Position numbers and translations under genes: made by a program. Of a stretch of 64,000 bases of DNA, positions 1 through 64,000 are shown piece after piece. How positions within the stretch are numbered: the first letter of the stretch is position 1; every line of letters begins with the position of its first letter. Source of the DNA: Corallochytrium limacisporum Hawaii (Eukaryota; Protista; Pluriformea); contig PDIP01000014.1 in NCBI GenBank assembly GCA_002811645.1, positions 121,633 through 185,632 on the forward strand. The letters are read 5' to 3'. The notes beneath the pieces were generated by a model. It was not told the DNA's origin and did no database searches. It worked only from the letters and a program-made list of their open reading frames with translations.

Positions 1-689
1 TCCGCCAGTGGGCCAATAAAGAATACTACGACATTGATACCGGACAGCTGTTGGAAAAACATAAGAGTGTAGCTGATAATGTACGGCGCCTTGGAGTCCA
101 CCGCCTTCAACAGCCTCGGAGAGGAAGGGTTACGATTACGCTCTGGATTGCGGACAATAGCCATCAGAATGACACCCGCCGCGCCTGAGACACACGCACT
201 GATCCATGCCAGGTCTCGCCATCCAGCAAAGAGTCCAAAAACATTGACCAAAAGGATCCCGCTGCTAATGCCCACTTGGGTTATTGACCCAAACGCCCCC
301 TCTGTGCCCGGAGTTGCCATCTCGTTGAGGAAAAGGGGGGCGCAAACTGTTGTGGCGCCTAATGCTAAGCCAGTGATGATCCTGCCCAGAAGAAGGACTC
401 CAAAGTCCTGGGCCACAGCCTGGATCACCCAGCCCAGGCTCATAGTCACACATTCTAAAATAAGACCCCTGTAGGCACCTTGAAATCGAACGAAAAACCC
501 GAAGAGACCTGCACCCACAGCCGCAGCAAGAGATAAAACCCCTGAATAAGTGCTGCTCTCGAAGTCACTGAGACCGAGCTCATCCGTAATTTCTGTTAAA
601 CTTGGTGAGGTGTACGAAAGAGAGAACCCGGCCACTACAGTGGCCAGACCCCCCACAAGCGCAGAGAGAAGAACCGACGGTTCAATCAT
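1..689 (-). CDS. Sugar-porter family MFS transporter (GLUT6/8- or ERD6-like), N-terminal part; runs off the window start
   Basis: Absent from the ORF track because it is truncated by the window. My translation from the ATG at 689: MIEPSVLLSALVGGLATVVAGFSLSYTSP...LLLGRIITGLALG...PLFLNEMA...GAFGSITQVGISSGILL...GWRDLAW...PSSPRLL...FFQQLSGINVVVFF. This carries the sugar-porter GR..G, E(M)A, GWR, P(E/S)SPR and QQLSGIN motifs. Confidence 0.9.
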   Translation of the reverse strand, partial: MIEPSVLLSALVGGLATVVAGFSLSYTSPSLTEITDELGLSDFESSTYSGVLSLAAAVGAGLFGFFVRFQGAYRGLILECVTMSLGWVIQAVAQDFGVLLLGRIITGLALGATTVCAPLFLNEMATPGTEGAFGSITQVGISSGILLVNVFGLFAGWRDLAWISACVSGAAGVILMAIVRNPERNRNPSSPRLLKAVDSKAPYIISYTLMFFQQLSGINVVVFFIGPLA

Positions 690-1960
690 TGTCACCTGTC
701 TAGAATTCGGGACGACAGTCTTACCAATTCCCAAAGATCACTCACATGACCATGCTGTCGTCAAGTACGTAACGGGATAGCGTTGTGCGTATGTGGGCCT
801 ACAAGCCGTCGCGGGCTTGCACCAAAGGCGCCTACTGTTCCTCTACCCTGCAATCACTCGGGAGGGAATGCTGTCCACCCAGCCGATTTCTAAGATACCG
901 GGTTACCCCTCCCCTCGTTCACTCTGCGTTCGTACGTGCTAAGTTCCACCTAGGATTGCAACAGTAAAGAGGAAGACGGTGTAATATACTGCGTCAGCGC
1001 GGACCCACTTCAATACCGCCCGCCTCCCACCCCCACTGCTCCTTCCTTCTTCAATACGCACTCGCGCCCGGCTTGGGCCCCCCTTCCACTTTTGGCCCTC
1101 CAGCCAGGTCCCGCACCGAATGTACGTGACTCAGGCAGGAGTCTATTATTAAGTCTTGTGCCGGCGGGGACTCGAACGCTTTGGCGCAGATATTTGTGGA
1201 ATCATAGAATATTAAGTACTTGTGGATTTCGGCCCAGGGGATGGGCGTTTGGTATCCAATGTATTGTAAGTTGGGAGTTCAGAAGTGAAATAACCCCCCC
1301 CCCTTCTATCCGCAGTTCCCAACCTACTGCCGTCCCTAGGGGTTTTCTTTTGTAATACATTGATTATGGAGGTGGCCGGACTCGGGGGCATTTGTTATGG
1401 CTTTTCGGGTTCGCCAGTACTCAGCGAAACCTCAGGCCGTTCCCGAGGGCGCTCACTCGCAATTGGCTGTTGCACAGAGAGACATTACCACAACACCTCA
1501 CGAAACACACAGGACACCACGGGTACTGCACTCCCTCTCCGTTCGGATCGTCTTCCCTACGGTGTATAACACATTAAGGAAGCAGGAGGTTTGTGCCGCT
1601 TTTTTTTTTTTTGTTTTTCGTTGTGGTCTCGGTTCGGAGTAAGGGAGGGAGTCCATTGTTTTGACTTTCAAAGGGTGGGGAGGGAGAGCCCAGGAGTGCG
1701 ACCAAGAGATTTCCAGCCAATGGGGGGTTTTTCGGGGCAGTTAGAGCGAGCATATAAACCGTTTGGTTTTCATGCAGGCGATCATTGTTGTAACTGAAGT
1801 GTTGTATGCTTCCGGACGGTTGATCCAGGATTGACACTACACACCAGGAGAGATCGTATAAAAGTGAAGCGTCTCTGGAAATGAAGACGCTGGTCCGTTA
1901 CGCGCAGGATAGCGGGAAGAGGATACCGAATAGAACGCACGTCCAAAGAACCTTTCAGTC

Positions 1961-3061
1961 ATGTCTCAGGTTTTTCCATTAGCACAGAATCCGGTGAAGC
2001 CGGTTGTGTGCCATGCATGGAATGGTGATTTTACAAAGATTGCCATCTGCCCAAACACACCGACAGTGCAGATCTTTGAGCTAAAGAATGGTGCATGGGT
2101 ACTTGAGACTGAGTTGGATAAACACACTGATATTGTGACTGGTATGGATTGGGGAAAGAAGAACAACAAGCTGATTACTTGCAGCCAGGATAGGGATGCA
2201 CATGTGTGGAGCCCTGGTGAGTGGAATCCTACTTTGGTGGTTCTCAAGTTTTCTCGAGCGGCGACCGGAGTGCGTTGGAGCCCAAACGAAGACAAGGTGG
2301 CTGTGACATCAGCGTCTAAGCAAATTGGAGTTTGTTACTATGAAGAGCACAACGACTGGTGGGTCAGTCGCAATGTGAAGAAAGAGATCGACTCCACCGT
2401 GCTTTGTGTAGACTGGCATCCGAACAATTGGGTCATCGCTGCCGGCTCTGCAGATTTCAAGGTGCGGATTTTTAGTGCTTATCTGAAGGAACGTGAAGAG
2501 CGGCCAGAGAAGGGTGAATGGGGAGGCGGTAACTTTGGCTCTGTTCTCACTGAGTTCAGTACCGGGGGCTGGATTAATGAGGTGTCATTCTCTCCTGATG
2601 GCACCCAGCTTGCATGGTGCACTCATGACTCGAGCGTGACGGTGGTGGATGCTAAGAAGGGCTTGGAAGCCGCATCTGCCACCCAGACTGTGCGCATGCC
2701 GATCTTGCCATTGAATTCCATCTTCTTCTTCTCAGAAGACCACATTGTTGGCGCAGGGCACGACTTCCAGCCGTATCTTTTGACTTCTGCTGCTGGTAAG
2801 TGGCAGCTCACTGGTAAGCTTGACAAGACCGAACAGCCCAAGGCTGCTTCTGCAAACAGCGCCATGGCGAAATTTAAACAGATGGATTCCCGTGGCCAGG
2901 AGCGAAAGGACACCGAGGCCTTGACTCAGCACAAGAACACCGTCAACGAGATTCGTCGCTACAAGAAAGATCAGTTCTCTACTGTGGCCAGCGATGGCAA
3001 GCTGGTCATCTGGGACTCCATGTCCACGCTCGAGAGCAAGATGGAACGCCTAAAGGTCTGA
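1961..3061 (+). CDS. ARPC1: Arp2/3 complex subunit 1 (p41-Arc, WD40)
   Basis: Characteristic segments CHAWN, TCSQDRDAHVW, WNPTLVVL, WSPNEDK, YYEEHNDWWVS, STVLCVDWHPNN, AAGSADFKVRIFSAYLKE, AMAKFKQMD, H.NTVNEIR. Confidence 0.97.
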   Translation: MSQVFPLAQNPVKPVVCHAWNGDFTKIAICPNTPTVQIFELKNGAWVLETELDKHTDIVTGMDWGKKNNKLITCSQDRDAHVWSPGEWNPTLVVLKFSRAATGVRWSPNEDKVAVTSASKQIGVCYYEEHNDWWVSRNVKKEIDSTVLCVDWHPNNWVIAAGSADFKVRIFSAYLKEREERPEKGEWGGGNFGSVLTEFSTGGWINEVSFSPDGTQLAWCTHDSSVTVVDAKKGLEAASATQTVRMPILPLNSIFFFSEDHIVGAGHDFQPYLLTSAAGKWQLTGKLDKTEQPKAASANSAMAKFKQMDSRGQERKDTEALTQHKNTVNEIRRYKKDQFSTVASDGKLVIWDSMSTLESKMERLKV

Positions 3062-3107
3062 GTTACAACAGCAACCGTCACGCTATAAGCTTGATCAGCA
3101 GTAGGGG

Positions 3108-3113
3108 AATAAA
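3108..3113 (+). terminator. Putative polyadenylation signal (AATAAA) of ARPC1
   Basis: AATAAA begins 47 nt after the ARPC1 stop, inside a 111-bp convergent intergenic gap. Confidence 0.5.
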
Positions 3114-3172
3114 AAAAAACACAGATGACGTTCTCAACTAGGATCACTTATAGTGATCGCAGTAATACAATA

Positions 3173-4675
3173 TCATGCTTCGGGCCTGCTTCGCATAAAC
3201 TCATCAGAATTATCTAAGACCTTCCCCACAAAGAAGCGCTCACTCACGAAGGCCACCCGCGGCCTACCACCGTTCGGGTTCTCGGCTCGTTTGTGCACTT
3301 GGGTCGCAGCTTCCTTGTATCTTTTCACTTTGAAATGACTTTCACTAGCTATGATAATGATGCCATGAATGCTGGAGACCGATGGCATTTCGTCTTCCAG
3401 GGCAGGGTTTACCCACGACATCGTTTTTCCCAGATCTCGAAAAACGTCAATGATGGGGTCTGTCGCTCCCAGAAGGACATACCGATACTTGGTCAAGACG
3501 TGGGGAGCGTATTGCTTACAGCACTGTCCAATCCGTTCATTGAACAGGTCTCTTCTGTGAATGACAACTTTACCCTGTAGCAGCATTTTGATGAGGTGGA
3601 CCCTCCCGATTTCCGTCTCCACGTCATCTACGATCACAACATCGTATTCCAACCTGTGTACCTCAGGACAGAAAGCAACGAGTCCCAACTCCCTGGCTCT
3701 CTCTTTCTCTCTGTCGCTAAGGCGGCTTGCCCCGTTCAGGAACTCGTGATAAACCAGTCCGCTAAGTGTACGTTCCAACCGCAGTCGTTTTGGCTCCCTT
3801 GTCTCTTTGGGACCGTCATCTTGTGGCACAGCCTCGAAGGGACGCTTGGCTGGAGACTGGATGGAGACTACAGTTCTCGCATTTGACAAAATGCCACTAG
3901 CAACCAATTCTTTAAAAAACTCTCGAGAGCATATGTCACCGGCTGTGAGGATTGATGAGCCGTATTGTGCACTGCATTCTTGTGGCTTGTGTCCGTGTTT
4001 AAGATCTTCATTCTCCGCAAAGAGATACTCCAGCAGACCCTTGTTTGAATTCACGATGCATTGGAGAAGGTTGGCTCGGTGAAGTGCCTGCTGGTACTTG
4101 CGCGACATACTGCTATCCCTGGTGTCGCCCCCCTGAGAAGCATTCCGATCCTTGTCACCAACAGAAGACGACAAGGATGCGCATGGTGAAGTATGGTCCA
4201 AAAGACCCATTGTTTCATCCCTAATTCCGTTTTTGATTATGTCTATCAATATGTCACGCAATTTAAGAACATGGAGATAGGTATGCGCAACGTCTCGACA
4301 AGATATGTAATCTGTACGCGCCCTGCCCTCCGTGTCTTCACCAGCTTTCATCTCACTTCTAGCATGATGATGTTGTTGAGTAGGGTTTTGTGTTAAATCC
4401 GTGGCTTGCGTAGTCCTCAGCCTTGCATTCTCGCGGTCAAGATTAGCACATGTACGGCGCAGGATAGCGTGCTCTTTGGTCAAATGATTCAATTTGGCCT
4501 CGTACTGTTTTACTGTCTCGATCAGCGACTTTCGCTCATCAGTGAGCTTGTTCACCAAGCGTACAGCCTGTTCACCAGTATCGTCTGTGCAATTGGCTTG
4601 CTCAGACAAGCTTTTACCCGCTGCACGCACATCCTCTTGTGAACTTGGCCTAGGTTGATCGACACTGACCATCAT
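3173..4675 (-). CDS. Uncharacterised nuclear protein: coiled-coil N-terminus and putative tandem BRCT-like C-terminus
   Basis: 500-aa ORF. Heptad region LTDERKSL...RENARLR; bipartite NLS-like AKRPF...PKRLRL. Two alpha/beta repeats end in GKVVIHRRDL and RVAFVSERFFVGKVL, reminiscent of the BRCT terminal strand-helix. The domain call is tentative. Confidence 0.7.
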   Translation of the reverse strand: MMVSVDQPRPSSQEDVRAAGKSLSEQANCTDDTGEQAVRLVNKLTDERKSLIETVKQYEAKLNHLTKEHAILRRTCANLDRENARLRTTQATDLTQNPTQQHHHARSEMKAGEDTEGRARTDYISCRDVAHTYLHVLKLRDILIDIIKNGIRDETMGLLDHTSPCASLSSSVGDKDRNASQGGDTRDSSMSRKYQQALHRANLLQCIVNSNKGLLEYLFAENEDLKHGHKPQECSAQYGSSILTAGDICSREFFKELVASGILSNARTVVSIQSPAKRPFEAVPQDDGPKETREPKRLRLERTLSGLVYHEFLNGASRLSDREKERARELGLVAFCPEVHRLEYDVVIVDDVETEIGRVHLIKMLLQGKVVIHRRDLFNERIGQCCKQYAPHVLTKYRYVLLGATDPIIDVFRDLGKTMSWVNPALEDEMPSVSSIHGIIIIASESHFKVKRYKEAATQVHKRAENPNGGRPRVAFVSERFFVGKVLDNSDEFMRSRPEA

Positions 4676-5153
4676 TTCATGTATGGAAGCTCATGACGAG
4701 TAGTCGGGGCAGTGCAAAAAAATAAGTCTGCAATCGTTTGATGTCTACACATTTTATTGTCGATTGAAATAAAAGATCAAGCAAGTCAATAGTTCGCCTC
4801 AGGTACCAGGAAATGACGACCTGTGGTCCATGTACGATCTCGCAATTAACTCAGGGCCGATGCCCGCGGACCCCCCCCCTTCAACACTAGGCCGAAAATA
4901 TTGATCAATAATCCACGTTGACGTTTCAGCGAGAGGGCAGGCGCTTGCGAACCCCTCGCTTCGACCTCCAACCGAGGTGCAGTTGAAAGTAGCCGTTCTC
5001 GGGAGCATCCATCGCTATCAGTCCATACAATACAAAGGATGAACCAGTCGATGATGGTATTTATAACACCATAGCTAATCATTCATTTCCCTGACACAAC
5101 AAGATCGAGTCATGTACAGAAGTTCGTCAGCGGGAATCAAATTAGTTGTTGCC

Positions 5154-5504
5154 ATGACCGACGCCCAGAAGAACGGAGATCTGCTGTATTGCTTACACTG
5201 CCCGTCAAGGATTCTTCGGCCAAATATGGCCAGTGAGGCCTCGCAGAGTATAGCCCTGCCGAAAATGACGGCCAAGAAGAAAGCAGACAATACTTACTCG
5301 GTCGAAACGGACGACATCACTGAATGGTGGCAGGTCCCTGGTATATTCGATTTTGAGAACGTCGGATTTGCGCACACTGTCGACAACAAAAAATATCTTG
5401 CGTGTGCGGACTGTGAAATGGGCCCTATTGGTGTGCATCTGCTGGATTCGAATACTATCCTCGTGGCAAAGACCCGGGTGCGATACACTCTTGAGGAACC
5501 CTAG
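5154..5504 (+). CDS. RABIF: MSS4/RABIF (Dss4) Rab-interacting factor
   Basis: Zn-binding CLHCPSRIL and KYLACADCEMGPIG, plus FDFENVGF. Start placed at the ATG at 5154 (gccATG) rather than the ORF-track start at 5112. Confidence 0.93.
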   Translation: MTDAQKNGDLLYCLHCPSRILRPNMASEASQSIALPKMTAKKKADNTYSVETDDITEWWQVPGIFDFENVGFAHTVDNKKYLACADCEMGPIGVHLLDSNTILVAKTRVRYTLEEP

Positions 5505-5987
5505 GACCTGTTTCACTCTCAGATTAGATGAATATTTTTTCCTTCTTTTATTATCCGGATCATGTTTATAAATATGGTATGTTCATGTGTGTTTCTATTA
5601 TTTTTATATTCTGCCATCCATAAACTTCACCTCACGGATTTGTATGTATGGAAAAGCCAGTCCACCGTGAACTCCCCTCTCGACGAGGGCCGCCCTCCCC
5701 CCCGGGGGTTGTGGGGGATCACCCTCGCGTGCCACATGCGACCGAATTGTAATGAGGAACTGAAGAAAACATGCGAATTGGCGAATAGGTAGTTCAGCCT
5801 GCCTACGTATTCTACGAGTAAGGTATGGGAAAGGCATTTTGGATTAGAAAATCTGTGACACAAAGCAATGATTAAGTTATATGTTCGTAAAGTGGGAATA
5901 ATCGGAAAAGCCTGTTCATAGCTCTCGCTCTTTTTTGGGTATGAAACATAGTTTCGTGAGGGAATAATAGATTACGAGACGATCACG

Positions 5988-6428
5988 ATGCGACCGACAC
6001 AGATTCTCAGAATTCAAGACTTGAAAGTGATGCCGGGAATTCTCCCTATCAAAAAATTAAGAGGAGCCCAGAAACTGGAGGTTCAGAGACAGGCGACGTT
6101 AAATCGGTGGAGACAAGCGCAACGAGAGCGCAACCCTCGACCGGTCGGTGTTCTCACAACAATAATTGAAGAGGCAGCTGCCAATGGAGGAGACTTGCCC
6201 GATGACCGAAAGTTTCTGCTGGACTGGGAACCTTTCCGTCGTCAATCACATGGCGTGCGCCCTCTGGCACAGGCAATTAAGTTTAAAGATCCAGAAAAGC
6301 GCCGCGTTGCAGATGATCAGTTGAGGGCATGGCATGAGAAGTACACTCCAAGATATGCCTTTGAGACTGAAGAAGAGGCACTTGCGAGGCAACCTCGTAA
6401 AGCACTTAAGGGTGACGAATATGATTAA
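5988..6428 (+). CDS. Small basic protein, probably mitochondrial; weak resemblance to mitoribosomal mL52
   Basis: 146-aa ORF with a good start context (tcacgATG), a presequence-like MRPTQILR and an AT-rich 3' flank. RWRQAQRERNPRPVGVLT...LPD loosely resembles the mL52 WR..QG...NP...GPLT.LPDW motif. Confidence 0.6.
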   Translation: MRPTQILRIQDLKVMPGILPIKKLRGAQKLEVQRQATLNRWRQAQRERNPRPVGVLTTIIEEAAANGGDLPDDRKFLLDWEPFRRQSHGVRPLAQAIKFKDPEKRRVADDQLRAWHEKYTPRYAFETEEEALARQPRKALKGDEYD

Positions 6429-9400
6429 ATATAAACAACACTGAACAATACTACGCTCATGCTTGCAGACCGGTTCAGACTGCGATGGGACGCGATTTAT
6501 TCGTGTACAATAGTGGAGAGCTGAAGCCTTCTGCACGATGCCTCAAGCGACGCAAGAGAAAATAGATCCATTCTGTAGTGCATACACGACTTCATTCAAG
6601 ATCATGTTTTGGGCCCGCTTGGAGTGGTTTGAGAGAAAGGGTGTGTGCTGCATCTCTCTCAGCACAGTGCCGGCACGGAAATGACTTAAACCCTCATTAA
6701 AACACAAAGCCATCATAATTAGGTGTGCAGTTTTCGGACGACGAACTCATCTCGATCTGGTCCGCCCTCGTCAAGCTACGGGCATCTCAGACTTCGTAGT
6801 CTATGCCCTCTTTGGGACATGTCTTTAGCGAATCTGTAGGCTTGCGAAAGCACACAATATGTTTCCTTCATATCCTGGGGTCCGTGGCTGTTCCCATAGA
6901 GTATCCCGGTTTACGGATTGTCCACAAGTGATCTGTGTGTGCGCAAACAGCTGTAGCTTCACCACAACCGAGAGAGCTAAACATCTTCACAGGAGAACTG
7001 TGGTGGCGCCAACATGCTATCCGTATCCGAACAGGTACAGAGGCTCGCCATGTCAACACCTGGTAGTATGCCGGTTGATCACAAGCAGATTGCACTGGCG
7101 CTTCCTGCTCATGGCTACCCGATTCTGCTTCGGGTGGAGTGGAACATATCTGTGTGCGCTCACCGTCTTCTAGATACACAGAAGACAAATTACACCACAC
7201 GTGGAACGGTAAAACCTCGAGAACGCAAGGTTACCTGTGGTTCGTACACATGGACAGTGAGAGACAGGGGTGGTCGATGAAAGCGGAGGTTTGTAACCCT
7301 CAAGCGGGAGACCCCACCCATGGAAATTCACGCCCGTCCCGTACTTTTTCGACACAACGGAGCGCGCTCTCAGAATTTCGTCAAACGTCAGCTAGCGGGG
7401 GGAGGATTTGACCCGCTCCACATTCCATCCCTTGGGAGAGACACAAACCAATATATCGAGTATACGTCGCAACATAGGTGTTATAGCACTCGAAGTTTCG
7501 CAAATCGGACAACCTCATGATCATAGAGACTGCTCTATGACGATTGAATGATGTTCAGAGTTGTCTTACCTGGCCACTATTGCTGGTGCACGCTCGTAAT
7601 CTTGCCTTCCTTTAGGGCGCATTATAGAGCCCGAAAATTTGAGTCCTGCAAAATCTTCTCGGTTGCACAAAGGGGTTTCTGAAGGTCATCTCGCACGCTC
7701 CTGATGTTTCGCCCAAACGGATCCTTCCGCTGATGCAAAAGCGACAACATAGATTGCCGATGTGAGTTCTGATTGGCGTTCCGGCAGGCACACAACCCGG
7801 GCCCTGGCCTGTTGCGTAGGAGTAAGCTCCTGGAGCAGTTCCAAACAAGTGCGGCACAATGCGTTCAACGGATATCTCATCGTACGGTACAACGCTCCCC
7901 TCGTGGGAGGCTTTGTCCTATCAAGGAACATCGCGTAGGTATGTATTCTCCACAGCAGCAACGCTCTACTACAGAGCAGTGTAAACGAAAGATGATGCTG
8001 GATGCTGCACACTTGCGCATTGTTGGAGCGTAGAAAGGCTAGAAATTTACACGGGGTGACGGGGACATTCATTGCACCCTTTGTGACTCACCCCCGTGCT
8101 CAGATACGGGAACCACCCAGTCGTATGTGTGACACAAAATGCGATCCTTTTTTCGGCGCGTAAGTTACAATAACGCCGCGGGGTCCGTCCATAGGACGGG
8201 TGCACCAGGGAGCGCAATAGAGGCAGGTGTATGAGCACTGGAATGTTCCTACAGGACATGACTCAACCACACTGCCTACGAAAAGGAGACCACACACATA
8301 CATAGATGTCTAGCCCCTCCTTTCTCAAAAATCTAAAATTTCACTCTTTGGCTGCAAGCAAAAGTTAGAAAAGTCGCACAAATTGACGGGGTTAGGAGGT
8401 CACTGTGGCCACTGCTAGCAGCGCACTCCGCTGTATAGTGAAACTAAGACATAAGTGTCACGGAGAACTGGAGGAATAGAACAGTGTCAGACGGATTGGA
8501 TAACCATGGGTTACTGCATCTGTCGTGTCCGTAAGCAAGTGGAAGCATCAGGCACAGAGGAGGGTCTATATGCTAATCTTGACACTCCTCTTTCCTTCTC
8601 ATTTCTTCCTTCTTCTTTCTCCATGGCTAATGTTTACTAGTTTTCATATGCTGCTGTTTTGGTGAAGTAGAATCATATATGCGCCCATGACGGTGTGATC
8701 CCTGGCCAACGGTGAAGTCGCCGGCTATAGGGAGACAATAGAAACGAAATCTGCTCCGATCTTCTACATCCGCGATTGACTTCGTTGATCATGCGTGCTC
8801 GTCTCCAATGATGTGAAAATGATGCTTAGCGGGCCAGAACTTACGATGCAAAAAGTTCTCTAGGTGGGGCTATCACCTTTTTGCTGCGCTCTGGCAGAAA
8901 TAACAGGCGATCTCTTATCCCTTAATAAACTCCCCCAACGGGTAGGGCCATGTTTTCCTAAACATGCACCACAGCCAAAAGGAGTCGTTCTCGTCTCCTC
9001 TCCGCCCAAGCTCACCTCCCACATCGAGTCACACTCAATTGCTTGGGCTGATCCGTTGTTGCGGTGGAAATCCGCCCTTGACATGATTCTCTGCCTTAAT
9101 GCCGTAAGACTGTTACTGAAGTTCCAAAACACACACACCACCAATGCAGCAAGGGAGTCACCATACATGTCCCATTCTTCCTCCCTCAATCATATGGCAC
9201 TCGCCGCGCTCTCGCTCGACGTCAAACTGCACCATATTATGGGGGAATCCTTCCAGTCTTGCGCACATACTTACCGTTCGGTTTCTGCTGGAACAGCTGT
9301 ACCGCTTCCTCTGAGCCAGAGTTCCCACTGAGCTATTGTAATGCGTAACACTCTTAGTATTGGTGTTATGCATAGTGTTCCACATTCGTTCCCTTGAATA

Positions 9401-11653
9401 GATTGCAGCGCATAACCAGTGCTGCAAAATGGCTTGTCCATCTTCCCTTCGGTTGGATCTTCCTCACCAACGTCAACATAGTGCCAAACAACCAGGCCCT
9501 TTCACGGGGTATGTTCTGTGATGAATCGTTCATCTTTTCCTGATGTTCCACTGTCTTCCAGAGACATTCCTTTTCCCTTTACTTCTCTATGTCTTCAATC
9601 GCGTTCAGCAGTACGGAGGTCATCTACTTCTTGTCGTCTTCTGTGGTTTGGACCCCAGCCAAAAAGTAGAAACTTGGGTACTCCTTTGCAATGACCGCGA
9701 GCATTGCAAAGCATGTAATAGAGAAGAAAACAGAGCGCAGGACAGGCTCAAAATCGAAACAACTGCGCGATCGTCCCGCGGGAGCTGGTAACACTTAGCA
9801 CATCTAAACGAAACCTGGGCACTGCGAAGAGCGAGCTGCACACAGCCGTGTTGACGAACACGCATACTATGTGTATGTGATGACGGCAGTACAAAATAAG
9901 TAGTTCCCTACGCAACATTGACACACAACAGTCCCTGTTGCGTGGGTCTGTTGCCCTCGGCTTCGCATGGTAGCCCTTGATCAGCAGATATGTCGTACCG
10001 TACGTATGCCCGTTTACTGGTTACCTGCCTGAAGTGGCCTTGAATGGGAGAGACATACAAACACCACTGAAATTCCTGAACGCAATTGGTTAGAAATTCA
10101 TATCTGAATATATTTCTAAGTACACTCATTGAAATGAGTAAATAGCATGCGGAGGATTGTCGGGTACCAAATCGTAGAGAAACAGTGCTGAAACGGATCG
10201 ACAAGAATTTGGTGACTCTATAACCATATGGCCCCAGTATTCATAAACAGGGTCTCTTTCCAAGACCTGAACAAATTTTCAACCTGGGTTTGGAGATATA
10301 CCACCAGACGGCCAGACGCTGATGTGATAATCTCTTACAGCGTAGGCCAATTTGGAAAATTCCTACGCTGGTTCAGTACGACAGTAAATTTGGGGGTGAT
10401 TCGGTCCCCCCCCCCGTGTAAGCGAGTCATTGCATTCCCGAGACATCGAAGGAAAACTCTAAGCAACCACCAATCAAGAACACAATGCATGAGTACCCCT
10501 GTGAAGAAATCATCATTGGATAGCACTACACTTTCTTGATATTGACCAATGTTCCAAATTACAGTGTACATCCTGGTTCAGATGCTATACGGTATTGAGG
10601 GGAGCCATCAGTGTTCAATGAAGAGACGACAGGCAGAGGGAATAGCCAGAGACTCGGTAACAATCCCTCGAAACCTGCTCATTGATCACCTACGCCACCC
10701 GTGCCTTCTAGCTGTGTCCCAGATGATGCCTTTACCTATTAACTCTCTATCTGTTTTTTTTTTCATTTTGCGATGTCCACCTTAGATGCGAAACGAATCC
10801 CATAGCTAGGCGGCTGGAAGCAGCTGTACAGGAACGGGCAACCTTGAAGGGCAAAGGAACATTCTTCCGACAAGCAGAGGAGCACTGAGAGGGTAGTGCG
10901 CTATTCATCCGTAGACTACGTGTATCGTGCTCACATCGTCTTTGAAATCCCCTAGGTGCATGTCATATCTAGCTTGCCATCTTCGTCGAGTCCAGCATAT
11001 TTGACAGCCTGTACCTACCGTATCCAATAACAAGAGGGTGATCTCGTTTACTGTTTAGAATGTTTAGCGGGTTAGAATTCACCGAAAGGCACATGCACAG
11101 CTCGCAGTGAACGACCGTACAAGGTATGGACGAAATTCTGGCGCGTGGCCAATTTGTGTGGCCCAGGAGACGGTCGCTGCGTTTTTTGGACGCCAAACCC
11201 TTTCCCCAATGAGTATTGTATGACTGACTGCATTAGTTGAGCCTACAAGCAGAAAGGGGGCCGAGAGCAAAAAGGTTTCCGTAGTTCAAAAGCACACACT
11301 ACTGGCTGAACGTGCGCCCATATGTTTTCCTGGCCAGACGAGCGGGTGATTTGCAATTTTGGAGTAGTCTGCGGAATTAGAAATTGTGATGAAAATTCAT
11401 ATGCCAAGAGCTTTTGGCCGCTCCAAGTCTAAGGGTCACCATTCATTTTTCTTCTTTTTTGCACGCCCGTTCACAGTAAGGTGGCCGCCCTCGATACTCT
11501 TCAATGGCTGAGAACGAGACCTCGTACCCAGTATACTTATGCACAAGAGTTCCATGGATCTGTGATCTATAGTTCTATTAGCTGATATAGGCATCACGAA
11601 CCCAGACGGGGGAAGAAGAACTTATTACCAATCTCTGCAATGAATGGACTTGG

Positions 11654-11677
11654 ATATATATATATATATATATATAT
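11654..11677. repeat. (AT)n microsatellite
   Basis: About 12 perfect AT units. Confidence 0.9.
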
Positions 11678-14600
11678 TTAAAACAATAGCGTCTCCTGTG
11701 CGGAACCCCACTGTAGTGACTTGTTCTGGGAAAAAGGGGCCGTACCGTGATGACATCCTACTCATTTCTTTCATTCTCTGCGCGTCCCACCGGCGTGTCT
11801 TTGTGCTTTGAGAGAAAGGAATACGAGAAAATCCCGTGTTTGGTTCCTCTTGGGTGCTCACATTGTTTTCTTTTTCTAAGATTTCTTATTTAGGCCTTTG
11901 TGAACTGTGAATGCTGTGTGATTTTCAAGGGAAATGATGCCAATCAACGATAGTGAATTGGATACATGAGAAGTCATACAGTAGCAACTCACAGTCATTG
12001 ACTGTGACAAGTCTCACCAGATAGATTGAGATCAATGCCACAGTTCAGAGTGCCAACGGCAAGTGGAAATGTATGGTCTCGGGGGGGTTCGTTTGTGGTT
12101 GGTGTGTCCCAAATTTAAATACAATTGCCAACGGCAAAATGGGAGGGAGGATGTGGGGAATTGTACATATGGCTGAGAATGACATCAGTTTTATCACCAT
12201 GCTAGAACATGCCTATATACTTGAATTCCTTGAACCCAACCGACAGCCCCGAGGAACAGCAACATCTCTGCGATACACTAAGGAATCAGGCGTGGTTGTG
12301 TAGTTAGTGTTGTTTCTCCGGTTCTGCTCGGGTGTGGTTCGAGAAGTGTCCACGTAGTGTGAGAGAGAACGACGTCTCCTGCCAAACTAACCGCCACGAC
12401 GACCGAGCGCAGTGACCATGGAGTTCCAGATTCTGCCTCTTTGTTGTCCAAACACACAAACCAAGAACCTGACATGTTAGTGAAAATAAAATCTTCGGTG
12501 AACCAGCGCTTTGTCGTCTAGCGATACCGAAGCGGTTTCTGTCGGATGGCTTCTTTCTGTGCTGGTCAAGTTTAGGAACGCGTTCCGGAACGTCTGCAAA
12601 TTCCTTTAAAGCCTCGGAGATGTGACCACGGTGTTGGTCCCGCATGATGCTAGAATTGTTCCTCTCATGTCAGAGTGACGAAGGAATGTGGAAATTCCGC
12701 TCACAAGAACTGCATGAATGATATTCACGATGTGTCATGGTTGAAATAGACCGCGGATTTCGACCCGTTCCCTTAGTATTCCACGCTCCATTACTGGGTT
12801 CGGATGACTGCCTATTGCCTCTTTATTTACAATAAACACCGACAAGCACGAAGAATGCAAACTAGAGAGATTCGATTGCACCACCGAGGGGTCCGTACAC
12901 CACAAAGATATGCGCACTGTATTGCGGGCTAGAAGTTCTAATGCAGACCTAGTTTCTGTGGGCTTTGGAAAAGTATGACTTGCTTTTTCGACATGCCACA
13001 TTTATACTATACCGGTCACGAAAAAGCCTTGTAATCTGCCTTTCGCCGTCGTCTCTAAACTGATCCGTACATTCTCTTGGTCTTACCGCCATGGCTCATA
13101 CAAGATGACCGCAACCCATACTATTGAATATCGTTTATCCGTTTAAGATTTTTTTCTCTTTGTATTACTCCGAACTGCTGGTAACCACCTCCTCAGTGAT
13201 TTTAGCCAGTCAATGATTGGCGTGTTTACCCGGTCTCCCCCTGCAACGGGCATAAGAAGCTGTCGACAAGTAAACTCAGGAATTCAGGGATTGGGTGGGG
13301 TCTGTGTGTCTCGGAGAGAAAACGCACACAAAGAGAAATATTGTGAGGGGCAATTTTTTTTTAGTATGTCTAATACGTCCGAGGGAAAGAACACCGCGAT
13401 TTTTGCACTATCGTTGGTCCCCATATAAGGCAACAAAAATTTGAACCTCCTAGCTGCTCTGGTTGACGAAGAACAGTGGCAAGGAGGACGAAAAGTGTAA
13501 ACAAGAACAAAATTCGAATAGAGAAAGATGAGTAATTTCTAAGTTTTTTTGAAACGCCAGATTTGAAACGAAGAGACAGCAAAGGACAGTATTCCTGAAA
13601 ATGCCGGGTGCATGAGTCGAAGTCATCGGTGAGTACGCAGAACCTGTACTGGATCGTATGATCAAAGTAGAGAAACGAAGAGGAGATTGCACACACTTTT
13701 TGTCCTCACAAAGAGCACAATTCCCGATCGATCTCGGCGCGATTGAAGTATAAGTTCTACTGACTCTATCTGTCACACGGTTTGGTATCTTTTGGGAAGC
13801 GAGCATGGGATGCTGGAGAAAATGTGTTGGAACGGGCTATTTTGAGAGATATTGCTGCGGCTGGGGCGACCAAGTTTTCTTCCACGCCGGGGTTGTCTTA
13901 ACCCCATTGCTTTGTTAAGTATTACACGATTCTGTCGTCGCGGTCAATAGTCCTGTAGTGTATATATAGTTGGTATTACCGACATGAACAAGAGACGACA
14001 AGCCAGTGATGATGCAGACCGTTCCATCCGCTGCCGAGCTCGTATGCAAGATCCAATTGGATCGCGAGAAGCCAGAGCAGTGTTCCTATTGGACATGGCT
14101 TGTGCATTTCCTTCTAGTTCCAACAGAATTATAATATGTATACGAGGAAATTGGGAGGAAGTGTTTTTTGCAAGCCGTCTAGCTGCGTTGTTGTTGAATC
14201 ATCAACGGGACATCTGCAAAGGTATGTGTAAGTTACCCGTCGGATGGTGTGACACAGGTTGCCTGTGGAGAGCCGGGTAGTTCCCTGCGCCGGTCTGACC
14301 AGACGCCCACAAGCATCTGAGACACAAGCACCTGACTTTTATAGCACGAGCTCTACAAAGAGACGAATTTCGGAGCCAAGGTCACACGAGGAGCACGCAC
14401 TCTCTCTGGACAAGAGTTGGTTGCGTCAATGGCGCATTGTCTGTTATCACTCGTTCGAGTCCAATGAACGCTTTGCACTACTTAACATTAATAGGTCATG
14501 ATTTTGTCCATGTAAAGACTTTGCACATCCACTAGTACGCATATCGTGAACAAGTCCAGCGGTCAATCAGATGAGGGGATGTCAGCCTACCACCGCCATG

Positions 14601-16373
14601 TTTGAAGGGAGAGTGTTGCGTGTGAACAATGCATGTCGCGTTCTTGGATGGGTACACTTCCGTACGGAAGACGGTGCAACGTCTCGCTTGTGTTAATGCT
14701 CCGGTAAGACTATGTTCCTTGTCTACCAGCCGACATTCACTCACCGACCAACCGTTCCGATGATAGCATCCGCGCTGTGAGCAGCCGACGTTGGACGCTG
14801 AGGATGGCCAGAGAGAGAGCGAGAAAGAGGGCGGAAGGACGCGCACCCGAGAGGGGGGAAGGGGGGAAGGGGAAAACGATGAGAAAGGCGCTGTCAAAAA
14901 TTGCACAGAAAAAGGAGCGGCGGGAATACACACCAGGAAGTGTCGACTTTTCGGGGTGAAACAAAAGGGAGCTCAGAAGTGGTCAATTTTGGTCCTAAGA
15001 AGACACAGCTGGTGGGCATTGAAGTTGCCTGCGGGTTGGTATGGTTTCCCGGGTGCGATAGAGGTAGAAGATGAGGAAGACAACACTGTCAACAAACGAC
15101 AAATTTATCAACAAATATCGAGTCGTATCCACAGGCTATTACTGTTGCGTGAGTCAATCTCGCATCCGAACGCCTTCGGTGGTGTGCACACTTTCTCTTC
15201 ACATGCTATACTAGTTGTTGCTAATTTGATTCGCACTGCAACTACCCCTTACTTTTGGGAAGCACCGTTTGCAGTGTTAGTAATGAATTTTTTCGTTGTC
15301 GAAGTGAGCCAAGCTTATTCACTTGTGCGTACATTTGTTATGGTTCTCAATATTGCATCAAGCTTAAGTGCTTAATCAAGGGGTAGGCTTAGTGTTTCCC
15401 AGATACTCTCTCCACCATGTTTGGTCTTTGGGTCAACTTACACCTCCTGCCTATGAGCAAATTCAAGCCCACACTAAATGCATATCAGTTCTGATAGCCC
15501 TACTGGAGTTTGGGGCCAGCAGATGTCCATTACGCAACTGCCAGAAACCGGAAAAGTCCGTACTCTTCCATCATATACTGTATGTACAACGCGAGGCATT
15601 CTACAGTTTGGTGGGAGGGGAAGCCCTATGAATCGTGCAAAAAAAATACAGCGGCAGAGAAGAAGGATGACGGAACCTCTTTTGGCCGGACCGGGGACCG
15701 GACCTTCATCAAGGACATGGATAGGGGGGGAATGGTGGGGGACATACAGGTCTGTCACATAGTGACAGTAGGACATCCAAACACTTACAACCCCCTTTTA
15801 TACTGTCAATATGTGGTCATGGTCATTCTTCATCCCACTGTGCTAGCGCTATCTTTCTGTTTCCCTTGTGTGCCTGCTGCCTGTTTTCCGAGGGATGATG
15901 ACGGGCGACGGCGGTGTGAGGTGAGGGAATGCACGGAGAACACTTGGCGGGGGGAACAGGCCTTGTTCTTCGGTATCTTTGGAGGATGGTAGTGCTGGGC
16001 ATGGCCTTCGGTGCAGTCGCGGAACCAAGACAGAGATTCGGAATCGTGGATGTCCGCCCCAAATATCCATGCATTGTTTTGACCAATGGCAGAACGCGTG
16101 CTCCTCGGCGTTTAGTACCTGAAGGCAAAGTCTGTCAGCATTTCCTGGGAGTCAATACTTGTTCACCCACAATGTCTATTGCAACACAGCTGCGGAGAAA
16201 TGTGTAGTAATCAGGCGAGTGGGTCAGATATAGATATAAATGTAGTATGTATATATGTAAGAAATATATGCTCGTGGCTCGAACTTCTCAACTGCTGTCG
16301 AGCTTTTTTTTTATGCGAGAAAAGGGGGAGGGGGGGGGGGGGTATAATTTTTGTATACGTCTGGCGACGCCAT

Positions 16374-17384
16374 TTAGACGTCGCGGAAGTAAATGACCAT
16401 CTTCAGGTCGCTCTTAGAGTCCGAAATGACCTTCTTGCGAAGACCACCGAGCTTCTCAACCTTCTGAGGCTTACCAGTGGGTCCAGTGCACAACTCAGCC
16501 TCCTTGTAGAGCATGGCCTTGCGGTTGTATTGCCAGTAGGAGTCCTTCCACAGGTAGCCATCAGTCCACCGGCGGATACCACTACTGGACTCGGCGTAGA
16601 CATAGCCAAAGCCGCCATCAATTTGGCTCCGCTCGACTTCATTCAGGCGAGCGTGAGTCAGGCGACATTCGCCCCGCCGGGCCATAGCGAAGATGTATTC
16701 CGCCTCAACATGGCCATTTACGTAGCCAAAGAAGGAGGCATTGCCGGGCACATCGCTCATGTTGGGTCCCAGGATCATGACCTTGCAGTCACTTTCGACG
16801 TACATCATGCTGGCGTCGCTGTTCTGCAGGAGTCCTTCGTACTTGGCAAGCACAGCTGGGTTCTTCCTAGCAATAGAAACAGATGAACTGCGAGTTGATG
16901 AGCGAGGCTCAGCAGTGTAGGTGGGAATGTGTGTTGAAGGATAAGTCATGCGAGTAGCATGATGAGGCAGGCGTACCATGCAAGCAGCCTGTACCAAGTC
17001 ATCGAGACGAGACTTCTTTGCCAGACTGTCGGTTTCCTCGTCGGAGCGCAAACGCTTCAGGGATGGTGAACTCACAGTAGACAGATCGTCGACCAGATCC
17101 TCAGTAGGAGGCATATCGCTCAGGCTGTGACGAAGTGTGTTAACGCTGCTCGGTACAGGGGAAATGTAGTCGAAGTTAGCGTACGAGTTCTGCATGTAGT
17201 AATCGGCAGAGGAATACCAGCTCTCATATCCACGAGGCTCGAAGTGAACGTCGTAGTTGTTGTACTGCTGTTGACTGTACTGCGGGTAGACATCGTGGGC
17301 AGGGCTGGGCTGAGCGGAGAGCTTCTGCTGCTCGGCAGCGGGAGATCCGCTCGTGGCGCTAGTGTGATCGTAGCCGAACTCCAT
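16374..17384 (-). CDS. Gti1/Pac2 (WOPR-domain) transcription factor
   Basis: The C-terminal ~120 aa (16374-16736) read SFFGYV...EAEYIFAMARRG...RLNEVERSQI..G.GYVYAESSSGIRRWTDG..W...LYKE...GGLRKKVIS...MVIYF. This matches the WOPR pattern FxGYV...RR....ER..I.SG..FV..E..SGIKRWTDG..W...YRE...GL.KKT.S...LVSYY. The N-terminus is Y/S/Q-rich with an NLS-like LKRLR...KKSR. Confidence 0.88.
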   Translation of the reverse strand: MEFGYDHTSATSGSPAAEQQKLSAQPSPAHDVYPQYSQQQYNNYDVHFEPRGYESWYSSADYYMQNSYANFDYISPVPSSVNTLRHSLSDMPPTEDLVDDLSTVSSPSLKRLRSDEETDSLAKKSRLDDLVQAACMVRLPHHATRMTYPSTHIPTYTAEPRSSTRSSSVSIARKNPAVLAKYEGLLQNSDASMMYVESDCKVMILGPNMSDVPGNASFFGYVNGHVEAEYIFAMARRGECRLTHARLNEVERSQIDGGFGYVYAESSSGIRRWTDGYLWKDSYWQYNRKAMLYKEAELCTGPTGKPQKVEKLGGLRKKVISDSKSDLKMVIYFRDV

Positions 17385-17675
17385 TGTGATAGCTTAGTAG
17401 AGTGCAAGAGGAACACTTTCCTTACTATAAAGATCTTGTGCTTAAAGTAGCAGATGTGCAACTGTAGTCCTGGACACCTGATTGTGGTCTCCCTGAAGTA
17501 ACTGTGTGTCTCAAACTGCCAGTTTGCTAGTAAGTGTTTGAATTGCCTGTCGTCCTGGCAGATACCAATACCCCGGGTAGTGACCATGCTAAAGCAAAGG
17601 ATAACAGTCTTCTTGGCAACCTCGTCCTTACGACTTTCCCCGTTTCAAGTCCTAAAGCCACTCGCATTCGCAAAG

Positions 17676-17852
17676 AGCCCCTCTCCTTTCCTTCTTTCCT
17701 CTCCCCTGCCACCCCTGATGTCCTTCGCTCCTCCTTTCCCCTTTCCCTTCCCCCCTTTCCCCTCGGTCGGCCCTTTCCCCTCCCCCTTTCCCCTTTCCCC
17801 CTTTCCCACTCTAGTCCCTGGTATCTTTCAGCCTGCTGCTCTCCCACTCTCC
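17676..17852. repeat. Polypyrimidine/polypurine tract (CCCTTT-like units; G-quadruplex/H-DNA potential) upstream of the WOPR gene
   Basis: Many C3-C5 runs separated by TT/TTT, e.g. ccctttcccctccccctttccccctttcccc. G-rich on the WOPR sense strand, about 300-470 bp upstream of its ATG. Confidence 0.75.
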
Positions 17853-20800
17853 TGACGGTTTTGCAAAGACCAAGAAGAGGCGCCGCCCTTCGGAGGTGGG
17901 GGGAAAGGGACGACCAGTAGTAGGATACCCTTCAATGACATGCACAAGTGGGTGCGGCTCTCGCAATACCGGGTCGGTCAAGTGAACGAGAAAACGAACT
18001 GCATGTGGCTGTTTTCCCAATACAGAAACTACTGAGGTAACGGTGAACTACGAGACGGTTTACCCTGCTCCGCACGGGCGTCGGGATTTTGAAGATAGAC
18101 AGGTGAGCAGGGATGTGGTTTTGCGGCACAGTCAGCCGAATACTGCGTCGCTGGTTATCCAGCGAGGGTATTAGCCACACTATTAACGGCATTGACATTC
18201 CGTGAATGCAATGCCCCCCGGGGGGGAATTCGGGATTCCTCGCGTAGAGTGTTCTTCTCATGCTCCGGTCGGTCGCCCGTTGTGATGGCTTGTTTCAGTC
18301 AATTCCCGTTTTTTCTAACTTTTGTAGAATGGAATGTAGAAAGGAAGGGGACCACTTTTCGATGGGGAGGGTCGAGAAGTGCCTTCCTTCGTCTCCCGCT
18401 CTCTTCCTCCCCCTCTCTCTCTCTCTTTGTGAGTGCTGTCTCTGTCTCTGACTCCCTTTCCTCACACCCTCTCTGCTCCTTTCCCCCCCCTTGTCCACGT
18501 CCCAAGCCCCTCTCACAGTTTCCTTTGAAGGGTCAATTCGTTCATGGTCACTCTGTATGATGCAGAAGAAGCAGTAGTTCTCTTCTGAGTCCCCCGTTAC
18601 CAGCGCACACCACTTGATCCGGGGATAAGACAAGTACTAAAACCACAGCCCTCGACAACCCTTTGGGTAGAGCGATTTACCCCGGCCCTCTCTGCCAACA
18701 TCCATCCTCCCCCGGTCGTGTTGGGGTACTGGGGACCGATTCAGCAGCCCAATGGCACATGGAACGTAGGTGCAGAAGGTGATTATGGCATCATCCAACT
18801 CAATAGCCTCAGAGGTCAGAGGCAATCAGTCATGGTAGTACGCTGCGTCTACATTTGGTAGGCACAGGTGGTAATAGACTTCTGCTCGAGGAGCTTTGTC
18901 GAGGACTGGAAGCCGGAAGCGGGGGACAATCCAGTCCAGTGACTCAAACATATTCAGCACAACAGTACTGCCAAAGGCGAACAGTGGCAGAGAAGCCAAC
19001 CACTTTGAAACTGTCAGAAAATTCTCTTCACGCTTTGCCGTTGCTGGAGACAAATACAGCGGTGAAATTGCTCTGTATCCATGTTTTGCAAGAGGGTCAC
19101 CCCCTTTGCCTCTGGTTCGTCCCCCGTCCCGACAGCCATTGCGAGGGGAAAGGACCGTCGGGAGAGGGGAAAGGTAGCTTACGTGCGGGCTACACCAAGT
19201 CAACTCACGCTGGTGACTACTCCACACATATCAGGACACTGATTTCCGGGCATACGTCAAGGCACTACCCGTGCACATCCCACCTCTAAATCGACCTGCT
19301 CTGATTCATCCCATTACACCGTTTAATAGATGCCAGAGCCAGAGCCAGAGCCGGGTTGGCTCTTTGTTCGCTGCTGTTGGTGGGTTTGTCGATCACTATT
19401 GGAATCCCTTCCACTCCGCATTCGTTTCGCTGTCGGACCATTGTGGTGTCTGTCAGGTGGCGCTAGTGGCCACGTCCATCCTCTCCCGCCGTCCTCCACA
19501 GAACGCTGTGCACTGTCGCAGAGGAAAGGGCACGCAGGAATCCACCGCTACTGAGTTAACTGCTTCTTTTGTCCCCCCACGATTGAGAAAGCGGCGAGAG
19601 ATTTGGCCATGGTAGCTCCACCACCAGCAGCCCCGCCCGAGCAGTCATGGAGACTGAAGGGCCCTCCCCTCAATTCATTGTTTGGTTTCTCCGTTCAGAA
19701 CTGGGCGATGGTGGTCTACCATTGACACGGTGCGAAAGGACCCTGGGGATACAGGAAAAACTGGCGATCTTGCTGGCGATAGGGATTCTATCCCACTAGT
19801 GAACTATACTACGAGGGGGGGGGGGGGGTCGAATTTACCAAGGTACCCCACTGGTTGGCAGACCGGGTTCCCAGCTGAGATGACCGCAGTTCTGGTCGTA
19901 CATCATATACCTAGTGGTCGGTTGCTGACATCCACAGGTCTCCAACGTCCCTACACTAAAGGCAGTTCATCAAGAGCTCTGCGCTACCGGGCTCAGATAT
20001 CTCGCGGGTGGTTCCAGTTTTCAACATCGCGGGTGGAAAGTCAGATGGCTGTATCTGAAGTGTTCTTTCGCGATAACCATGTGTGTCTATGAGATGGACG
20101 GATAACTGAATCGCGTTGTTTGTGTTGTATACTGGAGATAGGTCCTAGGATTTATGCAACGAATCACAGCGCTCCAAGCGTGTTTCCCGCATCATGGATT
20201 CTACTACTATCTGGGTCATTCATTCATTCATGCCCTGAGAAAGGTGATCAGGTGCCTGCACAGGGAATGTGTGTGCAAAAATGTGATCCAGAAAGATACG
20301 GAAATGACAGCTGGACTTTCGCATGCCTCGAGATTGACACCGCCCCAGGGGGGTGGTTTGCATAGAAAATTGATTGTTTTCGGGAAGGCAAGGTCGGGGC
20401 CTGAGACTCGCTATCCACACAAGGTCACCACCGCAAGCATGAGCAATAAACACTCCGTTCCATCTACATCTTCATTAAGTTCACAGAAGCAGAATCATTT
20501 CTGAAACCACTCGCTGACAATTATTCCAGAAAGCTTGCTGAGATTTCAAGAACTGTACATGATGTGCTTGGATGTTCACAATGGCAGCCACCATCCCAAT
20601 AGAAGGACCCACTATGTCATTCCCAGTCCCCACGATGACGCAGGGATCAAGAGTGGCCTTGACCAGACAGAAGGAGCATATCGCCATCTGCCTGTTCTTG
20701 CAGTACTCAAAATGAATCTGTGCGCCTATCGATGTACCGCACAGTCCCCGCTTCAACGTCACACCAGATGGCTGCGTTTGCCCCACTGGTGAGCATCATC

Positions 20801-22571
20801 CGGGTCCAGAAACGCTCTAGCCCTTCAGCTACTAATTCCAGTACTTGATGGAGTGGATCATGGGGGTGTAATGTTGTCATGACAAGCCAATTTAACATTA
20901 TGTCCATGATCTGCGACAATCATATACAGATGCAGCATCCTCGTCGATAGTTGAGCGGAATATATTACTACCAAAACAAACTACAAGGAAACCGGTTGGC
21001 GCGATCAACATTTCTGTTGTACAACTGTAAACGGAAGATATAGTTCTTTAGAAGAATGGAACGGGGCCACCATCACCTTCAGGAGTCTACCCCCGGCCCA
21101 GAGGATCCATGCTTCTCAAAGAGAGGCCTATCGACCCGATTCTGAGTAGTGCGGTACGGGGACGAGAACTTAGTAGTAAGAGATGGGACACTCATAGAAA
21201 AACAATGCGGCTGGTGCGGAAACATAAGGGTCTGCAAGGAGCTACCCAGGAGATCAGTCACTATGAACACCATTGCTGTTGACATGGCTCCCGGCGGGTT
21301 TGAACCATGGTCGGTGCTCCTATGCTGTACTGTTCATGTACACACAGCAGTCAATCCTTCTCAACAGTCTAGTCTGCCTCATTCGATGCAGTAGATCTGG
21401 ACCCGAACCGGTGTCCTGGGACTGCAATCTCCTTTCATTGGGTCTCCAAAGCCAGATCTTAAGTTCTCTGGACTTCAAAGCCACAGCATGCTCTGTGTGA
21501 TACCGCTAAGTACAGTCTGTCCGAGCAGTTCACAAACCCGTCATGATAGGCAGGCACGCATTTGGTCCCCAACTTTAATGGCACTAGTCTACGCAAGATG
21601 CATTGCCTGCGCCAGAAGCTCTGTGCCGGTCATGCGCACCCCCTCTCATTCCCGGGCCTTTTCTCTGCTTCTTCGAATCACTCAGGATATTTCGCAGACA
21701 CCACAAAAAGGCCCTTGTATATTTACAGGCAACATTGATATTCAAGTTTCTACTACTTTTCCTCATTGATTTACTTCTGTGTGTGATGTGAATACTGCTA
21801 CGTGACTGCGTATTTCGAATCAATTGATTCCAAGGTGTTGATCAAAACATCTTTCGAAGTAGTTTCAGGGCAAATTGTGAGTGTTGACCCAGTGATGTTT
21901 TGGTTGGAGGCGAGGAGCACACCAAACGGGCGGAGTCGTAATACAATCGGTGAAGTGCCGGAAGGATGGGACGGGATTCGGGATGTTTTCTTTTGGTAGA
22001 GCCCCTGGGGTTGGATGGATCACGCTATGACGGCTGTTTTTGTGTTGTGGGCACTCTCATGCGGCCTGTCCACTGTGGCCCCTTGCTCCGCTTTCTTCGA
22101 CTGTAGATACTGACTACGTCTGCTGATCCAGCCCAAACTTTTATTTTGGTGGTTTTATTTTGTTTTCGGTTCTGGAACCCTATACACTCACTATAGTACG
22201 AAAAGGGGAGGTTCTTCCACATCATCGCCACAGTCCGGTGATGTTGACTCCACGCACAGCCCCATAAAAGTAAAAACTTCCGCAACTGTGTTTCTACACA
22301 CAGCTTCAATGGCCTTGCCCTTCTGGGGTGGGTGGGCTTCAGAAGGAGTGCAATGACCTTCATCGCTACTGTGATGGCACATCACACTCCTCGGGTTTAA
22401 ATCAGGTATTTTCTGGAGTCAGATACGCCACCTGAGTAGTATCCAAACGATTTTGATTGTAGTGGTCCCAGTCATTCGGATAGCATGTAATTATTGTGAG
22501 GTGGTCCCAAACAACTTAAGCAATGGTTTGAAATCTTTGAAGAGAGGACAAGTGACAGACCATTGGCTGCC

Positions 22572-25500
22572 ATGAAAATACTTTCCCTTGTCTTCGCCGT
22601 TCTCACCTGTTTGCAGGTGTCAACGGTTGTAGGTGTGAAGAAATGTGTAAATCGGCAGTGCACTTCACCAATTTCAGTTGCAAAGGCTCAAGCTCCATTC
22701 AGGACCAATGGAGCAACCGGATGGCTAGAGTTAGACGGGTCAGAGACTGTGATCATCTTTGGAAAGGATGAAGATCAAGGGATATGGGAAGCTAGTTTGA
22801 AAGGCAAGCGGGGTGCTGTGATGGCTGACACTGTCAAGGAAATCACGGTCTATCATCGAAAGCCTTCTGTTGTTGCCGATTGGAAAAAGAAGCCAGCAGA
22901 GCTAGACTTAAGTTTGAATACGGAAGCTGAGGACACGGAAGCAGAGAATACGGAAGCGGAGAACACGGAAGAGGAAAACACGGAAACGGAGAACACGGAA
23001 GTGGAGAATATGGAAGCGGAGGATGCGGGAGCGGAAGAACAGGATCTTGTAAAGGAAGAGACGACTGCGGAAGAAGTCCCGGAGAAGCATGAAGAAGAAC
23101 TTCTTCAGGAGCCTGTGGAGGAGGTCGCCGAATTGCCAAGTACCGATGATCCTGAAGGAACCGCAGAAAAGGATTCTGAACAGGCCGTTGTAGAGACACC
23201 TGAGGCCCTCGTAGAAGAGGTCACCGAAGTCCCCATTGGAGTAGAGCCACAGACCCACGCAGAAGAGGAGCTGGAGATGCCGACAAAAGATGCCGCTGAC
23301 CTTTCAGAAGAACATGGAGTGGACGATGTTGCGACTCCTGAGGTGGCAGCAGAAACTATAATGATGGAACAGGAGCTATCAGAACCCGAAATTGTAGCAA
23401 CAGATACCCAAGAGACAGACGCCCTCGACTCTGTGGACACGCATGCTGACGAAGAGGCATCGAATATTCGTATCGATGACATGGTCCTGGATGTTGACGA
23501 GCTGAAAGGTGCACAAGAGCTGGAGGAGGAGGATCTTGATTCTGAGAAGGAGTCTATCATAGCAGTGAACGACGAGCCGATGGAAGAAGCTGTTCCCGAA
23601 GTGGACACGACCAAGGAAGGGCCCATGATACAGGACAATACACTCGAAGGAGAGGGCGTGCGCGAGACTCTTGAGGCTGTTACTCCTCAACCGGATGATA
23701 CACATTCGGACCATGCAGTCCAACTTGAAGAGGTCCAAACACACGCTGCGCATGCAGCAGAAGACGCAAACGTAGAAGTTGAGACTAAGAGTGATGAACC
23801 TTTGAAAGATACTCCAGATAGCAGGACAGAGCGGCGGAAGAATAAGCGAAGAAAATATGGACAGAAGGAGCCAGTAGACACAGAGCAGGCTGCAAAGAAT
23901 CGGTCCACCGGCGACGAGGACAGTGGCGGCATCGACATCACGAATGTGTTGCAAAGTTACTTGTCTTTGGACAACTTGGAAGTCCCCATTAAGATGGTCA
24001 AGCAAGCATCTTTACAGTTTCAAGAAAACTTTGGGGTCGAAGACGAAGTCATCCTCTTTGGAGTTGTTCTTCTGGCAATGTCCTGTATGTCCATGCTGAT
24101 GCTAACCTGCTGCTGTTGTGGCGGATCGTCCTCTTCTGGATCGGCAGCAAACCAGATCAATCAACTCAAGGCACAGCTTGAGAAACGAGAACAGGAAGCG
24201 AGGCATGCGAACCAAATGTTATCTAAATTGAAGGCAAATCCTGGAAGCACGGCCCCCATTGCGGATGCTGCTGGAATGAATGGAGCAAACCCAGCTGAAG
24301 TTGCCGGTCTTCAGAATGAAGTACAGCATTTGAGAAATCAATTGGAAAACATGTCCCAGGGATACCAACAGGACATCCAGAGCAGAGACATGGCTTTGCA
24401 ACAGAAGGAAGCCATCATTGCGCAAAAGGACCAGGAACTTCAGGGATACTATCAGACATACGAATCGGAGAGAACTGAATTAGTCCAGCGGACAGAGGAA
24501 GCAGAAGGCGCTCGCGATGGTCTTGAGAGACAGATTGGCGACTTGCAGTATCTCCTGGACGAAGAAAGAAAACGATTCAGAGACAAGGAAGAAGAATTCG
24601 AGTCGCTGAAGATCCACACAGACACATATACTAAGATCAATCAGGCTCTGAAGGTGATCGAAGCCAAGAATGAGGAATTGGAGTCAAAGTGGATTACTGA
24701 GGTCAGGGCTAAAGAAGCTGCCAAGGACCGCGTCCTAGAATTGCAATCAACTGTAAAGAGCCTTGAACATGAGGTATCTGCCCTAATGAAGGAGCGGGAG
24801 CAGAAGGAAACATCATCCTTGACAGATATTCGCGATGAAGCTCGAGAGATAGAATTTGCAAAGATGTCGAAGAAGCTTCAAGTTCTTGAAGAATACTTTG
24901 CCGAAGACACGAATGCTGGTGGTAAGCATAAGGACGCTAAGCAATTGCGTATGGAAATGGCACAAGTTGTGGAAGAGAATGCTGAGCTTGGGAAAAAGCT
25001 TGAAAAGGCCAAGGAAACCCAATTCCATGCAGAGGATAGGATGAAGAAGGCTCATCAAGAAGCTGATCAAAAAGCGTTGAAGGTCGACATGCTGGAAAAT
25101 GAAATCCGAGCGAAACAGGAACGCCTGGACACACTAGAGCAGTACTTTGAGGATGCTCTGGCTCGCCACAGACGCGAGACTGAAAAGCATGTCAAAGAAA
25201 TCGAAAAACTAGAAACTCTTGGAGCTAATCAGGAGATGGAAATGAATGAGGTCCGTGAAGAACTGGAGAAGAGAACCGATGACCTCAATGTCTTGACAGA
25301 AGATTACGTAGAGGTCAGAAACAAATACCAGGAACTGGACATTGATGTACAAGGTAAGGCGTCCCAGATCTTTACTCTGCAAAGTGAATGCGAGGAAGCG
25401 AATGAGAGGTTGGAAAAGACAACTTTAGAATTGGCTGACACGAGGGCTCACGTTGAGGACCTTGAGGGCAAGGTCGAAGAGTTCAGAGTATATAGTGAGG

Positions 25501-26804
25501 AGCTCGAACAGACGTACAACACGGAGAAGGATCGAGCGGATGGACTTGCTGCTGAATTGCATGAAACGGAGTATATCAAACAGGAGCTTCAAGAGAACGT
25601 GTCTGGTCTGCGTCGAAAGTTGGCGGAGCAGGATCGCATTATTCGCAACGTACAGAATCAGAATAGGGAACTTCAGCAGCAAATGAAGCAGCAACCTATG
25701 CAGAACAATGGAGTGACGGGGCAACGTGCCCAGATGGGCCAACGCCCAGTGCTCGCTCGCCCAGGAGCCGCCCCTGGAATGGGGACACTGAAGCGTCCGG
25801 GAGGTACTGGGCCGATCCCTACTGGTTCAACTCCGCAACGACCAGGAGGGGGACCCAGACCCACCATGGGTAATGGCCTCCAACCAAGAACTTCACATGG
25901 TACTGGAGATCACACCAGTAGAATGGGTGCAGGTGGCCATCAACGGTCTCCTTCCGGAGGCGGTCATCAACGGGCTCCTTCGGGAGGCGCTCCAAGGCCA
26001 CAATCTGGTGGCCCTCAGCGCCCCGGTCCTCAGCGGCCCGGTCCTCAGCGATCTTCCGCAGGCCCTCAGAGGACTCCCTCCATCAGTGGCGCACCAAATT
26101 CGGGGCCGCGGGCCGGTGTGGGAGCACCAAGTGGCCCAGGTACTCACCAGCCTGGACAATTAGCAAGTACCCCAATGGGATCCACGACGGCTGGACCACG
26201 GTCAGGTCATCCGCCGTCTCCTCGCGGTATGAATATCAGCACAGATTCACATGCTGCGGGAATTGCCTCCCAGCCAAGAGCGCCAGGCTCCCGCCCAGGA
26301 TCCCGTCCGTCCTCAGCTCAAGGTCACTACCGTCAGCTTGGCCCTGGCCCCCATGGCCAGCGATCCCGAAATCCGTCTCAAAGTGAACCTGCCGGTCACC
26401 CTACACCTCCTCTGAATCTCCCAGAAGCCACGGGCTATCAAGACATGCCAGCACCTGTCCCTTCCTCCAGTGAAGTTCAGGGCCCGGATGAACAGATACC
26501 ACAGACTCACAGCCAAGAGAATGCGGAGACTCAGGAAGATGAGCCAGACATGGACCAGGACTATGGTAAAATGACTGCTGTCCAACCGACAGCTCCACCG
26601 CCCGGTGCGATGACAAACCCATTCGCAAGGCCAACGATAACACCGAGGGCAACCACACACAAGCGCGAGCGTGTCCGTATTATGCCGAACAACAACCAAC
26701 CGATCATCAAGAGGGATCCCAACCAACCACAGGCCAGACCGGCACCGAAGCCGACTAATGTACCACCTCCGCCTACCGGTGATGGAGGAGGAGATTTCCT
26801 GTAA
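22572..26804 (+). CDS. TANGO1/MIA3-like ER-exit-site cargo receptor (signal peptide, MIA/MOTH SH3-like domain, acidic lumenal region, TM, coiled coils, proline-rich tail)
   Basis: Signal peptide MKILSLVFAVLTCLQVSTVVG. Then KKCVNRQCTSPISVAKA...WLEL...TVIIFGK...IWEASLKGKRG...VKE, matching the MIA-family K.C.D.EC..PIS...A...L......V.V..K.....W.G...G..G pattern. About 370 aa of E/D-rich sequence follow, then TM VILFGVVLLAMSCMSMLMLTCCCC, about 520 aa of coiled coil, and a G/P/R-rich tail with PPP motifs. Start placed at the ATG at 22572. Confidence 0.85.
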   Translation: MKILSLVFAVLTCLQVSTVVGVKKCVNRQCTSPISVAKAQAPFRTNGATGWLELDGSETVIIFGKDEDQGIWEASLKGKRGAVMADTVKEITVYHRKPSVVADWKKKPAELDLSLNTEAEDTEAENTEAENTEEENTETENTEVENMEAEDAGAEEQDLVKEETTAEEVPEKHEEELLQEPVEEVAELPSTDDPEGTAEKDSEQAVVETPEALVEEVTEVPIGVEPQTHAEEELEMPTKDAADLSEEHGVDDVATPEVAAETIMMEQELSEPEIVATDTQETDALDSVDTHADEEASNIRIDDMVLDVDELKGAQELEEEDLDSEKESIIAVNDEPMEEAVPEVDTTKEGPMIQDNTLEGEGVRETLEAVTPQPDDTHSDHAVQLEEVQTHAAHAAEDANVEVETKSDEPLKDTPDSRTERRKNKRRKYGQKEPVDTEQAAKNRSTGDEDSGGIDITNVLQSYLSLDNLEVPIKMVKQASLQFQENFGVEDEVILFGVVLLAMSCMSMLMLTCCCCGGSSSSGSAANQINQLKAQLEKREQEARHANQMLSKLKANPGSTAPIADAAGMNGANPAEVAGLQNEVQHLRNQLENMSQGYQQDIQSRDMALQQKEAIIAQKDQELQGYYQTYESERTELVQRTEEAEGARDGLERQIGDLQYLLDEERKRFRDKEEEFESLKIHTDTYTKINQALKVIEAKNEELESKWITEVRAKEAAKDRVLELQSTVKSLEHEVSALMKEREQKETSSLTDIRDEAREIEFAKMSKKLQVLEEYFAEDTNAGGKHKDAKQLRMEMAQVVEENAELGKKLEKAKETQFHAEDRMKKAHQEADQKALKVDMLENEIRAKQERLDTLEQYFEDALARHRRETEKHVKEIEKLETLGANQEMEMNEVREELEKRTDDLNVLTEDYVEVRNKYQELDIDVQGKASQIFTLQSECEEANERLEKTTLELADTRAHVEDLEGKVEEFRVYSEELEQTYNTEKDRADGLAAELHETEYIKQELQENVSGLRRKLAEQDRIIRNVQNQNRELQQQMKQQPMQNNGVTGQRAQMGQRPVLARPGAAPGMGTLKRPGGTGPIPTGSTPQRPGGGPRPTMGNGLQPRTSHGTGDHTSRMGAGGHQRSPSGGGHQRAPSGGAPRPQSGGPQRPGPQRPGPQRSSAGPQRTPSISGAPNSGPRAGVGAPSGPGTHQPGQLASTPMGSTTAGPRSGHPPSPRGMNISTDSHAAGIASQPRAPGSRPGSRPSSAQGHYRQLGPGPHGQRSRNPSQSEPAGHPTPPLNLPEATGYQDMPAPVPSSSEVQGPDEQIPQTHSQENAETQEDEPDMDQDYGKMTAVQPTAPPPGAMTNPFARPTITPRATTHKRERVRIMPNNNQPIIKRDPNQPQARPAPKPTNVPPPPTGDGGGDFL
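22918..23037 (+). repeat. Coding 15-bp tandem repeat (NTEAE-like pentapeptide, about 8 units) in the TANGO1-like lumenal domain
   Basis: aatacggaagctgag/gacacggaagcagag/aatacggaagcggag/aacacggaagaggaa/aacacggaaacggag/aacacggaagtggag/aatatggaagcggag... Confidence 0.9.
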
Positions 26805-26887
26805 AGCGAATAGTTAAGTTCAATGATACAATTGTACAATTTAATCGAAACTTTGGGCGTTCGCCCAGCTGGTCGACTCGTTGAAGC

Positions 26888-28213
26888 TCAGCCGATGCTG
26901 GGTATCGTTTGATCGCTGTCAGAATTGCTATCGGGACGAAGAGTAATTTCAACTTTTCCTGCGGGCACGGTACTTAGGATCTCACCCGCCAGGCTAACTG
27001 GCAAACCACACAAAAGATGACCATTTACAGCGAGAACTTCCGAACCCGCATGAATGTTCCCGGATCCAGCAACAATGCTACCCTCGCGCACCTGCACAAT
27101 CAGAGGACCTTCGCGCTCAGGATCATCCTTGAGGGCAAGGCCAATAGAAGCTCCATCATAGGGCAAAGTTAAAGTTACTGTTCGACGTTCGCTGGCCGGC
27201 AGAGTAAGGCAAGCGAATTGTTTGACACGCTGGGCTAAGTTACTGCACTGCAGCATGATGTCGTCACTGTTGTCCATGATAGACTGGGAATCAAAGGCAA
27301 AGGCTGCTCCAATCAGTTCCTTGCTTGCCGAATCGATCTCTTTACGCAGAAGTGCAATGTTGCCACTAGTCGCCGGATGAGCGCACACAGCGTTCATCAG
27401 GTCGACAATTTCCTCGGTAATGGCCAAAGCGTCCTGCGAGAAGTGGTCTTTATCCAACTTCTGCAGATGGGTAGCTACTTCGGGTGCCACTTCATAGCCA
27501 GGGGTATCGAGGTTTACCTTCTCTTGAGCCTCCGCGGCTAGTGTGAGTAGATCCATATGGATGGTATAGGCTAGCCTTCCGATAGTGAGGTGCTCAACAG
27601 CACACATAATGGTATCCAGTCTGTTCTCGTCTATGCTCTCCCAACGATTTATCAGAGTCTTCTCATCCATTTCCAGCAACTTACAGCCATTTACACCTGC
27701 ATCTATGAACTTGATATGGATGCAATCGGGGACTGCATAAAGGCTTCGTAGGAAGTCACCAACCTGGTCGGGAGACCACCGCTTCACCTCAGTGGAATCC
27801 AAATGGACCCGATCCTTTGCGGCCTTCATGTTAATATTCTTTTCCTCGGGACCCTTCTCATCACCAAAGTTCAACTCCACCGCGCACGCAAAGGCACTGG
27901 CGAGAGTACGCCGATGTTCTCCGTTAAAAAATTTGTTCCTTTGCAAGTCTCCTTCCAGGAATGAAACCGTAGACTCAACGGTGAAGGAACCCGTAGACAG
28001 AACGCTCACACCAGATCCGGTCTTCAGAGTGAGTTGGCTCAACTGCAAGTTATTCAATCCCAGACTCCGGTGACGCAGAGGCATAGCACGGAAAGACGTA
28101 TCTGAACGAACAGGCGCCGGAAAATCGCTGTCCTTGGAGTTGACGCTAGCACTGCTATCAACTCCGCAAGCATTGGGCTCGATTGAGATTACGGGCGCCC
28201 GAAGATCTGTCAT
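26888..28213 (-). CDS. CNK (connector enhancer of KSR)-like SAM-CRIC-PDZ scaffold lacking the PH domain
   Basis: SAM: VKRWSPDQVGDFLRSL...VNGCKLLEM...IMCAVEHL. CRIC-like helices: FSQDALAITEEIV, LRKEIDSASKEL, DIMLQCSNLAQ. PDZ: SIGLAL...NIHAGSEVLAVNG..LCG. Order and spacing are colinear with the CNKSR N-terminus as I recall it. Confidence 0.78.
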   Translation of the reverse strand: MTDLRAPVISIEPNACGVDSSASVNSKDSDFPAPVRSDTSFRAMPLRHRSLGLNNLQLSQLTLKTGSGVSVLSTGSFTVESTVSFLEGDLQRNKFFNGEHRRTLASAFACAVELNFGDEKGPEEKNINMKAAKDRVHLDSTEVKRWSPDQVGDFLRSLYAVPDCIHIKFIDAGVNGCKLLEMDEKTLINRWESIDENRLDTIMCAVEHLTIGRLAYTIHMDLLTLAAEAQEKVNLDTPGYEVAPEVATHLQKLDKDHFSQDALAITEEIVDLMNAVCAHPATSGNIALLRKEIDSASKELIGAAFAFDSQSIMDNSDDIMLQCSNLAQRVKQFACLTLPASERRTVTLTLPYDGASIGLALKDDPEREGPLIVQVREGSIVAGSGNIHAGSEVLAVNGHLLCGLPVSLAGEILSTVPAGKVEITLRPDSNSDSDQTIPSIG

Positions 28214-28665
28214 TGTGGTCGTATTTTCCGCGCGCTATGTGTAGTCTGACTTCTGTTCCGATACCTAGAAATGAATGGACAGCCTAATTTTGCGCCAAAT
28301 TCACGTCTTCTGTGCTGTCATACCTTCTCTGAATGGCGACTCTACGACGTAGCATGATTGGTCAATCACCGTTCACGTTTCAAAGAGGGACTGTGTTGCG
28401 ACGTTTCTTCATGCCTTTAATTGGAGGCACAGCATCTTATGCAGTAGCCTCAGGCGACTTATACTTTCTTCACCTTCAATACATGATGTCATTCACCTGT
28501 GAGTGTCAGACTGGCCTCGCTGAAGGAAGCACATTATCAGGTACTTAAAGATCCAAGCCGGCATCTACTGCCCAGGCCGTGCCTTTGTAAACTCATTTTT
28601 TGAATTGCAAGCCACATTTTTCCTTAATTGGCAACCTCGGCTTTCCCTCCTTTCCATTCACTTAG

Positions 28666-28740
28666 CACACACACACACACACACACACACTCTCTCTCTC
28701 TCTCTCTGTGTGTGTATGTGGGTGTGTCTGTGTATGTGCG
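28666..28740. repeat. Compound microsatellite (CA)n-(CT)n-(TG)n
   Basis: About 12 CA units, about 8 CT units, then a degenerate TG tract. Confidence 0.9.
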
Positions 28741-30833
28741 TGAACACTGCACTCTTGCTTTGGATTTTGGACATCGAGGGTGTTCCCTGCCAGGTAGCCC
28801 TTGGCAAGCCTCTCCAGGTCCGGAGACAAAGTCGTCCAACCGTCCAAGCCTTTCTTCTCTTTCCCATCACAGCCTCCACCCGGGTCCCCCTTTCCCACAA
28901 TGATTTGGAAAACGACTTGTCATTCGCGTTCATTCCACTTTCGTCCACCTGTTTTCTGCAGCCTTGACAACAAGCCCATTCTGCTCAGTATGTAGTGTCA
29001 AAGAGACCCATGCAGAATGGATTGGCTTTCCCTTTGGCTGAAAGCAACAGGAAAAGATCAGAGACAGCCAGCCAATCTGTTAAAGAACGAAGCAAATCCA
29101 GGCTTGCAGAGGAACCCTTGACACAAGCAGGAAGAGAAACATCCTGCTAAGTTCATTCATGCGTAGAAAAGTAAGAGGAGGAGACGTGGGGAGAAGCTTT
29201 GGTGCGCAAAAGCGGCGCATCCCAATTACTTCACAGTGAGGACGGTGGTTTGCGCCAGGCTCCGGGGAAATGACTTATTCTTTGCTGTGTCGGAGGCATT
29301 AATTTGAAACTTCGAACAGGTAGGAATGGCATCTTATTGCACTATGAGAGTGTACTGTCAAGCGGTACAAGGAGATCGCTCAAGGTCACGATCTCTCACC
29401 TTTCGATTCTCTGTGGATGACCTTGACGCTCTTCACTATGATTGCGAACGCATTGTCACTTGTGCTCGACGCTACAGATCACGCAGATGTATGATACTGC
29501 ATTGAACACTACAACGCTACCTCGGTGGGAGACCAGGACCAGCAACACCCACTCGTGCTGCCGGGTGAGCCCGTCCGTTCGTACCCCAACTATTCCCCTC
29601 CCCTCTTTGTCCTCTTCTTTTCTTGTTGCCATGGAGGACCGGGCCATTTACTTCGAGCACGGGCAAGCCCCAGTTGAACCCTACACAACTCGTGCCAAAA
29701 ATCCCCACATAGTCGACCAATCTTACCGTACGTTTTCGCTTCTCGGCACTCTCCAATGTCGAAAATATGTTCTAAGGACGACGATTTTCGCCGTGGGTGT
29801 CATTAGATAAGTGTCGGTGCAGACCCCCGAACATGCTACGTGTACCGATCGTGTGGTACGTGGCTGCAAAGGAGGACAGAATTCGTCTCCGCAAACTCAA
29901 CGACTGATGAGGACCTTCCAGTGCCTGCTTGGGAAGGCAAGCACTTTAAGCAAATGGAGGGGTTCCCATTTCCCTTGCTAAAGAGCTGGGATATATAACA
30001 CGGAAAAAAAAAAACTTTATGAGGATCTGTGGGGATATACATGCCATCCAAGGTGGACACCGCGTGCGGACGTGCACAGTTCGAAGTGTGCAAGCGAGGA
30101 AATCGTGACCGGGAACTTTTGCCTTCAACACGCCATGTGAACCTAGAAAAATTGATGCCCTATATCTGAGGTGGTACCATGGTCACTATGTCATGGGACG
30201 GGCTTGGGAGATTCTAGCGCACGCAACTCTCGCGTCCGTCAATGGACAGTTTCCAGGGTGCAGGTGGGAGCTCAATGCATTCAATCGGTTAAGGAATTCT
30301 TTCTTTCGAGAAAAGTCTCCCGAGAAGACAAGTGCAGAAAAGTGCTTCGTAGGCGTGAAACGCCGGCTGCTCTAGACCCAAATTATTGCCCAGTTGTTCG
30401 GGTCCCACCTGACGCAATGGCATAGTGCAACTTTGAGTAGCGAACTGTCTGTCTTGCACTTGTGCAGCACTCTTCAATGGAGTTTGCTCTGAACTATAGG
30501 CGGTAAAGGCTGGAAGCATTAAAGGTGTCGACAGTTTCGGAACCATTTCATCCCTGGGGCTGTCATAAATCACTGGGTGTGTAGGAAGCTCGGCCAATGC
30601 AGTGCAAGCCCCTCCAATGCTCCTATACAAGGCTGAATGACGAAAAATGCCCTTCGTACGATGGAATTGCCTCCCGGGGGCAGAGCTTGTGTAGATGGAA
30701 GATCCGTCTTCTGAACACCTTGACGTCATAGAACTGTCCAGTTCGATGTGTACCTAGCTGTCTGTGTTCCCAAAGATTTCGTGCTGGGCTACTGCTGGCC
30801 ATATCATTTCTAAAGTACCCATTTCCATCCCCT

Positions 30834-33611
30834 TCACTCTTTGGTTAAAGATGTGTTTTGCAAATTTGGCTGGATCAGACCATGGTTGACAAGTGCATCG
30901 AGAGACTGTTGGATCAAACCCTGAATGTCATCACGGTCCTTCAGGAGCTGCTGAACCGCTAGCAACATCTCCAACCCCTGTTGATCAAGGAAGGAACTTG
31001 CAAATGTGTTGTCAGCCACTAAAACATTTCGTAGAATGTACAGACCACGGTGTTGGAGGTCAGCACTATCTGATTGGATAAGGCCAATTATGGTCTCTAA
31101 GGTCCTTGGATCAGCGCCTACCAGCACGGCGCCTTCTTTGATACCACTCAGCATGGCTACTCCACCACTAGCAGCGCGCGCCATTTCGACCTCTTCTGCT
31201 CCCGAAAATAGCAGCCACAAATGGATTTTAGAAGACGATGGTGGATCAGCGGCTTTGGATTGTTGTAAGTACCGCTCGACAACAGTATCATCGATAAGCA
31301 AATTGCACAATGCCTCAGTCGCAGCAGTTTGTATCTTTGGGTCTTCGTCAAGTTGTAGGTTCTCACACAGTGGTAGACCGTTCTCTGCGAGGATTTTTTT
31401 GCGCAACTCATCGCTTAGACTTGCAAGATTGGTTAGGGCCATGAGGCCTTCGAATTGTAGGAGCCGATGATTCTCAATGTTTAGCAGGGTCAGTAAAGGC
31501 CGGATCAGGTCAAGAGTTCGTCCGTTAGGAAAGGCAACATTGGGATCCATGCTAATGCAAACCTTGGCTAGCGCTTGGGCAACACAAGTCTGGGTCTCCT
31601 TTGCTTCAGAAGAGTGCAACAGGGTCAAGAGTGCGCGAGTTCCCCCCTGCTGAACAAGATAACCACGATGCTCAGGCTGACGCGCCACACGGTGCAAGAT
31701 AAGGGCTAACATTTGTTTCATATTCTCAGAGGACACGTCAAGGCTGAGATTGTACAGAATGGAAACGAGATGCATCTGCATAAGTCTATCGATACGAGCA
31801 TTGATTTTCGCTGGGTCATCCGCTGGCCCCTTCTCCACCACTTGCTCACCAGCGAACTTCCGCAGCTGTTGAACCTGCTCTTCTTCTTCGCTCTTACCAA
31901 TCTCCGACTCTGATGCATTTGTAAGGTTGAGAAGCAACATTCCAATCGCGTACTTCTGTGCCCCATCATTCTCCACCGAGAACCTTTGAAGCGCCGAAAT
32001 AACCTCAGTTTGGTCTATCAGGCGCTCCTTCACATCCCCATCCATAGACAAATATGCCAAGGCTTCGAGAGCCCACCGTCTGGCTGCTGCGTCGTCGGAT
32101 CGGTTCTTCGGATCTTCGTCCTCCTTGACGCTGTTTTGATGGTGTCGGATCAGAAGGTCTACAGCTGACTGCTCTAATTGTTGATTCACGTCACCAGAGA
32201 GAAGCTGTTTGCTTGGATCACCCTCTGCGAGACTCGACAGCTTTGAAAGTGCAATCAAAGCGCGAGATCGAATGGCTTCATTCTCATCGTTGATTAACAC
32301 CTTCAGCAAATCACCAGCTTCACCCAAGAAAACGGAAGTCCTGGACTTATCTTTGCTCACTGCATGACTGAGAGTTTCTGCAATTAGACTTTTGTCTTCT
32401 TCTTCTCCTCCCGCCATCAGGTTTTTCATCACATTGATTACCATTGTGGTATCATACAGTGACGTGTTAACAGCTGGCAGGCCTTGGATGCCAACGTCTA
32501 ACATGCGCAAGAACTTCGCTCCAGCATCTAGCTGTCCATTCTCAGCATCCTCTTTCACTCTTCCCAGACAGTACCGAATGTGGTCCAGGAATTCTTCCTC
32601 CTTGTCAAGCTCATTGGCCGGGCCGTGTAAACGGAAAAGAATGAAAGCCAATGTGTGCCGGAGTGTGCTATCCCCTACCTCTGCTTGTTTCATGACGGCA
32701 AGAATAGTGTTGAAATTGTAGAACAATGGTACTAGTTTCTCCTTGGATGTGCATGATGCAATGCAAGCCATTGAATTTTTCCCACTATCTTGCACAGCAT
32801 TCTCTGCCATGTTTGTGAGTTCCTTGATGGGCCCTTGTAGTGCTACTGGTGATCGCCCGCATGCCACCCAACCAAGCAGATACGCTTGCAACGTGAACTC
32901 ATATGCCACTGTAGCACTTTCGCCATTCTTACCTTCCCGGATGCCGCTCAACAGAGAGTCCACGGAGACTGTGTCAAGTACTGATTCCCTGCAACTGGAT
33001 TGCTCTAGCAGTGCACGTAGACCGCGCAGAGCATAGGGCGCAAAGTTGCCAAAAGGTTCGCGCTTCAAAGAGTCCGTCAGCACCTCAATACCTCCAGCTG
33101 ATTGAAATTTCGCACTCAGGCCATCATTGTGGCATATGGGAAGGATCTGTTGTCCGACAGTCTCTGCATCGGCCAAACTTATGTCGTCCTTTTTAATCTC
33201 CTTGATGATATCGTCATATTTGTTCTGGGCATTAATTGCCTTTACCCTATCCATCAAGGCCGTCGCAGCAGGATTGTTCGGCTCAAGAGCTATCAACCGT
33301 CGTAGATCGTCTAGTCCTCTTTCAAGATTGCCAACTTCCACATTGGCAGAGGCCCTGTAGTATAGAGCCTTCTTGTCACTGTTGTTTGAATGCAGGACGG
33401 TTGAGGCATCCGCAATAGCGTCCTCGTAGCTGTGCTTCTTCAGTTGACAAAGAGCTCGGTTCCTGTGCAAAGTCTGCTTTAGATCCTGTGTACAGTCTTT
33501 CTGCTGCAGGGCAGCTGTGTAACATTGGACAGCATCCGCCAGTTTCCCTGCAGAATATGCTTCGTTGCCTAGCGCCTTGAGACGTTCAGCCTCTGTACTG
33601 GCCTGCACCAT
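30834..33611 (-). CDS. UNC45: UNC-45 myosin chaperone (TPR + central + UCS domains)
   Basis: N-terminal TPRs (LKALGNEAY, HRNRALCQLK, KALYYRA). Central/UCS motifs ALEALAYLSMDGDVKE, RGYLVQQGGTRALL, AQALAKVCISMDPNVAF, LLQFEGLMALTNLAS, AATEALCNL, RAASGGVAML, LQHRG. Confidence 0.95.
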   Translation of the reverse strand: MVQASTEAERLKALGNEAYSAGKLADAVQCYTAALQQKDCTQDLKQTLHRNRALCQLKKHSYEDAIADASTVLHSNNSDKKALYYRASANVEVGNLERGLDDLRRLIALEPNNPAATALMDRVKAINAQNKYDDIIKEIKKDDISLADAETVGQQILPICHNDGLSAKFQSAGGIEVLTDSLKREPFGNFAPYALRGLRALLEQSSCRESVLDTVSVDSLLSGIREGKNGESATVAYEFTLQAYLLGWVACGRSPVALQGPIKELTNMAENAVQDSGKNSMACIASCTSKEKLVPLFYNFNTILAVMKQAEVGDSTLRHTLAFILFRLHGPANELDKEEEFLDHIRYCLGRVKEDAENGQLDAGAKFLRMLDVGIQGLPAVNTSLYDTTMVINVMKNLMAGGEEEDKSLIAETLSHAVSKDKSRTSVFLGEAGDLLKVLINDENEAIRSRALIALSKLSSLAEGDPSKQLLSGDVNQQLEQSAVDLLIRHHQNSVKEDEDPKNRSDDAAARRWALEALAYLSMDGDVKERLIDQTEVISALQRFSVENDGAQKYAIGMLLLNLTNASESEIGKSEEEEQVQQLRKFAGEQVVEKGPADDPAKINARIDRLMQMHLVSILYNLSLDVSSENMKQMLALILHRVARQPEHRGYLVQQGGTRALLTLLHSSEAKETQTCVAQALAKVCISMDPNVAFPNGRTLDLIRPLLTLLNIENHRLLQFEGLMALTNLASLSDELRKKILAENGLPLCENLQLDEDPKIQTAATEALCNLLIDDTVVERYLQQSKAADPPSSSKIHLWLLFSGAEEVEMARAASGGVAMLSGIKEGAVLVGADPRTLETIIGLIQSDSADLQHRGLYILRNVLVADNTFASSFLDQQGLEMLLAVQQLLKDRDDIQGLIQQSLDALVNHGLIQPNLQNTSLTKE

Positions 33612-33984
33612 GATGATGAGGGACTATATCAACCCGTGGTTTGCTCTAGATTATCTCACGTTGCACTTGTTCACATTTCCACCGGCGCTACAATGATTTT
33701 CCAACCAAAGATTTTGCATTGCGCTCGTGTATTGGTCATCCAAAAAGTCACGCCCAAGTACCCGTTCCATAGCATTAAGAAGGCTGTTGCATACCAACCG
33801 CGGCCAATTGTGGCTGTTTTCAATTGCGTCCCTAGCCACTCTAATCGTGCCCTACCCTCCCATATAAAATGTACTGAAAACATACAGCGACATGATTGGT
33901 CAAAAATGCAAGAAAACGATCAACCATTTGTAAATAATATTGGGTTGGGTTGTGATATTGATTTAAATTGGGGGTAGGTATTGA

Positions 33985-35643
33985 TCATTTCGATCGGGAC
34001 TGCTGGGCCAAGTACACCGCAATGGCAGTCAACAGGGACTTCCGGGGGAAAGGTGATGTACCAGAGCGGTCTTGAATGGCGGCATCGAGTGCCATACCCC
34101 AATGGTGCTGATTAAGAATGGCAATTGTTTTCGCATTGAATGGTTCTTGCGCAGGGTTCAAGGCCTTGTGAAGAGCGTGGTTGATAAAGCAGCTCCGGGC
34201 CATTCCAATCTGACTGTCGTTGCACTCCTGCCCACTTGTGCGAAGGAGTTGGTAATACAGATTCCGCAGTGTCACAAAGTCCACCGATTCTGATCGATAA
34301 ATGCCCACATTTGTGTTCATCTGGTGGACGTTGCCAGGACTGTAGGTGGGTTCGCCCATAGTGGCGGCCAAGCCTAGGTACTGAACATCTGTAGGAACAG
34401 TGTGCTGCTTCCAGAAGTCCAGTCGACTCTCCGTGGTTAGCGAGTCTGCGCCTGCGATGACAGCATTCACAAAGACTTCAAGGCGGTCAACGTTTTCACC
34501 ATACTCCTTTAAGGGGTTGGCGAAATTGAATTGCTTTACCATGAACTCGCTGAGCATTGTCAGCAGGGGCGATGCCCGTGGCACTGAGACAGACCATTCC
34601 TCATAGTTGAAACCGCGCTCTTCAGGAATGCGAATGGTTGTCAGCTTGCCCATTTCCACAACCGCAGATCCACCGCTCTTCATGAGTCCCATGAGGGCGC
34701 TACGCTTGCTTCCAGTGTCATATTTTTCTGCACTCTTCTTCCACTGTGCGACAATTTCCCGCAAGGCTTCAATGACACGATATGAGAATTCGTCTTCATT
34801 GTTAAAAGCAACATCTGCGGCCTCTGCACCATACAATGGGCCCCCAAGACTCACAATCGACTTCACCTGTGTTGACCATGGGTACTTACCAGCGTCTGCA
34901 CGGCTCTTCGCGAGGACCTCAAATGCCGTGTTGACGCCCCTGGAATAGCCTAGAAAGTGCACTGGGTGATCACTAGAAAGCGAGAGAACATCGAAAATGA
35001 TATTCAAACGACGTAGAAGTCTTTTACACAGTGTCCCCATATCCCCGAGGGACTCCAGTGACCCCAACACCGGACGGAGGTGTACCAACTTGACTATTGT
35101 CAGATCACCCTCGTCAAGACTGGCAACATCGAGAATGCTTTCGAGAGGGACTTCGTCCTCTGCGCATTTGTCGAGGTTGAACAACAAATCCGTTACATTC
35201 CCTTTGGCTGCAAGCTTTTCCTTGAACTCAATAGCAAATCGACTGTTCGCTCTTGCAGGGCCCTTCACAATGCTAGAAAAGGGACAGGTATCAACAAACT
35301 CTGCTACTACACCTGGGAATATGATAATGAGTGGTGCTGCCTCGTACGAAGGAATGGCACTCGCAATGAGAGTTTGTCTATCTCCAGATTGCTTTTCCGT
35401 TCCGCGATCTGAACCCTCCCGCCACAGTTGACCAGGAGTAATCTTTTTGTACGCCTTGCCGATGGAACTATCAAATTCTGAAGGGCTGCTGGCCTTCGCA
35501 GCCAAGATTGGATCTTGCACAATGTCAACAAGATCCTGTGTGGGTAGGAGCAACAGATCCTCTACAGCTGCCTTGACGTCATCGCCTTTCACAGCGTTGA
35601 ACAAGTTCCGAAAGGAGTTGACTTCCTCTGTATTCATCACCAT
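33985..35643 (-). CDS. Alpha/beta-hydrolase fold lipase/esterase-like protein
   Basis: Oxyanion-type IIIFPG, nucleophile elbow HFLGYSRG, SIVSLGGPLYG, candidate catalytic Asp in NDSQI and His in HHWG. Confidence 0.75.
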   Translation of the reverse strand: MVMNTEEVNSFRNLFNAVKGDDVKAAVEDLLLLPTQDLVDIVQDPILAAKASSPSEFDSSIGKAYKKITPGQLWREGSDRGTEKQSGDRQTLIASAIPSYEAAPLIIIFPGVVAEFVDTCPFSSIVKGPARANSRFAIEFKEKLAAKGNVTDLLFNLDKCAEDEVPLESILDVASLDEGDLTIVKLVHLRPVLGSLESLGDMGTLCKRLLRRLNIIFDVLSLSSDHPVHFLGYSRGVNTAFEVLAKSRADAGKYPWSTQVKSIVSLGGPLYGAEAADVAFNNEDEFSYRVIEALREIVAQWKKSAEKYDTGSKRSALMGLMKSGGSAVVEMGKLTTIRIPEERGFNYEEWSVSVPRASPLLTMLSEFMVKQFNFANPLKEYGENVDRLEVFVNAVIAGADSLTTESRLDFWKQHTVPTDVQYLGLAATMGEPTYSPGNVHQMNTNVGIYRSESVDFVTLRNLYYQLLRTSGQECNDSQIGMARSCFINHALHKALNPAQEPFNAKTIAILNQHHWGMALDAAIQDRSGTSPFPRKSLLTAIAVYLAQQSRSK

Positions 35644-35976
35644 GATGGCATTGTTAGCTTTCCAAAGCTACAATTCTCTTTTGACTCTTCTAACGGCGTT
35701 CAGCAATCAGTGCTAACTACTGCTTGTCCAGCTTCCTGACCCTGAAGTACGCGCATTCGTGCGCAGTGGCCGGGCCCATCTCCAAAGAACACTTCGACGG
35801 GGACAGCAATAGGAGAAAGTTTCGCTCGCAAGCCCAGGGAGGGAGGGGGAGAAGAAAGGAGAAGTTGATGACTTCTGAAGCCGTGAACGGTCCTATCCCA
35901 AAAAAATTGTGTATGGATTGTGTATGGCTAAAACTATGTATGTAATGAGAAGCATATGCGAGCGGATTCTAATGAT

Positions 35977-38259
35977 TTAGTTGGACTTGTTGCTCAGAGT
36001 GGCAGAGTTCACGCTCTGGTGTCGGGGTGTTGTTGAAGTGCGACGAAGTGGAATGAAGACGTGGGTGCGTGATGTGCGACGTTTTGCATTATTGTCGCCA
36101 TTGACCTTTTCCTCACGGGGTGAATTGATCGGAGCGGCCGGCATCGTTTGACGCATTTGCGACTGTCCCTGTTGACGAGGCGAAGGACTCTTATTGTCCA
36201 GAGATGCATTCAAGCCTGGTGGAATCTGAAAGTCAACACCGCGGCGGAAACTTGTCGTCGGATCCATGAGCTGCATTGGTGGCACCTGGATAGGTTCTGG
36301 ATCCGAGGTTTTACCAAAAGCGGGTAGTGCACGTCTACGAAGATCCAACACGATACGATCCAGGGCCATCTCAACTTCCAAGTGGGTTTTGATCTGAGTC
36401 ATTTTCTGGAATGCTTCTTGCTGGCCAATTCTTACACCAGCCTGAACACGTTCCCAATCGGGATTGGAGAGTACTTTACAGTAGTCCCACAATCTCATAT
36501 TAGGAATCAGGGTCACGTCACCAGTGTAATTCTGGTTGGTGATGTCGGCAAGTGTGGAGGGCCCGCCAAGCTCCTTGAGTTGCTGTAGGCGGTGTACTCC
36601 TTCCATGGCCAGAAGCTTGGATACTGCTTCCGGCAGAACGCTCGTGCGCAGCACAGGGTTTATATGGGGATTGATCTGCACTACAATGCTATGGTTGACA
36701 TTGAAAAGCTCTGCCAATCGTTGCAAAGGAATGTCCGCTTCAACTGAACCATCAGACCACTTTCCTCCGGATTCATTCCAGGAAACAATGTTGCCTTTAG
36801 AGTCCTTAGCCATTAGGTTAACTGGAGGGAAAAGACCAGGCGCAGCGCAGCTAGCACACACCCCAGACCACACCAAGACGTCTGGTGCCGTGATGTAATT
36901 GAGCAGGCGAGGGCCCTCATATCCATGACTACTGTTGATACTGACATTTAGGATACGACCAGTGAGATTGTAGGCTTCTTTAAATGTCAAGTCTCCAAGG
37001 TTTTTCCTCATGCTAGTTTGGAGATGTTCGGGGGTGCCCAGATACCCACTAGTAAGTAGACTTAGCCATTTACGAGCCAACGAGTACGTTTCACCATCAG
37101 GATTGAACATTTGGTAGTCGAAGCCGTCTTTCTCAAAGAGCTTCTGAGCAGCGGAATCACTACGGGTTGCAACCATAGCACCCAGAATTGCTCCACCCGA
37201 GCTGCCACAGATGATGCGAGGCAATACGTTTGCATCCAGCAGAGCTTTCACGACTCCCAAATGGTACAGTGCCATGGCACCTCCGCCAGACAAGATCAAG
37301 GCAGTTCTGCCATAAGCATGTCGCGTGTTTTCAAACACGGATAGTTTATCACTTGGACTCATACCCCCAATATCGTGGACCGCAAGATATTCCAATTGAT
37401 GGACAACCTCTGAGATATACTGTTCGATCAAAACTTTTGTGCCCACACAGGTCTGTGTATATAACCGAGTGTTCAAAATACCGCCAATGTTCCTCTTGAG
37501 ACCTGCTCTGAGCAAATGTAGCATCAATCCGTTATCCTCTGCTTTGCGTGCCTCACGCAATTCGTTCAGGCGATTGAAGATGAGGCGGTTGTTGTACTGG
37601 TTTGATTCATATTCCCACTTCCACTTTGCATTTCCAGTAAGCTTGTCGACTTGCTTACCTATCTGACAATACTCGTCGTAAGATTGTGCATTTCGTAGCT
37701 TCTCCCGCAGGCGTCTCAATTGCACACGATGCGGAAGCAACGAGTCCAACAATGAAGTCATCCAGTGACTTACAATGTCAGTAGCCATCTGGGTCCACGA
37801 CTCGTCTTCAAATGCAGACGTATCGCGGGAGATGGAGTCCATGCGTTCCAACGACTGGACGGCAGTGTTCTCTGCTTCGTCCTTGTCGAATTCTTTGAAC
37901 AACAGTGACCCATCCTCGCCAGCGGGGGGTCGGTACTTGGGTACCATTTTGTATGACGGTCCACCAATATCGGCGTAAAGGCTAGTTTTCCGCTCGAGAA
38001 CAAAGTGATTGGGCTCCTCATGCACAACATTGTACTGTGAGCCTTCTAGATCCTGGCTCCGACCATTTATGGGATCAATATCCTTCACATTTTCAAAATT
38101 GTTCGCAAAGGATCGCAATAGCGGTGAAGGAGGCTCCTGAGGCACCATGGGACTATCCGGACTCTTGGTAGTGTGAGCCAATGGGAATTGTCGTTTGCTC
38201 GTTGAGGGACCTGGATCTTCCCAGTGCCCGTTGGGCCTACCATTCACTTGTGCTACCAT
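35977..38259 (-). CDS. Patatin-like triacylglycerol lipase (Tgl3/4/5, SDP1 type, with DUF3336-like region)
   Basis: YGRTALILSGGGAMALYHLGVVKAL, GSSGG nucleophile, TFKEAYNLTGRILN, LLNYITAPDVLVWS, WSDGS, LAELFNVNHSIVVQINPH. Confidence 0.93.
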   Translation of the reverse strand: MVAQVNGRPNGHWEDPGPSTSKRQFPLAHTTKSPDSPMVPQEPPSPLLRSFANNFENVKDIDPINGRSQDLEGSQYNVVHEEPNHFVLERKTSLYADIGGPSYKMVPKYRPPAGEDGSLLFKEFDKDEAENTAVQSLERMDSISRDTSAFEDESWTQMATDIVSHWMTSLLDSLLPHRVQLRRLREKLRNAQSYDEYCQIGKQVDKLTGNAKWKWEYESNQYNNRLIFNRLNELREARKAEDNGLMLHLLRAGLKRNIGGILNTRLYTQTCVGTKVLIEQYISEVVHQLEYLAVHDIGGMSPSDKLSVFENTRHAYGRTALILSGGGAMALYHLGVVKALLDANVLPRIICGSSGGAILGAMVATRSDSAAQKLFEKDGFDYQMFNPDGETYSLARKWLSLLTSGYLGTPEHLQTSMRKNLGDLTFKEAYNLTGRILNVSINSSHGYEGPRLLNYITAPDVLVWSGVCASCAAPGLFPPVNLMAKDSKGNIVSWNESGGKWSDGSVEADIPLQRLAELFNVNHSIVVQINPHINPVLRTSVLPEAVSKLLAMEGVHRLQQLKELGGPSTLADITNQNYTGDVTLIPNMRLWDYCKVLSNPDWERVQAGVRIGQQEAFQKMTQIKTHLEVEMALDRIVLDLRRRALPAFGKTSDPEPIQVPPMQLMDPTTSFRRGVDFQIPPGLNASLDNKSPSPRQQGQSQMRQTMPAAPINSPREEKVNGDNNAKRRTSRTHVFIPLRRTSTTPRHQSVNSATLSNKSN

Positions 38260-40710
38260 GGCTTCTGGTCAATAATCCCGAGATTCCTTCTTTTGCATAA
38301 TCTATCTACCGTCGCAGTATATGTCCCTATTCCCAAAGATTCCTCAACCATAATCATCGTTTGACCTATCTCGACTCCATAGACAATTATTGCCTTCAAT
38401 TACGTTCCCTGCTCTATCCGACCAGATCCAAAGGCACTCAGCGACTCGTTAATATTTACCACAGCACACATACGTCCAACGGGTCATGTGTTCTGTTCGA
38501 ATGAGCCAAGAGTCCTGATGGGATCATAACATGGTTGTAAGCCTCCATAGTTGCCCAAAACCTGTCAACCCGAAGGAAGAAGAGACTGTGATGCTCGCTT
38601 GCGCTTTTTTTGGCTTTTCACCCTTCTCCCCTTGTCCTCCACCTACTGCTGCACGGGCCCTTGCAGCAACAGCCGCGGAAACCTTACACTTAACCCATAG
38701 TCAACGGCAATCCGGTCCGCAAATCGCTTGCCCTTTCTCACTTCTTCATTTCTTTTTTTTTTCCCTTCTGCGTTTCTCCTCCTCCCCCTTTCGCATTCTG
38801 TTTGGCAGCCAACAGAAAAATTGACTTTGACAGGAAAAGGGCAGCAGCAAGCAAGCAAGGAACGCCGGGCGAGAGACAGAGGCCGCAACACGCCAGGGGA
38901 ATGAGTACGATTTCAGTCATTGTTCCCTGATGGCATCACAGCTGCTAGTTTGGACAATATTTTGCTTCCGTGCTGAGCACTGAACGGTGCGGTTCCCGAC
39001 GGGAGGGCCAAACTGCCTCAAATGGGTGTTACCTTCATGTGCTGCTTTGGGAGACCGGGTCATTGGATGTCTCCTGGCCCTGATCGAATTTGCACCAGCC
39101 CTGAGCCGCGGTACATAGTGGCTCTCGCGGCCAGCTGTCGTAAGGCAAATTGGGTGCATGCGGAAGCCCCGTGGTCCCAAAAGCCAGCTGCGACGCTGGT
39201 TTCAGGAGCGGGTGGAAAAGAAAGGGGGGGGGGGGAAGAGATGGTTCATGTGACGACCCAACACTTAGTCGGACAGTTGTTGTTTGCCCCTAATGTTCAC
39301 TATGGAAAGCGCGACCCGGTGAGATGGAACGATATAAGTAGCGGCGGCACAGCGGGCTAAGGGCTAGGTGCCTGCTCCCATTCTGATCCTTAGTGGCTCA
39401 AACAAATCCTTGACAACAAAAGAAACTGACAGATTAGGTGCATTCATACGGTACTAAAAATAGGCAAGGGTGCTTTCAGCCGGCCAGCCTTGCCCATCAC
39501 AACGGTAAAGGGATGGGGTCTGACTGCTGCGGACGGGTAGGCTGTTTGCCGTCTAACGCGGACAAATAGTCAATACTGAATGGCTCGTACTCTTTCTTCT
39601 TCGCCGTGAACTTGCAATTGATCTGACGAAAATCACATCATCCCTTGTCATTCCGGGGGGCGGGGCATTTGTCATATAGAGAGATTGGTGGAATAGATCA
39701 GCTGTATTGCATCACAGCAATCTCTCTCCTTCTGTGTGATGGAAGGGATTGTGAACGCAGACATGTGCGGCCTTCAGAGCCACTTGATTTGCCACACGGA
39801 GGTGGGACTAAAATGTTTGAAGTATATTTTCGATTCATGTCACCCGAATGGCCGGGGATTTCCTTTGTATCTTCCTTAGTGAAGACGACTGTCGGGTGAC
39901 TATTCGCCATCGGTCAATCATGCAACTCCGGTACTATCAGCGCAGGTGGATGACAGCCCCACAGCTTTTCATGAGCCAATCGTTCAGCAGAAACACCGAT
40001 AGTATATGAGAATCCTAACAATAACGTTCGTGAGGGTGTAAACTGATGAACAAATGGAGGAATCACTGAAATGGATGAGATAGTTCGCTGCCTCACCCGC
40101 CATGTCCCCCACCCCCCCACCCTTCCCCCGGGGAGGGGGAGGAGTATGTGACACGAACCGCACCTCTGCCACGGACAAGACTCACCATTCAATACAGCGA
40201 CAGCACTGCGCGCACTGGAGCAGCTCCTAAAACCCCACACCACACCAAAATCACATGGGTTAGGACTCTGTGTGCGGGTTCACGATGACGCCAGTGATAA
40301 AACGTATTGCGCCGGGAGAGTTTTTGTTCTTATGGGTCCCCCTTCACAACTTCTGGTACATACGTCCTGTAAGTGGTCGGAGCGTTCAAGTACCCCTACA
40401 AAAACTTCACAGTTGCGCTGTTGGCTGCCGCTGTGTTCACGCGAAAGATCGGCTTGAATAGACGTACAAGTAGCATTGCTTTGAGTGTAGAGCTTGGAGC
40501 CACCAGCGCCTTAGCCAAATTAGGAAGGAAAGGTCGCCCTGGGATCCAGCCCAGCTATGCGTAAGGCAGACTGGCCCGGTGCAACTGTTGCATCCGGGCC
40601 CAGCGGTCGAGAATCTCTGTCTACACCAGACCAGTGGTTAAGATGTATATCATGCATGGATACAATACATGCCACGATTTGCTTGTGTTACACTTTAATT
40701 CGTTTGAAGT

Positions 40711-42816
40711 CTATAGTATGTCAGCCAATTGTTCAGGCGTCCGAGAAAGGACCCGCTCTGGGACCTTGTAGGCATTGGCTGGATCGTGAACTGCTCTGTA
40801 GAGGATGCTGTAATTGCTCTTGACCTCTTGGCGAATTTCACCCATGACTTCCTGTTTCAGGCGCGATGACAGGATGCGTTGTAGGCGATCGCTCAAACCT
40901 GCGGCCAGGCATCGTTCAAGGGCCGATCCTGCAAGCTGGACATCGGATGGATTGAAGTCATTCTCCGAGGCCAAAGGAGTCTGCACTCCTTCTTGTATGC
41001 GCTTCTCGATGCGCAACACCTTGTTCTTTACATTGCCATGTGCAAGCGCGGCTTGAACTTCCTCGGTAATGAGTGTACGTGAGTACAGCTTACCCATCTC
41101 TTGGAGTTTTTCCGTTTGTTTCTGTGCACTGTCGTAGAGTGAGAGAGTGCTCTGGATCGAATGAATGCAGTTCAACATGTACACCGCAGTGTCTGATGGG
41201 CCTAAGTTGCTGGCTGCATACCGAGAGGCATCAATGATCCGGGGAACCACTGCCTGCACAATTTCGTTAGCCTCTTGATCTCGTTCTTTCGTGGGGAGGA
41301 TAGACTTGTCATTCTGGTCAAGTAGCTCGTTGACTGTCTTCAAGACGTCGTAGACCGCGTTTACCGGCATGAGGTTCATATTGGGTGGGTCCACATCTTT
41401 CATAACATTGTCTACTATAGACGACAGTTCAAACTGAAATCTCTCCTTGCTCTTGACATAGAGTTCAAAAACAACGTCCAGAAAGCGACCACCTTCCCCA
41501 GCCGCAGACACAATTGATCCATAGTAGAAGTTAAGGATGTGTGAAATCTTGTAAATGGCGACCAGGCTCAGTTCCGATTGGAGGATCTGATCAACACGCA
41601 CTCTCAGCGCCCTAGCAAGTCCTGCAGCTATGCTTTGCAGAACACGATTCCTAGCTTCCAGTACATCCTCATCTTTCGTGAATGATATATGCAGAATTGG
41701 ACGTCCATCTGCATCCCGGGGAACATCTGAAGCAGCATGCGTAAATGTTTCAGGAGTATTAATATGGTTCTGGTAGCGTTGGCCAGCCAAAGACATATCC
41801 AAACCCATTTGTGATGATCGTTTCCGGATGCGGCGAAGCGGACTCTGATCCTCATCCGCAGCCAGCGCGAGAGCCGTGAGCATATCCCGCTCGCCCTCAA
41901 TTGTCTGATGAACCCAAGCCAACATGTCTCCGAGATAACGGACCGGGTCGCTAGAATGGATTTCAATCGGTCTTGTAGATCGGTCCCCTCGTGTTAAGGC
42001 ATCAATAAAGCCATAGTAAACCGAGTCATATCGGGCACTGGCATAAGCATTGAAGCATTTTGCCAATAGCTTTTCTCGCTCGGATACTGAGACCAATGCC
42101 TTCTTCATCAACGGTGGGATCTCCGGATCGTCGCCCATGGTACTGCATACCCCTATGCAATATGCTTCGATCTTTCGAGCGGCTTGCTGTTCAAGGTCAT
42201 CTGTGACGCCAATAATGTCATCGCTAACCTGATGATATTTTCCCTTCCTGAGAAGTTTGCTGTCCTGTCTGACCTTTCGAACGGATTGGAGTGCAGAAAT
42301 GAGCTCATCGGTGACTTCTACCTCTGGGTTCATGATGCAGTCCATCTCTTGCTCACTGATAACAAAGAATTCTAGAAATCGGGATGCCACAATAGTCTGA
42401 CCTTCTTGGCGTTCGGACTGATTCTGGAGTTCCGTAGTCTTCCTGATCAACGCTGACGTGTCAGTAAGCGTGCGATCTATCCGCTTTTTCATTGCCTCAC
42501 AATACTCACGCATATCTTGAGCTGCAGTGCTCATTTCTTTCAGCGTCTGCATGAGCCCATCGAAGTCCTCCAAAATACCCTCGTTGACGTCGACAGCCTG
42601 TTTCTCAATTGCACCCCTGACATCTCGCTTTGCAGCTGGTCCTTCTCCATCGGAGGGCAGGGTGGAAATGTACTGTAGTAAACTTGTGAACTGGGGATCT
42701 GTTTCCCAGTTTGACGACCGTAACTTCTCAACCTTTCTCGTCAACGGATTGGTACTCGTCGTGTTTGCAACTGCACTTTGCCGGGCTTGTCCGGCCCTGA
42801 CACCGGACTCGGCCAT
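40711..42816 (-). CDS. COG6: Conserved oligomeric Golgi complex subunit 6
   Basis: NPLTRKVEK, RDVRGAIEK, FIDALTRG...RPIEIHSSDPVRYLGDMLAWVHQ, LARALRVRVDQIL, VYMLNC, RTPEQL. Start placed at the ATG at 42816. Confidence 0.95.
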   Translation of the reverse strand: MAESGVRAGQARQSAVANTTSTNPLTRKVEKLRSSNWETDPQFTSLLQYISTLPSDGEGPAAKRDVRGAIEKQAVDVNEGILEDFDGLMQTLKEMSTAAQDMREYCEAMKKRIDRTLTDTSALIRKTTELQNQSERQEGQTIVASRFLEFFVISEQEMDCIMNPEVEVTDELISALQSVRKVRQDSKLLRKGKYHQVSDDIIGVTDDLEQQAARKIEAYCIGVCSTMGDDPEIPPLMKKALVSVSEREKLLAKCFNAYASARYDSVYYGFIDALTRGDRSTRPIEIHSSDPVRYLGDMLAWVHQTIEGERDMLTALALAADEDQSPLRRIRKRSSQMGLDMSLAGQRYQNHINTPETFTHAASDVPRDADGRPILHISFTKDEDVLEARNRVLQSIAAGLARALRVRVDQILQSELSLVAIYKISHILNFYYGSIVSAAGEGGRFLDVVFELYVKSKERFQFELSSIVDNVMKDVDPPNMNLMPVNAVYDVLKTVNELLDQNDKSILPTKERDQEANEIVQAVVPRIIDASRYAASNLGPSDTAVYMLNCIHSIQSTLSLYDSAQKQTEKLQEMGKLYSRTLITEEVQAALAHGNVKNKVLRIEKRIQEGVQTPLASENDFNPSDVQLAGSALERCLAAGLSDRLQRILSSRLKQEVMGEIRQEVKSNYSILYRAVHDPANAYKVPERVLSRTPEQLADIL

Positions 42817-43455
42817 AGTGTGTTGATACAATATCCGATATTTTTCTTTTTAAGAATTCACATTGCAGCTAAACTGAATCTCCCGGCTTACCGATCAAGG
42901 TCTTGAACCGCATCAAGCTGCAGGTACTGTCACACCATCGCTAGTGATACGAGAGTGGCCAAGGGGTCCAAAGTACCCCCAGGGCCCACTAGCTCCCCCT
43001 GGGCGGGGGTTGGCCTGGGAGTTCCCACTGTCTCGGAACCCATAACACAAGGCGGTTAGTGAGACTGTGATTACACTAATCAATATTTTCAAATTGTTTA
43101 ATTCTTTTTCCCCCACCGGAAAAACTGAGGCTATGGTGGCTGCTTCGTAAAAGTTACCGGCCAGGCGTTTTACTATCGGCCTGAAGGTACGATTTCGCGC
43201 CCGCTTCCCCACCACCTCTGAAACCACGGCCGCAGCGCAACGGTTGCACGAACCGCGCCTTAGCAGGGAAAGGTCGTGGAGCTCCATATTTCAGAAATAT
43301 GGTACTGGTATATGTCGCTGTTAAGCACTGTCTGTACCGAGTGAGATATACTAAAGTGTACCGGCTTCGACCCAAATGATATTACCATGAGATGCGACAC
43401 ATACGCAGTGCGTGAAACAGACATGACATGATCCGTTCGCATGTAAGTGATCACA

Positions 43456-46377
43456 ATGTCAAATGGAGGCCAACCTCCACCGAGGAATGTAGGAGCGGAC
43501 CCTAGCCAGGATCCGAATCTGGGTTCCAATAGAGATCCAAATATTGGATTCAACGCTCCCGGAATAGATCGACAGAGGGCCTTTTTTAGTGCTAGTGTCC
43601 TTGATCCTTACAAGCAATATGGTAACGAGATTTCCGCAGGTCAAGGCGGCTTTCCAACAACACTTGGGGGGTATAGGCCAGGATTAAACCCACAGCAGTC
43701 CCCAATACAACAGCAGCAGTATGGACAATTCGGAGATCCCTCTTGGCAAGGATTACCACAACAACCCGCTGGCTTTCCACCGCTTCATTTCGGGCATGAG
43801 AATCCTCAATCGACTGCTGCAGGCCAGCAGGGATTTAGTGCATTACAAGGAACATTTGATACGCAATGGGACAATCTAGTCGGTAGTGTGGGACAGCCCG
43901 CCTATGGCGGGGCAGGCTTCGGATATCAAGAGTTTAGCATGGCAGGACCGCCACCAGGACCACCATCAGGACCACCACAAGCTGAACCTGGCACTCGAGC
44001 TCACCCTCAGCCGGAGTTTATGTCACAAACACCAAATCCTATGCTGCAAAGCGCTCAATCCCAACTAAACGCTGATTTCACTCAACTGGCATCGTCGTTG
44101 CCTTCACCAAACCGGACCTTGGGGAAATCATTCGGTCTGTCAGACTTCAATCCGGTGAAGATGTCCTCCCCCGTGCAACTAGGGGCATTGGGGAAGACAT
44201 CTCCTCTATTTCCCCCAAGTCAGCAGCCTGGTTTGGGGCTCGAGTCTGTAGAACCGAGTTTTACGTTAGATTCTTCGTCTCTGCCGCCAGAACAACCTGA
44301 CAAGAGTCAAGATACATCCTTGGAAGGTGACCTCTTCAAACAGTTCGGGGAGCTTTTACCGGTGAAGAGCCCCGCGAAGGAAGAACCACCCTTAGACACA
44401 ATACGGGCCAAAATGTTCAAATTTGAGTTTGGACCGCACCAAGACATCAAGTTTTCGCGATCATCCCGCATGGCTCGGGCCAAGGCAAGTCGAAACGCAA
44501 CCGGAATCGTGCGCATGGCCCAAGATAAAGGACCAGGCATAGAGATTGATCAATGCATTTTCTGGGCGTTGGTGTACAGCTCGAAGCGTAGGAAAGAATT
44601 GCCACGCCCCAGTAATAGTAACCTTGTGACCGCACGTACCCTTGCCTGGGCATTCGTGTACAACGTAGCATTGATTCGACCCAATCCCCACTCAATCGAG
44701 CTGGATATCCGGCTGTACGTCGAGCTGGGATACTTTTTGGCAGCGACAGGATACCTCCGGGCAATCATTGGTGACAACGAGGAGCTGACCCAGGATGACC
44801 TGACTCTTCTTCGTCGCCGATATGTGCTCGATTTGTACGCAATGCTGAAGTATATTTTAGCAAACGGCGGGTTCACAGCGTTCAGGGTAAAGTCGAAATG
44901 GCAAAAGATGTTGGAAGACTTCATGGTAAATCAGCCCATCAAAGACGGTGATTGGCAACTGATTGAGCTCTGGGGCAATGGCATTCTAAAACCGTTCTGG
45001 TTTTGGTTGTCCGCAAAGAACCCAGTTCGTGGGGACTCTCTTGATAGAAGAGATGGCGAAACGGGGGAAGAAGACACAAAGCCTGAGAAGATTGAAGACC
45101 CTCCGGAACTTAGCGAGCCTGAGGAGGATGACGAAGGACCAATTAAAAAGGCACGGCTTGATCTGCTCGGTGCGGCCACCACTGGTGACGTCAACGGAAT
45201 TGATGTTCACGATTTACCACTCGAGCTGGCGCCTGCGGAATGCATCCGAAGGGAACGCACGCGTGCGGTCGACTTCAGTTCGGTACCAATCAGAGACATC
45301 GTGCTGAGCCTGAAAAGCGATCTATTTGTTGAAAGTGGACAGGCTTTGGATGTACTAGCCATGTCTCTCTCCGACCCAGAGGTTCGCACAAAAGGTCATT
45401 TTGACGTCGCCTCGGTAATTTTCCACCTCTTGCGCCACTATGCTGCATATGCTTTGCTTTGGGAGCCGTACGAAGTTGAGGGCCAGCAGTTGTTTAAGGA
45501 CTTCAGTCGTGCTCAAGAGCTTGCGAAGCAGCTTCGGAAGGACCTCCCTCCGGCAAACACAAGTGCTGATATTCTTAGGGACCGTCTCATTATCATCATT
45601 TCACAGCTAGAATATGCAACCCGAAAGACTGCACAGCGCATCAAATTGGTGACGAATCGCTGGGCAATGGCTGTGGTGACACATTCCCTCCTCGTTCTTG
45701 GTCCAACACATGGACCGGCTGCGAGATTTAGTCGTCAGATTTGTGTTAACCTAGCACCCAGCATACTGAACGAGGACAAAATGATTCGCCACTATTTGCA
45801 GTCCATAACCAAGAAATTTGCGGAAATGTTCACCATGGAGAAGTATCGTGACATCATTTTCTGCAATCGTCATGCGAATAGGGACGAGGTCAAAGACGTC
45901 ACGGACATTGTCAAGTTCTTAAGTGAAGCATCCCTGCACGGTGTGATCGGTAGTCTATGGTCAACGAGCCAGCAGGATCAGATTCTGGCAAAAGATGTTC
46001 TCAATTCTGTAATCGCCCTACTAAATCACGAGGATGAGGCCTGGAGTGAATGGGCTCTGCTCACCCTATACAATGAGATCGATGCAGGGGAACTAGGCTT
46101 TGCCCCCACTAGCCAGCTCAACCGCATTCGCAGCTTTGTAGCACAGCATAAGGGCCATGGCGTTGCACTCGTTCGACGCGCGACGGAACTACATGGTGGG
46201 CCAAGGTGGATCATCCGGGCACTCGATTGCATACTTACTCTTCTCGATAGTGACAGCCAACGCTTGTGGGGGGAGATTTCGGCACGGTTGTCGGCCGTAA
46301 CAACTTTGTTGGCGCTGCCTGATGAAGAAATCCACGAGCGAGTGGCGAGGATCAGTCTCGTACTCGCAAGCGAATGA
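43456..46377 (+). CDS. ARID1/BAF250 (SWI1/osa)-like SWI/SNF subunit, compact and divergent
   Basis: Q/P/G low-complexity N-terminus. LTLLRRRYVLDLYAM resembles the last ARID helix (SLKKQY...LYAFE). IRDIVLSLKSDLFVESGQALDVL matches the BAF250_C start (RVMMSLKSGLLAESTWALD). ARM-like C-terminus. Start placed at the ATG at 43456 (tcacaATG). Confidence 0.7.
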   Translation: MSNGGQPPPRNVGADPSQDPNLGSNRDPNIGFNAPGIDRQRAFFSASVLDPYKQYGNEISAGQGGFPTTLGGYRPGLNPQQSPIQQQQYGQFGDPSWQGLPQQPAGFPPLHFGHENPQSTAAGQQGFSALQGTFDTQWDNLVGSVGQPAYGGAGFGYQEFSMAGPPPGPPSGPPQAEPGTRAHPQPEFMSQTPNPMLQSAQSQLNADFTQLASSLPSPNRTLGKSFGLSDFNPVKMSSPVQLGALGKTSPLFPPSQQPGLGLESVEPSFTLDSSSLPPEQPDKSQDTSLEGDLFKQFGELLPVKSPAKEEPPLDTIRAKMFKFEFGPHQDIKFSRSSRMARAKASRNATGIVRMAQDKGPGIEIDQCIFWALVYSSKRRKELPRPSNSNLVTARTLAWAFVYNVALIRPNPHSIELDIRLYVELGYFLAATGYLRAIIGDNEELTQDDLTLLRRRYVLDLYAMLKYILANGGFTAFRVKSKWQKMLEDFMVNQPIKDGDWQLIELWGNGILKPFWFWLSAKNPVRGDSLDRRDGETGEEDTKPEKIEDPPELSEPEEDDEGPIKKARLDLLGAATTGDVNGIDVHDLPLELAPAECIRRERTRAVDFSSVPIRDIVLSLKSDLFVESGQALDVLAMSLSDPEVRTKGHFDVASVIFHLLRHYAAYALLWEPYEVEGQQLFKDFSRAQELAKQLRKDLPPANTSADILRDRLIIIISQLEYATRKTAQRIKLVTNRWAMAVVTHSLLVLGPTHGPAARFSRQICVNLAPSILNEDKMIRHYLQSITKKFAEMFTMEKYRDIIFCNRHANRDEVKDVTDIVKFLSEASLHGVIGSLWSTSQQDQILAKDVLNSVIALLNHEDEAWSEWALLTLYNEIDAGELGFAPTSQLNRIRSFVAQHKGHGVALVRRATELHGGPRWIIRALDCILTLLDSDSQRLWGEISARLSAVTTLLALPDEEIHERVARISLVLASE

Positions 46378-46593
46378 GAAAGACTTCTGTAACAAAATTT
46401 ATATATGGAACCGCAGTGGGTCTATTAAATACATTTATGTCATGGATAAAAATGCTGGTAGGTAATGTGAGTATCTATGGGTGCTCTCCTAGGCGCACCA
46501 AGCGATGGACGAGCCCGAAGAAGGAAAATCCCGGTCACGCGTGACATGGACCCGTTGCCAGTTTTGGTGATTTTACTTTTTCTACCGAACTGA

Positions 46594-47733
46594 TTAGTAG
46601 TTCAGGGTATTGTCAATGGCATCCAACAGGCGGAACTTGTTGGGCATGTAGAAGGGCTCAAAGACAAGAGGGAAGGGAGTGTCGTATCCAGTTACTCGGG
46701 AGACAGGGGCCTCAAGGTGGAGGAAGCACTTGGATTGGATCTTGGCGGCAATCTCAGCAGCAAATCCGCCAGTCAGGGGAGCTTCATGAGTGACGATAAG
46801 ACGACCAGTCTTCATCACGCTCTTCTCGATGGTCTCGCTATCCCAAGGCAGAATGGTGCGGAGATCGATGATCTCAATGCTGCAGCCATGCTTCTTCTCA
46901 GCTTCCTCAGCAGCCAAACGCACAGTGTTCAGCTGATGCCCCCACGCAACCATGGTCAAGTCATCGCCCTCCTTGAGCACCTCCGCCTTGCCCAACTCAA
47001 TCTCGTAGTCACCCACGGGGACGTCCTCAGTGGCAGCACGGTAAAGAATCTTGGGCTCCATGAACACAACAGGGTTCTTATCCCGAACAGAGGCTAGCAG
47101 GAGACCCTTGGCCTGAATTGGTCCGCGAGGAATGACAATCTTCAGACCGGGGGTGTGAGCAAAGTAAGCCTCGGGGCTCTGGCTGTGATAATGACCACCA
47201 TGTCCGACAGCACCGCAAGGCATGCGGAACGTCAGAGAACCGCAGTCAAACAAATTACCAGAACGGTACCGGTATTTAGCAGCTTCGTTGACAATCTGAT
47301 CGAAGGCAGGGAATACGTAGTCAGCGAACTGGATCTCTGCAATGGCAGTGCAGCCACCAGTGGCCAGACCGATGCCGAACCCAGCAATACCCTGTTCACA
47401 GAGGGGAGTGTTGAAGACACGGTGCTTTCCATGCTTGCTAGCCAAGTCCATTGTGCAACGGAACACACCACCGAACGCAACATCCTCACCAAAAACACAG
47501 GTGGTGGGATCAGTTGACAGAGAAATATCCATGGCGTTATTGATAGCCTGGAAAAGGTTCATCTGCTTGGTCTCTCCGAGGTCCTTAAGGCCCATTTCTT
47601 CCGCAGTCATGGGGTGATAAGAGATGGTGCCAGCTACCCGAGCGCTGGTGTGGAACTGTGACTGCTTTGCGGACGCAGCGACACGTTGGCCGACCTGGCC
47701 AAAGATACGCCGACTGGCATTTGCGAGCACCAT
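46594..47733 (-). CDS. BCKDHB: Branched-chain 2-oxoacid dehydrogenase E1 beta subunit, mitochondrial
   Basis: [78 protein letters not shown] presequence starts at the ATG at 47733. Confidence 0.97.
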
Positions 47734-50374
47734 TGTGAATTGAAATGTGTCTGTAGAACAACAAACCGTGCCGACTTCTATCTCTATCGATACAGCCAAC
47801 TTTCATATCACCAACACCTCTGCTTGAGTTAGAATCTACGGATGAAATAGGTGATTTTGTTTCACACTGTCAACTGACCGCCCAGGGCACTGAAATCTGC
47901 GGTATCGACAGTCCTGCAAGAGAGCCGCCATATGTGGCGCTGCTGTCCATATTGAACGTTACGGATCAGCAGGCACCGATTGCGGAGGCAACACACAGAA
48001 ACAATTAAAGAAGTGGCAGTGAAAGAACACACAGTAACAGTTAGCTACCCCTTTTTTCCGCTTTGCCATCCCACTTCCCACGGAGTTTTTATTTGTGTGT
48101 TCAAATTGCCCCCCCCCTTCCTTCCTCTCTTCTACAGCAAATCTCCCAAAAATGGTCCACGCAAGACTGCGCAGTGCCCAGCGTGCTGCCCCCCACCCTT
48201 ACTGCGCTGCCCGGAGCCGAAAGAGAAAGCGAGGAACGAGTGTGAGAAAAAGCCTTGCACCCCGGGTGGAAAGTTTCAAGCGTCAGAACAGAGCCTGCGA
48301 ACTGCAAGGTGCACACAACTCCTCTTGCGGCTCTGAAACTGCGAGAGCACACGGCCACAGCACTCCCTCTTGGGTAAATCCTTCCAACTCCGCAACAGAT
48401 GCTGGGCCCAGTTGGTTTGTTTCCCTGGGTGCATGCACACCAACACCCAGCCCTACCACACACGCACCGGCCCTTGCTGGGACACCCCCCCCACACAGGT
48501 CGCACCCACTTCTTCCTTCGGCCGCACCACAGAGAAGCTGATCCCCGCGCACCCCGAAGGGAAGAAGAAACTCTACCCAGGACCGTGCGGAGGCAAAGGT
48601 GGTAGCAGTTGTAAATCCCAGGTGTCTTCTTCTCTCTCCTGGTTTATTTTGCACAGGTGGTGGTGGATACGGTGAGCTCTCCTCGCTTCGGTTGCACAGC
48701 TCGTGACTTTTCCTGTTTGTTGGGCCAGCCGTAGAGCCCATGTGTACCAGCCCGGAGACAAAACGCGATGAACGAGGCCATAGATTTGATAAGGACCTCC
48801 GAATGCACCTCTCTCGGAATCGGCAGGACGGCAGTGGATACGGCCGCCCGGCTGGTTTTGTTTGGGTGGCAGACCGGGGGGGGGGAGGGAGCGCAGTCCG
48901 AACCAAATGGAACAGTACTTTTTGGTTTCGAATCGAGGGAATAATGCGGGAGCTCCCCGGAAGGGAGGGGGTGCTGTGGCAGTACGCAAAACGCAAGGGT
49001 TCGAAAGCGAATTGCTTCTGCTGCTACGCGCTCTCTCGGTCCAGGGGACATCGATTTTCGGCCTACTACAGCGGTTACCGTTTTCCCACTGCACAATGCA
49101 GTGTATTTAATAGGGCATTCCAACGACAAGGAAATGAGGGGACCTTTGTACAAATGCGCCAGTGGGGAAATTTTCCCACATTAAGCCCATTGTGTACAGG
49201 TCGGCGGTCGGCTAATCCACGACGTTTTCCACTATCGAGGGGCTTTGCAAAGCCACATTGTAGGCCCGACGAGACGTGCCAAAAGAAGGGACCGAGGTCA
49301 AGCCGGCGTACGTCATCCTCGCAAGCAATCCGATGCATCCTTCGGTCGCTCTTTACCCATTTCAAGATTTGGGAGACGGTTTGGGCGACTATTTTGTAGT
49401 CGACGACTTGGCGGGCAGCACTGCCGCTAGCGTGTATCCGTGAATGCCTGCAAAGTCGCGTGTACAACTCGTCCACAACGTTACCTCAGCCCACAAGAGG
49501 ACGGAATGACATAAAGTCAGGGCATGCAGAACCGGCATGAATCATCGTCCAAGGAACCACACACGAAGCACTCCCATAGGCACACAGTAAACCCGACAGG
49601 CAAGGCCTGAGGTTCCAAATTGATCGACTGCTGCAAGCCCCGCGCTGCAGTACTGGAAAATATTGATTAATTTTCAGATCGGCCTCGCTGTGGAAAACAA
49701 TTTTGGACTCCCCCTTCCCTCCAAATTTTTTAGTGGGTGCTGGCTCGTGGAGCGCATTGTTGAGCTAAAAATACCATTGAACGCGTCCGGACTGATACCG
49801 AGTTCATTTTCTTTGGGACCGCTTATCTATAGAAAATGTACTGACAACGGCTGCAGCTAGCGGGATGATTGGTTTGGCTACGCGTCGAACACACAATTCC
49901 TTGAGGCAGATCTCTCTGCTGGGTAGGTTCTGGGGGAAGGATTCATAGCTTCTCTTCATCCCCTGACCACTGAGTATAACCGTCGAAGGAAGGAGGGGTG
50001 TAGCGAAAAAGCCACTTCTGAGGGACGAGTCGGGGCGCATCTACACCCCAAAAAAGCATCATCGGCGCCTCGAAGCATCTTGCGCAGAATTTAGAGCCAG
50101 CAAGTGACTTCCTAGTCGGATTGGCATGCCAATGAATGGCAGAATGCAACAGTCTATTCTGGAACACTATTAGCGCGAACTGCTATTGGGCGCGGTGTGG
50201 TAAGGGAACGAATAGCATTCCACTGTATACCGTGCCATGATTCATTGCGCAGGGAGTAACAAAAGGCCAAGCCCACACACGAGAAATGCAACAACAACAA
50301 GTCACAGAGCATCATGCCCGCATACTACTTGCTGGAAAAGCCAAAAAGTCATCTGGTCCGACCCGGATGAAAAC

Positions 50375-50380
50375 TTTATT
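50375..50380 (-). terminator. Putative polyadenylation signal (AATAAA) of MEF2
   Basis: AATAAA on the minus strand about 35 nt after the MEF2 stop, preceded by TGTA repeats. Confidence 0.5.
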
Positions 50381-50414
50381 CCGTTTTTTTACATACATAC
50401 AGATACATATTCAT

Positions 50415-50891
50415 TTACCGACCCTGCTTGACCTGAGCCATCATCTCATCGAAGGCCTTACTCACGGCATCGTATTTGTCCTGGTCTTCAGGTTTGATGT
50501 CAAGGTCTTCTTCGTCATCTTCCTCTTCCTCATCGTCCGCGTAACGAGCACTCCGGCCAGCAGACTTACCCTTGCGCGACGCTGCGCTTCCGTTCTGGGG
50601 CGGAGGCTCCTTGCCCTCTTTTTTGTTCACAATCCTTGCAATGTCATCGTTGTTTCTGCTCTCAGTGGGTTCTGAGAAGTCTGTGTACTTCAGCAAAATT
50701 TTGTCCATATCTGATGACGCATATTGAAAGAGTTTGTTTTGTGCGTTGAAGATGATTAGTGCCACTTCGCAGTCGCAAAGGACACTAAGCTCATACGCCT
50801 TCTTTAACAAACCAAGTTTCCTCTTCGTGAAGGTTACCTGTCTGTTACGTTCATTATCAATACGCTTGATAGCGATCTTCTTTCGCCCCAT
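50415..50891 (-). CDS. MEF2: MEF2-type MADS-box transcription factor (short, 158 aa)
   Basis: [49 protein letters not shown] plus the MEF2 domain [26 protein letters not shown]. Confidence 0.96.
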
Positions 50892-52128
50892 ATTGAATGA
50901 TTATTTGAAGTCTTGGTGGCCAAAGGTACTTGGAGCACGTCGGCGTGAGCAGTTGGTATTTTGTTCCCACACCGTTCCAAATTAATTCAATACAATGCAC
51001 CCTTTTCATACGTGAAACTGTTACAATTCGAAGACAACGATAGATTTGTTACAAAAGCTCATTCAATAATTTACAAACCCGCGAGCGCCACTGGACGGCA
51101 CAGTGCTTGACTTTGTTGCACTAGGTGCCTTACTCGACGGAAACGAGGTACTTACCCGAGGCTGATTTAAAACCCCCTCCTCACCATCGGAGGGCGGAGC
51201 AGGGGTGGCCCCCTTGCCCCGTACTTGTGAATGAATTCACATCCCTCGCTCGGCCTTCGTATCGCCGGCAACTGGGTGGCAATACCCCGGACATTTTCGA
51301 ACCACACCGAGCGTCGTTTCTGCGATCAGTTCTTCGACCAAGCTGTCAAACTTCGGTGTATTTCAAATGCTAATCGGAGTTAGTAGAGCATTGGCCGAGG
51401 GGCAAACGTCCTTCAACGGACCTTCGCACCAAAACGACGGGATAAACGAGGAATAATGATTACGTCTTGCGTTTGAAAGTGTAGGTGAATTGATACTGAA
51501 ACGACCGACTTTTTCTACCTCCTCGCGTTGTCGGAAGGGAAAAAGTCTGCTGGAGCGAGAAATGGGAGAGGAGGGCCAATTCGTTGCTAAAAATAGACCA
51601 CATGGGCGACTCTGCGTTAAGTCTGCACACTTGACGGTTGGGCAGGGCAAGGTATACTTCTAGGCCCCGGTTAGGAATTGCGTTTTGTTGGGTAGTTCCA
51701 TGGTACCGTACAGCAGAGTCACGGTCGACAGGACAATGCGAGCCCGTCATTTGCTCACTGTGGTTGAACCGAGCATGTCTCAAAATGGCGGCGCCATGTC
51801 GCCCGCACCCAAAAAGTGCGCAGACATTATTGATTGATACAACTGACCAAAAATATTGATTTGAAGCCAAAATATGGAAAAATACGAAAATACGAAGCGG
51901 AGGATTTTGAGGGGATGACGCCTATATCCAGGAGCCGTATTGAGGAGGGTTCCGAATAGCCAAGGTCGCTACGGACTGTACCAGTCTCCTGATCCGGACC
52001 AAATGATGGAGTCCGCCGAGGTATTTTGAAGAATTGAGCGAGGGGCCGCCTAATATTCGCACTAGTAAGTAAGACAGACCTACCGCTCACGAGCCTAATT
52101 TACGTAGACGTGTAAGTAACTATTAGAG

Positions 52129-52530
52129 ATGGATCTGCTATCAAAGATCTGCGCCTTGCATCTGGGTGCCACATTGGCAACAGATCTGGATGCTCGGACC
52201 AAATTTTTTGCACCCACAGTGCCAAAGCCTCAGCTTTTTGATGTGGGTCGAACGGTATTTTCGTACTATGGCCCTGTTGACTTCGGCTTGGCCGTAGGAG
52301 AACTTGCTCTCGTGCAGTCCGCTTCGATTGCAGTTCCGAGATCTTTCTACTTGTTGCCATTGTGTGCCTGTGCTCAATACTTATGGCTGAATCCAATTTT
52401 GCGGGCAAGGGCCACAGAGCTGGTTGAAGGGAAGAAAACATCAGAGATCGGTGGCAATCATGTCCACCACTACTACATGGCGTTTGAGCTCCTAAAAATC
52501 GGACTCCTCGCAAGATTTGCCTTCTTCTAA
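52129..52530 (+). CDS. Small four-helix membrane protein, DUF4149/TMEM205-like
   Basis: ARTKFFAPTV...LFDVGRTVF...QYLWLNPILRARA...HHYYMAFELLKIGLL resembles the KF.AP....L..GR.VF...Q..WL.P.L..RA...H..Y...E..K pattern of this family. Purine at -3; tightly convergent with the proteasome gene. Confidence 0.65.
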   Translation: MDLLSKICALHLGATLATDLDARTKFFAPTVPKPQLFDVGRTVFSYYGPVDFGLAVGELALVQSASIAVPRSFYLLPLCACAQYLWLNPILRARATELVEGKKTSEIGGNHVHHYYMAFELLKIGLLARFAFF

Positions 52531-52621
52531 GGCCGAAGTTCGTATGGATTTCGAGGTTTGCATGATGTCGATTAAATAGTTATGTGCTTAGTATCTATTG
52601 GGAACAACTCGTTTGCTACAT

Positions 52622-53374
52622 TTACTTGCTGGCCTCTGCAGCTTTCTCCTCTTCTTTGGCCTGGTCAAGCATTTCTTGCACCCTCTTCTCGCTTAGCATC
52701 TCAAAGGTGCACTTTTCGTCCTTGCGAGTCAGCGTTGCAAACTCAAGTTTCTCTGCTGACAGGCTGGTACTATCCATAGTCTTCCTGAGGACTTTAATTG
52801 TCAGCTTCAGAGCGTCCTCCAGAGAGCAGTCTTCCTTGTATTCCGCCTTCAGAATGGACTGAGCTGCCTGTCCGTTGACACCAATGCAAGTGGCACCCCA
52901 GCCACCATAGTTTCCGGAAGGATCTGACTGGTACAGCTGGTAACCATAGTGTCTATCCCAACCAGCATACAAGAATGAAACACCAAACGGGCGAAGCCCG
53001 CCAAACTGTGTGTAGCCTTGCTTCAAATCACAGATGCGCTGGACTAATTGCTCCGCCGGCATCGGCTCATTGTATGCCAGAAGGTACTGCTGAGCAATAA
53101 CACGGCAGCGACGGATCAGAATGTTGGCATCTGCAGTAATACCGGCAACAGACAAAGCCATGGAATCGCTGACCTTATAGATCTTTTCCGCTAGAGACCA
53201 CTGCTCCAACATCTTGGAAGTAATCTTCTTTTCTGCTGCTAGAACAATACCGTCCTTCGAGAGAACACCGATGCAGGTACCGGCATGAGAGATAGCCTCC
53301 ATGGCGTACTCTACCTGGTAAAGGCGCCCCTCGGGCGAGAAAATAGTTGTCCGTGAATCGTAGCGGTTCGCCAT
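52622..53374 (-). CDS. PSMA4: 20S proteasome subunit alpha-3 (alpha type-4)
   Basis: [75 protein letters not shown]. Confidence 0.97.
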
Positions 53375-56300
53375 GTCGAAGATTTACCCGGGGAAAGTTC
53401 TTGATGAAAGTTGATTTTCGATAGTGAAATAGAAACTGGTCTAGTCCGAAATACCTGCAAACCAGATAACGGAGAAATCTAGTTCCGCCTCCAAACCGTT
53501 GAGATGGTGCAATGTCACCGGTCTAAACAGCCGATGATGATAGTGCCAAACATGCTACTGGAACCGTGCTCTCCCGTCTGTCGTTCCGCCTCAAGGTCCC
53601 TACAGGCACCAGGCTTCGCTAGGGCGCCAATGTTTTCGCTTTCAGTGCGCGCACAGACCGTAACGGAAAAGCCAATACTTCCCTCCCAGTGTTCACGTTG
53701 GCGATCAGCAGTCTCATAGTCAAACTACCCCATCAGTGCCTTTGACGTGGCTGTTTTTCCGCACATTTTGCATACACATAACACCGTAACAGCATTCGGC
53801 AAAGGGGTAGAAGGTGGCGTCCATACTCCCTTCACGAAGAAGCCGAAAACTTCGTTAAAATTGAGATTTTTATATACGGACTTTTATTTTAAATTCACAT
53901 GAGCCACATGAGGGGAAAGGGACAGGGCGAGACGGGAGGTGAGGGCCTTGTCAATACCGGACAGGAGGTAGTCACAATGTAACCGACCGTGATTGCGAAG
54001 TGTGACGTTGTGAGTCAGGATATCACATCAGTATTTACATGGCTCAGAGAACACAGAAACTAGCAACTGAAGAATGTAAGTAATAATAGAGGCTTTGGAT
54101 ACCATTTCCATCGAGTGGTGGATGCGGCAAGCCATCACAATTGAATATCTGTATATTAGTTCTGGAGTGAAAGTTCCGCCCGCGGAACAGACAAGGTGTG
54201 GGCGTTTAGTCGATAACGTTAATTTCGGCCTATTCTCAGTTGACTGATTCACAGCAGCGGCCATGCCATGCCCCGCGAGATGAGCTGAGTATCGCTGGAT
54301 TCCATGCTCTGTACACTGGTCTGCCTAGGCAGCGAAGGGTGTTCCTCAGGAGCGGTTGACGTTCGTCGAGATTTATTTGACCGGCGATATGTTTGGGGCA
54401 TGCAAAGCCCAGGGAATGCAATATCTCCACCAGGAATTTCAAGATCCATTGTGATGAGTGTGTATATATTTCTATCGTGTCGCGTAGCGCAGCGTCACTA
54501 GTCACTTTTTCTTCTACCAACCTGATCAGATCGCTTCAAGGTCCCAAATACCTGTGTCAGCCTTTGTCATCATCACGCAGTAGTCACCGCAACAATTCCC
54601 CAAACACTGGTTCCTAAACATCCATTCCGAGGTGATTGTTCCCTTCTGATGCCGGCCTCTGTTCAACAGCACCGTTGTCGAGCAGTTCCGCGCGGGTTTT
54701 TCCCCTTGAGGGGCTTGGATGTGTGTGTGTGATGGTGGGGACGGGTAGTGGTAGTTTGGGGAGAGTGAGTGTAAATAAAAAGATAAAACTCTGAGTGAGT
54801 TGCCAGCGGATTAGTTCATCAGCGTGTGTGTGTGGCTGTGTGTGTGAGTGCCCAGATCCGACGGTTGTGTGTATTTTTCTCATGTTTTGGCCCCTTTTTT
54901 GGGGTCCATCCTTTCAACACTCTGGCCGATCTGCTGTCCAAACTATTTCCTTTTTCTCCTCTTTCCGCATAGAGAGGAGCTGAACCATCAGAAAAGAATT
55001 CACACAATACAACCCGCCTCTCTCGCTGTGTTCCATGAAGAGAAAAAAAAATACTTTACGAAGAAGTCCTTTGCGTATGGCGACATTGATTGGTGCAGAA
55101 ATCGAAGAACGAGACCAGATGGAAATCGACCACACACGCACACACACACACACACACATCCCTCTCCCCTATCATTCAGGGCTCGCGAGCAGGTGTGACA
55201 TGTGCTCGATCGGGAAATCTTCTCCACCAAGCTCGTATAATGAAACAGTGAGAATGGAGGATGTTGTTGCGCCGGACGGGTCGAAACGACGCAAGCGCCA
55301 GTCAAGGGACCAAGAGCAGGAGCGCCCTCCGCCCGTGTCTCGTGCTCGTGGCGCGCGGGCTTCATACGTAGACAGTAGTAAAATTCGGAGAATTGCCCGA
55401 GGCGCGTGGTGTTGAACTGCAAAGGGAGCAAAGGGAGCAAACGGAGTACTGCGTTCGGGGCACCCGGGAAATCGCCCAGGCTACTCGCAGCTCTGCAGGC
55501 TGAGCTGCAAAGTAGTATACATTTAGTACCGGTACGATCGGGTACCGGCGACCACGTTTGCCAGGGACGTTTGTTGCGAGGGGACGTCGCCGGTGGAATG
55601 TTTAGAAACGCTGGCGTCGCTCCGGGAAGGGATTCATTATGCGCGACAGGTAGTGTAGGCTAAAGTTGAACACTTTAAATACTAAATGTGCTTACAAAAT
55701 AGAAATAAAGTCATATCTATGGAGACAGAAGGAGTGGTTAGCGCCATATATACAATAGACATTCAGAAATATGTACAAAGTATGTCAACGAAGCCTATAT
55801 TTTACATATGTAAACACGACTCTTGGCATAAATGAGACCTATCCTTTCGGTCTTCATTAGGGCGCGAAGTGTGGCGTCACAGAACCGATGGTACGTTGAT
55901 TGGCAGAAGGAAACTGCGACGGCACCATAGATTAGTCAACCCGAATGCTACAACTGATAAACAACGACAGTTGTATTTACCTCTGCACAGATTGAAGATG
56001 TACTACGAGACATATGCAACTGATTCAACATCTCACTGGCGTGAACGAGGATTACGAAGACTCGTGCCAGGCATGATTCAATGACGTGACATATCACTTT
56101 ACCCGTTCAGATCTTCCGTTATTACCAATAGGCGAATTTAAATGAATTACAATTGAGAAAATTTTCGAAAATTCTCATACCACTATCTACATATGAAAAA
56201 AAGGTTAGGGGGGTCCTTTGCCGCTGATCGGAGACAACGCTTCTCTTCATGCTCTGGTAATGGCATGTACTTTTCAGGAAACTGCTGTGGCCAACTAATT

Positions 56301-57685
56301 GCTGTTAGCGGAAGGCGCTGTGCCATATGCTGGGTAAGCGGACGTCCGATGGTTTTACTGTTTCAGCAGAAAAAAGTTGTATACGGAGAGCGTACTCCTA
56401 GCAATACTATCTATTTTCAACAAAAAGACCTGGTCTCCGGGGAATGGCCGGTGTGTAAATGCCACATTGCACCGCTTAAAAGCACACAGATGAAATAAAA
56501 AACAAAAAAAAAACAGGCAGTGGACAGAAGAAAGCAGTCGAAAACAAAGAAGGACATTGTGGTGTTGGTGGGCAGAGAACGCCACACCAAGAACCGCACA
56601 AATGTCGCCATTTCGTTTCTATGGTCGATGTCATTATTGATCAATTGGAAGGGTTAAAGAACCAGTGTTTTTGGAGACGGGGGTGGACGACGGGAGTCAA
56701 TTATTGCGGGGCATTGGGGGTGGGGGTACCTCGCATGGTTGCCCCGCCGTTAAGTTTCCCGGGTCTTTTCGATGCCTTTCAGTTCACTTTGTCTATATGT
56801 TCACTACTAATGATACACGGTAAGCTCTTACTGTCTGGACTCTACCCACTGTCTCCACCTTCCCACCCTTTGAAATCACAGCAACAGGGATCACCGGAAC
56901 AACTCTCCGCGCCTCACGGCGGGACATATATTAGCTATGAGGATAGTGATACCTTTCGGCACCGTATTTCTCGGAAACTGTTGGACCATTGGACAACAAG
57001 CCTTCAGCAACGAAGAAAAATATTCTTTTGCGCACACTGGCACACAGTGGGACCGTTTGACCGGGCTGCGGACCCCCTCTCTCTGCCCGATAGCCACAAG
57101 GAGGTATAGCACCACCGCCCGCGCAGGGCTTTGATTGGCCCGCGAAGTGGATCGGGCCACTTACTATGGAACTACGGTCACCTCAGTCAGCACCAGTGGC
57201 TTGGGGCCTGTGCGTGCTTTGATGGGGTCACCTCAAGAACATCTCGATGCTACGAGCCGCGCGCTCAATATATACACAAGCCAACAATGGACCACTGTGG
57301 GGCCTTGACTGGTGCACAGCAGCAGCAGGTGGCTTGAGACCTGGGAGAGTAGGGTGCGTGTACCAGGAACCCTATTAACACCTTCAGTGCGACATTTGTT
57401 GATTTCGCTTTTTCCCGCTGAGTGGCCCGCAAGTGTGTGGTGGTTTGGTAATGCGCGCGGGGAGAGGACAGTTAATGGTGAAATAATGATATACTGACGG
57501 TTTTAATTTTGTTCAACAAGGGGTTCAGTAAGGGGTTCAGTTTAATTTCTTAATCGATTGCTTCACGAGGGGAGCTGTCTGATAATTTTCTCCACACACA
57601 CAGGAAGCTCGTCCTCGGCTTTGACGACCTGGCGTGGATGACATGACTCAATGACTTCCCACATAACTCTTTGATACTAGAAGAT

Positions 57686-58642
57686 TTATGAATACAACTT
57701 AATAAGCTCATCACTGACTGCACTAGGTGTCAAGACACCAATGTCAGTGAACAAGAGGGTGATGAGATCAGGCGGTGTGTAGTCCAGCATGGGATGATTG
57801 ACTTCAACGTCGGTTGGCACCTCCAATCCATTCGCCTGATACTCAGCAAGGATATCTTCTCGGCGGCGCTTCGGTTCGGTAATGTCGTCTTGAGTCAGGG
57901 GGAACATGCGCACAAACTTGAATGATTCCGCTGCCACATAGAAGGGCTTGTTGTAGGCCTTTGCGATGTGTGCTATTGAGTTTGTCCCAACCCGATTGAT
58001 GATTCCTCCGTTTTCCACCACTCCTTCTGCTCCAACCACTACAAGATCAACCTTTTGCATCATACATCCCACAGCTGCGTCAAGAATTATGGTCACAGGG
58101 ATGCCAGCCTTGGACAAGTCCTTAGCCATCGATAAACCTACGAAATCAGGTCGGGCCTCAGTGATGTACACCTCAAACCGTCGATTGTCTTTCGCAGCCG
58201 ACGTCAGTAGAGTTAGCACCATTCTGGACCGGGAGTGCACCAAGATTTTGGCTCCATCCCGGATAAATGGTACGGCCATTTTTGCAACCTTCTTGCGCGC
58301 ATTCTTTGCCTTGGTCATGAAAACTTCTCCGCGTTGCTCCAAGGCCCTGCGGTACTGTTCAAAACTCTGCTCGTGGCCCATTCGGGTAACGAAGCGCACG
58401 AAAAGTTCGGACGCTGAAGTGAGCGACATACTCATGTCTTCCCCTGTTGCTGAACGTAAATCTTGCACAGCATCCTTGATTTCCTTACGAAGTTCCATAA
58501 CTGTTGTGGCCGACGTGTTCCTAATCACATCTACCAGTACCTTAATACAGATTACCGCAATGTTATTATCATCCTCATCAGATGACACAAGGTTCTTGAA
58601 GGCTCCAATGGAGTCGTACCGCTTTCCCAGTTGGTCACTCAT
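57686..58642 (-). CDS. EIF2B1: Translation initiation factor eIF2B subunit alpha
   Basis: SLTSASELFVRFVT, FIRDGAKILVHSRSR, VYITEARP, VVVGAEGVVENGGIIN, AAESFKFVRMFPL, DYTPP, TPSAVSDELIKLY. Start placed at the ATG at 58642. Confidence 0.96.
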   Translation of the reverse strand: MSDQLGKRYDSIGAFKNLVSSDEDDNNIAVICIKVLVDVIRNTSATTVMELRKEIKDAVQDLRSATGEDMSMSLTSASELFVRFVTRMGHEQSFEQYRRALEQRGEVFMTKAKNARKKVAKMAVPFIRDGAKILVHSRSRMVLTLLTSAAKDNRRFEVYITEARPDFVGLSMAKDLSKAGIPVTIILDAAVGCMMQKVDLVVVGAEGVVENGGIINRVGTNSIAHIAKAYNKPFYVAAESFKFVRMFPLTQDDITEPKRRREDILAEYQANGLEVPTDVEVNHPMLDYTPPDLITLLFTDIGVLTPSAVSDELIKLYS

Positions 58643-59210
58643 GTTTGTCAACTCTATCTGACTATTGCTTCCCTATACCAACACCGTCAGCCGACCTGCA
58701 TACTTCAACAGTACTACTCTCGAAGAATATGCCACACCGATCAATAATGGGATACCGCCTGAGCCACTGGTGATGTGGCGAAAGAAATACCAGAGGACTC
58801 TTCACATATGTCTGTTTACCGTATTGTTGGTACTTTAGTGGTGCGGGGTTCTGTGCCAATATCACTCGCTTCAGCGGGAGTTCCCAAAACTAACCGGAAT
58901 CGAACAGTCATTTGCGTGGGTGTTACCAGGTGGGCCGGGAGAGAGGGTAGGCATCGGGGCCTGTTTTCTAGTACTGCGCGCGGCCCCATTTCCCTGCTCT
59001 GGGGTGGTGAGGTATCCCGTGCTTGTATACACAGAGGTCCTATCGTTGCGGTGAGTCCTGGTGTGTCTTCTGGAGCTTTGTAGGCACAAGAAGCCGACAG
59101 GTTGTCGTATGTAGGTACTTGACAAACATTGGCACGCTCGTCTGTCCTTCGATCCGCTGATGTATTGCGTAGGATCTAGTAGAACGAGTGAATAGACAAA
59201 ATAGAACAAC

Positions 59211-62200
59211 ATGTCGTTGCGAGTAACCCACTCGCAGGAGTTGGAGGACTACGGAGTCCATGTAAGGAAGCTGGAAAGCAGCGAAACCGGCCTGCAAGTC
59301 TGTCTCGTGGACACAAAGGATTTGACCTCTGGTGTTGTGAATGGCTTTTTCGTATTGGCGACCGAAGCCCACGATGATTTTGGGCTGCCCCACACACTTG
59401 AGCATCTTGTTTTCCTGGGGAGCGAGAAGTATCCGTATAAAGGTGTTCTGGATTCACTGGCGAATTTGGCACTTGCGCAGGGTACTAATGCATGGACAGA
59501 TGTTGATCACACTGCATACACATTGACCACTGCCGGCAGTGAGGGGTTCCTGCGAATGTTGCCCATCTATCTAGATCACATTCTGTACCCCACTCTCACC
59601 GACTCGGGCTTTGTGACCGAAGTTCATCATGTCAACGGCGATGGTCAAAACAGTGGCGTTGTCTACGCTGAGATGCAGGCCCGTGAAAACACCGAATTTA
59701 GTCTCACGTACCGTAGGTTGATGCAGAAATTGTATGAGGGTACGGGATACGCCAGTGAGACGGGAGGCATTATGGCGGATATTAGGCGAATGAACAACCA
59801 ACAGATAAGGGACTACCATAAGTCATTCTATCGCCCTGACAACCTTTGTGTAATCATCACGGGTGCCATTGACATGGACAAGACAGTTGTGGCCCTGGAG
59901 GACATCGATCGGTCGATCGCGGCCAAGGGTTCCTTGCCACCGATGCCCACCAAGCCTTGGAGTTCCGACGTGGGCAGGCTGAAGCAGACCATTTCCGAAT
60001 TGGTAGTTTTTCCTGCGGATGACGAGCGGTCTGGGACTCTGTGGCTGTCTTGGCACGGACCAGAGTTCAGAGATCGCCTCAACTATATGGCCATGGATAT
60101 GATATGGGAATATCTGACTGACACCGCGGTAGCCCCGTTGCAGAAGAAGTTCCTCAAGTGCGAGAATCCGCTGGCCGCCGACATTCAGACACACATTGCG
60201 GAGAATAGCCTTACAGCCATGATGGTCGTTTTCAAGGATGTCGTCAAGGACCGATTGGATGGTGCAGAACGAGAAATTGTTGAGTACCTGGCCACTGCTC
60301 TTGATGAAGCTTTCGACCTTGATCGCATGCACGACATGATCAAAAAGAGAATCCAGAAGGAACTTGCGGAGGTTGAGGCAGATCCTGGTGAGAAATATGC
60401 CATGGAAATGATTAGCGATTTCCTATACGGTAGAGGAGATGAAGCTGTTTTGCATAGCATTCTGTGTCCCACCGAGAACATGACACGATTGCTGAACTGG
60501 AGTGCGGATGACTGGCGTGACTTCTACAAGCAGTGGTTCATAAGCAAACCTCACATATGTGTTCGTGGCAGTCCGTCTGTGGAATTTTCGAAGAAACTCA
60601 ATAAGGAAGAAGAAGAGCGCATCGAAAGGCAGAAGGTTGAGCTTGGCGAGGACGGCCTGAAAAAGAAAGCGTCGGAACTGGAAGCCGCTGAGGAAGCGAA
60701 TGATGTTGACGTCCCTGACGAGATCATGAAATCCTTCCAGACCCCGGGAACGGACGGAATCGCATTCATTCCTATCACTACATATCAGAACACAACACCT
60801 GTGAAGGAAGCCAATGGAGACAACAATGCAACGTCTTTAATTTTACGCAAGGAAGACGATGATATCGTGTCACGCCCTCTTCCTTTCTTCCTTCAGTTTG
60901 ATAGTGTGAAGAGCAAATTTGCCACTGTGGTTGCGTTCATTGAAACCAAGGACTTGAATGAAGAGGAGCGTATGATGCTTGAATTGTACCTGGAGGCCAT
61001 GTTCGAAACTCCAATTGAACGTGATGGTGCTCTTATTGATGCGGACACTGTCGTCAAGGAGATCAATCGTGACATTGTATCGCACTCCAATGGCATTGGG
61101 GTTGCGGGTGGTAGCCAGTCGTTCTCAACTGGCAGATTCGCCTCCTTGGTCACAATTCGTCTTAAAGTGGAGGAAGAGAAATACTCGCTGGGAGTCCGGT
61201 GGATGCATGAGATTCTGAACTGCGCCGTGTACGATACCAAGCGGCTCAATATTGCTGCGCAGCAGCTCCTTAAGGAGGCAAACTCTGCTCAGCGTGAGGC
61301 GTCCAAGATGGCGCGTGCCCTATTGAGTGAAGTCAGTTATGGATCAGACTCGACCAAACTGAACACAGCGGCCACCAACGTTGTCAGGCAATTCCGCTTC
61401 TTGACTAAAGTGGTAGCGGATCTGGAGATGGATGGTGCTAAAATGGAGGAGAAGTTCAGGACCTTCTTACAGAAGGTGACCGCGACCGAGAATCTTGCAT
61501 TCCAGGTTGTGGCCAACCTTGAAACGCTGAAAGAACCGCTCACCACCTGGCACAAAGTCTTTGGTGCTGCTGACGATGAGGGCGTTGGCCCGAAGCCGAT
61601 CGATACGGTCCTGTATCGCCGTGATCCGAATCCCGCATGCCTATCGGAAGGCATGAAGGGTGCGGTCATTGGCCTTGGGTCTACGGAATCAAGTTATCTG
61701 TTCGTAACCGGTAACGGCCCGTCTTCCTTCGATGACCCCGACGTACCAGCCTTGAAGGTATTGACGGAAGTCCTGGATGCCATGGAGGGTGTTTTCTGGC
61801 GCTCTATCAGAGGCAAAGGTCTATCATATGGCCACGGCTTCAGCGTCAACCCCGAAAGCGGCAACATCACCTACATGTTGTACCGCAGTACAAACTTGAA
61901 GGGCGCCTTCAAGGAGTCTCTCAGCATCATCAAGCAGTTAGCTGAGGACGAGGAGTTCCGGGACAATGTCTTTGATGAAGACGGTCTAAGGGGTGCAATC
62001 TCGACACGTATATACCAGATTGTTCAATCCGAGGATACCATGGCGGCAGCGGCGATCAATTCCTTCATGAAACTTAACCTAACCAAGCTGGGTCCTGATG
62101 CCACAATCAAAAACTTGCAGGCCACCCAACGGGTGACCTTGGATGACCTTCTGGCCATGTTCAACAAGTATATCCAGCCCATGTTCGAATGGAATGATGC

Positions 62201-62318
62201 CACACGAGTCAGCGTAACCACCGGCAAAGCAAAAGTCAACGAAGTGGTCAAGATGTTCAGGGAAGATTTTGGTCTATCCCTGATGGGTGTCGAAGATCCC
62301 GACACGTTCTTTGTCTGA
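59211..62318 (+). CDS. M16 (insulinase/pitrilysin family) zinc metallopeptidase, presequence-protease-related (yeast YOL098C/Sdd3-like)
   Basis: GLPHTLEHLVFLGSEKYPYKGVLD (HxxEH), GTNAWTDVDHTAYT, EVHHV.G.G...GVVYAEMQARE, SETGG, YRPDNL, WRSIRGKGLSYG. Confidence 0.93.
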   Translation: MSLRVTHSQELEDYGVHVRKLESSETGLQVCLVDTKDLTSGVVNGFFVLATEAHDDFGLPHTLEHLVFLGSEKYPYKGVLDSLANLALAQGTNAWTDVDHTAYTLTTAGSEGFLRMLPIYLDHILYPTLTDSGFVTEVHHVNGDGQNSGVVYAEMQARENTEFSLTYRRLMQKLYEGTGYASETGGIMADIRRMNNQQIRDYHKSFYRPDNLCVIITGAIDMDKTVVALEDIDRSIAAKGSLPPMPTKPWSSDVGRLKQTISELVVFPADDERSGTLWLSWHGPEFRDRLNYMAMDMIWEYLTDTAVAPLQKKFLKCENPLAADIQTHIAENSLTAMMVVFKDVVKDRLDGAEREIVEYLATALDEAFDLDRMHDMIKKRIQKELAEVEADPGEKYAMEMISDFLYGRGDEAVLHSILCPTENMTRLLNWSADDWRDFYKQWFISKPHICVRGSPSVEFSKKLNKEEEERIERQKVELGEDGLKKKASELEAAEEANDVDVPDEIMKSFQTPGTDGIAFIPITTYQNTTPVKEANGDNNATSLILRKEDDDIVSRPLPFFLQFDSVKSKFATVVAFIETKDLNEEERMMLELYLEAMFETPIERDGALIDADTVVKEINRDIVSHSNGIGVAGGSQSFSTGRFASLVTIRLKVEEEKYSLGVRWMHEILNCAVYDTKRLNIAAQQLLKEANSAQREASKMARALLSEVSYGSDSTKLNTAATNVVRQFRFLTKVVADLEMDGAKMEEKFRTFLQKVTATENLAFQVVANLETLKEPLTTWHKVFGAADDEGVGPKPIDTVLYRRDPNPACLSEGMKGAVIGLGSTESSYLFVTGNGPSSFDDPDVPALKVLTEVLDAMEGVFWRSIRGKGLSYGHGFSVNPESGNITYMLYRSTNLKGAFKESLSIIKQLAEDEEFRDNVFDEDGLRGAISTRIYQIVQSEDTMAAAAINSFMKLNLTKLGPDATIKNLQATQRVTLDDLLAMFNKYIQPMFEWNDATRVSVTTGKAKVNEVVKMFREDFGLSLMGVEDPDTFFV

Positions 62319-63868
62319 AGTGTATATTGTACATCATGCCCGACGTCGCGACCACTACAATTGATGGTTGTTCTCGCAATTGAAGCCAAAATAGAAAATT
62401 CGTTGACTCCGATCCTTCCTTGATCATTTATCACGAACGTACTGCAGTATGGATCCCGCATTGTTTCACCGTCGCAGCACTCTGGCCACAACGAAGGGCG
62501 AAACGAGACTTGAACCCCAGCCTCCTTCTCCCCAACTCTCCCTCCCTCCGGCACTCTCCCACCAACCGATCTAACTCCCTTTCCTTCGGTACTCCGACAA
62601 CCGGATCTTTGCCGCTCAGACCTGTCTGCAGTTCCATTAATCACAAGGGGGGGCGGCCCTGCCACCGCTGTCGGCAGATGTGAGAACGGTTTTGAAACAT
62701 TTTCCGAAAGGGCGCCCCCTCCCCCCTCCCACCACCCTCCCCCAATTATTTCCTGTAGCCCTCTGGGCCGCAGCTTGCTGTTGCTGGACAGTTTCAAAAG
62801 CCGAGAGAAAGAACGGGAAGAAAAATTGTTTGATCCCGCGAAACAAGAAAAAAACCCTCATAAAAATCTAAAAATGCCGCCACCGCCACGGAAGGAGAGA
62901 GATCCAATTTTTCCACCATCGCTAAGGACGCAGAGAACCAATTTTCCTGCCCCGACAGTGGGGCCAAGAGAGTGAAAAGTTTTTTGCAGCCGCCGACTTT
63001 GAAACATTTTGGCCGGCTGTTTGAAGTCTTGCGAGTGTGTGCTGTGGAGGTGTGCTCTTGCGGTACCAGTAACACCTCGCGGTCTCGCCGGTGGGCCGAC
63101 CACCCCGAGATCGAAACGGGGGAGCTTGGTTGTGCCAACCGAGGGAGCAGAAAGTCATATTCATTCATCACGAAACAAACTCGGCGTGGCTTTGGGCAGC
63201 TGACGTATGGGAAATAACAATTAAAACTCCGAGCATCCCTCCGCACACCACCAACCCCTCCATTCCTTCACGCCCCGCTCCGCGCGTCCGAGAGAACAAA
63301 AACTTCCGCGGGACAGCGCGCACACACACGTCGTGAAAGGGAAACTCTCACTCTTAGTCTCCCGGTCACAGTACTTAGTGAATGAGGATAGGCCGAACAC
63401 AAACAAGCAACCCGCCCCGTCTGCTGCGATTGTAAGGGGCGGCCCGACAGCTGCCGTGGTGGATGGGGTACTTTTTCCATTATGTAAGAGGTGTGTCCAG
63501 ATCTGAAGTATTGGCACATTCTTTTATGTATTTAGTATTGCAGACCAAAGCGGCTTTTTCATGGTGGCAAGAGCACCTTATCAACCAGTGCGCATGGCTA
63601 TGCCTAAGTCATTGCATTCCTTACTCGTCGCCAGAGAAGGTTCCATCTCGGACATTTGCCAACGATGTGCCCAGGAGACATATATCTGTCAAAATCTGTT
63701 AAATCTCTGCGATATGAAACAGATGTGATTAGCGTAGATGTGGGCATAGGACCAACAGCCTCGACGTTGTGCCTGTGTGACCTTTCGCCTTCGCCGTTCG
63801 CTGGTGATGTCACATGGACCACTGTTTCTCCCTCTCGGGGGCGGTCTTCTCCCATTTTTTTCTTATGT

Positions 63869-63872
<4 letters not shown>

Positions 63873-63915
<43 letters not shown>

Positions 63916-63952
63916 CTCTCTCTCTGTGTCTGCCCCTCTCTCTCTCTCTCTC
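63873..63952. repeat. (CT)n microsatellite, interrupted
   Basis: About 18 perfect CT units followed by interrupted CT/GT tracts. Confidence 0.9.
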
Positions 63953-64000
63953 CTTTTTACCGGCGCGGGGCCTTCCACTTCCCCCCTTTTCTTGTTGGTT

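Follow-up and report, generated by a model that had tools for sequence, protein, structure and literature searches.

Is TANGO1 confined to animals, or did it exist before them? In the open-access literature of 2017 to September 2026 the protein is presented as a metazoan-specific innovation (PMC5461033; PMC7594496; PMC7829582; PMC13723486), as a preliminary description of the DNA studied here also had it, and is linked to exporting bulky cargo such as collagen (PMC10119292). The question is raised by an open reading frame (ORF) within a 64,000-nucleotide stretch of genomic DNA (the window) from Corallochytrium limacisporum, which is a unicellular holozoan and not an animal, in line with the non-animal genome that the preliminary description had recognised. 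We consider it probable that this ORF encodes a TANGO1 (MIA3/MIA2/Tango1/TNGL-1) family member that is full-length, strongly diverged and passed on by vertical descent (an assumption here), pre-animal in origin and acting as a general scaffold of ER exit sites. The features of the locus, in window coordinates, are as follows.

22572–26804, plus strand: single-copy ORF for a TANGO1-like type I membrane protein of 1410 aa (genome match count, EukProt)
22467–26752, plus strand: stretch spanned by single contigs from two probable RNA runs, intron-free (contig alignment)
22572–22634, plus strand: predicted signal peptide, aa 1–21 (hydropathy; cleavage site judged by eye)
22638–22688, plus strand: MIA/MOTH-type extension K-x-C-x4-C-x2-P-I-S-x-A-x-A, aa 23–39, with the C25/C30 pair (MIA alignment)
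22674–22844, plus strand: degenerate SH3 barrel, aa 35–91, no second-disulfide Cys (Pfam, AlphaFold)
22887–23801, plus strand: acidic, probably disordered lumenal spacer (composition)
23802–23906, plus strand: basic lumenal patch, 34% K/R (composition)
23922–24026, plus strand: amphipathic helical stretch upstream of the transmembrane (TM) helix (hydrophobic moment 1.0–1.36)
24048–24119, plus strand: single TM helix, aa 493–511, then CCCC, aa 513–516 (hydropathy)
24126–25700, plus strand: cytosolic coiled coils, aa 519–1043 (heptads, Atlas)
25701–26801, plus strand: Gly/Pro/Arg-rich disordered tail (composition, motifs)

The reading frame is uninterrupted by stop codons and is the sole match across the host genome, and its protein forms a singleton cluster in EukProt. 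Contigs from two 2015 runs, X3 (22470–26704, no differences) and X4 (22467–26752, 14 differences), cross the locus without joints, which bears out the lack of introns first described; the RNA status of both runs is a guess, and the contig ends are not transcript ends. Since these contigs are gapless and barely overshoot the gene, they fit with one unspliced transcript. Animal contamination or mis-assembly, for which we found nothing in favour, can be regarded as extremely improbable, because a single genomic contig (depth 779) runs through the gene into the sequence on either side, the gene is found in both C. limacisporum strains, and a WOPR gene is among its neighbours.

Membership of the TANGO1 family requires a signal peptide directly followed by a lumenal SH3-derived domain, and this arrangement is predicted here by hydropathy. 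The signal-like stretch (aa 3–21) has a KD19 of 2.15, and the N-terminus reaches a KD10 of 2.74 against 1.15 or less in the other host SH3 ORFs with a start inside the fetched loci, none of which has a signal-like N-terminus. A lumenal SH3 outside the TANGO1 family has been called ‘exceptional’ (PMC7829582). The extension that follows shares 8 of 17 residues with MIA (PDB 1hjd/1i1j) without gaps and with both cysteines in register (chance ~3e-5, a post hoc estimate), and the gap-free alignment runs on into the start of the SH3 domain, with an E-value of 0.46 for the whole match. C25 and C30, the sole cysteines of the mature lumenal part, appear from this alignment to correspond to the first-disulfide pair of the MOTH fold and are predicted to form a bond; the pair is absent from all 30 other host SH3 domains. 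The barrel has none of the YDY, GxFP and PxNY signatures, and hence has lost the residues that bind polyproline II (PPII), whereas each of the 30 others retains at least one signature. Cysteines for a second disulfide, which joins the C-terminus to the RT loop in the vertebrate-type MOTH domain, are not present; this does not bar the protein from the family, as the cargo domain of invertebrate Tango1 also has one disulfide and has also lost the PPII residues (PMC10119292).

The barrel itself is recognisably SH3. It matches Pfam SH3_2 with an E-value of 0.003, under the curated cut-off and the weakest among 44 SH3 matches, and the AlphaFold core (pLDDT ~90) superposes on SH3 domains with Z ~10 and an rmsd of ~1 Å, in a model built from, and biased by, an alignment of SH3 domains only, in which the termini have a pLDDT of 50–64 and the extension ~50. 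The modelling and fold search proposed in the preliminary description thus returned the SH3 fold, with ordinary SH3 domains and no MIA or TANGO1 structure in the top rows for this SH3-only model. A single-sequence model gave a pLDDT of 43, and canonical SH3 domains outscore MIA in sequence matching. In the ESM Atlas, TANGO1 ranked first for the N-domain, at 0.89, which we take as a lead only. Of the MIA/MOTH-type domain originally claimed, the SH3 fold and, at sequence level, the extension and the N-terminal Cys pair hold, while the lid strands β1 and β7 that would cover the barrel are putative.

The order of parts (signal peptide, SH3, acidic spacer, TM, coiled coil, tail) is that of TANGO1, TALI and TNGL-1, and the acidic spacer, single TM with CCCC, coiled coils, Pro/Gly-rich tail and NPF motif of the preliminary description were all found. 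The spacer (aa 106–410) is 35% D/E and contains a 15-nt tandem repeat at 22916–23041; the basic patch carries an N-glycosylation sequon at aa 443. The pre-TM stretch (aa 451–485) is amphipathic, not hydrophobic, and is a candidate counterpart of the intramembrane (IM) helix of TANGO1 (PMC11876584). The TM helix proper (24048–24104) has a KD19 of 2.57, and the cysteines that follow it are possible palmitoylation sites. Heptad regions cover aa 519–1040, with the motif LExYF-[AE]-[ED] at aa 772 and again at aa 855; there is presumably some similarity to fly Tango1 at LExYF and around the TM, to which we gave no weight. The tail (aa 1044–1410; 19% P, 16% G, 10% K/R) has PPP at 26595–26603 (aa 1342), NPF at 26616–26624 (aa 1349) and PPPP at 26763–26774 (aa 1398). 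Multiple PPP motifs, as expected of the family, are therefore present, with the reservation to the original claim that they number only two, and a human TANGO1 fragment with two PPP motifs scarcely binds Sec23 (PMC5461033).

When the TM and coiled coil were compared in the ESM Atlas, TGO1 came first (0.91, 171 features) and MIA2 appeared twice (0.88) against 0.86 for the best unrelated protein, all scores from a single model that are near the lead-only zone and uncalibrated for protein parts. TANGO1/MIA2 entries shared 171, 167 and 163 features, compared with 128 or fewer for others, and TANGO1 stood above HMMR, RABE1 and RRBP1, the last ranking 26th. TANGO1/MIA is accordingly the best family assignment both for the lumenal domain and for the TM with its coiled coil. 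Golgin- or kinectin-type proteins, which as best matches would have spoken against this assignment, were outranked by TANGO1 in the Atlas, and the protein departs from the golgin or kinectin/p180 plan of a terminal anchor and no folded lumenal domain.

The TANGO1-like identity stands at the level of family assignment, and a significant homolog alignment was not found. Sequence searches with the N-domain (against full-length candidates), the coiled coil and a short N-terminal piece, with EukProt among the sources, gave no homolog of significant E-value, and 1.84 billion representatives yielded nothing beyond proteins with multiple SH3 domains and artefacts of repeats. A protein search of metagenome contigs was blank, as was a search for encoding contigs, and the 80 loci checked among the matches listed for a metagenome pattern back-translated from the extension were due to chance. 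The coiled coil drew a blank with phmmer, and the Pfam model NPIP, frequent in the TGO1 cluster, did not match, its controls being silent. No second unicellular carrier emerged from the homolog searches. Such blanks do not show absence, given the precedent of nematode TNGL-1, which is not detectable by BLAST (PMC11841073).

TNGL-1 also has the same modular order and two PPP motifs; it differs in having a demonstrated exit-site localisation and a vitellogenin cargo (PMC11841073), whereas the C. limacisporum protein is known from sequence alone and a vitellogenin-type gene was not found in the host. Drosophila Tango1, as judged from descriptions rather than direct sequence comparison, is likewise the product of a single gene, ~1430 aa long, with a signal peptide, a one-disulfide SH3-derived domain without PPII residues, a TM, coiled coils and a Pro-rich tail (PMC10119292; PMC7829582; PMC5715762); the host gene is distinguished by an NPF and by having no more than two PPP tracts, both close to the C-terminus, and collagen IV was not found in the host. 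Among the human proteins, MIA aligns gap-free at the Cys extension and the TANGO1 (MIA3) and TALI (MIA2) clusters top the Atlas, but the host gene is without the second disulfide of TANGO1, MIA2, MIA and otoraplin and has two PPP motifs rather than seven.

Two other origins for the gene merit consideration. By convergence, a cytosolic SH3 domain could have moved behind a signal peptide, acquired a Cys pair and been joined to a generic TM and coiled coil and a low-complexity tail, giving a lineage-specific protein, for example a cell-surface adhesion or endocytic protein or a Golgi/ER tether. Ordinary SH3 domains (myosin IB, CIN85) are indeed the best sequence and fold matches, and with beta-PIX they share the barrel and give the highest raw sequence scores; the coiled coil matches only generic Pfam models, and NPF motifs are typical EH-domain ligands. 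We nevertheless think such a chimera unlikely, as the in-register K-x-C-x4-C-x2-PIS extension, the whole domain order and the separate Atlas preference of the TM with its coiled coil for TANGO1/MIA2 would have to arise together, and the mid-chain TM is unlike golgins, with C-terminal anchors, or kinectin/p180, with N-terminal ones. Less likely still is a true TANGO1 that the host, an inhabitant of coral-reef lagoons, took over long ago from an animal such as a cnidarian, through horizontal transfer of a processed gene; such a protein would still function at ER exit sites yet would not date the family. That no other unicellular carrier was found fits with transfer, as does a layout that is complete in the cnidarian/bilaterian manner, in contrast to sponges, where annotation divides the parts between two proteins (PMC7829582). 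On the other hand, no closely similar animal sequence could be detected, the gene does not stand apart from its neighbours in GC, GC3 or codon use (its GC3 being at the low end of theirs), and rapid divergence also masked the nematode member. The lack of introns is uninformative on this point, because the whole host genome, in which p53 gives a match of 623 aa, is nearly intronless.

If the protein is, as we favour, an inherited TANGO1, what would it do? The signal peptide and single TM would make it a type I ER membrane protein. Its coiled coils, on the cytosolic side, would associate with one another at ER exit sites, and the membrane-proximal coil would help to tether Golgi-side membranes. 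The disordered tail would bind Sec16 and also, weakly and via the two PPP tracts, the gelsolin domain of Sec23, while the one-disulfide MOTH-type domain, on its long acidic leash, would make low-affinity contact with cargo or adaptors in the lumen. The host has Sec23, RINT1 and, as looked for at the suggestion of the preliminary description, Sec16; the gelsolin region of its Sec23 shows good conservation and has His where the human protein has Tyr678. Models for NBAS and Sec39 were blank in the host genome, with controls silent or weak.

The weakest step is the bulky-cargo role. Collagen was not found in the host genome with Pfam or a Gly-X-Y pattern: two Pfam matches and the inspected Gly-X-Y matches were low-complexity repeats, and the sole (GPP)n run lies antisense to an ORF that is rich in Pro and Gln and has no signal peptide. 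C4, vitellogenin, VWD and P4HA-N models were also blank, which are weak negatives as controls were silent or weak; serpins, including the HSP47 type, were blank with working controls, and a cTAGE5-like paralog was not found in the genome. Of the pre-metazoan TANGO1 first proposed, the non-animal host is supported and TANGO1 is the best family assignment, and a general exit-site scaffold fits better than a bulky-cargo receptor. Since neither collagen nor a lipoprotein cargo turned up, we favour general exit-site organisation and ER–Golgi coupling as probably its main job, by analogy with the fly, and collagen handling would be a later animal co-option.

It also seems reasonably likely that a full-length TANGO1, with the one-disulfide MOTH domain, TM, coiled coils and PPP tail already in one protein, goes back to the last common ancestor of Holozoa, where it originated as a general ER-exit-site scaffold before there was collagen export, and that orthologs go unrecognised in other unicellular relatives of animals. 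Stable transfection of C. limacisporum is possible (bioRxiv 10.1101/2020.11.12.379420), so that localisation and binding of the protein can be tested. If this reading is correct, a full-length TANGO1 in a unicellular holozoan without detected collagen moves the origin of the family to early Holozoa, apart from collagen, and provides a new early intermediate between SH3 and MOTH domains. It would also bear on the dispute over whether TANGO1 is a dedicated receptor for bulky cargo or a general organiser of ER exit sites.

Window 22572-26804 on the plus strand is a single open frame of 1410 codons, present in one copy in the Corallochytrium limacisporum Hawaii assembly. Its layout had been described accurately in the preliminary description. 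The ORF has only two clear hydropathy peaks. One is at aa 3-21; the other, at aa 493-511 (nt 24048-24104), is the TM and is followed by four cysteines. In the interval between the peaks, a domain of 84 residues with C25 and C30 as its two cysteines is followed by a 300-residue spacer (35% Asp/Glu) and by a short patch of basic residues. Heptad-rich segments extend from the TM up to aa 1040, and the tail (19% Pro, 16% Gly) carries two PPP tracts and one NPF. The motif LExYF-[AE]-[ED] occurs twice in the coiled coil (window 24885-24905 and 25134-25154, spacing 83 aa), and the flanks of the two copies gave no significant mutual alignment. Contigs of two 2015 sequencing runs, whose RNA nature is a tool's guess, cover window 22467-26752 without joints and barely reach past the gene. 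A DNA contig (depth 779) covers the gene and both flanks. The second run differs from the ORF at 14 sites, none in the lumenal N-domain or the TM; ten alter a residue, mostly within disordered parts. Short contigs in a 2025 marine metagenome are identical to window 22286-22501 and 23219-23478, so C. limacisporum or a near-identical strain was present in that sample.

Among 44 SH3 matches in the host genome that of the N-domain (aa ~22-105) is the weakest, with Pfam SH3_2 at E 0.003, below the cut-off. The proposal that it is a domain of the MIA/TANGO1 (MOTH) type is partly supported, at the level of sequence. In the AlphaFold model aa 35-91 form a barrel with high confidence and Z ~10 to SH3 structures, a partly circular result in that the alignment input was 34 ordinary SH3s; with this SH3-only model, no MIA or TANGO1 structure was among the top fold matches listed. 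The termini, where the MOTH lid strands would lie, have pLDDT 50-64. The residues preceding the barrel align without gaps to human MIA (K-x-C-x4-C-x2-P-I-S-x-A-x-A, 8/17 identities), with both cysteines in register, although the whole match (E 0.46) is not significant alone. Six identities in the 13 extension columns would arise by chance at ~3e-5, a figure that uses approximate background frequencies and columns picked after viewing the alignment. A cysteine pair at this position occurs in none of 30 other host SH3s, and a signal-like N-terminus in none of those with a visible ORF start. None of the three polyproline-binding signatures is present, whereas each of the other host SH3s tested has retained one or more. 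Invertebrate Tango1 has the extension with the first disulfide only and has lost polyproline-II binding (PMC10119292), a state that the host domain, judged by its residues, appears to share.

By Pfam and phmmer the membrane and cytosolic part is generic coiled coil only. In an ESM Atlas feature search with aa 450-1045, which excludes the SH3, a TANGO1 cluster ranks first (0.91, 171/256 features), followed by two MIA2 clusters (0.88, 167 and 163 features); HMMR, CCDC30, RABE1 and RRBP1 rank lower (at most 128 features). The N-domain search also places a TANGO1 cluster top, at 0.89, where scores below 0.9 are leads and the scale is uncalibrated for protein parts. Both searches use one model, which may see the whole protein, and we take the rankings as supporting evidence for TANGO1 membership, not proof.

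The host assembly (24,109,830 bases, 286 contigs) agrees with the published 24.1-Mb genome with 0.0 introns per kb coding sequence (PMC5560861). Its single p53-family ORF has 623 aa, as does the published protein (PMC6981761); the computed pI of 5.71 against the 5.50 printed there is probably a difference of calculator. C. limacisporum is also consistent with the sequencing runs, which comprise DNA from 2017, probable RNA from 2015 and two near-identical strains. The surrounding genome had been judged not to be animal, correctly: the host belongs to the unicellular holozoans and is neither an animal nor a fungus. The gene's GC (0.52) and codon-use correlation (0.45) fall inside the range of 12 neighbouring genes, with GC3 (0.49) at the low end. 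The window also holds:

16374-17384, minus strand: 336-aa ORF with a Gti1/Pac2 (WOPR) domain at its C-terminal end (E 6e-17)
26888-28213, minus strand: ORF with weak SAM and PDZ matches in CNK-like order
30834-33611, minus strand: UNC-45, with N-terminal TPR, central and ARM regions
43447-46377, plus strand: 976-aa ORF whose sole match is a faint one to ARID (E 0.08); it may encode a diverged subunit of ARID1/SWI1 type
3173-4675, minus strand: 500-aa ORF without a firm Pfam match
33985-35643, minus strand: 552-aa ORF without a firm Pfam match, with a faint LCAT-type hydrolase match, adjoining a patatin lipase gene

The WOPR ORF, a fungal-type regulator in a holozoan, is divergent from the TANGO1-like gene with ~5.2 kb between them, and 83 nt separate the end of the CNK-like ORF from the stop codon of the TANGO1-like gene. 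Window ~4700-16370, nearly 12 kb of a compact genome, has lower GC (0.45-0.50) and no ORF above 200 aa, bar an antisense frame at the WOPR gene.

Contamination as the source of the gene is scarcely credible, given the DNA contig and the presence of the gene in both strains. The main gap in the TANGO1 case is that no sequence search returned a homolog at a significant E-value, nor a second unicellular carrier. Convergence or a chimera, in which an SH3 came to be joined to a generic TM and coiled coil, is an unlikely alternative. The gap is not fatal, because C. elegans TNGL-1 was also missed by BLAST and was recognised only through HHpred and domain order (PMC11841073). The sequence features that gave a clear reading on family membership are present save the vertebrate-specific second disulfide, the lid fold and the homology of the coiled coil being putative, and the protein has the architecture of invertebrate Tango1. 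That layout could also stem from ancient transfer out of an animal, which we consider rather improbable for a gene with the composition of its neighbours. Inheritance of TANGO1 is the explanation we favour, with some reserve.

Every step of the proposed mechanism is carried over from animal work (PMC11876584, PMC5461033, PMC7594496). The product would be a type I ER protein whose coiled coils let it self-associate at exit sites; its tail would bind Sec16 and Sec23, it may help to retain Golgi-side membranes, and the N-domain may sample cargo or adaptors. Having only two PPP tracts, the tail is predicted to bind Sec23 weakly; binding was barely present in a human fragment with two tracts (PMC5461033), and TNGL-1 gets to exit sites without its own (PMC11841073). 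Sec23/24 trunk proteins in the host comprise Sec23 and two more:

L040:1149-3902 (host locus, contig G000:C18): Sec23 ORF, 917 aa, zinc finger beginning at aa 204, so that translation from the first ATG would give a long N-terminal extension

The gelsolin region of this Sec23 closely resembles that of human Sec23A, keeping the equivalents of F628, Y672 and F681 with Y678 replaced by His, residues that we take to bind PPP. A search for Sec16, as had been suggested, found a protein of 1715 aa whose Sec16 domain sits centrally between disordered arms; it has no match to an N-terminal propeller, and we read it as Sec16. RINT1 is encoded, and NBAS/Sec39 gave no match (a weak negative). Sec23, Sec16 and RINT1 are pan-eukaryotic, so their presence is compatibility with TANGO1 only.

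The suggested search for collagen-like and serpin (Hsp47-type) genes came back empty: the host genome yielded no collagen, collagen IV C4, vitellogenin-type, VWD, serpin or P4HA-N gene, negatives that are mostly weak. A collagen match at locus L041 was false, one small membrane protein there carrying a 9-aa Gly-Gln-Pro repeat; L041:268-708 and 1452-2165 (minus strand) are adjoining small membrane proteins with a common Cys-rich N-terminus. L194:988-1956 and L195:2412-3008 each encode a small protein of predicted type I membrane topology, with a signal peptide and, ahead of the TM, long Gly-Gly-Asp repeats; both are possible surface proteins and candidate secretory cargo. Because no collagen was found, a general scaffold role by analogy with Tango1 in flies (PMC7829582) seems more likely than the dedicated bulky-cargo role first proposed.

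The family has been called animal-only as recently as September 2026 (PMC13723486; also PMC7594496, PMC5461033, PMC7829582), as the preliminary description had said. Searches of open-access full texts brought up no record of TANGO1 from any unicellular holozoan; an earlier mention may exist in subscription papers or database annotations. The gene would place the family in a lineage said to be without it, and since C. limacisporum can be stably transfected (bioRxiv 10.1101/2020.11.12.379420), the claim is directly testable in the organism itself.
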